The notes beneath the pieces were generated by a model that worked only from the letters and a program-made list of their open reading frames with translations, did not search any database and had not been told where the DNA came from. A stretch of 64,000 bases of DNA from Podarcis gaigeae. Its lineage: Eukaryota. The stretch lies in the NCBI GenBank assembly GCA_964106915.2, contig OZ066914.1; one strand, written 5' to 3'. Position numbers and translations under genes: made by a program. Positions 1 through 64,000 of the stretch are shown here, piece after piece. Numbering within the stretch: the stretch's first letter is position 1; the number at the start of each line of letters is the position of its first letter.

Positions 1-744
1 TGACAGGTACCCCACCCCTCAGGCACACGAAGCAAGGGATGTGCCTCCTATCTTGCGCTTTTTTGACTGATGCAATAGTAGGACCGTTCAGAGAACTGCC
101 ATCACCTACCTCTGACTACCCATGGTGGGATTCACCTAACCAGGCCTGTCAGTGAAGGCCTTTTGCAAATACTTGTGCTTTTGCAATGGGGTTTTCTCAT
201 TTCTCATTTGTCTGCATGCCCACAGGGCTCCGAAAATTGAGACATGGGTTGGAACAAACTCTAGAACAGTGCACAGGAGGGAGAAGGGGGATTGTGAGCG
301 TGTGGCATTGAATTCCAGCCCCTATCTTTTGATCTAATTCTTTTCCTCCTGCCCTTAGCATATTTACTGGCTTTAAATGTTGTGAAGGTTTGCCCAAGTC
401 GTCTCTTGCTTCAGTATCTTTGTAACTTAGTTTTCTTATATCCTTCGCTGTCCTCAGCCTGTCCTACCGTGGGGTTTTAAACCAGCAATACTCATGTTCC
501 TTCACAGAAGTTGAACTGTAATCTACTTAGTTTTTGAGTAGCTCTATATTTGGTGCCACCACACCACCTCCGGGAGTTGAGGATGGAAGCTTTATTTATG
601 CGAGCTCAGTACAAAATAGATAGAATACACAATATGTTTGCAACTTTTCCTGCAAAAATTGCATTGGAACACAAACTGTTAGGAAAAGCTAGTACTGGCT
701 ATGGATTCCTAAACATTTTTTAAAGCCACCTATAATAGACAGAA

Positions 745-1095
745 GGGACGCGGGTGGTGCCGTGGGTTAAACCACAGAGCCTAGGACTTGCCGATCAAAA
801 GGTCGGTGGTTCAAATCCCCGCAACAGGGTGAGCTCCCGTTGTTCGGTCCCAGCTCCTGCCAACCTAGCAGTTTGAAAGCACGTCAAAGTGCAAGTAGAT
901 AAATAGGTACTGCTTCAGCAGGAAGGTAAACGTCGTTTCCATGCGCTGCTCTGGTTCGCCAAAAGCGGCTTAGTCATGCTGGCCACATGACCCGGAAGCT
1001 GTACGCCGGCTCCCTTGGCCAATAAAGCGAGATGAGCGCTGCAACCCCAGAGTTGGTCACGACTGGACCTAATGGTCAGAGGTCCCTTTGCCTTT
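745..1095 (+). mobile_element. Sauria-type SINE (tRNA-derived head, ACCTTT-like tail)
   Basis: GGGACGCGGGTGG head with B-box GGTTCAAATCCC; flanked by TATAATAGACA direct repeat (731-741 / 1095-1105); similar copies elsewhere in the window. Confidence 0.9.
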
Positions 1096-1169
1096 ATAAT
1101 AGACAAAGCTATAAAAAAAGGGATTCTGCAGAGATGCTTATACAGCTTCCTTGTTTTGTTTCCTTTCAG

Positions 1170-4100
1170 CATATTAAATAAGCTTACTCCTGAAAAGTTT
1201 GACAAGCTATGCCTTGAGCTCCTCAATGTGGGTGTAGAGTCTAAGCTCATCCTAAAGGGGATCATACTGCTGGTAAGTGAATATACACTTATTAGAAAAG
1301 TTATGATTAAAAAAAGTAATTGTTCTACCATGTAATGCAGGTGTAACATGGGGGGGGGGGGACAAGCTTGAAAGTTACACATCTAGAACAGCTTTAGCAC
1401 TGTTCCTCGCTTGATCCAGATTGGATAGAGCCCCTTATCTAATGTCCATTAAAGGGGATAGCAGGAGGGCTCAAAACATCACAGACCTTTTTATCCAATC
1501 CAATTATGCTTCTGTTGTGAAATAAAGTTGTTCTAAAGAGGAACTACACCCCAAATTAAATTTCTACAAACAGCAACTTTGGGTCTGGTCAGTGGTTGTC
1601 TGAGCAACCACTGTGTTTATCTGTGCTTGCAACCTTTATTCACTTAGCAAGTAGTGTTGCATTTTCATGAACTGGTACAATGATCCTTGTGACCACTCAT
1701 AAAAGAGACTTAAGTAAACCAGATTAGTTTGTAATTTGACTTGCATAAACAGAAAATGGTTATAACCCTTTTATAACTATTTGAGATGAAATACTATTGT
1801 AAATAATTTTAGTTCTTGGGAACAAAAATTTTCAGGTTTTTATCATTGCATTATCTTACATCTTGAGGAACAATTCTTGCACTATATTGGAGCAATGAGT
1901 GTAGCTCCACAGCAATATCCCAACCTCTGCATCCAGTTCTATGACAACATTGGATGGAGGGGGAGGCAAGAGTATGGTTATCTGGTATCCCACAACTGTC
2001 CTCGCCAGTTGAGAAACAACAAAATAATTTGCCTAGTATGGGGCACTGCTAAGGCAGTCTGGCAACCAGTCAAATAAAAGCCAGCTCTTTGCTTCTCTTA
2101 CTCATTGTGGGATCCCAGAGTTAGGGTATCTATGGGTGTGTGCTACAGTCACATCAAAGTAAGCCTTGTGCCTCTGAATTTAGCGAATAGCCAATATGCT
2201 TGCATTGCACTGATTGCTAACATTGGGAGGGGATAGGGAAAGGGTGGTGTTGAACCTGCAGCTGTGCACTTAGCATGAAGCAACATGGGATCTGCTGCTG
2301 CTGAGTTATTTATACTCTGGTTCTTCCAAGTAATTTGGGAAAGCCTTTTTCTCTAGATCGTAGACAAAGCCCTTGAAGAGCCAAAATATAGCTCGCTATA
2401 TGCTCAACTATGTCTGCGACTGGCAGAAGATGCACCCAACTTTGATGGCCCATCAGCAGAGTGTCATCCAGGACAGAAGCAAAGCACAGTGAGTACAAAC
2501 GTCTGTCAGACTAATGCCAATGTGAGAATTAGTTTTGTGTAACTACAAGGTGTTAAATTACTGTCTTTTTATTTCTAGACATTCAGACGCCTCTTAATTT
2601 CTAAACTTCAGGATGAATTTGAAAACCGCACCAGAAATGTTGATAGTAAGACTTCAAAATAATTTTAATGTAATTCCTGTTTTGCTTCATATGTTATGCA
2701 AACAGAACAACATCTCTTATCTCTCTCTTTTTTAAAGTCTATGATAAGCATGATGCCCCCCTCCTCCCCGAGGAGGAGGAACAGAGAGCCATTGCTAAGA
2801 TCAAGATGCTGGGAAACATCAAATTCATTGGAGAACTTGGCAAGCTTGATCTTATTCATGAATCTATCCTTCATAAGTGCATCAAAACAGTAAGTGGTGC
2901 TTTTTCTTCATTTAGGCAGAAAATTCTAATTATATGTGGAAGAATAACTGGCAACGTATTACATTGATATTTAGTTTAGTGAGATTTTATGTGACATGTA
3001 CTGAAATGGTAACAAAANNNNNNNNNNNNNNNNNNNNNNNNNNNNNNNNNNNNNNNNNNNNNNNNNNNNNNNNNNNNNNNNNNNNNNNNNNNNNNNNNNN
3101 NNNNNNNNNNNNNNNNNNNNNNNNNNNNNNNNNNNNNNNNNNNNNNNNNNNNNNNNNNNNNCTAGACCATGCAAAAGCCAAGGTAAGCATTGCCTAAATT
3201 GCGTAGGTTTGTTGCTGTCTTGTAGTTTTTATGTTTATGCTCTTAGGAAACAGTATAATGGTTTTGTTTGCTGTATTTTATTTATGGCAGCTTATTATTT
3301 TATACAGAAGTGTTGCTACGTCAGTCTGGAGTAGACATTGATGAACTTGCACTGTAAAACGTTCAGTAGTAAATAACTACTTTACAGCAGGACTGTTAAC
3401 TAGGAAAAATTAAAGGCCAGAACCAAGACATTTCCTCTGGTCTTATTTAGACTTGTACGTAGAATGTTCTGGTTCCAATCTCTGTATAAATTTTAAAGAA
3501 GCTTGCTTCTGATGATGTATGTTGTAAGCTGATGATGATGTATGTTGAATACACATTGCAAATTTCTCTCAACAGTCCTTAATGGATCAGTACTTTGCCC
3601 GTATGCGCTCCTTGATGATGAGTAAGGAATTGCCGGCAAGGATTCGTTTCCTGCTGCAGGTAAGAGCGTAAAATTGTTTATTTTGGCAGGTTATGTATTT
3701 TTGGCATATATCCTTGAACTTACTTTTCTGTTTCTTTATTATTTAAGGATACTGTGGAGTTGAGAGAACACCGTTGGGTTCCTCGCAAAGCTTTTCTTGA
3801 CAATGGACCAAAGACTATCAATCAAATCCGTCAAGATGCAGTGAAAGTACGTATTTATCTAGGCAATGCTGTACTTAGGTATATGGCTCAACAGACATGC
3901 TGCTGTCTGGTTGAGGAACCCTGCTGAATAGGATGAGCTGTGGTATTGGGAACGGGACGGTGGGGGGTATTACCTGAAAATCAGATGAAAACTGATTCCA
4001 TGGGCAGAGCTCACGCTCTAGTTGTCCCCACTCAGCTACTGGGAATCAGCTGTGCCATGTCACCCCATTCAGCTGGGGTTACTTGACCTTTGGGGTGGTG

Positions 4101-7100
4101 GGTTACCGACCGCAGTGAGGAGAGGCAGGGAGATTTGCTTCTATGAGCCTTTATTACATGTGCTTATATCTGGATCTATCCCAGTGGGTATCTACTTATC
4201 ATAGACTTGGGATCTCCTGTTTTAACTTAATTACATAATTTAACATTTTGTTTTTAAGGATCTGGGAGTTTTTATTCCTCCTCCTATGTCTCAAGGGATG
4301 AGAAGTGACTTCTTTCTGGAGGGACCGTTCATGCCACCCAGGATGAAACTTGACAGGGATCCACTTGGAGGGCTTGCTGATATGTTTGGACAAATGCCTG
4401 GTAATTCCTTCAACTTAGGAAGTAATAATATCTTTTCAATGCACTTTATGTAGCTATGTTAAGATACTGTAGGCTGATTGTTTGTTTTTTTTAAACAGGT
4501 AGCGGAATTGGTACTGGTCCAGGAGTTATTCAAGATAGATTTTCACCCACCATGGGGCGACATCGGTCAAATCAACTTTTCAATGGCCATGGGGGACACC
4601 TCATGGCCCCTGCTCAATCCCAGTTTGGAGAACTAGGCAAATCCTTTTTGAAAAATCCAGTAAGTGATCTTAGTGAAAGCAATACTACGCATCTGATTCT
4701 TGCAAATTCCTCTAAGAAGGATAAATAATTTAATACGTTGCTTAATGTTAAATAAGCTTCACAGAAGGCTCTTAACAATTAATTCTTTCCTACTCAAGTA
4801 GTAGGTTCCAAGGCTTTCTGTTCCACAATTGATAAAACTAAAATTCTGCCATCATTTGTCTGAAGTAACTATTGTATTTTATGAATCAGCATTAGTGGTT
4901 TTAAAGAGCTGTGAACCAAAAAGTTTCCAGGTCATGTTTCACCTCTGCCATGCTTGAGCAAGCCATTGCATCACACATATTTATACTCACTCTATCAAAA
5001 CGATCTCCAAAGTAGCTTAACATACATTACTTCCTTGCTTTGAAATGAATTGTTATTATCTCTTGATAGCGAAGATAATACTGACCTTAACAGTATTGTT
5101 GTAAAGAATGCACGTGAAGTACTTTAGACACTTAAAACTATATAAAAAGAGCAAGTACTGGGATGTGGTGGTCTTCATCTCCCTTTCACTCTCCTTGAAA
5201 ACAGGGGCAAAGCCAACTATACCATAATCAGAATCAGGGACTTCTATCCCAACAACAAGGGTCGTCCAAGGATATGCCGCCACGGTTTTCTAAGAAAGGA
5301 CAGCTTAATGCAGATGAGGTATACACTTAAGTCTGAACAGACTTGGTCCTAAATGAAATGCCCGATGATTATAAAAAGACGCGTTATTATGAGGACCAAT
5401 GCTGGAACTCCCTCCCTAACTTCTGCCTCTTAACTTTTTTCTCTTTTTTCTCTTTCCGCCTGCCCCTTTTCCTCTTCTTCCTTCTCCCCTCCCCCGGGAG
5501 TCTCCAGTGTCCTGTGAACAAGATTATGAGATATGAGGGCAATATGTTCATAAAGAAAGAGCAGTTGAAGTACACTGAAAATTTCAGATAATGGTTGGGG
5601 GCATAAAGGGCCATGGTAAAATGGCATCTCCCTCAAAACTAGTTCCCTACTTAGTCATGCTGTTGCTGAGGCTTATTAAATGCTTGTGGATACCGTGCAA
5701 CTCTCGCTACAACACTAACAGAACTCTTGCTACAGAATTCTTAACCTCTCCTCTCTCCACAGATTAGCCTGAGGCCTGCTCAATCTTTCCTAATAAACAA
5801 AAACCAAGTGCCAAAGCTTCAGCCCCAGATAACTATGATTCCTCCCAGTGCACAGCCACCACGTACTCAGACACCACCTTTGGGACAGGTAAAGTTACCC
5901 ATGGATGACAGCTGTGGTTAATGTTGTAGCTGGGTGGAAAGTTAGAGAATTATGACCACTTGCCTGGAGCATGTGGAATGCTGTCTCCAGGGAGGCTTGC
6001 ATGGCGCCTTCATTACATATCTTTAGGCACCAAGCAAAAACGTTCCTGTTCATGCAGGCATTTGACAAACAATCTATGGCCTTTTAAGCTGTGGCAGGGG
6101 GAGTATCACTTTTCTTAACTATTGTGTGTGCTGTTTGATATAACCCACCCAGATGAAGATGAAGGTATAGAAATTTTAATAGTAACATGGCAGCCCACTA
6201 CCTTTAATGTGGCTGTGGGGATTGAGAACACGGTATCCTGAATAAGACTCTCCATAAGAGAGTTGCAGCTTATATCTTCAGCAAGTCTGACCAAAAGCTT
6301 TTACAGCAGGACCCTTTTCTCCCCATGCTTGCTTGTTTGGGAGTATGTTGAAGTAAACTTGGAGACTTCTCTTGTGACCCTAAATTATGGAACTCGCTTT
6401 GCCACAGAGGTGTGCATGGTTTCCATGCTGTAAATTTCCAAGCATGTTTTAAAAACTTGAGCTGCTTCCCCCCTCCCTCCTCTGCCATGGGAAGCTAGAT
6501 CAGTTTGTTGTTTGCAGCTGGCCAACCCCTTAGATAATAGTTATGCTTCTGTGTTGGAACGTTTCCATACTGTTTTGCACCACCTTGGGTGCACCCTGCC
6601 CACGAAAGGTGACTTTTAAATGATTTTTTTGAACAGAACATGTGTGTGATTAGGCCTAATGGAAAACTGCTGGCTTTCATTGTGGAATTTTGGTCCTTTG
6701 TTGTGGATACTGTGGCCAAATAATTCAGAGTTTGAATCCAGCAACTTAAATTGTTTCTGAGTAAATAACACTTTGTCACTTGTTTAATTTTCTAATGAGG
6801 GCTTTTTACTTTTCAAGCCACCTCAGCTTGGTCTCAAGACAAATCCACCACTTATCCAGGAGAAACCTGCAAAGACAACTAAAAAGCCACCACCTTCTAA
6901 GGAAGAGTTGCTCAAAATGACAGTAAGTTTCACTAAGTATTCTTGTGCAGGCAGCTTCCAGCTTCCTATGGCTGTTACAGGAGTGGGCTTTTTCTTCTGT
7001 TTTATGGTCTAGCATGGTTTATTTGTGTTTTTAACTGTGTTATAAATCACTTTGAGACCTTTGGGTAACAAGTATAATAAATAATGCTGTCATTATTAAG

Positions 7101-9925
7101 AGCAAGCATTTTTCTCTTTCAGGAAACTGTTGTAACTGAATATCTGAACAATGGAAATGCCAACGATGCAGTCAATGGTGTGAGAGAAATGAGGGCGCCA
7201 AAACACTTTATCCCTGAGATGCTAAGCAAAGTAATACTTCAATCATTGGATCGATCAGATGAAGATAAAGAAAAAGCAAGTGCTCTGATCAATTTACTTA
7301 AGCAGGAAGGGATAGCCACTAGTGACAACTTCATGCAGGTACTATATTTGTAATAATTTTGAGCTCTTTTGTGGTCTCATTATATATATTGTGTTTTTTA
7401 ATCATTTTATTAAGCATCTTTCCCCCATTCATATACGTGATCCGTGTCTTAAAACTGAGTGGGATGTCTTATTTTAGTTAAGGGGTATCCATGGATAGGT
7501 TGTTCTGTCCACTGCTCACTCTACTGGGCAGGCTGATGCAGATTATGATACGTCCCTCTTCATAGCGGGATGGACAGCCCATCTCCTTGAGTACTTCCAG
7601 TCCAGATCTGCTGCTCTGTGCTCTCTCAAGGATATTATTCTCTTGTGGACTGCGTAATGGGCAGAGCCATAAACAAAAGTCCTTCCAGTTCCAAAAAAAA
7701 GGTGACATAAAAAGATTGGATCAGGAACAACCCTTTAACCTCAGGTCCTGGGGGAAAGTGCAGCCCTGTAGGCCTCAGCCTGGCCTTTGGGGCTCTTCTC
7801 CAGAAACACCACCTTCCCAAGTGGCCCTATTCTATACCTGGCTGAATTGTGTCCTTAAATTATAATAGTTCTAGATTGGCTCAATGGAGGTGTACAGAAA
7901 CCTGAGTTTTGTGTAGCTATACAAAAATTACATCCATAGCCCTGCCTGCTTTTTTTTCTTTTGGCAAAATGGCATTTGGCTCCCAATGTGAATAAAGGTT
8001 CCCCCCCCCCCCCCAGTTTTAAATGGCTTGGAAACTAGTAGGAAGGAAGGAACTTGGAGGTGGAAGCATGTAGCAGGCTCTGGATGCCCACTTGAATATT
8101 TGAGATCTCTAGACTTGTTCTTTGTTTACATTGTTTGACTGCCCTAATGTGTGGACATGTAATAAAAAGATAATGAATGCAAACAAATGTTTCTTTTTTT
8201 CTTTCAGGCATTCCTAAATGTATTGGACCAGTGTCCTAAACTGGAGGTAGACATCCCTCTGGTAAAATCCTATCTAGCACAGTTTGCAGCCCGTGCCATA
8301 ATCTCAGAACTAGTGAGCATCTCAGAACTAGCTCAACCATTGGAAAGTGGCACCCATTTCCCCCTCTTCTTGCTTTGCCTTCAGCAGTTAGCTAAGCTAC
8401 AGGACCGTGAATGGCTAACAGAACTCTTCCAACAGAGCAAAGTCAATATGCAGAAGATGCTGCCTGGTAAGGGAACAAAATGTTGTTTCATTTATTTTTA
8501 TTTTTCTAAGACTGTAACTGGGCCTAATACATAAAAAGTTGGGAAATAACACATTAAAGACTTAACTCTTCAAATTGTGAACAAAAGCAGGGATGGCCAC
8601 AACATTGGGTTAGGTGACAAGCCTGAATGTTAATTTGGATTTTTTTTTTCATAATTTGTTACAGAGATTGACCAGAATAAGGATCGTATGCTGGAGATCT
8701 TGGAAGGGAAAGGACTTAGCTTCTTGTTTCCACTTCTAAAACTGGAAAAGGAGCTCTTAAAGCAAATAAAGTTGGATCCATCCCCTCAAGCGATCTATAA
8801 ATGGATTAAAGACAACATTTCACCGAAACTTCATGTAGATAAGGGATTTGTTAATATTTTGATGACCAGGTAAGATGCACATCTTAAAGCAGTTCTGTAC
8901 CATGAATGTCCTTGCTTTAAGTAGGTGTGCTTTATAATATGTGGGGTTAATATTGGGGTTCACAAATCTCTTAAATTCATAATTTATATCAAGGAGTCCT
9001 TGCTAGTCTTTCGAAATATAGTGCATGTCTTCTTGCAGGGACAGTGGTTGTCTATAAACAGTTGAGTCAAACGTATGCTATTGTTTCAGTTTCTTGCAGT
9101 ATATTTCTAGTGAAGTAAACCCACCTAATGATGAACCAGATTCTTCATCTGCTCCTTCTAAAGAGCAGTTGGAGCAAGAAAAACAGCTGCTTCTTTCCTT
9201 TAAGCCGGTAATGCAGAAGTTCCTTCATGACCATGTTGATCTACAAGTGAGTGCCCTGTATGCGCTCCAAGTGCACTGCTACAACAACAATTTCCCAAAA
9301 GGTATGGATTCAATCTTCTGTTTCTCCATGCAGGAGAAAGCACTTGAGCCTCATCTTGTTATGTGAGGGTTTGGGGAGAATTCTAGCAAACGTGTGCACT
9401 GCAATCTGCACTAGTGGTGTTTTTTAATAATAATAATAATAATAATTGCGCTTGATTTGTTTTTAGGCATGTTATTGCGCTTCTTTGTTCATTTCTATGA
9501 TATGGAAATCATTGAAGAAGAAGCTTTTCTGGCATGGAAAGAAGACATTACTCAAGAGTTTCCAGGGAAGGGCAAAGCTTTGTTCCAGGTAAACCATCTC
9601 TTTGTAATCTCTTTAATTTGCTGCTACGACAAGTTCTATAGTTGGAATTTATTTGAAGTATTTGAACCCTGTAAAGTTGGCAAACGAGGGCTTTGGAATC
9701 TGCCTTGCCAACAAATTCAAAATTTTGATTTATATAAAGTTAAAAGGATTAAATTTACTTTTCTTTGATTTGTAGTATGTGGTGATTTAATAATGTGCAG
9801 GGCCAGTCTCCATGAATATGTGATAAACCATTTGTCATTCTTGACTGTTAATGTTATAACGGCCTAATTACAGGTAAACCAGTGGCTGACCTGGCTGGAA
9901 ACTGCTGAGGAAGAAGAATCTGAGG
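1170..9925 (+). CDS. EIF4G2: Eukaryotic translation initiation factor 4 gamma 2 (DAP5/p97/NAT1); 5'-partial multi-exon CDS with the stop codon hidden in an N run
   Basis: GT-AG exons: 1170-1272 (ILNKLTPEKFDKLCLELL), 2357-2488, 2579-2645, 2738-2889 (KMLGNIKFIGELGK), N run-3182, 3576-3659, 3748-3846, 4259-4400, 4499-4659, 5205-5318, 5763-5888, 6818-6922, 7123-7338, 8208-8466, 8665-8869, 9090-9301, 9467-9588, 9874-N run (VNQWLTWLETAEEEESE). MIF4G, MA3 and W2 domain peptides are recognisable as EIF4G2. Confidence 0.98.
3018..3161. other. N run covering most of an EIF4G2 coding exon
   Basis: 144 N; the exon tail LDHAKAK followed by a GT donor emerges at 3162-3182. Confidence 0.95.
5359..5541 (+). 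ncRNA. SNORD97: Box C/D snoRNA SNORD97 (U97) in an EIF4G2 intron
   Basis: Terminal stem TGCCC...GGGCA; 5' end CCCGATGATTATAAAAAGACGCGTTATT; 3' end AGATTATGAGATATGAGGGCA; central pyrimidine tract. Matches my recollection of SNORD97, whose host gene is EIF4G2. AGATTATGAGA is complementary to the elongator tRNA-Met anticodon loop (TCTCATAATCT). Confidence 0.93.
5960..6065 (+). mobile_element. Degraded L2-like LINE 3' fragment
   Basis: TGGAATGCT...AAAACGTTCCTGTTCATGCAGGCATTT resembles the end of L2 ORF2; short and decayed. Confidence 0.45.
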
Positions 9926-10064
9926 NNNNNNNNNNNNNNNNNNNNNNNNNNNNNNNNNNNNNNNNNNNNNNNNNNNNNNNNNNNNNNNNNNNNNNNNNNN
10001 NNNNNNNNNNNNNNNNNNNNNNNNNNNNNNNNNNNNNNNNNNNNNNNNNNNNNNNNNNNNNNNN
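9926..10064. other. N run covering the EIF4G2 stop codon and start of the 3' UTR
   Basis: 139 N directly after ...EEESE. Confidence 0.95.
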
Positions 10065-10690
10065 AGGACTTGCTTCTGCATAAGGGTTTTTGTAGTACGT
10101 CTTAATCATAGTCTACCATAAAAATATTTTAGAGTATATTTAATGTTTAGATAACAGTGTATTAGCAGCATGCAATAATTACATCATAAGTTCAGAAGCA
10201 GTCTGTGTAAGGATCTTCTTTGATGCCAGTTACCATAGGCTGTTCGTTAGAAATCTGAATAGCAACACTGAATACTGTAGAAATGCACTTTGCTCAGTGT
10301 AATACTTGAGTTGTTGCAATATTTGATTATCCATTTGGTTGTTACAGAGAATCCTTAACTGTAATCGATGGTGGTTGCCGTAATAGTATATTGCCTGTAT
10401 TTCTACCTCTAGTAATGGGCTTTATGTGCTAGATTTTAATATCTTTGAGCCTGGGCAAGTGCACAAGTCTTTTTAAAAAGAAACATGGTTTACTTGCACA
10501 AAATTGATCATTTTGAAGAGGTGGATAAATGCCCTTGGAAGTGGTCTTTGTGGGTGTGAAATAAAATGGTGAGAAACTGAATTGGTCCCTATTATAGTAT
10601 TGAAATTAAGTCTACTTAATTTATCAAGACATGTTCATGCCCTGATTTTATATACTTGTATCTATCAATAAACATTGTGATACTTGAATA
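10065..10690 (+). promoter_or_regulatory. EIF4G2: EIF4G2 3' UTR with AATAAA polyadenylation signal at 10667-10672
   Basis: Follows the last coding exon; AATAAACATTGTGATACTTG; seed matches ACTGTAGA at 10274-10281 and GCACTTT at 10285-10291. Confidence 0.8.
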
Positions 10691-11401
10691 TCTGTTGAAA
10701 TGGCTGCTCTTTAAAATTTGTTTGCCAAAGAAAATAGATATTGAAGCTGGAATTACTTGACAGGCTTTCTGAGTGGTCCCCATTCTTTGTGTAATCTGAA
10801 TGAAGACAAACATGCTTGGGAGGGTGCACTAGCATGCCATAATGCATGCTTTAGAATAATCTATAGGGCTGGAGTGCAAGTGGCATGTATTTAAGCTCTT
10901 GATGAGTCTAGCAGCTTCTAGAACATTGGTCAAAAATTAGTTTGAGGGACCGGCAGGATTTAAGCGTGCAGGTACATCCTTACAATTCCCCGATCATTGC
11001 CTCGTGATACCACAGGTTGTAGCAACAGCCACTACCTTAAATGGCTTACTTTGAAAAAGCATTTGCTTTATCCTGCATGTAACTCCCAATATATTGGCTT
11101 CTGGGGGACAATGTGAAAATAATCATGGCGCTGCTCAAAGCCATCTGGTTAACTTGGTGGAAACAACTGTGGAAGACAAAAAAATTGTCTGATCCAGCAA
11201 CAGCTTCTTATTTCACAAAAATAAAAAGCAACTGCAAATAATCACCAGGAGTCTAAAACATGCTAATACTGTGTAGCAAACTAAATTGTGCCTGCATAGT
11301 TTTCCTAAATCTATTCAAAGGTTGGCTTTTTCATTTTAAAGCAAGAGACATTTTTATGTCCTGTTTTGGCCAATGGATGCTCTTGTTCAACTGTCTAAAC
11401 C

Positions 11402-11890
11402 CTAGGCAGGCAGAAGACCCTCTGAGGTGGACCTCAGTGTCTGGGCTGAATGATGGGGATGGAGATGCTCCTTCAGGTATACTGGGCTGAGGCCATTTAG
11501 GGCTTTAAAGGTCAGTACCAATGCTTTGAGTTGCGCTCGGAAACTTATTGGGAGCCAGTGAAGGTCATTTAGGACCAGTGTTATATGGTCCCAGCAGCCA
11601 CTGGGTCTAGTCACCAGTCTAGCTGTCACATTTTGGATTAGTTGTAGTTTTGGAGTCACCTTCAAAGGAGCATATTGCAGTAGTAGTCCCAAGTTGAAGA
11701 TAACCAGAGCATGAGCCACTCCGGGAAAATGGTGCGCCAGCAGGTAGGGTTCTGCTTGCGCACCAGATGGAGCTGGTAGACAGCTGCCCTGGACCCAGAA
11801 GTGACCTGTGCCACCATGGACAGGTGTGAGTCCAAAATGACTCCCAGGCTGCACACCTGGTCCTTCAGGGGCACAGTTATCCCATTCAAT
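11402..11890 (-). mobile_element. L2/CR1-clade LINE ORF2 C-terminal fragment (frameshifted)
   Basis: Translations LGVILDSHLSM and KLQLIQNVTARLV...DHITLVLNDLHWLPISFRAQLKALVLTFKALNGLSPVYL are typical of L2 ORF2 ends. Confidence 0.85.
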
Positions 11891-14562
11891 GCTGATGGGA
11901 TAAACACAACTTTGCTACTGATTGCTCCGGGCAAAAGTCTCCACTTGTGTTTCTAATAAATGTGTATCCACAATCCTCTTAAATCCCCTATAGAGCAGCA
12001 GAAGCTGGCCAGTATATTAGCAATGCACTCCTTCAGTATATGTGTTTTTGTTCATATTTTAAAACAGGTTTTTGTAACAACCATTAGCTATGTGTTTATT
12101 TCTGTTCACACAAGCTTCTGGTGGGCATGGAGTTTCCTACTAGAGCCCAGCAGGTCAATTTGCTTTTGTAGGAGAAAGCTACCTTCCACCTTGCAGACCA
12201 AAGTGGAAGCAGCTGGCAACCTTGCAAAATCTGATGGGGATTTATAACACACAACTAGGGCTATTCTGCATTACCCATAGATCTGTACATTTGCAATCAG
12301 CTGTCTGCAAAAATAAAAACTAGAATGACATAAAAGGACAGTGTGCAGATCCGCACCCAGGACACCCTCTTGCTCCATTTTCATGGCAATGGAAGCTGTA
12401 AGAACCTATCACCCACCAACATACGGTAACCTTTGTGGAATGGTGCCTAGTACCTGGGATGGAAGCAATTCCCTTTAAAAGCCACTGAACAGAAATTTAG
12501 GGTTGATTCTGTTTTCAGCAGAGGTTCCTAGAGGGCACCGGGCACCTTTGGAGTAGGGCAGAGCAGTACCTCTGCAGGGAGCGTAAGATTCTATACCCAC
12601 AATCTTACTACGTGCTTTCCTACCCAATGCTGCAGGGTACTGCTTGGAAAAGGTATTCACGGGCACCCAAGAATTGGTTTTTAAAAACTCGGGATGAGAA
12701 AATTGCCTTTAACACTTTGATCATTGTCAGTCTCAGATCAGTATTGACGCATAGATTGCTGCTGGATTTCATCTTCATAGTCTTTGCTGGAAAACCTCTC
12801 TAGCAAAGATAAGTTCTACCAAATGGCAGCAGCATTGATGTCATCAGCAAGCTCGGGATACTCAGTGATAATATAAAGCCAAAATTCAGTTGACAGCACT
12901 TCCAAAATTTAATTATCTCTGAGGGTCCTAATGCACAACAATTCAATGCAGTTATTTTTTTTACAGAAAAAGAAACCTTGTGAAAATAATTGCAAATGGG
13001 TTTCACACACATACCAACTTCTATTTATTCAGCAGAAAAGTGGACAAATTTTACATGTAGTGAATCTATGTGGCTCATGATGATTTGTTTAATGTTACTT
13101 TTAATCTCATCTGCTTTATCTTCAAGTGAAACAAATTTCGTCAAGCATGGAAACTTACCCATTGTGACCTGCCAAACTCAAACTCTATTTTTCCCATGAA
13201 AGCTTAGACTTTGCCTACACATGTAAATATGTTTTTATCTCTATCTTGTACGTTTAAATTCAACTTATTCTGATTACCAAACATGCCAGTTTGGTATCCA
13301 TCTGAATTGGCCAAATTATTTGCAAGTCCAGACCTTTTGTTTGAAAGAAATCCATTTACCTCTTGTCTTAACTCAGGCTCCCTGTAGCATATAACCCCTT
13401 AAACACCAACAAACATCTGTGTGATGTAATAGGTGTAGATATTCATAACTCATCTCCTAGCGTAAGATTTCTAACGTGTTGAATGACCTGGCTTTGATAA
13501 AGGCAACAATTTTCACTGAATTGCTAGTACTTCATGAAGCATTAACCTAGCTCTTTTGCTGCCAATGAATGGTTCATGTTGTAGGAAGCAGTGATAAGCT
13601 ACATTTTTAACTTGCTGTACTGAGCAATTGTTTATATTGCCACTGCTTAAGAGTACTGAAAAGTACTTGGAGCCATGCATCTGTGACTACCTTTTATTGT
13701 GTGCACTTTGCTCCAGACATAGTGTTTGTGCATAGGTTGTCTTTCCTGCTTGAGAACCACTACTTAGCTTCAAATCAAATTGGCACCTTTTTGTGTTACT
13801 GCTTCCCATAGCCACCTTTCTTAATAGGTATGTGAAGCCTTCATGTTCATTTCCTCCAGAGGAGGTTGCTGTCCTATCTTAACTAATTCAGGTACTTTTC
13901 ATGTAACTGAAGAGATAATAGCTTCAGCATTTCTGTAGCATTTCTACTCTACTGTGAAAACTCAAGCACTGACCTGACATTTGAAGGCTAAAGTTTTTTT
14001 AATGCTCTTTAAAAAACAATATCCCTAGGGGATATGTTAAATCTAACCGTTTAACTCCCTGATTTCCATCAGAGCCATTGTACAGAGAGAGGTGGTTTAA
14101 TTCTTCCTACCCCCTACAAACCTAATTGGGGCAGGGCAGGAAATCCTCCTGTAATTACCAAAAGGTAAAAAGCTCCCCTGGGAGCCGATTGGAGCTTCCA
14201 TCTCAATTACCAACTAGAGTTGGGTGGTGCTCTCTGTCAAGGATTTGTCCAAGAGACAAACGTTGCACATGGATGAGTGGCTGGCAACTTACACTGCTGT
14301 CTTTCAGGTCAGGATATTCCCCATCTTGCCTGCTGACAAATGCAGACTGCTACATGGGATGTTTGTTTATATTTATTAACTTCCAATATGCAGAGGCCAC
14401 ATTTCCCCATGGGTGGTTACAAAGCAGCTTACGGAACTATCAATAAAACATTGCTATCAAATAACACAGAGTTTGAAGCAAAACGAAAAACAGTAACAGG
14501 TAAAGAGCACAAGTTCCATAAACAGGCATAATGCAACCTACTTAAAATGCCTGCTAGAATAA

Positions 14563-14880
14563 AAAGGTAAAGGGATCCCTGACCATTAGGTCCAGTCGTG
14601 ACCAACTCGGGTTGCGGCGCTCATCTCACTTTATTGGCCGAGGGAGCCGGCGTATAGCTTCCGGGTACAGCATGGCCAGCATGACTAAGCTGCTTCTGGC
14701 GAACCAGAGCAGCACACGGAAACACCATTTATCTTCCCGCCGGAGCGGTACCTATTTATCTACTTGCACTTTGACGTGCTTTCAACGGGAGTTCACCCCG
14801 TCACAGGGATTTGAACCGCCGACCTTCTGATCGGGAAGTCATAGGCTCTTTGGTTTAACCCACAGCGCCACCCACGTCCC
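14563..14880 (-). mobile_element. Sauria-type SINE with internal deletion
   Basis: Reverse complement of the 745-1095 family; AAAGGTAAAG tail, head ends CCCACGTCCC. Confidence 0.88.
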
Positions 14881-15998
14881 TTAGCCCACTAGAATAGGAA
14901 GGTATTTATCCAGTGCCTGCAATTCAACAGGGAGGGGCCCCATCAGATCTCACCTGGAAGGGAGTAGAAGAAAAGGATCCCTTTTCCACACAATAGTATC
15001 TAACTTTAGCTAGCCTTGTGCTGGGACTTGACAACAATTGTGTTGGGCTCCCCCACCCCCTTTGGGCCAAGTCACAGTGCTGTCAGGTAACTTGTTTTTC
15101 TTTGCTATCTGAAATCAAACCATATTGGCAAAGGCACAGTGCTTTGCAAGCACTCATGATCAGATGGCCCATTTGCTTACTTTTAATAATGGACAGATTA
15201 GTTCTATGGACTGGCCCTTATTAACAGATAGATGTGTATAAGTGGGCCATTATGGGACATGCATACTGCTGCACCAATCCAAAGCCACAAACTATGATAG
15301 ACAACTGCTGTTGGATGCACTTTGTTCATGTTTCACAGGTAAATATGCAGACACAACTGTTTGGGGTTGAAGAACCATCAATCTTGCTGAATTGAAAAGA
15401 TCTTGCATTCTCTTTAGCAAATGTACATTCACTTTCATTTAGTGGTACACTTTGAAGTGCTGGAGTTCATTATGACAGATCCCACAGCATCAACCTTGAG
15501 GAGTGAAAAAATGCAGGCACTTCCACACATGCACAAACACAAACCAAAGAACAGTAGTACATTTAACAGCCAATTGGTTATAATCAGCATGCCTACAATC
15601 CTGGGAATAATATCCATTGCTTGTAGTAGTGCTGCACAGATTCAATTTTGCATGCACATTGCATCTTAACAAAATATGTTCAGGCAACTGGAATGTAACT
15701 TTTAATTAGATGTGCAAGGCAAGTGTTTTAATTTAGAATGCTGGTAAGTAGGAAACCTATTTTTTAAAAAGAAAGTTTTGCCTAACCTCTGCTGGATTAA
15801 GTTTCTCGTTCTCTGGCTTCATCTATGACAAACTATCACAAACAAAAGTCTCATCATCACCTCATTCACTTGCCAGTACAAGGAAGTTCTTCAATTAATC
15901 TTGAACTCCAGCAAAAACATTGTGGCTCCTACTCAAGGTACTGGAACTGCCTAAACCACCATCCCCCCTCATTGGTTATATTTTTATTTCTTCTCCAA

Positions 15999-18900
15999 TC
16001 ACTCTTCAGTATTACCACCAACTGGAAACCAGAAATATTCAATGATTTTCCTGCCTCTTCTAGCAGGTGTTCTCTCCTGCAGTTCAGCAGGACAAAGTCC
16101 ACACATCTGAGGATGTCCAGGGTTTGAACTGGGTGCAACAACTCTGTGCAAAATCCTGCAGAGAAATAAAGACTCAACATAATAGTTAATGCAAAAACTC
16201 AGTATGTCTGCAGCATAGTTTCTCTACTGCATGTTATTTCCCCATTTCACTAGTATGTATTTATTTAAGCCTCCTTTTGGTGCATGTACACTTTAGGGTT
16301 GCCATATGTCTAGAATTTCCCAGACATATACGGAATACTGCAGTTGGAATCAGTGTCCAGGCAGAAATTGCTGGAATGTCCGGGGAAATCCAGATGTATC
16401 TGTGTCAGCAGTGTCGTTATTTTGGCGATTTTACTTAAAAATAGCTCCAATTTTATTTTATTTTTATTTTATTTTGTGATATTGTCACAAAAGCTCAACA
16501 ACCTTTCTGTCTGGATTTCTGTCTGAAATACGGCAACCCTGATGTACAGTATATACAAGCAATGATTGTATGGGAGAAATGAGGGGTAAGAGAAAAAATG
16601 ACAAGTAGAGTGTTTGGAATACTAGGCTGGATCAGTCTGTACAAACAGATTTGCTCCCTGTACAAGTGAGCAATCACTAGGCTCCTTAGTTTACTCACTG
16701 AAAGCAGCAAACAAAAGGAAATGCTTCTTGTGATCATCAGAACATACGTTATGGGAAAGTGTGTATCTCTTTAACAAGATACTGACTTCCCCCTTGACCA
16801 GAAGTCAAACTCAGAAGTGCAGCCCTAATCTAGGGGTTCCCAACATAGTGCCCATGGGCACTGGTATGCCTGCCAGTACCTCCTATGGTGCCTACCAAAG
16901 GTCTCACTAAATATCCCCTAAAAATCCACAATGCATGAGAGAGCTCTTCCTGCTCTCTTCTTTGCAGTGCCTCAGTCTCTCCTACACCAAACACCCACAG
17001 TTCGTCATATGCCAGGAGAGGAGAGAGAAGAGTGGAGATGCAAAGAGCTGCTCTCTATGAATGAGTGCAGCAGTGCTTTATGTAGGTGCCCCACCACCAC
17101 CAATTGATTGGGGATGTGCTTGTCCACACCATTCTGTGGCCCTGCCTCTTTTTCTGCTCTTTTGGCTACGTTATGTCACACCTTAGGGAAGCCATTTTGT
17201 GTTAATCAGCACAACCCCCCACAGTAGCCATTTTGTGACCTGGCTATGGCATATTCTCAAAACTCCAAATAGCCCCAAAGGTTTGGCAACCCCGCTCTGA
17301 TTAATCTAAGCAGTAGGACTACTGGGACTAGAGACAGACCCAGTGTTCCCAGTGGTCTAGATCCAATTGTACATAGGTTCTTTTTCAGGTAACTTACTTT
17401 TCCTTAAATAATAACAAGTGTGGGGAAGCCACACTTTCTAAAAAGGCAGTGCCCAGGGAGGGGAGACTTATCTCTGCACTCCCCTCCACAATGAGTGAAA
17501 AAGGGATCCTTTGGATCCTCTGGTCTGGTTTATGCAGGGTTAAAAGAGAGCATATTCACCTATTTCCGGAGAACAATCCCCCCCCTTTTTTTTTAAACTG
17601 ATTGCATTGTATTACAGCCTGTGAGAGAACTGCTTAACACGATCAAAGTGACCTCAGCTTGCTGTCTGTGCGGTCTTCTACCAAGTTAATGCAAAAAGAC
17701 GGGTGGCAAACCAAAACTAGAGACAGCCTAGTTGTAATACTTTTTCCACCCAACATTGCTTTTATGAAGCTGGGAGTATGTTCTGTGCCTTTAATTTTAA
17801 AAAATCTGCATAGCTGAGATTAAAGATAAATTTTGTTTTTATTCAGTTTACCAAGTGACTATGATAACAAAACTACATTTGGGATAAATTAAGTAAGTGG
17901 AGGGGGTAGAGCAAAGAAAAAAATAGTCACATTTTTAAACTATATTTAGCCCTTTTTATGTTGGAAGAAAGCAAAGCCATTTACAGTATAAAGCTTAATT
18001 GGCTCTCCAGGGTACCCGATAAGTTTCCCACTTATCATACAAAGGGGTGAGTTGATGCAGTTAAAATTGTTCATTTGACAGCTGATGTTTAGATCAGCCT
18101 TCCTCATCCTGGTGCCCTTCACATATTTTGGAGGGCAGCTGTCATTATCCCTGACCACTGGTTTTGCTGGCTAGGGCTGATGGGAGTTTGGACCCCAAAA
18201 CATCTGGAGAGTATCAGGTTGGGCATAGCTAGCTCAGGTTAATAAAGCACTGTTGATTTACATGACATGTCCTGGTTTTCGGGTGTAAAAATGGCGTCGG
18301 GGAAATGTATGGCAATGTGATGGAAAAAGCAGCTTTTTGAAATACGACAGCCCTAATTTACAAAGGCTTTACAGAACAAAAAACAATACATGTTTCTTTG
18401 CTGAGGAACACAATATTTAGGCAAGGAGCGGCAAAAGACAGAGAAAGACGAGCAGCAAGAGCAGCAAGTGATAAGTGCGGAGAATTTAGAAGCTACATGA
18501 ATTTAGGGCTTATCTCAATGAGGACTAAAAGGTGGAGCAAAGGCTCCGCATCTTGTGTGGTTTTGAGGAAAGATCTGAAGGAAGGAAGAGGAGTGCCACC
18601 ACACAGGTTTTCGGGGAGGGATGTTCAAGCAAAAGGGGTGATGGAAGGATGTAGTTCCTGGGCTAAAGTGAGTCCCTATAAGAAAGCCATATTAGAGGAG
18701 CTCTGTTGGGTTAGATCCAAAGGTCCACCTTGTCCTGTTTCGCACAGCAGCCAACTAAAAATGCCTCTAGGAAACCCCAAAGCAGGACATTAGAAGCAAA
18801 ATCCCTCTGCTGTTGTAGCTCCCCAGTAATGGTTATTCAGCAGCCTACTGCCTCTGAAACTGAATGTTCCATTTATCCTCCATGACTCGTAGCCATTGGC

Positions 18901-21900
18901 AGCCTGATCTCCCATGAATTTGCCTCATGCCTTTCTAAAATCATAAACATAAGTCAGTGACCATCAAGACTAGCTTTAGATGGTCATCTTGTGACATTGT
19001 TCTATACATATGTGCTGTGTGAAATGTGTTTCCTTTCCTCTGTCCTGAATTTTCCAACATTCAGCTTCATTGCTTCATTGGATTGCCCTAAGTATTATGA
19101 AATGGAGGTGGGGCACAACAATTTTCTCTGTACCAGGAATATTTTTTAAAAATGCTTTTTTCACTGAGCCACTTTTTTTGTTAAACTGAAAAGCCCCAAA
19201 TATGGTAACCCTGGAGAGAAAACGCTCCAGATTCCTAATAATTTTGGTTGCCCTTTTCTGCATCTTTTCTAGTCCTACAATTTCTCCCCCTCCATTATTT
19301 TTTTAAAAAGATGGAGCAGCCAGAATTGTACATAATATTATTGTAGCACCCTTACACAAACACTCTCCAACAGTATCTGTACATTGAGGCCCAGGGCAAT
19401 CAGTCCAGGACAATAGGCAGCAACATTTTATTTACTTATTTATACTTTTGTGATTAGGAAAGTGATGGGAAAACACATAGAAAAGTGTGCAATGAGCTCA
19501 TGATTATAGGTAAGTGTCAGGTCTGCCTCTAGATCCCAGCTCACAGAGGACCAACGCCCGGTGGATATAATGTACAAAAGTCTTTATTGAAGTTTAGTTT
19601 CCATTTCAAAGCTCTGGGCGCGCAGACCCACGTCTTGACGCTAGACCGGCTAAGTCCCCTCTGACTCACTGCTCCACCTACACCAGTTTAAGATTCTAGC
19701 CCGGCTCCACCTCCTACGCTGTTCTTTCCTTCGCTGGGTCCTTCTGCCCTCTGGGGTTTCCTCCTTCCTGGACTCCTCTGACGCTGAGCCTCCTGAGTCT
19801 TGCCCCTCCCTCCGGCGGGCTTTAGGACCTGGCTCCCTTCCCTTCCCGGGCTCCCCGCTGTGCCGCGCTCCTGTACATTTGAACTTGGCGCGCGCGCCCA
19901 GCCGGTGACTTTCCTTCTGACCGTTTCCCCGCTTCCTGATGTGGGCGTTGCCAAACCTGACTCCTCTCCTCCCTCTGGTGGTGAGGACACTGGTCCCGAC
20001 TCCTGGGACTCCCCCTCCCCACTGCGCTCTGGTGGAGAAGCTGGTCCTGATTTCCAACTGCTGCTCAGGGACTCCCCGCTGGCCCCTTCCTCCTGGGGCT
20101 TCCCCCCTGGAACCCCCCTCACTCTGGCCACCGGCGCTCCCTTCTGTGAGTCCTCCGATTCGCTAGAGAGGCTTGTGGAATAACTCTGGCCACTGTCACT
20201 GCCTGCGCCCCCCTCGTACTCCTCCTCCTCACTCTCCATTTGCTCCCCCTCCTGTGTCTCTCCTTCTGAACCCCTGACATCCATCCCCCCTCGAAGCCCC
20301 CCCTTCCCCCCTCCCCCTCTTCAGGTGCGGGTTCCGGGTGCTCTAGAGTTGTCGGGGTGAGTTCAGGATACAGTTCGTCCCCCGAGGCGTGCAGCCAGCG
20401 TGATAAGTCCGGAAAGTCCTCCATGGGCTCGTCGACTGCGATTCCCTCCGCTTCCATCTCCTGGGCGGTGTGTTCGAAATCTGAGGCCGCCCCCAAATCA
20501 CTCAAAACCCCTTCTCCCCCTGTCGCCTGAGGTGACGCCACTTCCCAGGGTCCCTCCGACATGTCTCTGCGCCATCCCACTTCGGGTTGGTCCTCCCACC
20601 AATAAGATCCCCCCGTGCCAAAACCTGAGAGCGAGCCCTCTGGGGAGCTGCCTCCCGGAGCCGAGTCCTCCGCTGACGAGAAACCCCGGAAAGTGCTGGC
20701 CGATAGTGTGGGTGTGAACAGACAATCATCGAAAAAGCCCGCCGGCATAGGCTTGTGCGGGAAAAGTGTATGGAATTCTTCCTTGAGCAACTGCTCCTCC
20801 AATGCGTAATCCCGCACCCACCTGTTGGCGCTGGCCGGGGTGTCCTCTGTGGCGAGAAGATATTCAATCCCGTCCTCCCCCCACCTTGAGTCTAAAATCT
20901 CTGTGGCTTCATTAAGCGTCCCCGCTCTCGGCGACCCTCCTTTTCTGGGTGCTTCCCTGAGCGGGTCTGGTGCTGTCCCTGGTGCCTGAAACCTGTGGGG
21001 CCCTTTGTAGGGTGTGAGCACTGATCTATGAAAGACCGGGTGCATTCTGGACCCCTCCGGGAGTGTTAACCGGAAGGCCACTGGGTTGATCTGCGCCTCT
21101 ACTTGGTAAGGCCCTAGCTGCTTGTGCCCTAGCTTCTTCTTGGCCAACGATCTGGCCGGAACTGCCTGGGCTGCTAACCAGACCCAGTCTCCTACCCGGA
21201 TGTCTTCCCCAACCCTCCTGTGTCGGTCTGCCTGCACTTTGTAAGCCTGTTTCGCCATCTCTAACTGCCTCCTGAGCTGCTCGTGGATCTCCTGCAACTC
21301 CGCTGCCACGGCCTCTGCTCCCTGCGGCTCCCCCTCCCTCACTTTCTCCAAACCCGGGAAGGTTCTGGGATGCCGCCCATTGTTGGCGAAAAACGGTGTC
21401 ACCCCCGTGGACCCGTGCTTCGTGTTGTTGTAGGCAAACTCGGCCAACGGTAGATAGTCCACCCAGGTCGAGGGCTGCTGGTTCGCGTAGCATCTCAGGT
21501 ACTGCTGCATGATGGCGTTGACTCTCTCCGCCTGTCCGTTAGTCTGCGGGTGTCGCGCCGACGCCAGGCTGACCTTGACGTTCAGGAAACCCATCAGCTT
21601 TTGCCAGAAGTTGGATATGAACTGGCGCCCCCTGTCGGACAGGATGGACCGTGGTAGGCCGTGCACCTTGAACACGTGTTCTATAAACAGCTTGGCGGTC
21701 TGCTCGGCTGTGGCCACCTTCGCGCAAGGAATGAAGTGGGTCATCTTGGTGAACAAGTCTACTACCACGAGTACTGCCGTCTTGCCTCTCGAGCTGGGCA
21801 GATCCGTGACAAAGTCCAGGGCCACCCTCTCCCACGGTTCGAACGGTGCCTGTAGCGGTTCCAACAGGCCCGCCGGCGGCTGGTGTACTGGTTTGGCCCT

Positions 21901-24900
21901 TTGGCAGGTGTCGCACCTATTGACGTATTCCGCGACATCCCCCCTCATCTTGGGCCACCAAAGGTCTCTGGCTACTAGGTCCACCGTCTTCTCCTTGCCA
22001 AAGTGTCCCGCGCTGGGCGCGTCGTGCAGCTGTTGCAGGACCCTCGCGCGGAGGTTGTCTCCCGGCACGTAGAGGGCTCCTTTGCGGATGAGCAGGCCGT
22101 CGCGTATTTGGAAGTCGTCGTCCCTCGCCGTGCCGCTACGCACCTCCTCCATCTTGGATCGCGCGAATAAGTCCGTCTGCAGCGCGCGACGCACCACGTC
22201 CAGGTCCACCGTGGCTGACGCGCATGCCCACGCCTTTGGTGCGAAAATATGCTTGGCCGCCGCCGGCGCCTCTTCTTCGAGATACTGCGGTTTCCTGGAC
22301 AGCGCGTCCGCCATGATGTTGTTGTTTCCAGGGATGTATTCTATTCTGAAGTCGAAATCTGCAAATAACTCCGCCCAGCGGATGTGTCTCTGGTTCAGGA
22401 ACCTCGCCGTGCGCCAGTACTCCAAGTTCTTATGGTCTGTACGGACCTGCACCGTGTGTTTGGCCCCGACGAGGAAATGCCACCACGCCTTGAAGGCTGC
22501 ATGTATGGCCAGTAACTCCCTGTCCCAGATGGTGTAGTTCTGCTCCGACTTGCTGAGTTTCCTGGAGTAGAAAGCGCACGGCCTCCAGTCCCCCTGGTGG
22601 TCTTGCTGCAACAGGACAGCCCCCACGGCCCTGTCTGACGCGTCCGTCTCCACTCTCATGGGCCTGCTGGGGTTCACGTGTAGCAGGTGTTCCTCGGACA
22701 CGAAGAGGTGCTTGAGCTTCTGAAAGGACTGCTCTGCCTGCTCCGTCCAGATCAACTTCTTCTTCTTGGAACTGAGGGTGTCAGTGATGGCCGCTGTCTG
22801 CATGGCGAAACCTTTGATGAACTTGCGATAAAAGTTGGCAAAGCCGACAAACCTCTGGACTTCCTTTCGATTGCGTGGGCTCTTCCAGTCCAGCACTGCA
22901 CGTACTTTGGTACTGTCCATGGCGAGTCCCTTGTCGGACAGTTTGTAGCCCAGGAAGTCCACCTCCGTCTTGTCGAACTGGCACTTCTCCAGCTTGGCGT
23001 AAAGCCGGTGCTCCCGCAGCCGCTGCAGGACTTCCCTGACATCTCTCTCGTGAGCCTCCGGCGACTCTGAGAAGATGAGGATGTCGTCCAGGAAGCAGAC
23101 GCACTTCTTGTAGAGAAGACCCGCCAAGACATGATGCATGAATGCTTGAAAACAGTGGGAGCCATTTTGTAATCCAAAAGGCATAACTCTATATTCATAG
23201 GTGCCCAGCGGCGTAAACATGGCCGTTTTCCACTCGTCACCTTCCCGCACGCGAATGAGATTGTACGCTCCGCGCAGATCCAACTTGGTAAAAATGCGGC
23301 CCTTCCGCACCGTCGCCAGCAGGTCATCGATCTTGGGCATAGGGAAGGCTGAGGGCTTGGTTTTCGAATTTAAGACGCGGAAGTCCACGACCAGCCTCTT
23401 CCCGCTTCTTTACAAAGAATACAGGGCTGCCCCCCACCGCCTTGGACTCTCGGATGAATCTCCGCTTCAAGTTGTGATCTATGAACTCCCTGAGCTCCTG
23501 CAATTCATCCTCAGACATGGAATACAGTTTCCCCGTCGGGAGCGTCGCCCCCGGCAGGAGGTCAATCTTGCAGTCGTAGGGTCTGTGGGGAGGCAGCTTG
23601 TCCGCTTCTTTCTCGCAGAAGACCTCCAAAAACTCTTTGTACTTGTTAGGTACCGCTTGCAACATGCCCAAGTTCAGCTGTGGTCCATCCTCGTGCCCCT
23701 CATCTTCCAAGTCAGCCAGGATGCAGTGTTCTGCGCAGTAGGAGGAGCCGAAGGTCAGTTGCCGCTGGTACCAAGCTAATGCTGGGCTGTGCCTATCCAG
23801 CCAACTCATTCCCAACACTATGGGCGTGTCTGACAGGCGGGTGACGTTGAAGCTGATGACTTCGCGGTGATTACCAATGCGCATCACCATTGGCGGCGTC
23901 TGCTGTAGCACTTGCCCTCCCAGTAGCTCCCTGCCGTCCACCGTGACGACGTTCAGAGGTACCGTCGCTGGCAGAAGGGCTATGCCATGTTGCTGGATGA
24001 ACTCCATGCCTATAAAATCTGCATTGCTCCCAGAGTCAATGGTAATGGGGATTTCCACAGTGAGCCCATTGGGAAGGTGAAGGGATGCGGTGAGCTGCAC
24101 TACTGGTGTGGGTAGGAGGGGGTCTGTGGGCTGTAACATTACTGGGGATTGCTTCACTGACTTGTCTGGCTGGCCCCCAGTGACTCCATTTCCAGCCAGA
24201 CAGTGGAGTTTTCCTGCTGTGATTCACTCTGCTGAACTGCTTCTGTTACTGTCGCTGCGGCTGCAGTGTGCTTGTGAAACCGCTGGGGACACTCTTTCGC
24301 CATGTGCTGAGCACTGTCGCAGATGTAGCACTTCCTGGTCCCTCTAGGAGGCTTCATTTTGACTGCTCCCGGCGTTAGGGCTCCGGCTGTGGACTGAGCC
24401 TTAGCACCACCTATCTCCATCGGCTCCTCTCCCCCTCCCAGCGGAGGCATGGATCGAGCGCGCGCCACTTCCTTGGGAAAGGGGGGCGGTCCTCTCGCTG
24501 TCGTGCGTCCCCAATGCCCTTCCTCCTTGTCCCAAGGGCGTCCTTCCAGCCTAACCCCAATCGTGAGTGCCCTCTCCACAACGTCTTTGGTGGTTTGGGG
24601 TCTCTCTCCCCTTGCAATTTCGTCTTTCACAGCTCCGTTCAGCCCCTCCCAGAACAGGTCTCTGACGGCAGACGATTCTCTCTCCCAGCTCAGTACATTC
24701 ACCAATGCAAAAAGGCGTGAATGATATTGCCTTACAGTGGCTCTGCCTTGTCTTAGTCCGTGAATCTCTCTCCTAGCGATATCCACATCAATCTCAGACA
24801 AAAAACACGCATCCATCACTTTAAGGAAGGCAACCGCATTTTGGAGGGCTGGATCCTTATCTCTCCAGAGATTGCGCAGCCAGGATTTAGCCTCTCCCCG

Positions 24901-27900
24901 CAAATGCGATACTATAAATCCCACTTTCTCTTCCTCTCTTCTAAAGTCGTTCTCCAGTAGTTGCAGTGCATATACTACATCTGCTCTGAAGTTAGGATAC
25001 TGCTGCAGGTTCCCATCGAAATGCGACACAAGGCTCCCTCCTCTGTTCCCCAGCCCAATCCCCTCTGGTCTGGCGGCCGGTAGCCCTTGTGCAGTCAGCA
25101 CTTCTAACCTGGTTCGCAGATCCTGGCAGGTAGCAGCTGCTTCCTGTTCCTTCTTTCTGGACGCCAAAATCTCTGCGTTCAGCTGCGTCACGGCGTTTTG
25201 CAAACTTGCTACCTTCTCTTCGGTAGTCATCTTTCAGGTATTCGTGAGCTCGCGAAGTACCAATCTTCACCCCTCACTGCTTTCCCGCACGTCACGAGGT
25301 GATAAAATTGGTGGAGTCGGAGAGAGGGGACTTACTGTCAGGTCTGCCTCTAGATCCCAGCTCACAGAGGACCAACGCCCGGTGGATATAATGTACAAAA
25401 GTCTTTATTGAAGTTTAGTTTCCATTTCAAAGCTCTGGGCGCGCAGACCCACGTCTTGACGCTAGACCAGCTAAGTCCCCTCTGACTCACTGCTCCACCC
25501 ACACCAGTTTAAGATTCTAGCCCGGCTCCACCTCCTACGCTGTTCTTTCCTTCGCTGGGTCCTTCTGCCCTCTGGGGTTTCCTCCTTCCTGGACTCCTCT
25601 GACGCTGAGCCTCCTGAGTCTTGCCCCTCCCCCCGGTGGGCTTTAGGACCTGGCTCCCTTCCCGGGCTCCCCGCTGTGCCGCGCTCCTGTACATTTGAAC
25701 TTGGCGCGCGCGCCCAGCCGGTAACTTTCCTTCTGACCGTTTCCCCGCTTCCTGATGTGGGCGTTGCCAAACCTGACTCCTCTCCTCCCTCTGGTGGTGA
25801 GGACACTGGTCCCGACTCCTGGGACTCCCCCTCCCCACTGCGCTCTGGTGGAGAAGCTGGTCCTGATTTCCAACTGCTGCTCAGGGACTCCCCGCTGGCC
25901 CCTTCCTCCTGGGGCTTCCCCCCTGGAACCCCCCTCACTCTGGCCACCGGCGCTCCCTTCTGTGAGTCCTCCGATTCGCTAGAGAGGCTTGTGGAATAAC
26001 TCTGGCCACTGTCACTGCCTGCGCCCCCCTCGTACTCCTCCTCCTCACTCTCCATTTGCTCCCCCTCCTGTGTCTCTCCTTCTGAACCCCTGACAGTAAG
26101 ACATAAGCAAGCAAGGATAAATGTTCACTGTCGTATAAACTCCCCACAAACAAATCCGAATGAATGTTCAGTAAAGACTGGATGTAATCCAACATATTCA
26201 TTAAACGCTGTGCAAACTAATCTGGATGCTTAGTAAATAGGTCGCCTGGAAGAGCCCAGAGATTCTCTCACACTGATGGCAATGAACTTGGCCAAAGAAG
26301 AGGGTGAGCACTTGCCAGTCAAGGCACAACACAAAGTTGTCTCACAGACAGCTCACAGAGGAATTTGCTCATCTCTCAGCAGCTGCTCACAGATCCTCCT
26401 CCTCTACACTCTCTTTGTTCTTTCCACTTCTCTCTCACATTACTGCTACTTCATTTTTTTATCAATTTCTCCTTCAAAGATCTGTAACTACAAAGTTCAA
26501 ACTAAAAGCCCACAACAGTTGACTAGCTTGGATTTCAAGGATTCCTAATGGATTATTTTAGGAGAAAAATGATTAAAGGAGCAAAAAGCTCTTTGAAGAG
26601 CTGAACTCTTATGTGTCTTGATTTTCCTGGGCATGAAATTTTGCTCCCATTTTTATTTTCACAGAGGAGCCAATTTTCTGTTACCTAGTAGGGAGAGGAA
26701 GGATGGAAAGAGGTAGACAGTTAGTGTTGTCAGAGGATACATGAAAAGCAGAAGTAATGAGATGTGCCTTTCCATCAGTTTATTTCCTGTCTTGAATATG
26801 CCAGTAAACATATTAATTTATTACCTGTCAGATCCTCTGCACAGATAGCTCACTGTGAAGTTGGAGGTTAGGAGATGTCAGAGACTATAAAAGCCCTACC
26901 TGTCAGTGCTCTTGGCCTTTTCTTCATTGTCAACACCAGGGACTGAAAAACAAACTTGCTCTCCTTCCTGAAACATAGGCAAAAAACAAGAAATAAGAGC
27001 TGCTTTATAAATAAAGGATTGCTTCCACTTCATAGCAATTACTTAAGGTCTTGTTGACATGGCTGAAACCAGTGTGGGGCTGATTCAGAGGGATTACATT
27101 GAAAATGTGAGTTTTACCACCTCCTTAAAAAAAGAAAGTACTCCTGAATTAACAGCGACCTGTGCTTATGCAGTTATTTCAAAGGTTGTCTCCCCACCCG
27201 CAAGGTTCTTTGGATGGTATTTTACTCCCCACTTCCTGGTGAGTTTTTACAAATAGAACAATTCTGGAAGGAAGTCTTGAAAGATATATCTCAGATTACA
27301 GGTCATACCCTGGTCTTAGCCTTACTTATTCTATATACTTCAGATATGGACCAGTTAAGAAGTAAGGAATTGATAAAACGTTTATTAACAGCAGCTAGAA
27401 TGGTCACAACCAGAACCTGAAAAACATTGCAAACAGTCACAATGGGAAAGTTGTTGCAAAAACTGAAGGTGGCAAGGAGACAGAAAAAACAAGATAATTT
27501 TTACATTGTATGGTATGATTTTATTAAATATATAAATGAAACAACACATAGACAAGGAATACCGTAGAAATGGTGTAGATATTATGTATTATGAAATAAG
27601 ATGTATGTATTTACCTCCCTAGTGACCCATTTGTTAGTCTTGTCATGTTTTATTATTTATGTTTGCACAAAGAAATTATGATAATTGTTTTGTGAATGCT
27701 TTGTTACTGATTTTGTAACAGAAAATCAATTTTAAAAAAGGGAAAACTAGTGAGAGTGCACCTCACAAACTGGTTATGGGTCCCTCATGATTTAAAGGAA
27801 TAATTTTGAATTGGCTGATGGGCTGCCCCTGCTATAGACAATATATTATGACCATTGGCCATGTGGCTGGGGCTGATGGGAAATTAAAGGCACCATTGGG

Positions 27901-30900
27901 GCTACCTAGATATAAAAGCAGGGGTTTCAGTCAGGAATCTTTCCGACCTCTATGTAGAGGTATTGCAGATAGAAGTTGTGATATTTGCTCTACCACTGAG
28001 CTACAAGTAGCCCTTCCTCACATGGAGCCTTCATATGGAAGAGGAAGAAACAAAGCTACTAGGGGCCATTTTGTGTGAGCTAGGCATGTCAAATCAGCTG
28101 GAGAGATCAATCTCATTTTTAATATTGATTAAAACAGGGGGAGCTCTGGCTTATTTACAATTCTGACAGAGAGGCATATAATTTAATTCTGCTAATTATC
28201 AAATATAAGAAAATAGATCATTCTCAAAGTATCTCACAGGTTAATCAGATCACTGATATCTACATAATTGCCTCATACCCATCTTGTGTTGTTTTTCTGA
28301 GCGAATCCCACGTTAGCACACCCTTCCCCTAACCTTTAATGTTTTTAAAGAATGTAATAGTTAAGCAAGAATAGTTGGTGGTTGCAAGTTGCTGTTGGAT
28401 ACCTAAAAATACCTCCTAGAAGGAGTGCCCTGTGCATGTAAATCAAAAGCTCTTTTGTCTAGTTGCAATTCCATGACAATAAGCTTGTCACAATAGAACA
28501 GGAGGCTGCCAAGAGACAAATAATTAGAGCCCTCTCTCAGGAATTTAAAAATATGATTAAAGTGAACCCTACATGCACCATTTCATTTAAAAATTCCAAA
28601 TGTTATAAATTACCCAATTTCTAACTCCTGTCAGTTTATTTTTGAGTTTTACATGCTGAGCAAATTAATCAGTCAGATTGCCAAAGCTAATTCAGTTATG
28701 ACAGCATGCGCGGGCATATTTGGTAAATTTATTCACATCTTGGCTGCCTCTTTCAAAAATGGGTTGAATCCCACAGCAGAAGATAAACAGATCTTTCCTC
28801 CGACGGTAGGAGGTAGGCATGAATGCTACCCACACAAAATGATTTGCCTGTTTTATTCCATTTCTAGACTCACATGATACAAAGCTATTCCATCCACTGA
28901 ATAAAAAGGTTCAGTGCAAAACACTTCTAGTATTTTGGCATGTCAAGTAAGGAGCATATCCTTCAATTGTCTGCATTAAATTTAGCTATTGGCCAAACAT
29001 CTTCCAATACTAAGGGGCTAAGTGACATGTAGTTACATATTGTTGCTAAATTCTCCATGTGTGCCTCTCTGCCAGGCAGAGTGAGAAAGTCTTGGGTTTC
29101 TAATTTAGGAACTATTGCTTCTTGTTATGTACTACCAGTAACTATAGAGATACATAGAGCCTTGTCCATTTCGCCACTAAGACCAGATGCTGAAATTAGA
29201 AACAACACTTTGCTTTTTATTTCATTTTTTGTCCTTTATGTGTGTTAAATAATAAAACTAAATGTCACACTAAATGCCTTGGACTGTTACACCAGGGCTC
29301 CATTTATGTTCTCATAACGCTCTGTACTAATAAGTAAAACTTCTGAGTTCAGTGGGGCTTCCTCACAAGAAAGTACATACAGAAATGGAACATTAATGCC
29401 TAAAATCTAAGGAAGTTGTCCTGCGCCAAAGAATAATCCACTTCTCTCTAGGAGGGGAAGAAAAAGCAAATCCACAATTCCAGTTTATCACAGTTTATCA
29501 CAATTTAATAAATTTTGGCCCAAGCTCAAGGTTCTCTTTGTTACTTGTGTGCATATGGCACATTACTTTGTCTTTAAAAAAAAAAAGTGAAATTGATCTA
29601 TAATTAAGTATATTAATTTGCTGTTTTGTGGAGCATCCCAAGAGGCAGGTGCAGTGGTGATACACCAAGGTTTTTTGGGTTTTTTTACAAAGCATTTTGA
29701 AAGGAAAAGTTGAAGATGAATGACTGTTAGCTTGATACTTAACAGGCTGTTATTTCCACTAGTCCAATATACTACCACCCGAAATTCATATTTGAAACAT
29801 GCTTATTCTTGCACATTTGCTTAGTTCATTTATATAAAAAAGAAAAACTAGTCCTGAGCTGTAATCCTGAGCTCTTTGTAGCACTGTTTCATTCTGTACA
29901 AGTTTACATGGGGCCATTTCCATCTTGTGACATATGGAACACAGTACTGGTGTTTTCCCCTCTGATCTCAATGGAAGTAAATTCCAAGTTGTTTACTGTT
30001 GGTTTTTGTTCTAAGGTGCTTTCAAAGCTCTTCTCTTCCCTTAGCATACATGTGTTTGGTAAGTTAAAAATAGTTTACTTACAAACTCTTCAAAGGTCAG
30101 ATTTATGTGTTTTTCCATACAGCAATAAGAAAACACGGGCAGCAAAACTTAGGTTCCATAGTGGTGAATGTTTCTAAATTATTTGTATAGAAACACAACT
30201 ACAGCTTGCATAAGCCATGTAGTCAGAGCTTGGAGCAACTGGTTCAGATCTCTTTGCTTGCCAGAGTTCACATGGTGGTATGAAAGAGCAAGGAGTTTTA
30301 TAATCTTTCCTTGCAAGGTGAGGGAGAGTGACCCAGCTAAGCCTGGCAGGACATTTTACTCTATGGTCTTAACCCCTTCATGCATTAATTATAGGAGCCT
30401 GCTTATCCCACACTTACCGCAAATCTCTGTGGAGTTCCATCTTCATTTCTTAATACTGTTATGTGCTCATTGCTTTCATTGATACACAAGAAATAGTTCT
30501 TTATTTTCACCTGACACTAAGAAGAGAAGGGAAGAAGAAATGCTGACGCAAAGTTTAACTTCATTTGGGGCTGCTTATTCAGAAATACAATGGGGGGGGG
30601 GAGTTTTAGACTACCAGGAAGACACAAAAGACATCCTGCATCTCAATTACTTATTTGTTTTCCTTCAGAAATGTCGTAGTGTGAATCCAGTGGATTTCCA
30701 CTTGTACAACAGGATATCACCATCTTCTCTGCACCACATACACCCCCAAAATCTGCTTAGGAGGGTCTCCCAAAGGTGCACGGGGGATGAAGGGAAGGAG
30801 GAGAGGAAGATGGCATCCCATTCCACTCAGATGCATACAGTGATGATTCCATAGCTAGGACTGACTGTTCAAGGAGAGGTCTGGAAACTGGAGAAGCTAG

Positions 30901-33900
30901 AGGCTGAAGTGCGTAAGCTTCAGCTCTGTTGACCAGGCAACAGTGAAATCAGAAGGCCAGGCTCTGGCAGTTAGCTATACCAGGGTTCTGCGATGTAAGC
31001 ACACACAAGGTCAAACAAGACGTGACTTTAAACACAGGATTAGAAAACACACTTATACAGGCTTTGTGTCTCTGCTAGCAAAAGAAAACCCTGCTGTTGA
31101 GGGCTCCCTCATTTTCGTCAAGGCTGTGATAGGGGTTAATCTGTTTCCTTGCATCACTTCCACTCCACCCCAGCTGCTATTTGCCAGAGGACAGAGGGGA
31201 AAGGGATAAACTCCCCTCATCCTGAGCCACAGTTTAAATTCAGGCTGGGGCTGTGCGGGGTCAGGACCTTGCAGTTGCTTTTTCTAGATAAAGAGCCAGT
31301 CCAAGTTCTTTTTTTGAACATATATTTAAGGTTGTGTCTTGCCCCCAGTAGCTCACTGGATCAGTTATCTCAAGCCATGAGGGCTTCCAGAACAAAGCCC
31401 AGAGTCATTGACAGAGCCATTCAGATTTCATAATGTATCAAAGTGGTACATACAGCTTTGTTTTGCCTTCTTGATTTTTCTTCCTCTTGGGATTGCCAGA
31501 GGTCTGCCATGGCACTATATTTCTTCATCCACATCTCACACTGTTTTTCCTTCTCTTCTATGTCCCGTTCTAGCAAGCGCTTCCCCCTTTCCGACTCGTA
31601 ATGAAGCAAGGTTGCTTTCTCTAAAGCTTCTTCAGCAGCTTCTGTTCTACATCTTTGAGAGATTTCACTGGAATAGGTGGAGGGGAAAATGTTTATTTAG
31701 GGGTATAGGCTTTCCCATCCTAAAGGCTTCAACTAGATAATGAAATGAAATGAATGAAATGAAATTGTGATAGCAGAATAATACTTCTTTGAATTCAATT
31801 AAATTTGTTTCTCAACTTAACTCTAAACTCCAGACTATTGTAAACAGGCAGATCAAATGACATTTCCAAAAGGTTTTCAGGCTTGGAGAATGTATGAATG
31901 TCACTGCTGAATGAACCTCATGGTGTTGTTAAGAAGCTGCTCTCAGCAGATTTTAAGAGATCCTAAAGGTAAAGGTAAAGGGACCCCTGGGTAAAGGGTC
32001 CAGTCGTGGCTGACTCTGGGGTTGCGGCTCTCATCTCGCTTTACTGGCCGAGGGAGCTGGCGTACAGCTTCCGGGTCATGTGGCCAGCATGACTAAGCCA
32101 CTTCTGGCGAACTAGAGCAGCGCACAGAAACGCTGTTTACCTTCCCGCTGGAGCGGTACCTATTTATATACTTACACTTTGATGTGCTTTCAAACTGCTA
32201 GCTTGGCAGGAGCAGGGACTGAGTAACGGGAGCTCACCCCGTCGCGGGGATTCGAACTGCCAACCTTCTGATCGGCAAGTTCTAGGCTCTGTGGCTTAAC
32301 CCACAGTGCCACCCGCATCCCTTTAAGAGATCATAGTGAGGCTTATATTTGGAGTGTTTAAACCAGGAGTGGGGAACTTGTGGCCTGTAGCAATTGGCAG
32401 AGTGTGGGAGGTTGGAGTGGTGTTGGTTACTTGGGTTCTCAATGCATAGATCACTGTTGGTAACTGACAGGGACTCTGACAAGGCCAGGATGGTGTGGGT
32501 GTAGCAGCTGAACCCAAACAAACATTGCACTGTGCAGACCTCCTCACTGCCTCCCTCTCCCTCTCTTGGTTACTGGAAGCAACCTCTGCATTGGGAAGTC
32601 AGGTAAGCAATACTGTCCCAATTCTCTACACCCCCACTGGCTGCTACTGCTTATGGCCCCTTCAGATGTTTTTGGACTACAACTCCCAATATCCCTGACC
32701 ATTGGCCATGATGGCTTGGGCTGATGGGAGTTGGACTTCAACAAGCACACACCCAGAGGGCTACAGGTGTGCCACCCTTGGTTTAAAGCTATATACTTTA
32801 CTATATTTATTCCAATTTTAAGACAACTAAGGATGATGGGGATGAATATTTCACAAAATGAGAGGTAGCATATGACACAGACCCTACAAAATGGGGTTTG
32901 GTATATAATTAAATGAATAAGCAAAATAAAAAATCATACACCATTGTTAAGATTGGGAACATCTCTGTGCAATAGACAAATATATCAGGAAAGGAGCAAC
33001 TGTTTTCTGGGATGGGAAAGTTGTGTCTAAATTAAAACCTTACCTTTCTTTACACTTCAAATTCTCTTCTAGTGTTCCTTTCAGTTTCTGCTTTAGTTCA
33101 TTCCTTTCATGCTCTAAATATCGTTTTTCCTCACAGATGACTTCCCTCTCCATTGTTATTCTCTCTAGTTTCATCTGACTTTCAAAGTGGCTCTTTTCCA
33201 CTTGTGCTAACAGCTGCTGCATTTCGGTTAACTGAAAGAAACAAATCAGAAAAACATGTTTTCCCCTCTCTAAGGCAGAAAGTTGCCGTGACAGCCAACC
33301 CGTAGAGGTTTTAACACCTATAAAAACAAAGGCAAAGAAAGAGTTTGAAGGAAGAAAAATAGCATGGAAGCCACTGCCTGAGGCGAATGATTCACATTGC
33401 TCCATGGGAAGTTTGGCCCTGTGCAGTATGAGATTTATTCTACTACATCGCTGTAGGCCAGTCTTTCTCAGCCTTGGGTCCCCAGATGTTGTTGGACTAC
33501 AACTCTCACCATTCCTAGCTAGCAGGACCAGTGATCAGGAATGATGCAAGCTGTAGCATAACATCATCTGGGGACCCAAGGCTGAGAAAGGATGACATAG
33601 GCAAAGGAGATATTTTGATAGGCTTGCTCTTATACATTGTACCATGACAGATATGGAATCCCGACAACTGGTAGTTAACTCCTCAGGGTACAAACTCATA
33701 CCTTTCTCTTCAGCTGCTGAGTTTCTTCTTTTAAGCTGATGTTCTCCAGCTGAACTGCTTCTTGCTGCTCCCGACACAGCTTTTCCTGGGCTTCAGCCTC
33801 CGCTTGGCCTTTCTCAGCTTCTGCCTGCGCCAGAGAGGCCTCCTCCACAAGCTTGGAGTATTTTGTCGCTGTCTGCTGAGAGGCATTCAGCTTCTGCTTC

Positions 33901-36900
33901 AGCTGAAGAGCAAAAGAACATGTGAATACAGTATTAGAAATTATTCCACAGTCATTGATAAAACTCATTCACCTTTGAGAATGGCCCCTCTAATATATCA
34001 TGGGTGGGGGAGAGAGGGAATTGTTGCTACGTGCTATCTGATGTCAGCAACACTTTACAGAGTGCAAGAAAATAGGTCAATGCCCTGAGGAGATTACAAT
34101 CTAAAATTTATCACAGGGGGGAAACAAAGAAGCCATTTCAGTTTTCATTTGCATGTGCTTAGATCAAATTTCACATTCAGGAGGATATGGGATCTAGGGA
34201 GTGTGCCAAAAGCTTTCCAGAAAAGTTTGGATCTGCCGAACTATTCACACCATATATTGAAAGAACTCTTATACCACTTTGACAGTCATAGCTTTCCCCA
34301 AAGAATTTTGGGAACTGTTGTTTGTTAAGGGTGCTGGGAGCAGGAGCTCTGTGAAGGGTCTCCTCACAACTCTCACAAGGGGCTTATGATTTAAAGCCTC
34401 CTGCAGTTTTTCAACATATATAGATATGTATTTTTAAAATATGTCAACTTTTTATTCCTTTCATTTTTGCTTAAAAGTTTTTAGTATTGTCACAATGCAG
34501 AAACATCCACAGAAATTAAACCTGTTTTGTTTTTGTTTTTTTACAGCCCCTCATTCTTTTAGTGCCTGATCATAGCAAACCTGCTATGAGTTGTTAGCAA
34601 CAAATTCTCTGCCAGTAGGTTTTCTCGCCTGATTTATTTTCACTTTGTTTCTCCTTACACTGAGAAAAGCGTAATGTTCTACAAAGGGCAGAAACTTTGG
34701 CAGACCTTGAATATAGCTTTCCTGCCAAAATATTGAATCTGACCCAGCCAGACATAAACTACCCATACAATATTCATCAGTAACGTTCACACTGGCAACC
34801 TCTCTGTAATCAAAGAAGAGGAATCAGGGTTTCCTTTTCAAAAAACATAAGCAGTTCATAATGCTTCTTCACAATATTCTTCTTTCTCTCTGATGAAAAA
34901 GATTACTTTAAAGTTAACATAGATCAATATTTTAAGTCAAATGGAAAACTGCATTTTTGTGATTTGTGTGGTGGCAAGCCCTTTTTACTCAATAAGTTGA
35001 GCAATTAACCTCCATAATACCAGTCACGTCCCACTGGTTTCAAATCTTCTTTTCTGTATTCGTATCTTAATTCATAAAAAAGAGGGGGGGGGGGAGAACT
35101 GAGACTGCAAGCCTATGGATGGGCCTTTGGCCTGATTCAGCAGGCTCTTCTTATAAATGCTTACCTGGAAGTAATCTCATTAAGCTTAATGGGATGCACT
35201 TCTGAGTGGGCATGTGTAGGATGGCTCCGCTAAAAGACTTGGATTAAATGCTTTATCCTGGATATTGGGATTCTGATGTCTGTATCTCAGAGTCAAGCTC
35301 ATTTTGAGAGGATTAAGGACAAAAGCTGATGCTCAATGACTCAAGTTCACCATACACACATACTTGCACAACTAGTGGCCTAGTTGGTGGATAGAAATTT
35401 ACACGCGGGGGGCACTGTGGGTTAAACCACTGAGCCTAGGACTTGCCGATCAGAAGGTCGGTGGTTCGAATCCCCGCGATGGGGTGAGCTCCCGTTGCTC
35501 GGTCCCTGCTCCTGCCAACCTAGCAGTTCAAAAGCAGGTCAAAGTGCAAGTAGATAAATACCAGTAGGTACCGCTCTGGCGGGAAGGTAAATGGTGTTTC
35601 CGTGTGCTGCTCTGATTTGCCAGAAGCGGCTTAGTCATGCTGGCCACATGACCCGGAAGCTGTACGCCAGCTCCCTCGGCCAATAAAGCGAGATGAGCGC
35701 TGCAACCCCAGACTGGACCTAGTGGTCAGGGGTCCCTTTACCTTATACCTGCAAGTTGTGAGGGAAACCACAACCCACACCCACACTCTGCTGTACCTCC
35801 TGGGATGTGCACCTGAGTATGAACATGCAATCTCCGTGCACATTTCTTGACCTAGAAGAATTACCAAGCACAGATCTCTATTTTTGGATTGGGCGGTTTT
35901 GCTTTTAGGTATATACCTTAAAAATGTAATTTTTGTGTGTGCAAAGCAGCCCATGGAGCCAGCTGTGAAAAAGTAGTTAGTTTACAGCGCAATCCTAACC
36001 ATGTCTACTTAGAAGTTACTCCTATTTAATTCAACAGAGCTTAAACCCCACAGGGAAGGAGTTAGGATGCAGCCATAGTTGCCACTGCATTGCAGAGGTG
36101 GAGTTCAGACCTTGCTTTTAGGTCCAATTGTTTCTTTTAGTGAGACTTATAGTGAAGCAGATCAAAACGTCACAAGTTGTACCTGATGTTTAATTATGAA
36201 CAACAACAGCACAATACTTTCTAATGGTTAAAAAATGTTTTTTAATAGCTACGTCATTTCCTCTAATTTCACAGCAGGGGAAGTTTTCAGACAAACTCTA
36301 TATTCTTTAAAGGGGACTACATTATGTTTAGTCAGGTAATGTTGGTAAAAAAAAAAAGCAGAAAAGAGCTCAGTCTGATAGTTTCATACCTCTTTAACTA
36401 GTGTTTGCAGTCCATGGTTTATATTTCTGAGATTTCTCATGCCCAGCTCGCTTTCCGATTTCATAAAAATTCTTTCCAAATGCAGCTCATTTGACAAGCA
36501 TTTGTTCTGTTTCTTCAGGTCCTCGCATTCCTGATGACATGCAGATAGTTTTTGTCTTAATATCATTCTGGATAATTTCAGCTCATAAGATTTATTGCAG
36601 CCATTTCTCTAAATTGAACAATTTTGAAACTGTTCCTATGTGAATCTGTTAGCTTAAGGTATTTCTGCCATGGCTGTGTGGGTGGGTGGGGGAGTTCAAC
36701 ACACTTCTCCAAGCACACAAATAATCTTTCAAGCGAAATAAAAGTATGCTGAGCAATAATCTATATTTAAAACATGTAGTGTTACAGCAGAAAGAGGTTA
36801 AAGGAATCGTACTGGCCATGAGCATCTTAGACTGAGCACGGAACCAACAATTGGCAAACAAAAAGGACATGCCGTGTGCTTCTTAGAGGGGCTGCAATCT

Positions 36901-38786
36901 CATTCAGGTAAACTACATAGACCAGATGACCTTCTGTCAATCAGATTCTGAATTAGTTTTGTGTGCTCATGCACAGCGAGGCTGCAGATAAAAAGGTAAA
37001 AGTTAAAGGACCCCTGGATGGTTAAGTCCAGTCAAAGGCGACTATGGGGTTGCAGCGCTCATCCTGCTTTCAGGCCGAGGGAGCGTTATTCTTGAAAAAC
37101 ACAAGGCCTTAACACAGGCATTTAGCCCATGCTTTCCTGTTCTTATAAATATCCTTTTTGTTTCGTGGGCATAAGAGCAAAAAAAATTCTGACTACATCT
37201 CATGGAAAGCCCAGTTCACAGGTGGAAGTCCTTGCTGGTTAGCTAAATCCCATTCATTAGAACAATCTAGATACAGATAAGCAATAAGAGTCTCATAGAT
37301 TATGGAGGACTCTGAACAATCTAAGAATGAATAAGCAGAAACAGCTGACTTTGCTAGGAGTGTTATTCATCTCCAATACAACATAACAAAAGAAACCCGA
37401 TTCTTGCTCGAGTAATACAAAATTCCTGTCTCTAATAACTTTAAAGCAAAAGAGAATTATGATAACATTCAATCTATTACGGAGCTACGATGGAAACTAT
37501 GTTCACCAAGATCTATCCTTCCAGCCCAGAAATGGCATCCTTGCATTCTTATAAAATAACTGTAATAAACGAAAATCTGTCCTCATTCCCTTATGTGGGA
37601 CACAAGAGCCCTTATAGAGTCCTTTGTATGTTCTCCATCGGTCGGAGGAAAAAAGAGGCCAACCAGAGAATATTGAGAAGCAAAGCAGCTTGCAAGCCTG
37701 ATCTTTATTGAACTGTTGCAACAGGGTGCCCCCTTCACACACAGGAGGAGGAGGACCCAGAACCAAGGTGTGTCCGCCCTTATATAGACATTTTAAATTG
37801 CCCACCTTGGAGTCAAAGACCACCCACAGAAACATCATACCTACATCACAGAGGGGGTGTAGCTCAAGACCACCACCCCAGATACATCATACTTACATCA
37901 CAGAAAGGGCGGGCTAAAGCAGAAATCTGAGTGGGTTGTTTACCTCCTGTCTGGCAAGTTATCTGTTAATGTTTACAGGATTGATACCCTGGGGAGCCTG
38001 GCCAGTCTTTTGTAATGATAAATACTTAGTTCCTGAACCAGATCATAGGCTCACCCTATTCATACACAGATATACCCTTAAGACAGGATTTGTGAAGGAA
38101 AAGACAATGGGGAGGCTTCTCCATTTGACCTTGCAGAGAAAACACCTGGTCAGCCTGGGAGTCAAAATGGCTCCATGGCTGCTCTCCTGTGCAGCTTCAG
38201 ACATGTGGCCTATATATCTATGTACGTGTTTGCTTGGTACATTTATGAACCTTTATTATATACATAAGACCTTAATGTATTTATTTCGTAAATTTCATAA
38301 CGATTACTTATAAAAATAGCAAGATTATTTTCACCATTTAGAAACCACGATACTAAAAGTCAAGTTTTAAAAGTAATTTTGACTTATGTCTCAAAGTTAC
38401 ACATTGCCCTGTGTTTTGAGGCATGTCACTTTAGCACACAAATAGTCACTGACCTTCCTTTTTCTCACAAGTTCTCCTTGTAGACGGTTGATGTGAGCAA
38501 CAGAGCCTCCTTGGATCACAGCACTGGTTGGGCGAATCCGACAAACAGGCCTCGCCCCACGACACAGATTGGCGTGATGATCCCCAAAAGAAATGGTAGA
38601 AAGGGGAGATTTTCCAGTAAGCCCATCAAGACTCGGCTTGCCATTAGTAAAGGATGTTGTGGCACCAGCACCGCTGCCATCAATAGTGGAAATGCCTTTG
38701 CCGCCTGCCGCGTTTTCCAGCAGAGATGGTTTCGTCGACAGATTGGCCCTGTGCGGGTCTCTCTGGGACAATGTCTTTTGTGGCAT
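15999..38786 (-). CDS. Uncharacterised coiled-coil protein, 8 coding exons, predicted 466 aa
   Basis: Exons in transcript order: 38786-38454 (phase 0), 36530-36390 (0), 33902-33702 (0), 33231-33044 (2), 31667-31454 (0), 30516-30418 (0), 26967-26900 (2), 16155-15999 (TGA). All GT-AG, most with clear polypyrimidine tracts. Total 1401 nt = 467 codons with no internal stop. The E/K/Q/L-rich heptad-like core runs from the end of exon 1 to exon 5. The true start and the last two exons are less certain than the core. Confidence 0.8.
16294..16541. mobile_element. hAT-like MITE
   Basis: Terminal inverted repeats TAGGGTTGCC...GGCAACCCTG with imperfect subterminal symmetry; TSD not clean. Confidence 0.6.
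16831..17296. mobile_element. Old hAT-like non-autonomous element
   Basis: TAGGGGTTCCCAAC...GTTTGGCAACCCC imperfect terminal inverted repeats. Confidence 0.4.
18690..19330 (-). mobile_element. Degraded CR1 LINE 3' fragment
   Basis: Minus translation QKRATKIIRNLE is a hallmark of the CR1 ORF2 C-terminus; CR1-like 3' end near 18690-18800. Confidence 0.7.
19515..20279 (-). repeat. 3' LTR (765 bp)
   Basis: About 5 substitutions and one 5-bp indel versus the 5' LTR by eye; AATAAA at 19588-19583; preceded on the - strand by the polypurine tract GAGGGGGGATGGA. Confidence 0.95.
20119..23400 (-). CDS. pol: Pol remainder: RT, RNase H, integrase (HHCC, DDE, GPY/F), degenerate chromodomain and acidic tail
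   Basis: KLDLRGAYNLIR, MPFGLQN, FLDDILIFS; ETDASD/ELLAI/TDHKNL/ADALSR; HDAPSAGH...CDTC; LDFVT, SDRG, GQAERVN; GPYQV; EILDSRW...EYLL...RWV at about 20910-20749. The ORF reads 160 nt into the 3' LTR. Confidence 0.95.
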   Translation of the reverse strand, partial: KRLVVDFRVLNSKTKPSAFPMPKIDDLLATVRKGRIFTKLDLRGAYNLIRVREGDEWKTAMFTPLGTYEYRVMPFGLQNGSHCFQAFMHHVLAGLLYKKCVCFLDDILIFSESPEAHERDVREVLQRLREHRLYAKLEKCQFDKTEVDFLGYKLSDKGLAMDSTKVRAVLDWKSPRNRKEVQRFVGFANFYRKFIKGFAMQTAAITDTLSSKKKKLIWTEQAEQSFQKLKHLFVSEEHLLHVNPSRPMRVETDASDRAVGAVLLQQDHQGDWRPCAFYSRKLSKSEQNYTIWDRELLAIHAAFKAWWHFLVGAKHTVQVRTDHKNLEYWRTARFLNQRHIRWAELFADFDFRIEYIPGNNNIMADALSRKPQYLEEEAPAAAKHIFAPKAWACASATVDLDVVRRALQTDLFARSKMEEVRSGTARDDDFQIRDGLLIRKGALYVPGDNLRARVLQQLHDAPSAGHFGKEKTVDLVARDLWWPKMRGDVAEYVNRCDTCQRAKPVHQPPAGLLEPLQAPFEPWERVALDFVTDLPSSRGKTAVLVVVDLFTKMTHFIPCAKVATAEQTAKLFIEHVFKVHGLPRSILSDRGRQFISNFWQKLMGFLNVKVSLASARHPQTNGQAERVNAIMQQYLRCYANQQPSTWVDYLPLAEFAYNNTKHGSTGVTPFFANNGRHPRTFPGLEKVREGEPQGAEAVAAELQEIHEQLRRQLEMAKQAYKVQADRHRRVGEDIRVGDWVWLAAQAVPARSLAKKKLGHKQLGPYQVEAQINPVAFRLTLPEGSRMHPVFHRSVLTPYKGPHRFQAPGTAPDPLREAPRKGGSPRAGTLNEATEILDSRWGEDGIEYLLATEDTPASANRWVRDYALEEQLLKEEFHTLFPHKPMPAGFFDDCLFTPTLSASTFRGFSSAEDSAPGGSSPEGSLSGFGTGGSYWWEDQPEVGWRRDMSEGPWEVASPQATGGEGVLSDLGAASDFEHTAQEMEAEGIAVDEPMEDFPDLSRWLHASGDELYPELTPTTLEHPEPAPEEGEGGRGGFEGGWMSGVQKERHRRGSKWRVRRRSTRGAQAVTVARVIPQASLANRRTHRRERRWPE
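23324..24214 (-). CDS. pol: Pol N-terminal part: aspartic protease and start of RT, in the -1 frame relative to gag
   Basis: IDSGSNADFI active site, IVLGMSWL, LPPHRPYDCKIDL, SPVFFVKK. The frame is open from the GGAAAAC site at 24214-24208 and is broken by a frameshift near 23400. Confidence 0.9.
   Translation of the reverse strand, partial: GKLHCLAGNGVTGGQPDKSVKQSPVMLQPTDPLLPTPVVQLTASLHLPNGLTVEIPITIDSGSNADFIGMEFIQQHGIALLPATVPLNVVTVDGRELLGGQVLQQTPPMVMRIGNHREVISFNVTRLSDTPIVLGMSWLDRHSPALAWYQRQLTFGSSYCAEHCILADLEDEGHEDGPQLNLGMLQAVPNKYKEFLEVFCEKEADKLPPHRPYDCKIDLLPGATLPTGKLYSMSEDELQELREFIDHNLKRRFIRESKAVGGSPVFFVKKREEAGRGLPRLKFENQALSLPYAQDR
24154..25230 (-). CDS. gag: Retrotransposon Gag (358 aa; coiled-coil N-terminus, capsid region, CCHC zinc knuckle)
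   Basis: FDGN...KVGFIVSHLRGEAKSW; LRQGRATVRQY; EEPMEIG; CYICDSAQHMAKEC. PEG10/sushi-like layout. Confidence 0.93.
   Translation of the reverse strand: MTTEEKVASLQNAVTQLNAEILASRKKEQEAAATCQDLRTRLEVLTAQGLPAARPEGIGLGNRGGSLVSHFDGNLQQYPNFRADVVYALQLLENDFRREEEKVGFIVSHLRGEAKSWLRNLWRDKDPALQNAVAFLKVMDACFLSEIDVDIARREIHGLRQGRATVRQYHSRLFALVNVLSWERESSAVRDLFWEGLNGAVKDEIARGERPQTTKDVVERALTIGVRLEGRPWDKEEGHWGRTTARGPPPFPKEVARARSMPPLGGGEEPMEIGGAKAQSTAGALTPGAVKMKPPRGTRKCYICDSAQHMAKECPQRFHKHTAAAATVTEAVQQSESQQENSTVWLEMESLGASQTSQ
25336..26095 (-). repeat. 5' LTR (760 bp)
   Basis: TG...CA ends; minus-strand AATAAA at 25409-25404; TATA-like TTAAA at 25512-25508. Confidence 0.95.
25471..26055 (-). CDS. Hypothetical LTR U3-encoded ORF (194 aa; acidic Ser-rich then Arg-rich); frameshifted copy in the 3' LTR
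   Basis: Continuous ATG-to-TAG ORF across U3 of the 5' LTR. In the 3' LTR it starts at ATG 20284 and is shifted by a 5-bp insertion. The T-poor strand makes a chance ORF possible. Confidence 0.4.
   Translation of the reverse strand: MESEEEEYEGGAGSDSGQSYSTSLSSESEDSQKGAPVARVRGVPGGKPQEEGASGESLSSSWKSGPASPPERSGEGESQESGPVSSPPEGGEESGLATPTSGSGETVRRKVTGWARAPSSNVQERGTAGSPGREPGPKAHRGEGQDSGGSASEESRKEETPEGRRTQRRKEQRRRWSRARILNWCGWSSESEGT
27200..27740 (+). mobile_element. 5'-truncated L1/Tx1-like LINE 3' fragment
   Basis: QIEQFWKEVLKDISQITG...LLTAARMV resembles L1/Tx1 ORF2 C-termini; AT-rich 3' UTR ending in an A-run near 27735. Confidence 0.65.
31964..32321 (-). mobile_element. Sauria-type SINE, full length
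   Basis: (ACCTTT)n tail; TSD TTTAAGAGATC at 31952-31962 / 32322-32332. Confidence 0.92.
33458..33596. mobile_element. Short palindromic MITE (CCAGATGTT...GGACTACAACTC family)
   Basis: CTTTCTCAGCCTTGGGTCCCCAGATG...CATCTGGGGACCCAAGGCTGAGAAAG inverted arms; related copies near 18095-18225, 32655-32780, 40015-40140 and 40930-41065. Confidence 0.7.
35401..35744 (+). mobile_element. Sauria-type SINE
   Basis: Same family as 745-1095; B-box GGTTCGAATCCC; CCCTTTACCTT tail. Confidence 0.9.
36991..37084 (-). mobile_element. Sauria-type SINE 3' fragment
   Basis: AAAAGGTAAA tail followed by GGGGTTGCAGCGCTCATC...GGCCGAGGGAGC. Confidence 0.7.
37629..38302 (-). mobile_element. Probable solo ERV-type LTR (boundaries uncertain)
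   Basis: On the - strand: tandem ~50-bp duplicated motif (37814-37915), TATATAA near 37786-37780, then AATAAA at 37709-37704, in U3-R order. No clean TSD found. Confidence 0.5.
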
Positions 38787-40928
38787 ATTTGAGAAGCGTT
38801 TCCTGGAAATCTGTAGAACTGCTGAGAGTTCCAGTTCTACACTTTCTGGCTAAATAGCTGCTACCTCTAGCTTATCTGGTCAAAAACAGCCCTTCTACCA
38901 ACTACTTGGGAGAGATAATGAAGATTGCAAGGCTAGTGTGAAAAAAAGCCATCAACTAAAGGTATCACCTGGCATCAATTATTAAACTGTTACTGGAGCC
39001 CAGAATGAAAGGAGCAGAAATAGAAGCTTCAGACCAGGGATGCAAACAAGCAAAAGAAGATTTGAACTCAGATGTGCCAGGTAGTGTAAGCTGCAAGAAT
39101 CTGGGCTTTTATTGCTTCAGTTAATTGATTAATTGACTAAAACATCAGTCAATGGCAGGAACCAATTGTTGAAGTCAAAACTGAATTCCCAAGACTAGAA
39201 GTTAAAGCACACATTCTTTTCGGTGGTGATTTTAGATCTGAAGTGTTACTGTAATAAAAAGGGAAATGTTTGACATTCCTTCTAGCTATGAATGACAACT
39301 TTCATGTAATAAACTGCAAGCTCTTTCAGACTCCTTTCAGTACCTCACAAAGGTATCTCTGTATTGATATTTTGGACAGATAATTCTATACACATCTGCT
39401 CAGAAGTCCCATTGACTTCAATTGGATTTACTCCCAGGTAAGTGGTATAGGTCTGTAGTAGCCTAAATTGGTTACAAAGCAGAAAACTAATCAGCTAAAC
39501 ATTCTGTAATTAATGGATAGACCCAATAACCATATTAATATCAACTATTTCTTGGCTTTCCCCCCAGATGCCTATTGTCTTAATGTTTTAGCTTTTCAAA
39601 AATTCCATCTCAATCTTTATGGTTTAAGACTGCCCTCATGATTGCAGTTGAATAGCAAAAGTTTTATGTAATTCACGAATTGTGACAGAGGTGAAAATTA
39701 TGTTGCCTTTTTCCCTACAAAGCACATCATCCTGTATCATTTCCCCATATAGTTTAGTTTGCTACTCTATAAACAAAGATGGGAAGAGACTCTTAATTGA
39801 GTCAATAGTACAGGGCATATGATAGTAATGAAAGCTTGTGGTCAATTTACACATCATGCAGCTCTTGGGAGTCTTATCTTCAGACTGGATGGGAGATTTA
39901 ACTTACTTCACAGGGCGTACTCTGTTCTGATCCAACCCATCATGTTATCAATGTTTCTTAAGGAATCAGAGACCTCAGCCATTGTTTTGTGAAGAACCTA
40001 GCACTAATTTAGAGCAGGGATGGGGAATCTGTGGCCTTCCAGATGTTGTTGGATTCCATCTACCACCATCGTTGGCTCTGCTGGTTGGGGCTGATGTGAG
40101 TTAGAAGTCCATTAACATATGAAGGGCCATATGTTCCATGCTACCATTTTAGTGGGGCACATAATCCTTCTCACATAACTGACTTGGTCAGGGCTGTATG
40201 AGGGCACCCAGCAACCAATATAAAAAGCAGTTGGGTTTATAGACAGGTGTGTACGTTTGCTCCAAGTATTTATAGAATGAGTTTAGCAAGCTGAGCCAAG
40301 CTTGCTAAATTGCCTCTTGTCCATCATCTTATTCCACATTGTTCTCTATTAGATTTAGAAGACCCACTCATGGGGTCCATTTGACAACCTGCGAAAGCAG
40401 CCACAATTAAATGAAACAAGCAACCATTAAACACACACAAAAATAACTACTGGTAATTCTGCCCTGTTTTTGTAAAAAGTAGCCATCTACCATATGTCAC
40501 TGGCATTTTCTCGGCATGGCCCTCAAGCTATCTATAGAAAATTGAAGGACAAGCGACATAAAATCTAGCAATTATTCTATTTGTTTCTAGCATAGCAACT
40601 GTCTCCCCTTTTTTTGGCAGGAAATCAGACGTGCCTACATTTCATATGGAGCTCCAGCACATGAAAAGTCAACAAGATTATAATCAAGGTATTAGGCAAT
40701 CCAACACTTGAAAAACCTTCAAGTTTCTCAAGGAAGGAATGCATACACACAGATAACTCAGAAGCTGTCTACATGAACAAATGGAAAACTATTTTCTCAT
40801 AGAGTATCTTTTGAAAGTTTTCCGTAGCTTATAGTGGCCCTTCCTTTTAGAAACAAAAGCCCTTGAGAAAATTATTACACCCTGGGTGGCATCCCCAAGT
40901 ACACCACTTGTTGGTTTCTTCCATGTAA

Positions 40929-41066
40929 GTCAGGGTGGGAACCTGTGGCCTGCCAGATGTTGGTAGACTCCCAACTCCCATCATTTCTGACACTTGGGAC
41001 ATCCTGGCTGGTGGTGTTGAGAGCTGGAGTCCAGCAACATCTGGAGGGCCACAGGTTCCCTGTCCC
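40929..41066. mobile_element. Short palindromic MITE
   Basis: GGGAACCTGTGGCC...CCAGATGTTG / CAACATCTGG...GGCCACAGGTTCCC inverted arms. Confidence 0.7.
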
Positions 41067-41523
41067 AGATCAAATTCTATAAGGGGGGGGGGAAAATAAA
41101 CTATTAAACTTTATGACAGCGAGAGGTGGTTTAGAAGCAAAATTTTACCATAGCTGGAGCAAAGCCAAAACTCTTCCTGGTCTTTTAGCATGTGCATACA
41201 ATGTGCCCTACCAAAATAATGGCTTCTATCTCTCTGCTCCTCCCTAGTGAAGTTTTGATTGAGATGGTAAACTTGGGGTCACAGAGTTTAATTCTCCTTC
41301 ACATATACACAATCCTCCACACAGAAGACTAGCAAGTTGGGGAAGCTAGGCTAAAAACCTCCTCAATATGTCATGTTTCCCTCAATATGTAAAGGATTAC
41401 TTATTTGGGACTTGGGATGAAGCCATGTAAGCCCTTACCTGCAACAGTCCGGACCAGCCTTTAGCAACCCTTTACATGTTTTGGACTCCAATTAGCTTTT
41501 TCCATCGTGGTACCACCATTCAT

Positions 41524-41886
41524 GGGACGCAGGTGGCGCTGTGGGTTAAAGCCTCAGCGCCTAGGACTTGCCGATCGAAAGGTCAGCGGTTCGAATCCCT
41601 GCGGCGGAGTGCGCTCCCGCTGCTCGGTCCCAGCGCCTGCCAACCTAGCAGTTCGAAAGCACCCCCGGGTGCAAGTAGATAAATAGGGACCACTTACCAG
41701 CGGGAAGGTAAACGGCGTTTCCGTGTGCGGCTCTGGCCCACCAGAGTAGCGATGTCACGCTGGCCACGTGACCCGGAAGTGTCTTCGGACAGCGCTGGCC
41801 CCTGGCCTCTTGAGTGAGATGGGCGCACAACCCCAGAGTCTGTCAAGACTGGCCCGTACGGGCAGGGGTACCTTTACCTTTACCTT
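41524..41886 (+). mobile_element. Sauria-type SINE of a distinct, CpG-rich (young-looking) subfamily
   Basis: GGGACGCAGGTGGCGCTG head; (ACCTTT)3 tail; TSD TACCACCATTCA at 41511-41522 / 41887-41898. Confidence 0.92.
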
Positions 41887-42796
41887 TACCACCATTCAAT
41901 TAAAAAATGCACAAGGGCCTGGGGGTTAAGCCAGGCATTTATAACCTTCCATGCATATCTTAAACCCTAATTTGATAAAGCCTAAACTCTGTAACTCTTT
42001 AACAACGGTACACATTTCCCTCCTGGGTTTTCTCTGCAGGCCAACTCAAGGAACTTCCACCTATTAAGTACTGTAATTAGGGAAATATAGCAAGATAAGC
42101 AAAACAGATATGCAGACCCCTCCCTTAAAGACCAATATAGCAGATAAAGAATGAGTAAGAATGAGCAATATATTTTGGCCCTGTTAACAGACCAAGCTTG
42201 CTACCAGCTCTTTTTACAATGAACCTAGAGACCCCCACAAAGAGTTTGGTAGGATCATGTGATGATGTAGCCCCACCTTGAAATGTCTCCTTCCCTTTGT
42301 TTCTTCAAATTAGATCTATTGAAAGCTACCACATAGACTCACACACAAAGCATGTCCAAACTGGCCATGCCATGGGCAGCTCCCAAATCATTCCAGTTCA
42401 GTGAGGCAGGGAACAAAGTGATGATATCACAATTGTTTTTAACTGAGCATTTATCAGTCTTCTTCTTGCCTGACTCATTTATTCAGATCGCATCCCTGTG
42501 TTTTGCCTTGCTGTCACTGGACTGGAAATTCATTTCATGAATCATAGGAGTTGGACATTTGGAAACAGAATAGATCAGTTTCCCACGCTGTTACTCAGCT
42601 CTGCTAGCAGCTTCTTAGCAGTGAAAGTGACTTGCAATAGGTAGGTGGGGAGATTGCGTGGATAACCACCTAGCTCTTTTAAACAGATAGAATTTCATGG
42701 GTGGGAGGGACCACACACTTTAGGTTCTCACACTGTAAGGCAGTCTGTAAGCCGCCCAGGGTAGTGGGAGAAACCCAGCCAGATGGGTAGGGTGCA

Positions 42797-42803
42797 AATA
42801 ATA

Positions 42804-42849
<46 letters not shown>

Positions 42850-42850
42850 T
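42797..42850 (+). repeat. (AAT)n microsatellite, probably the tail of a short retroposon fragment starting near 42745
   Basis: Perfect AAT run preceded by CTGTAAGCCGCCCAG...GATGGG. Confidence 0.8.
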
Positions 42851-43686
42851 TAGCAGTAGCAGCCGCCGCCAACCTGGTGCCTTCCCCAAGTTTAAAAGGG
42901 CAGGTGGTTGGGGAAGGTTGCTATAAGGAGCAGGCTCTAACATTTCCATTCTAAATTATATTAATTTGCTTTAGAAGAACTTCAGTAGAGACTGTGCAAT
43001 TCCACTAAAAGGGGACATAGTTTTCTTTAGGAAGGTTAAAGTTTTTCTATAAACGGTTTGATAAAAAGTGTTTTTCTTCAGAAACGTTAATACTACTACC
43101 TACATTAGTGAAACACAAATTTATGAAGTGTTACATTGCTTTAGTACTTTAAAAAAGATACACTAAGTGATGTCTATCTTGAAATCAAATGAGTATTATA
43201 GAAGCAATTGTATCCCAGTGACTACTGAGACTGCTACACAGGAATGAGGAAAAACAGTTGCTTTTTTGAACAGGTAGCACTAGAACTTCAACAACAAATG
43301 GATATTCTTTGTTCTAGGGCCCATGAAAAAGATATGCTCAGTATAAAAATTCAATGGTGAAGTGTTGTATTGTTCTCCATCATCTGTACTGACCCAAAAT
43401 TATAGGGCAAAGTGAGAAGGTTCCTAAAAATGACAGATGAAAGATTTCACATGGACACTGTTCCTTCCAAAATTGTCTAGACACCCGATGTGTGAGAACA
43501 GGTAATGAAATGCACCTTAAGGATAGCTTTTCCAAGTCTGTAGAATTCTACAGAGAATTATAAATTAAACCCTGAAGACACATACAGTATGCCAAGTTCA
43601 ACAATTCAAGAGTACTGGAATATGAGCTAACAAAACAATATTAAGAACAGTAGTAAGAGACTCTGAACCAGATGGCAGCAACAGCT

Positions 43687-43692
43687 TTTATT
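43687..43692 (-). terminator. Candidate CTR9 polyadenylation signal (AATAAA on the - strand)
   Basis: TTTATT on the + strand about 750 nt past the CTR9 stop. Confidence 0.5.
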
Positions 43693-44436
43693 AGATGCCA
43701 TAAACAGATCTTTTCACTCCAAGGAGGCCTCTTAATTTATCATTTCTTTAAAAACTGCCAAGTCTCAAATCTGACATTCATCTATGTTTCCATAGCATTA
43801 TTTTTATACATTTTGTTCAATTTTAGGCATTTTGCTACAGCACATATGTACTTTAACAAAACGTAAAACTATACTTTATAAGAGCTACATAACCTGAAGG
43901 ACTACTCTGTAAACCCAAACATTTTTTATATGACTTGAGAAATTCATGGGAGTTCTACCAAAATCCCTTTTCACATATATAATTTTGAAAAAGTACACTT
44001 GATCAGACTAGGCAAGACAGCATGAGCTACAGCCTTTCACTCCGTTAAATTTGCTTAAGCACCATTTGTTCCAGAAGGTCTTAAGCAAACATATCTGGAT
44101 GCAGGATAACTATCCTGGTATTTTGTTTCTTCAGATCTTATGTGCACTCTGATAAAGTAAGCTTCTTAACCCCCAATACAGCACATTGACCTCCAAGTAC
44201 AGAATGCAAATAGATACTGTAGATGAACTCTGGCAAGTGTATAGTTCAGTAGAAAAAATGTTATAGGAAACGTTTCAGCTTTTTTTTTTAATATATACTT
44301 TTCCCTAAAACATAGCTGTCCAGGTTTTTAAATCACAGTTTTCAAATATAAAATATGGATACCCTCCTCTTCCCCCCCACCCTCTCGAACCAAAATATAT
44401 TTACAAAGCAGTTAATAAAACGGTTGCAACTGAAAT

Positions 44437-62439
<18,003 letters not shown>

Positions 62440-63869
62440 TCATTTGCCTTTTAAGAAATGTAGGTTCATAATTTACTGTTTCTAGAGCCCTTAAATCTCT
62501 ACTTGGCACTTTATGATAGCAATAATTTGCAACAGTCCCTGTCCACAGACTTTCTAACTAATAAGTAAAGGTTTGTACTTATCCTGACCTCTCTTCAGGC
62601 ATGATGCCCATCATACAAGGAGAAGAAAGATGGAGACAAGTGTGCTAGCTCCAACTTGTGTGCCCATCTCCAGTGCCCTCCTGTGTTGGAGAGCAAGTGT
62701 CTGCAGAGGGGAGCCTGCTGTACTTATGTCGGCTGCATGATTAGAGTTCTAAATTGCATGGGGAGACCACATAAATACAGAAGGCTTCGTGCTGCAGATG
62801 CCTGCCTTCCAAAGAATGGAGGACGGCAGAGAAAGGCACTGTGACTCAAGAGAGAAGGCAGAGATAGTGTGCTCGTCCTTGCTCTCCCTCACATTTTAAC
62901 TGCATTTGGGAAACTAATGCACAAAATAGTGAGAGAGGAGTCCTCCAGTGGCTTGCTTGCATGCCCCCACTCCTTCACATATTTACCCCTCATGTGTCCA
63001 GATGTACACCCATTCTTGGTTGCATGAATAACTTTTTAATTTTTTTAAGGATTAGAAAATTAGGGGTCTACTACTGGCTTCAAATTACAGCAGCAACACA
63101 AATAACAATAACAAAGAGTAAGAAGAGGATATTATCTCACTCTGTAGGCAAGCCTTTCTAGAGAACACACAACTTTTAACAAGAATTCTTAATTTTTTAA
63201 ATAAACATTACAGATTAATATGACAGCAAAATTCTGAACTCAGCCTTGGAACTGAGCTTCAGGGATTAGAAAGTGTGCCTCAAAATGAGTGAGCTCCACA
63301 AGGCATAAAGTTATTTTACAGCTTGAAATAATATTTGAGCCAAAGAAAAAATCCTAGCTTCCCCAGTCCACCTCCACCCCTTGTCAAATTTGTTTTTGGA
63401 AAACTATAGATCCAGGAACTCTCCCAAGAGAGTTCTGAAAGAAGGTAAGAGGTAAGAATGTAAGAGGCGATAGCTCAGTGGCTGAGCATATGTTCTGTGT
63501 ATGAAAGGTCATAAAAGAATAGGTCTGTCACTGACTACTAGTGATAATCTCTCTATTGGACTTCAAAGCTCAGTGGCAGTATTCCAATGAATACCAGTTG
63601 CTGGTGAGTGGCGTGGGGTGGGGGAGAGATGCTATTACTTTGAAATGCATCTAGGTAAGCTAGAATGAATTTTGGTCTGATCCAACATGGTCATTCTCAT
63701 GTTTTAAAACCCCAGGATATTGATCTTGGCACTCCACTGAAAATATCTTGGGTAGCAAATATTGGAAAGACCACTGACTAGAGAATTACTGTCAATAACA
63801 GACCTCATTGACTCAGATAGATCAATGCAATAATGTAGCTTCTTATGCTTGCACTTGCTTTCTGCTGTA

Positions 63870-64000
63870 CAGTGGTGCCCCGCAAGATGAACGCCTCGCA
63901 AGACGGAAAACCTGCAAGACGAAAGGCTTTTCCGTTTTGGAAGCGCTTCGCAAGAAGAAAGCCCATAGGGAAATCTCCGGGGACCTCTTTTAAATGCTAG
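63870..64000. mobile_element. Start of a Tigger/pogo-like MITE running off the window
   Basis: TA followed by CAGTGGTGCCCCGC with repeated GCAAGACG subterminal motifs. Confidence 0.55.

Follow-up and report, generated by a model that had tools for sequence, protein, structure and literature searches.

Our analysis showed that the window, a 64,000-nucleotide stretch of Podarcis gaigeae DNA, contains an intact protein-coding gene that is conserved among lizards. The gene lies between CTR9 and EIF4G2, as the original prediction had placed it: the open reading frames of the window put CTR9 upstream on the minus strand and EIF4G2 on the plus strand, in convergent orientation. A frame check on the window sequence gave the same structure as had been proposed, eight exons on the minus strand from 38786 down to 15999, all seven introns GT-AG and the exon phases in agreement (0,0,0,2,0,0,2), which join into a coding sequence of 1401 nt (466 aa) that closes with TGA and has no internal stop; the peptides quoted from it earlier are also found in their places. 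The model is beyond chance, because the RefSeq protein XP_077786553 of Podarcis muralis (LOC114597877, 466 aa) matches it at 454 of 464 aligned residues (97.8%) with identical exon ends. Two runs of N (3018-3161 and 9926-10064) fall outside the gene, and an AATAAA at 15988, downstream of the stop codon, is not conserved in the loci compared. The features of the locus are, in the direction of the gene:

40562..40743, minus strand: conserved non-coding element with head-to-head OTX/CRX-like half-sites at about 40685, present in four lizards with one change in the skink
38787..39100, minus strand: conserved non-coding stretch above the ATG (5' UTR, promoter or acceptor region) that can be aligned across six squamate loci
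38454..38786, minus strand: coding exon 1 (aa 1-111), basic Ser-rich disordered arm with RPTSA at aa 85-89; the predicted long helix begins here
36390..36530, minus strand: exon 2 (aa 112-158), the most conserved part of the coiled coil, 64-72% identical to fish and newt
33702..33902, minus strand: exon 3 (aa 159-225), coiled coil
33044..33231, minus strand: exon 4, coiled coil
31454..31667, minus strand: exon 5, end of the coiled coil and a near-invariant Trp
30418..30516, minus strand: exon 6, predicted opening strands of the C-terminal beta-domain, strongly conserved family-wide
26900..26967, minus strand: exon 7, predicted beta strand and acidic loop
19515..26095, minus strand (the gene's sense): young full-length Ty3/gypsy LTR retrotransposon in intron 7, with a 5-bp target duplication and LTRs 98.7% identical
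15999..16155, minus strand: exon 8, predicted final two strands, of which EYFWxP is the terminal one, and the stop codon

Orthologous exons, for which the original prediction had asked, were found in an agamid, a skink, a phrynosomatid and in fishes. All eight are present in the agamid and the skink with matching exon ends and splice sites; in the phrynosomatid, exons 1-5 share these ends and sites and exon 6 is also there, and in fishes the ends and splice sites match those of the lizard for the exons mapped. The order read from Pfam calls recurs in the other lizards, the gene following CTR9 in all three loci with EIF4G2 downstream in the agamid and skink (in the phrynosomatid locus EIF4G2 lies beyond the flank retrieved). 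The 3' UTR of EIF4G2 (10065-10713) shows 94-98% identity among three lizard families, much more than the coding exons of the coiled-coil gene. Two apparent defects in related genes were rejected. The annotation of the agamid Phrynocephalus omits exon 2, but the DNA shows the exon intact, and the annotation of Phrynosoma is truncated because exon 6, itself intact, sits on an inverted piece between two assembly gaps (locus 31904-34304); exons 7-8 of Phrynosoma were not seen within the flank retrieved.

The retrotransposon in intron 7 carries gag, protease, RT, RNase H and integrase domains, an AATAAA inside each LTR (25409 and 19588) and a perfect donor-like GTAAGT immediately after the 5' LTR. 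Because it lies in the gene's sense with an AATAAA in each LTR, it may truncate some host transcripts ahead of exon 8, or cause them to be mis-spliced. Of the two conserved non-coding features upstream of the ATG, the one at 40562..40743 lies 1.9 kb away, and its OTX/CRX-like half-sites are putative functional sites. Four further non-coding stretches (42344-42651, 34600-34936, 28362-28940 and 17751-17989) are alignable among lizard families and may be enhancers or exons missing from the annotation. A CpG-rich bump at about 41530-41880, between CTR9 and the gene, looks like a SINE rather than a promoter island.

Searches were made exon by exon and then with database orthologues as seeds. The exon 1 search gave three genomic fragments (96, 69 and 70% identity), and a profile built from these and run against 50% representatives led to full-length proteins of the newt Pleurodeles and the goby Knipowitschia, to which all eight lizard exons align in order, with exon 7 weak in the goby and exon 2 missing from one newt isoform. 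Exon 2 is symmetric, and it is this exon that is left out of isoform XP_069079713. Two full-length searches seeded by database orthologues returned 87 and 90 clusters, whose union is at least 119; we estimate a family of about 135, so that the recall of each search is about two thirds. Two candidates, P0004 and P0008, were dismissed as chance matches driven by repeats. The family extends over sturgeon, gar, eels, bonytongues, herrings, carps, characins, catfish, salmonids, cods, percomorphs, newts and lizards, the latter represented by Podarcis, Lacerta, Zootoca, Lerista, Phrynosoma and Phrynocephalus (four families). The protein tree (31 rows) largely mirrors the species tree and gives no hint of old paralogues, no paralogue was found in the searches, and zebrafish and medaka each have a clear single copy. 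Intron positions and phases are the same in fish and lizard for the exons mapped, and a 1550-nt intronless fish contig, whose blocks correspond to genomic exons, represents a spliced transcript. The zebrafish, Lates and Caranx copies are convergent with EIF4G2 and have LYVE1 on the opposite side, which gives the order LYVE1-gene-EIF4G2 in fish versus CTR9-gene-EIF4G2 in lizards; convergence on EIF4G2 has thus been kept from zebrafish to lizard along with the intron positions. At the zebrafish locus, an acceptor-like site about 100 nt ahead of the ATG (around 9900-10000) hints at a non-coding first exon.

The proposal that the gene was gained in sauropsids is refuted by these orthologues, which adjoin EIF4G2 in zebrafish and percomorphs and occur also in newts, sturgeon and gar. 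The fish and newt copies date it at least to the bony-vertebrate ancestor, from which it has been inherited as a single-copy gene. Fish-to-lizard identity is 40-50%, with near-invariant blocks. Comparison with three lizards gave dN/dS values of 0.19, 0.23 and 0.15, the coil and beta-domain exons having the lowest; the gene is therefore under purifying selection rather than evolving at a ratio near 1. The description of the gene as unnamed needs qualification: it has no real name, but an identical automatic model (LOC114597877) exists and many species carry models with misleading automatic labels. None of these is a characterised gene. Our literature search, covering the family identifiers tried, pairs of neighbouring genes and a zebrafish clone name, found no paper.

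Among the matches listed in the two full-length protein searches there is no mammal, bird, crocodilian, turtle, snake or gecko protein, nor one from a frog, caecilian, coelacanth, lungfish or shark, and Anolis, Pogona, Sceloporus, Varanus and tuatara are likewise unmatched. The one apparent mammalian copy, a 'Mustela putorius furo' protein (P0173), is 99.8% identical to tilapia and was rejected as a database mislabel. The absence in mammals and birds is probably real, given the very many proteomes searched, and at the protein level it agrees with the earlier suggestion of a loss in mammals. The other absences are weak, because recall was about two thirds and lizards such as Anolis, Pogona, Sceloporus and Varanus, as well as tuatara, were also missed. 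A contig from SRR31946006 (588-910), at squamate-level divergence, has an exon 1 broken by a 40-nt insertion and frameshifts with its conserved end lost, which is a direct sign of lineage loss. In SRR13336340/41, by comparison, exon 1 is intact. We consider it improbable that the patchy range is a search artefact and that diverged or unannotated copies exist in most vertebrates, birds or mammals included. The searches were indeed word-based, kept the best 8000 candidates with a length filter and missed several expected lizards; however, the annotated proteomes of mammals and birds are very numerous, lizards that share those conserved words were recovered, no member out of 91 has a significant match to a Pfam family and the decayed copy shows that loss happens. 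The gene has persisted in ray-finned fishes, newts and many lizards, and several other lineages have apparently lost it.

The description of the product as an uncharacterised coiled-coil protein with a beta-rich end agrees with the frame, with the heptad period and with an AlphaFold2 model of the newt orthologue computed with 91 sequences. In this model disorder extends to about residue 91, a helix from 92 to 349 has pLDDT mostly above 90, and six strands follow between 363 and 458; hydrophobic residues recur along the coil with a period of 3.5. The predicted protein has a basic disordered arm of about 90 aa, one heptad helix of about 258 residues, and a small beta-domain closed by a conserved terminal strand. 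The continuous helix with its heptad hydrophobic period, as seen in the monomer models, is that of a long coiled-coil rod, which would be about 38 nm long if dimeric. The short beta-like segment and the distinctive C-terminus, listed separately in the original prediction, are predicted to belong to one domain with EYFWxP as its last strand. Conservation is highest at the junction of arm and coil together with exon 2, and in exon 6. Folded alone, the beta-domain gave a pTM of 0.59, with core strands at pLDDT 82-92 and uncertain loops. Its role is a guess, because no fold match was recognisable: the best VIA Z score among 48,161 chains was 3.8 with none at 5 or above, the best Foldseek E value was 0.78, the Atlas TM was at most 0.50, and C2, Fn3, DCX and ubiquitin-like folds gave no structural match well above background, a missing match being no proof of a new fold. 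An Atlas search by features also gave no match, the PDB returned nothing to a sequence search or to the family profile, and Pfam found nothing for exons, members or domains, the best E value among 91 members being 0.0013, in two of them. No significant profile match to myosin, golgin, trichohyalin, INCENP, CCDC88 or CEP131 was obtained in the 91 members. The database labels myosin, myosin-9, trichohyalin, golgin, tropomyosin and INCENP-like, which have no significant Pfam match behind them, were accordingly discarded as composition artefacts, and an ERK-type FxFP site was rejected since it occurs in only 4 of 91 members and forms part of a strand.

The rest of the arm is variable, and within it the motif RPx[ST][AGPS] is retained in 88 of the 91 orthologues, versus 2.4% of shuffles. 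The three orthologues that do not have it are those of Kryptolebias (P0045), Gouania (P0059) and Nelusetta (P0118); Kryptolebias belongs to a family, Rivulidae, reported as having lost parapinopsin. CEP131 has a disordered N-terminal part ahead of long coiled coils, and MAK and CILK1 are ciliary kinases related to CDKL5. The consensus of CDKL5 itself is RPXSA, defined on MAP1S, CEP131 and DLG5, which are regulators of microtubules and centrosomes (PMC6293279), and in this family a conserved motif of that type lies in a disordered region. We give an even chance to the protein being a kinase-regulated scaffold or adaptor at microtubules, the centrosome or the cilium. Within a restricted cell type, the protein would dimerise via its coil and serve at one of these sites; its basic arm would make contact with microtubules or with a partner, phosphorylation of the RPxSA serine by a CDKL5-type kinase (or MAK/CILK1) would act as its switch, and the paired beta-domains at the far end of the rod would bind cargo or an anchor. 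As functional evidence, a motif of five residues is weak, other basophilic kinases fit it too, and long coiled coils serve many roles.

Lineage loss, fast-evolving ends and coiled-coil architecture are also typical of structural proteins of the testis or sperm (manchette, flagellum or acrosome), patchy loss being common among germ-line coiled-coil genes, and the gene start has no CpG island. Such a function is unlikely, though it keeps some weight. A fish-lizard identity of 40-50% with near-invariant blocks is high for genes of this kind, the lizard models are often partial even though testis is commonly sequenced, no clear X-box was seen within 2 kb, and one killifish entry is a transcriptome record which we take to be brain-derived. 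Much more doubtful is a motor adaptor by which chromatophores would transport their pigment organelles, or a gene serving regeneration in cold-blooded vertebrates. Chromatophores and regeneration are common to fish, newts and lizards, the length of the rod would fit a dynein or kinesin adaptor, and a KxCQ[AV] segment past the coil loosely resembles LC8 sites. However, no CC1-box motif was found, the only dynein-adaptor matches being generic LxxE[LI] heptads, and no match came from frogs, snakes or geckos, all of which have chromatophores. Phrynosoma and Phrynocephalus, which are poor tail regenerators, nevertheless retain the gene with dN/dS of 0.15-0.19.

A cell type for the microtubule, centrosome or cilium scaffold could be supplied by the third eye, a reading that is compatible with it. 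The scaffold would be specific to photoreceptors of the pineal and parietal eye, and would have been lost together with parapinopsin and parietopsin as the third eye regressed; we regard this as rather unlikely. Both opsins are reported absent in mammals, birds, turtles, crocodilians, snakes, geckos, cartilaginous fishes, caecilians, coelacanth and lungfish (PMC11893379), and none of these groups gave a match. Matches came from ray-finned fish, newts and lacertid, skink, agamid and phrynosomatid lizards, and all four lizard groups possess parietal eyes (PMC12043008). The conserved OTX/CRX-like site upstream and the broken exon 1 in SRR31946006 point in the same direction, as may the partial lizard models, which suggest scarce RNA-seq cover. 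Against it, frogs retain the opsins yet gave no match, and Kryptolebias retains the gene, so that the agreement between the two loss patterns is broad, with frogs and Kryptolebias discordant. In addition, the absences are unreliable for the reasons of recall and unmatched lizards given above, and fish promoters have no shared conserved OTX/CRX site. In its full form, a ciliary, kinase-regulated photoreceptor scaffold whose beta-domain is undescribed and which third-eyed fish, newts and lizards have retained for about 430 million years, with repeated loss alongside the opsins, this proposal is equally doubtful. If it were true, the gene would to our knowledge be one of the first genes outside phototransduction to be linked to the loss of these opsins.

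The identification of this family adds a conserved vertebrate protein that has no name, Pfam entry or structural match and has been masked by dozens of wrong automatic labels. The family is real, ancient and uncharacterised, its small domain is unmatched and its pattern of loss is informative, while the gene itself had already been modelled automatically and its function is putative. A gene of fish, newts and lizards that is apparently absent in mammals and birds can point to a lost trait, the third eye being the candidate that stands out most, and the one clear copy in zebrafish and medaka makes function directly testable. Should it prove to act in testis or as a generic scaffold, its value would lie chiefly in the annotation and the new small domain.

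How the family relates to known systems can be summarised as follows. The RefSeq models of zebrafish (XP_021323459/XP_021328937), medaka (LOC105353641), Pleurodeles (XP_069079711) and P. muralis (LOC114597877) are the same gene, with the same exons, locus and motifs, but are automatic only and carry conflicting labels. With myosin tail, trichohyalin, golgin A6-like, INCENP, CCDC88B, rootletin and tropomyosin the family has only an E/K/Q/R/L-rich helix in common; there is no Pfam or PDB match to them, and the labels vary from species to species inside one orthologous family. With the CDKL5 substrates CEP131/AZI1, MAP1S and DLG5 it shares RPxSA, but it has no detectable homology to them, is much shorter, ends in a beta-domain and is restricted in range. 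Although unrelated to them in sequence, single-copy, and off the opsin map in frogs and rivulids, the gene resembles parapinopsin, parietopsin, lepidopsin/QB opsin and the 'elusive genes' (PMC5901865) in being old, kept in fish and lizards, and missing in mammals and birds.

Follow-up and report, generated by a model that had tools for sequence, protein, structure and literature searches.

A chromovirus on the minus strand of the window

The window, the whole stretch of 64,000 nucleotides of Podarcis gaigeae DNA that was analysed, contains, on its minus strand, a complete LTR retrotransposon, recognized by TG..CA LTR ends, a CTTAC target-site duplication and a gag gene located before PR-RT-RH-IN. 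All element features described below are on that strand. The 5' LTR (25336..26095) is 760 nt with TG..CA ends and the terminal inverted repeat TGTCAGG..CCTGACA, and the 3' LTR (19515..20279) is 765 nt. The 5-bp copies of CTTAC flank the element upstream (26096..26100) and downstream (19510..19514). The LTR pair differs by 5 mismatches and one 5-nt indel over 760 aligned bases, differences few enough to indicate that the insertion is young. The gag gene (24154..25233) encodes a CCHC zinc knuckle (PF03732, PF19259, PF00098). The 5' part of pol (23324..24223) encodes the protease and the start of RT, the frame breaking in RT near 23400, and the 3' part (20119..23409), open for 1096 codons, encodes RT, RNase H, integrase (H2C2, core and SH3), a chromodomain and a tail. 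The SH3-like (Tf2-1) domain of the integrase (PF24626, residues 739-800) is at 21007..21192, and the polypurine tract (PPT; 20280..20322) is translated in the Pol frame.

The primer-binding site (PBS; 25323..25334) is of the self-priming type with a 12-nt match inside the LTR. The predicted self-primer, the complementary 12-nt LTR segment at 25472..25483, is near the likely transcript start. Self-priming is described as a feature of Tf1/Sushi chromoviruses (PMC6317226). The layout, the domains and the self-priming PBS identify the element as a Ty3/Gypsy chromovirus of the Tf1/Sushi type, the tree reported below having been computed without named reference elements. The RT is 96% identical to Podarcis protein P0002, and among named proteins the nearest are those of Podarcis muralis and P. 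lilfordi. Scans of IMG/VR and JGI yielded no relatives, none of their 24 and 88 pattern matches, respectively, being confirmed. Relatives pooled from homolog searches, 50%-cluster representatives and cluster look-ups amounted to 232 proteins, in 219 of which the end of the chromodomain could be located; tails shorter than 30 aa were excluded from tail counts. The family of the window element is termed family A. Family B comprises P0053, P0097 and P0202-P0232, mostly from P. muralis, and family C is P0052.

An open frame of 207 aa in the U3 region of the 5' LTR (25474..26094) is acidic and Ser-rich with a basic end. It matches 20 family-A Pol proteins at their C-termini with 45-66% identity and corresponds to the C-terminal half of the integrase tail in these relatives. 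Its interpretation as a separate accessory gene was rejected since Pol continues into it in 20 of 34 relatives.

Upstream, the same strand holds candidate exons of a coiled-coil gene, of which the last (26900-26967) has an open donor; the Atlas search with the host exon gave generic coiled coils only. A total of 689 acceptors were scored with a rough purpose-made model. The best, at 16155 beyond the element, would open a last exon of 51 residues, with AATAAA following at 15988, and its use would place the element in an intron in the sense orientation. A weaker acceptor at 26684 is followed by an immediate stop and AATAAA at 26657, and its use would make the element intergenic. An intronic position, which the first-pass annotation had taken as given, is plausible. 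A single insertion carries little weight in either direction.

Chromodomain and integrase tail

The chromodomain (about 20743..20913) had no Pfam Chromo match at E<=1 in the window copy, while PF00385 is listed for family-B relatives. AlphaFold2, supplied with a 68-row alignment, predicted a chromodomain fold with pLDDT >90 over model residues 101-150. Foldseek placed Ty3 integrase at the top of its matches followed by the HP1, CDYL2 and CBX chromodomains, with rmsd of 1-2 Å and weak E-values of 0.02-0.1. Among 9 family-A representatives less than 90% identical, 33 of the 58 chromodomain columns were invariant. The alignment revealed that all three aromatic-cage positions are lost in the window copy, the residues being N, T and T, and that the full three-residue cage is present in 113 of 141 outgroup rows compared with 0 of 34 in family A, 0 of 27 in family B and 0 of 1 in family C (0/62 total), with family D (Zootoca), whose chromodomain boundary had been misplaced, left out of these counts. 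Cage positions 1 and 2 are gone in all family-A rows and position 3 in 31 of 34; every family-B row still has position 2, and 10 of 27 have position 1. By the cage criterion, the family would not be classed with the type I (methyl-lysine-reading) chromodomains, although the fold is predicted to be kept. Plant chromoviruses and Ty3 are also described as having lost the cage, with the domain put to another use (PMC6317226; bioRxiv 2021.07.27.453949). In Ty3, the cage-less chromodomain is supplemented by an additional helix folded back onto the domain (bioRxiv 2021.07.27.453949), and the partners of cage-less chromovirus chromodomains are described as unknown (PMC6317226).

The first-pass annotation reported an acidic tail of about 200 aa that continues through the PPT into the LTR and carries FRGF after a degenerate chromodomain. 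The length was borne out, with 207 aa measured through the PPT into the 3' LTR, and FRGF was found at 20680..20691 behind the cage-less domain. The acidic character holds for the first 154 aa (20281..20742; D+E 21%, S+T 16%) but not for the last 53 aa, which are inside the LTR and basic (K+R 32%). Comparison of reading frames shows that this basic end is off-frame read-through: among 34 family-A proteins, 20 pass the PPT into the acidic U3 frame, 5 shift like the window copy and 9 end or shift earlier. Full-length tails in relatives are about 350-365 aa, reading across U3. The window copy departs from the frame of its relatives within the purine run of the PPT, and a length variant in this run at 20284 was represented by contigs from all four runs.

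The motif lies within SASTFRGFSSAEDS, encoded at 20662-20703 on the minus strand. Its first half (20716..20742) is the predicted short helix AGFFDDC, model residues 154-160 in AlphaFold2, followed by LF. An 8-residue Ser/Thr-rich linker, TPTLSAST (20692..20715), identical in 30 of the 32 family-A proteins that reach the motif, leads to the FxGF core with Ser two residues ahead. A CK2-like S/T-x-x-D/E site directly behind FxGF (20665..20679) is present in all 32 motif-bearing family-A proteins. The helix after the chromodomain was predicted with a pLDDT of about 77, and the linker and FxGF with about 53. Values of about 45-55 around the motifs of families A and B are indicative of predicted disorder, as is the prediction for the modelled part of the acidic tail (to 20521).

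Retention of the FxGF motif in related families

The bare FxGF 4-mer was recovered in 4-7% of composition-shuffled tails and 20 times in the six frames of the window, and once in the element's own RT, and with such frequencies it is weak evidence, as the first-pass annotation had cautioned for a motif of four residues. The bipartite pattern had 1 match in the six frames of the window and 3 in 112,885 Pol-body residues (219 proteins); its value by shuffling was 0.0016, for a pattern picked after the data were seen. It is the bipartite pattern, not the bare 4-mer, that exceeds chance.

FxGF was found in 32 of 33 family-A tails (29 distinct) with F, G and F fixed and x being R, Q or H. The sole exception, P0050, has a frame change just ahead of the motif. 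Across the 9 representatives, 14 of the 18 columns of the motif block were invariant compared with 25 of 116 over the remaining tail, establishing that FxGF is conserved within variable sequence, a matter on which the first-pass annotation had made its proposal depend. All 4 contig variants listed for the block were synonymous, as against 10 of 17 elsewhere in the tail (40 of 118 variants being covered), a small sample that points to constraint on the block at the protein level. The tail blocks SYWW..PE..W and FEH are also conserved in family A, and constraint in the tail thus extends beyond FxGF.

Families B and C match the window element at 60-63% in the integrase core and 47-53% in the chromodomain, and their pre-LTR tails gave no significant alignment to the window tail (E 0.08-1.6). 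FxGF was present in 26 of 26 family-B tails (23 distinct) and in the single family-C tail, and F-x(7-10)-FxGF was present in all 26 usable family-B tails and the family-C tail. In these families x also includes V, E, W and L, with F, G and F unchanged. Most family-B proteins carry two motifs, and two motif sites arose in at most 1 of 20,000 shuffles. The first is located directly behind the chromodomain in register with the window motif and has an acidic linker; its first core residue is F, L or M. The second consists of W-x-x-[VM]-F, nine acidic or Ser/Thr residues and FxGF, with a helix predicted at low confidence over the W-x-x segment. In family C, only a motif of the second type occurs, placed 64 residues from the chromodomain. 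The bipartite form was detected in 0 of 87 outgroup tails and bare FxGF in 1 of 87, many of these tails being short or chimeric gene predictions. The FxGF of P0082 is in an unrelated context and was taken as chance. A tree obtained by a quick search only, from integrase-chromodomain segments of search matches (78 rows, 270 columns), unites the 13 rows that carry the motif on a single branch (SH-aLRT 100), next to P0055 (Vipera) and P0067. Gain of the motif and decay of the cage both map to this branch and are thus a single event.

Predicted recognition by LEDGF/HRP2 and comparison with known tethers

The TND-interacting motif is described as an obligate helix, an 8-16-residue acidic linker often with phosphorylated Ser/Thr, and FxGF; the acidic linker is likewise called obligate, and FxGF is reported as essential for binding to LEDGF and HRP2 and special to these two among TND ligands (PMC9987994). 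The ELM resource holds a bipartite class, LIG_LEDGF_IBM_1 (PMC10767929). One consensus for HRP2/LEDGF is S/E-x-F-x-G-F (PMC7337902) and a stricter one is D/E-x-E-x-F-x-G-F (PMC8022399), the latter source also describing an i/i+4 hydrophobic pair in the MLL1 helix. In DPF3a, phosphorylation of the Ser two residues before FxGF, or its replacement by Asp/Glu, raises HRP2 binding and Ala abolishes it (PMC7337902). Interactions of this kind are described as conserved across animals (PMC6877644).

The sequence S/E-x-F-x-G-F occurs in the window and in 32 of 33 family-A tails, and in 9 of 26 family-B tails, a count that rises to 19 when Thr or Asp is accepted. The stricter consensus was matched by none of the 33 family-A tails and by 6 of the 26 family-B tails. 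The linker is 8 residues in family A and 8-9 in families B and C; it is acidic in B and C, whereas in family A none of its 8 residues is acidic and 5 are Ser/Thr. The i/i+4 hydrophobic pair is found in the second motif of family B and in family C but is absent from family A, which has Asp there. The stretch S-T-F-H-G-F-D is common to three family-A proteins and the DPF3a peptide of PMC7337902, in which LF is ten residues ahead of FxGF. Judged by sequence, families B and C appear to fit the textbook anatomy best and family A appears to be a Ser/Thr variant. The family-A motif would depend on phosphorylation, since its linker is without acidic residues. A seven-copy motif profile run against PDB sequences found no LEDGF complex and 1 unrelated match (E 4), and single-sequence and profile motif searches of PDB sequences gave unrelated matches only (E about 1-4). 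Atlas placed the family-B tail in generic chromodomain clusters only (0.82). Motifs of the FFAT, LIR and clathrin-adaptor types were set aside, since the fixed F-x-G-F spacing would suit them poorly.

The results lead us to propose that the tail is a disordered arm of the integrase with a motif that would dock on LEDGF/HRP2 at their integrase-binding domain. LEDGF and HRP2 are known from the literature to bind H3K36me2/3, and reading of these marks by their PWWP domain would bias integration to transcribed chromatin. In family A, the negative charge would be supplied by phosphorylation of the Ser/Thr linker. The mechanism is proposed for the family and not for the window copy, in which RT is interrupted and the frame changes at the PPT. 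Binding of the motif to LEDGF/HRP2 is considered probable, and for the whole chain, in which the tether is used for site choice, the odds are put at even or slightly better. The first-pass annotation envisaged that mimicry of a host motif had replaced targeting by the chromodomain. The conserved helix-linker-FxGF anatomy is in agreement with mimicry, but "replaced" is too strong for a chromodomain that is itself conserved and predicted to fold.

The origin of the motif as a chance 4-mer, spread by recent amplification of a few master copies, would be in keeping with the frequency of bare FxGF in shuffled tails and its presence in RT itself, and with the many family rows that are near-copies from one species. 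Such an origin is highly improbable and, as far as the alignments can tell, largely refuted, because the motif and the upstream Phe at 8-9 residues are kept between families whose tails cannot be aligned, the motif is doubled in one family and the bipartite form is missing from all 87 outgroup tails. The block could alternatively serve the element's own structure by packing on its chromodomain or integrase, or overlap a cis-acting signal in RNA or DNA. The near-invariant family-A linker, conserved beyond the need of a flexible linker, would be explained in this way, as would the helix predicted directly after the chromodomain with a pLDDT of about 77, for which the folded-back helix of Ty3 offers a parallel (bioRxiv 2021.07.27.453949). 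Nevertheless, the low pLDDT of the linker and FxGF, the family-C motif 64 residues from the chromodomain and the occurrence of both copies in family B make a structural role improbable, and the four listed variants of the block, all synonymous, argue against a role at the level of nucleic acid.

The partner may be another acidic-aromatic receptor, either a further TND protein (TFIIS, elongin A, PNUTS, IWS1 or MED26) or a non-TND receptor such as histone H2A-H2B. Several TND proteins are reported to read related motifs (PMC9987994), family A breaks the acidic-linker rule and many first motifs of family B have L or M for the first F; such a partner is nonetheless unlikely given that FxGF is special to LEDGF/HRP2 among the TND ligands described in PMC9987994 and that the F-x-G-F spacing, including Gly, is fixed in all three families. 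A minor possibility that deserves consideration is binding to LEDGF/HRP2 for ends other than targeting, namely holding the integrase on chromatin or stabilizing it, retention in the nucleus, or drawing elongation and chaperone activity to the insertion. The sequence evidence for such a role is the same as for a tether. JIL-1 is reported to be stabilized by contact between FxGF and the LEDGF domain in Drosophila (PMC6877644), and LEDGF and HRP2 are described as histone chaperones in elongation (PMC9987994). However, the motif immediately follows the module normally used for targeting, the chromodomain, and arises on the branch where the cage decays, and the C-terminal tails of the MLV and Ty1 integrases are described as carrying host tethers. 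Overall, we give a probability of about 0.5 to the reading that a Ty3/Gypsy lineage in vertebrates independently captured the LEDGF/HRP2 tether of HIV, a host-type FxGF motif having evolved and been duplicated in a disordered tail across the PPT and U3, with heterochromatin reading giving way to phosphorylation-tunable targeting of transcribed chromatin.

A full-text literature search, in which most subscription journals were not covered, returned no report of a mobile element with such a motif in the text portions retrieved. If the proposal is true, it would suggest what takes over targeting once chromovirus chromodomains lose the aromatic cage. With its one, two or degenerate copies and its acidic or Ser/Thr linkers, the natural series would likewise shed light on the rules by which such motifs are built.

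The element's motif resembles those of MLL1, JPO2, PogZ, IWS1, ASK, DPF3a and JIL-1 in a short helix, here a predicted one, ending with a hydrophobic residue and Phe, an 8-9-residue linker and FxGF, in acidic or phosphorylatable flanks and in location within a disordered region, here a predicted one; S-x-F-x-G-F is shared with DPF3a and ASK. It differs from these host motifs in its location in the integrase of an autonomous retrotransposon, in the Ser/Thr linker of family A without acidic residues and in its doubling in family B. The nearest precedent found in print is PogZ, a host protein of transposase origin listed as a LEDGF partner (PMC8022399, PMC7337902). The element shares with Tf1/Sushi-group chromoviruses the Gag-Pol layout, the self-priming PBS and the SH3 domain and chromodomain at the end of the integrase, and with type II and Ty3 chromodomains the loss of the cage. 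What sets it apart from the Tf1/Sushi chromoviruses is a tail some 200-365 aa long that is read through the PPT and U3 and bears FxGF motifs, and most outgroup chromoviruses analysed here have kept the cage and have no such motif.

In the MLV-BET and Ty1-AC40 systems, a short motif in the C-terminal region of the integrase is described as recruiting a host chromatin factor. The Ty5-Sir4 system is a tether of the integrase tail under the control of phosphorylation. The element is similar to all three in having a short motif in this region, with recruitment predicted, and differs from them in the motif, in the predicted partner and in the cage-less chromodomain retained alongside. To our knowledge, LEDGF is a textbook integration tether for lentiviruses only. 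The HIV integrase binds LEDGF through its folded core dimer and is not known to do so through a linear FxGF. Lentiviral integration via LEDGF/HRP2 is reported to favor transcribed gene bodies (PMC9987994), and the HIV site on LEDGF is reported to overlap the FxGF site (PMC8022399). The predicted host domain and outcome would be the same as in lentiviral tethering, whereas the predicted contact would be made by a host-like linear motif in the disordered tail of an unrelated Ty3/Gypsy integrase, which, if true, would represent a second, convergent route to LEDGF.

Coding sequence in U3

Comparison with related proteins revealed that the Pol frame of relatives continues across the polypurine tract and the whole of U3, and by these frames the protein-coding stretches of U3 in the window lie at 25474-26094 and 19650-20320 on the minus strand. 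The C-terminal end of the U3-encoded tail in relatives has a basic, NLS-like stretch and a family-specific terminal motif, [LI]L[SN]WC in family A, to which the window element belongs, and LLCW[KR] in the sister family B. This terminus maps close to the likely TATA box in relatives, and the U3 open frame in the 5' LTR of the window element terminates at the self-primer site. The family-A tail also contains conserved aromatic-acidic blocks, SYWW..PE..W.R and FEH..E (20581-20607 and downstream, minus strand), that may represent a second-motif remnant or a different linear motif.

Tails of related squamate elements

Two other squamate chromoviruses, represented by proteins P0055 (Vipera) and P0057 (Rhineura), carry tails that are acidic apart from a basic end and contain no FxGF. 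Since P0055 adjoins the motif clade in the quick tree, the acidic tail may be older than the FxGF motif. Four nearly identical, degenerate copies were found among predicted proteins of Zootoca vivipara (P0069, P0199-P0201), each with a retained open frame, a decayed chromodomain and the motif variant F-x8-LSGF; no recognisable RT was found in these four proteins. They are possibly a non-autonomous family keeping the tail.

Genes and repeats around the element

The region is flanked by exons at 1170-9900 (plus strand, MA3 match) and 44400-61800 (minus strand, TPR match), whose translations resemble eIF4G2 and CTR9, respectively. A candidate multi-exon coiled-coil gene occupies 26900-38850 on the minus strand, with candidate exons near 38.4-38.8, 36.4-36.6, 33.7-33.9, 33.0-33.2, 31.4-31.7, 30.4-30.5 and 26.9 kb; the pieces scanned against Pfam gave no telling match, and an Atlas search gave no clear assignment. 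A GC-rich tandem array with internal palindromes (119-nt unit, some 92-nt) sits between CTR9-like exons at 55661-57572. A dispersed repeat of ~350 nt, with copies 77-91% alike at 743-1096, 14560-14882, 31964-32323, 35403-35746 and 41528-41888, resembles Sauria SINEs.

Follow-up and report, generated by a model that had tools for sequence, protein, structure and literature searches.

Self-priming of reverse transcription is described as a common feature of the LTR retrotransposons that make up the Tf1/sushi group, in yeast as well as in vertebrates (10.1101/2022.12.06.519325; PMC6317226; PMC4600332), and the available portions of these sources present it as shown experimentally for fission-yeast Tf1, and as predicted or implicated for the vertebrate members. 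Tf1 uses 11 primer bases and its RNA is cut by RNase H between bases 11 and 12, as stated in the accessible part of PMC7175516, which agrees with the original prediction for the present locus, where Tf1 was said to prime with its first ~11 nt after RNase H cleavage. The RNA of Tf1 has been described, in the accessible text of 10.1101/2022.12.06.519325, as a three-duplex structure that includes a leader-side duplex. Hence, the mechanism discussed below is not new: it has already been published for the Tf1/sushi group, including its vertebrate members.

Here, we analysed a window of 64,000 nucleotides (the whole stretch of DNA under study) from the lizard Podarcis gaigeae (assembly GCA_964106915.2, contig OZ066914.1), which carries an LTR retrotransposon on its minus strand. 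We propose, with a probability of about 0.88 as judged from the sequence, that this element primes reverse transcription with 11 bases of its own LTR, like fission-yeast Tf1. Tf1 and Tf2 (Schizosaccharomyces pombe) and Tj1 (S. japonicus), as far as the available descriptions go, likewise possess a non-tRNA primer-binding site (PBS) complementary to an 11-nt LTR segment, an R/U5 helix adjoining the PBS and a chromodomain-type integrase. These three elements lack the Gag CCHC knuckle and the -1 frameshift, according to the accessible text of 10.1101/2022.12.06.519325, whereas the lizard element has the CCHC knuckle and likely the frameshift. It also differs from them by a 2-nt spacer before the PBS, a leader-side duplex that we did not find, a degenerate chromodomain and a long Pol tail running through U3. 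The borders and genes of the element are as follows:

26095-19515, minus strand: whole element, Ty3/gypsy LTR retrotransposon.
25336-26095, minus strand: 5' LTR, 760 bp, TGTCAGG...CCTGACA.
19515-20279, minus strand: 3' LTR, 765 bp.
26096-26100, minus strand: target-site duplication CTTAC, 5' side.
19510-19514, minus strand: target-site duplication CTTAC, 3' side.
24154-25230, minus strand: gag ORF of 358 aa, encoding a capsid domain and a CCHC zinc knuckle.
24143-24214, minus strand: likely -1 frameshift signal (candidate), GGAAAAC plus a stem, a weak match to RF01090.
23402-24223, minus strand: pol, first part, with the protease and the start of RT.
20119-23409, minus strand: pol, second part, with RT, RNase H, integrase, a GPY/F-SH3 region, the degenerate chromodomain and an acidic tail.
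20749-20910, minus strand: degenerate chromodomain, found with profiles built from relatives.
20280-20322, minus strand: polypurine tract region, before the 3' LTR.

The two LTRs are 99.3% alike, differing by five transitions and one 5-nt indel, and the CTTAC sequence occurs on both flanks, so that the insertion appears to be young. The Pfam domains are arranged in the Ty3/gypsy order, Gag-PR-RT-RH-IN, between the two LTRs; the zf-CCHC domain of Gag scores above the Pfam cut-off, and RNase H motifs were found in the pol ORF. Since a frame change near 23400, in RT, interrupts the pol gene of the window copy, Pol from another copy would be needed. The gag and pol frames overlap at 24154-24223, where the best Rfam match is the PEG10/Edr signal RF01090 with 20.8 bits (E 0.082), i.e. 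below the gathering score of 45, and Gag-Pol is likely made by a -1 frameshift at this overlap. No match was found for the chromodomain region in Pfam or PDB; the profiles built from relatives gave 31.9 bits, or 17.2 bits without the three closest lizard proteins, as compared with 4.2 and 5.1 bits for the best of 500 shuffles.

The nearest proteins are from Podarcis muralis, with Pol sequences 87-92% identical to that of the element, which points to a lacertid host. The closest family (P0001-P0004) is devoid of PF00385, its chromodomain being decayed, and the proteins of the families at 50-62% identity carry PF00385. In an RT-RH tree, the element groups with proteins from Podarcis, Anolis, Xenopus, Astyanax, Pleurodeles and Lissotriton, in a clade of 17 rows (SH-aLRT 96). 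This quick IQ-TREE analysis (72 rows, midpoint root) was offered 55 of the 89 extracted loci and 20 proteins, and it comprised neither the named references sushi-ichi, Amn-san and Tf1 nor a named V-clade sequence. The rows labelled as having a self-primed PBS cluster on the tree, a clustering that carries no weight because few of the unlabelled rows had their PBS examined. Judged on domain order and tree, the element is a Ty3/gypsy element, placed among vertebrate chromodomain-bearing elements. With the Sushi group it shares the PEG10-like frameshift signal (a sub-threshold match in the lizard element), and its LTR ends fit the TGTYANR and CNTNACA motifs, apart from a single deviating position in the 5' motif, as these motifs are given in the available text of PMC3601003. 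It differs from that group by its degenerate chromodomain, and from the Sushi LTR model of the same source, as far as its text is available, by a U3 that is G/A-rich and coding instead of T-rich (PMC3601003). Elsewhere in the window, we noticed overlapping ORFs of 168-218 aa at 44352-45093 and a GC-rich block (62%) at 56001-58000.

The sequences presumed to operate in priming are the following:

25508-25512, minus strand: TTAAA, a weak TATA-like box located at -29 relative to the first primer base, with a putative promoter role, also in the U3 reading frame.
25481-25486, minus strand: GTCAGA around the predicted +1 A (25483), a putative initiator.
25473-25483, minus strand: predicted self-primer, the 11-nt AGAGGGGACTT, complement of the PBS.
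25472, minus strand: 12th primer/PBS pair, present in the window copy and variable in sister copies.
25443-25451, minus strand: R/U5 arm, GGTCTGC core at 25449-25443, whose predicted partner is the LTR end; variable in sister copies.
25404-25409, minus strand: AATAAA polyadenylation signal, at +75 from the predicted start.
25339-25347, minus strand: U5 arm, GCAGACC core at 25347-25341, partner in the predicted R/U5 helix.
25334-25335, minus strand: 2-nt spacer GT between the LTR end and the PBS; relatives peak at a 2-nt spacer.
25323-25333, minus strand: primer-binding site AAGTCCCCTCT, of the non-tRNA type.
25471-26055, minus strand: sense ORF across U3, 194 aa, with its stop at primer bases 11-13, homologous to the C-terminal tail of sister Pol proteins.

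The PBS of elements primed by a mature tRNA starts with TGG. On the minus strand, the 5' LTR ends with ...CCTGACA at 25336, followed by G (25335) and TAAGTCCCCTCT (25334-25323); as originally predicted, no TGG occurs within a few bases after the LTR, and the element does not fit the tRNA-primed Gypsy type, in which a PBS starting with TGG lies near the LTR. The window holds no tRNA gene, and an Rfam search gave no match at the PBS or the primer. The 12-nt exact complement that had been announced inside the 5' LTR, AGAGGGGACTTA, is indeed present at 25483-25472. It lies upstream of the LTR end, at a distance of 148 nt; its only other copy in the whole window is in the 3' LTR (19651-19662). When the LTR was shuffled 20,000 times with its dinucleotides preserved, a complement of at least 12 nt to a word starting 0-3 nt past the LTR was obtained in 39 cases. 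As another internal position, 24113 in gag, also reaches a 12-nt complement, such a complement is not rare as such, and the evidence therefore lies in its position. The working primer is likely 11 nt long (25483-25473), as in Tf1, and not 12, because base 12 varies in sister copies and the relatives peak at a 2-nt spacer. GT serves as the spacer in many relatives too.

Concerning the promoter, the positions claimed for TTAAA (25512-25508) and AATAAA (25409-25404) were found to be correct, but TTAAA makes a poor TATA box, with at least two mismatches to TATAWAW. The best initiator match is at 25483, where GTCAGA (25486-25481) fits the vertebrate initiator pattern BBCABW, and RNA polymerase II probably starts at or very near A25483. 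In an RNA starting at 25483, bases 1-11 are predicted to pair with probabilities of 0.75-1.0, and base 12 with a probability of 0.51; the primer/PBS duplex is predicted at -19 kcal/mol, and the predicted fold of the 181-nt region is better than that of 198 out of 200 shuffles. From the Tf1-like three-duplex structure, both the central duplex and the U5-side helix are predicted, and the best leader-side helix by the PBS has 5 bp; a leader-side duplex adjoining the PBS was not found in the window and is not evident in most of five relatives. A gapped complementarity (25499-25484 with 25322-25310) lengthens the primer/PBS duplex in the window copy. Sister copies differ there, and we rejected this upstream extension as a required feature.

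The U3 of the 5' LTR is open in the sense direction, an openness that is weak evidence by itself since 82 of 2000 shuffles had it too. The encoded sequence is similar to the C-terminus of the sister Pol P0003 (66% over 192 aa, E 3e-74), is 28% identical to the Pol C-terminus of a second family, and also matches four shorter database proteins. Among the 55 lizard proteins examined, which are predicted gene models with possible false introns, 26 (15 of the window family and 11 of the second family) keep the Pol frame when passing from the polypurine tract to U3; P0081 and P0004 leave the Pol frame at the polypurine tract/U3 junction, as the window copy does, and the remaining proteins end before the junction. 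The tail, for which neither Pfam nor Atlas gave a match, terminates with an arginine-rich stretch and the motif W-S-x-A-R-[IV]-L-x-W-C. We rejected the possibility that the U3 ORF is a stand-alone gene, as the sister copies hold it as the end of Pol and no Pfam or Atlas match was obtained. The U3 frame also occurs at 20279-19650, in the 3' LTR, where the 5-nt LTR indel changes the frame. Because Pol reads through U3 up to the primer in most of the sister models, both the TTAAA box and the primer would also be coding. The reading frame that contains TTAAA is conserved, and its coding role may be the sole reason why this box is kept.

To compare the window copy with its lizard sisters, contigs from four public runs with four species labels were aligned to 25210-25570, with a variant threshold of 4%. 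No position of 25473-25495 is among the variants listed (at least 4%), three runs covering the primer and run X13 lacking cover at 25444-25495. Likewise, no position of the PBS is among the variants listed (at least 4%), which is weak evidence as contigs break near the LTR end. Base 12 of the primer (25472) varies in three runs (X1, X3 and X10), and this variable base next to a stretch (25473-25495) without listed variants fits an 11-nt primer with a 2-nt spacer. A variant at 25469 is private to the 5' LTR of the window. Compensatory change between primer and PBS, which the original prediction had proposed to look for, did not appear within the lizard family in the contigs of the four runs: the pattern there is conservation, not covariation. 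More distant relatives, described below, have other letters, with 21 words each matched by its own LTR. As for the second helix that had been announced, GGTCTGC and GCAGACC do lie where they were placed, but they are not constant in the family. The GGTCTGC arm varies among sister copies at 25446, 25447 and 25450 and by an insertion; the U5 end, at loose contig ends, is variable as well. The variants of the two arms lie on different contigs and form no linked pair, so that covariation was not observed; the R/U5 helix is therefore predicted for the window copy and unproven for the family. At the protein level, the gene model P0005, whose Gag is 60% identical, has DSKSPL over the PBS, in the same way as the window frame. 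The window copy reads SEGT-stop at the end of its tail and other sister proteins end with SDGAS, SDEAS, SDSTS or SESAS, endings that point to different letters at bases 4 and 8 of the primer.

A profile scan yielded loci 32-48% identical to the window element, 79 from metagenomes and 12 viral; no relative was detected when viral contigs were scanned with a single protein. Sixty of these relatives and the window element, i.e. 61 of 92 loci, had enough upstream sequence to be searched for TNACA followed by 2 nt and then by at least 9 nt of perfect complement to the sequence 40-500 nt upstream. This arrangement occurred in 27 of the 61 loci (26 relatives and the window), as compared with a mean of 1.0 and a maximum of 3 in shuffles, and with 7, 6, 18 and 11 loci for spacers of 0, 1, 3 and 4 nt, respectively. 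It was not observed in the other 34 relatives, some of which may lack an LTR. The complements of the 26 relatives measure 9-13 nt. Their PBS sequences comprise 21 distinct words, every one of which has its match in the LTR of the same element, five being near-copies of one family. In 18 of 24 relatives, a TATAWAW box with at most one mismatch begins 26-38 nt upstream of the complement (control windows: 3, 4, 3 and 4), which places the complement at the transcript start; it is worth noting that both the 2-nt spacer and this TATA window were picked after the results of a first loose scan. That scan (any CA, spacers of 0-3 nt, regions of 2.9 kb) had low power per locus (p 0.07 for the window) and was replaced.

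Both LTR ends were available for 12 relatives, three of which lacked a shared CA end; in the other nine, the LTR end could be fixed independently, from two LTR copies. In eight of these nine, a perfect complement of 8-12 nt begins 2 nt past the LTR, with p ≤0.007 each for Watson-Crick pairs only and p up to 0.126 when G-U pairs are allowed; the ninth, L023, shows no complement at the LTR end (5 nt only). All three LTR-bearing metagenome loci of the vertebrate clade of the element, namely L005, L012 and L054, have complements, of 10, 10 and 9 nt, and weak boxes 27-30 nt upstream (CTTAAG, GTTAAAC and TACATATA, respectively), similarly to CTTAAAC in the window. Only in L005 does Pol come close to the primer, with a stop 68 nt before it. 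We also noticed a 50-nt perfect inverted repeat in L013 (arms 93 nt apart, ~3.5 kb upstream of RT) and, in L025 (222-741 and 8622-10137), an element within a tandem array with a unit of ~170 bp.

Together, the placement of the element, the missing TGG, the position of the complement and the geometry of the relatives support the proposal that the lizard element self-primes. The pathway would operate as follows. RNA polymerase II would start at or very near A25483, and RNA bases 1-11 would fold back onto 25333-25323, stacked on the R/U5 helix. The RNase H of the element would then cut after base 11, by analogy with Tf1. From the 3' end thus freed, the reverse transcriptase would synthesise DNA over the 2-nt spacer, U5 and R. 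The resulting strong-stop DNA of ~139 nt would finally jump to the 3' R.

Self-priming could also involve a longer primer, with an upstream start near 25490-25499 and a pairing extended into the leader, which we regard as very unlikely. Adding 7 or 16 upstream bases does add leader pairs (predicted -64.6 and -76.5, as compared with -57.9 kcal/mol), and Tf2 is regulated by alternative start sites, according to the available text of PMC5341516. However, the extension is gapped and, as indicated by loose contig ends before 25501-25502, sister copies differ there; furthermore, the complements of the relatives are 9-13 nt long and lie 26-38 nt from the TATA box, and the best initiator match is at 25483. 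Even less likely is the priming by a host RNA, be it a cleaved tRNA half or another small RNA, the LTR complement being a by-product. The 3' end of a mature tRNA needs a PBS starting with TGG, unlike that of the window, and a conserved host primer would not give 21 PBS words that each follow their own LTR. Half-tRNA primers do exist in Ty1/copia lineages, but the survey that reports them, in its available part, describes their use as exclusive to Ty1/copia (PMC6317226).

The least likely explanation of all is that the complement occurs by chance, or is kept only for the coding of the Pol tail or the masking of GTAAGT (25335-25330). There is an overlap between the primer and the final codons of a conserved frame, a second 12-nt complement exists in gag, and GTAAGT, which comprises the spacer and the start of the PBS, matches the splice-donor consensus and would be covered by the primer pairing. 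Yet selection on the encoded protein cannot make the stretch complementary to a PBS that is itself non-coding; Pol stops ~295 nt before the primer in L012 and L054, where the complement is still there; and the element would be left without any primer. A primer assembled by splicing need not be invoked either, as the primer is contiguous in the DNA. Thus, we favour self-priming with 11 LTR bases.

As regards the Pol tail, we tentatively raise the possibility, which we consider rather doubtful, that in the lacertid lineage a single stretch serves as promoter and transcript start, as self-primer and as the last Pol codons, and that a tail of ~360 residues replaces the chromodomain in nuclear entry or chromatin targeting. 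The tail would then run past the decayed chromodomain, the polypurine tract and all of U3 to end at the primer. A precedent for a Pol extending into the 3' LTR is provided by the plant centromeric chromoviruses of CRM group A, as far as the available text of PMC3059260 describes them. The CRM elements are plant elements primed by tRNA-Met and endowed with a CR motif, whereas the lizard element keeps a chromodomain remnant and its tail has no Pfam or Atlas match. Our literature search, which covered neither most subscription papers nor Repbase/Dfam, found no published description of a U3-spanning Pol tail in such elements, and no paper on the lacertid family of the window element. If this reading of the tail were true, the tail would be the vertebrate counterpart of the CR motif that the plant CRM elements encode in their LTR, and the evolution of the primer would be tied to the protein sequence.

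More generally, self-primed elements would presumably escape control by tRNA 3' fragments. With its 11-nt primer, near-identical LTRs and many living relatives, this young lizard family appears to be workable for a first direct test of self-priming in vertebrates.
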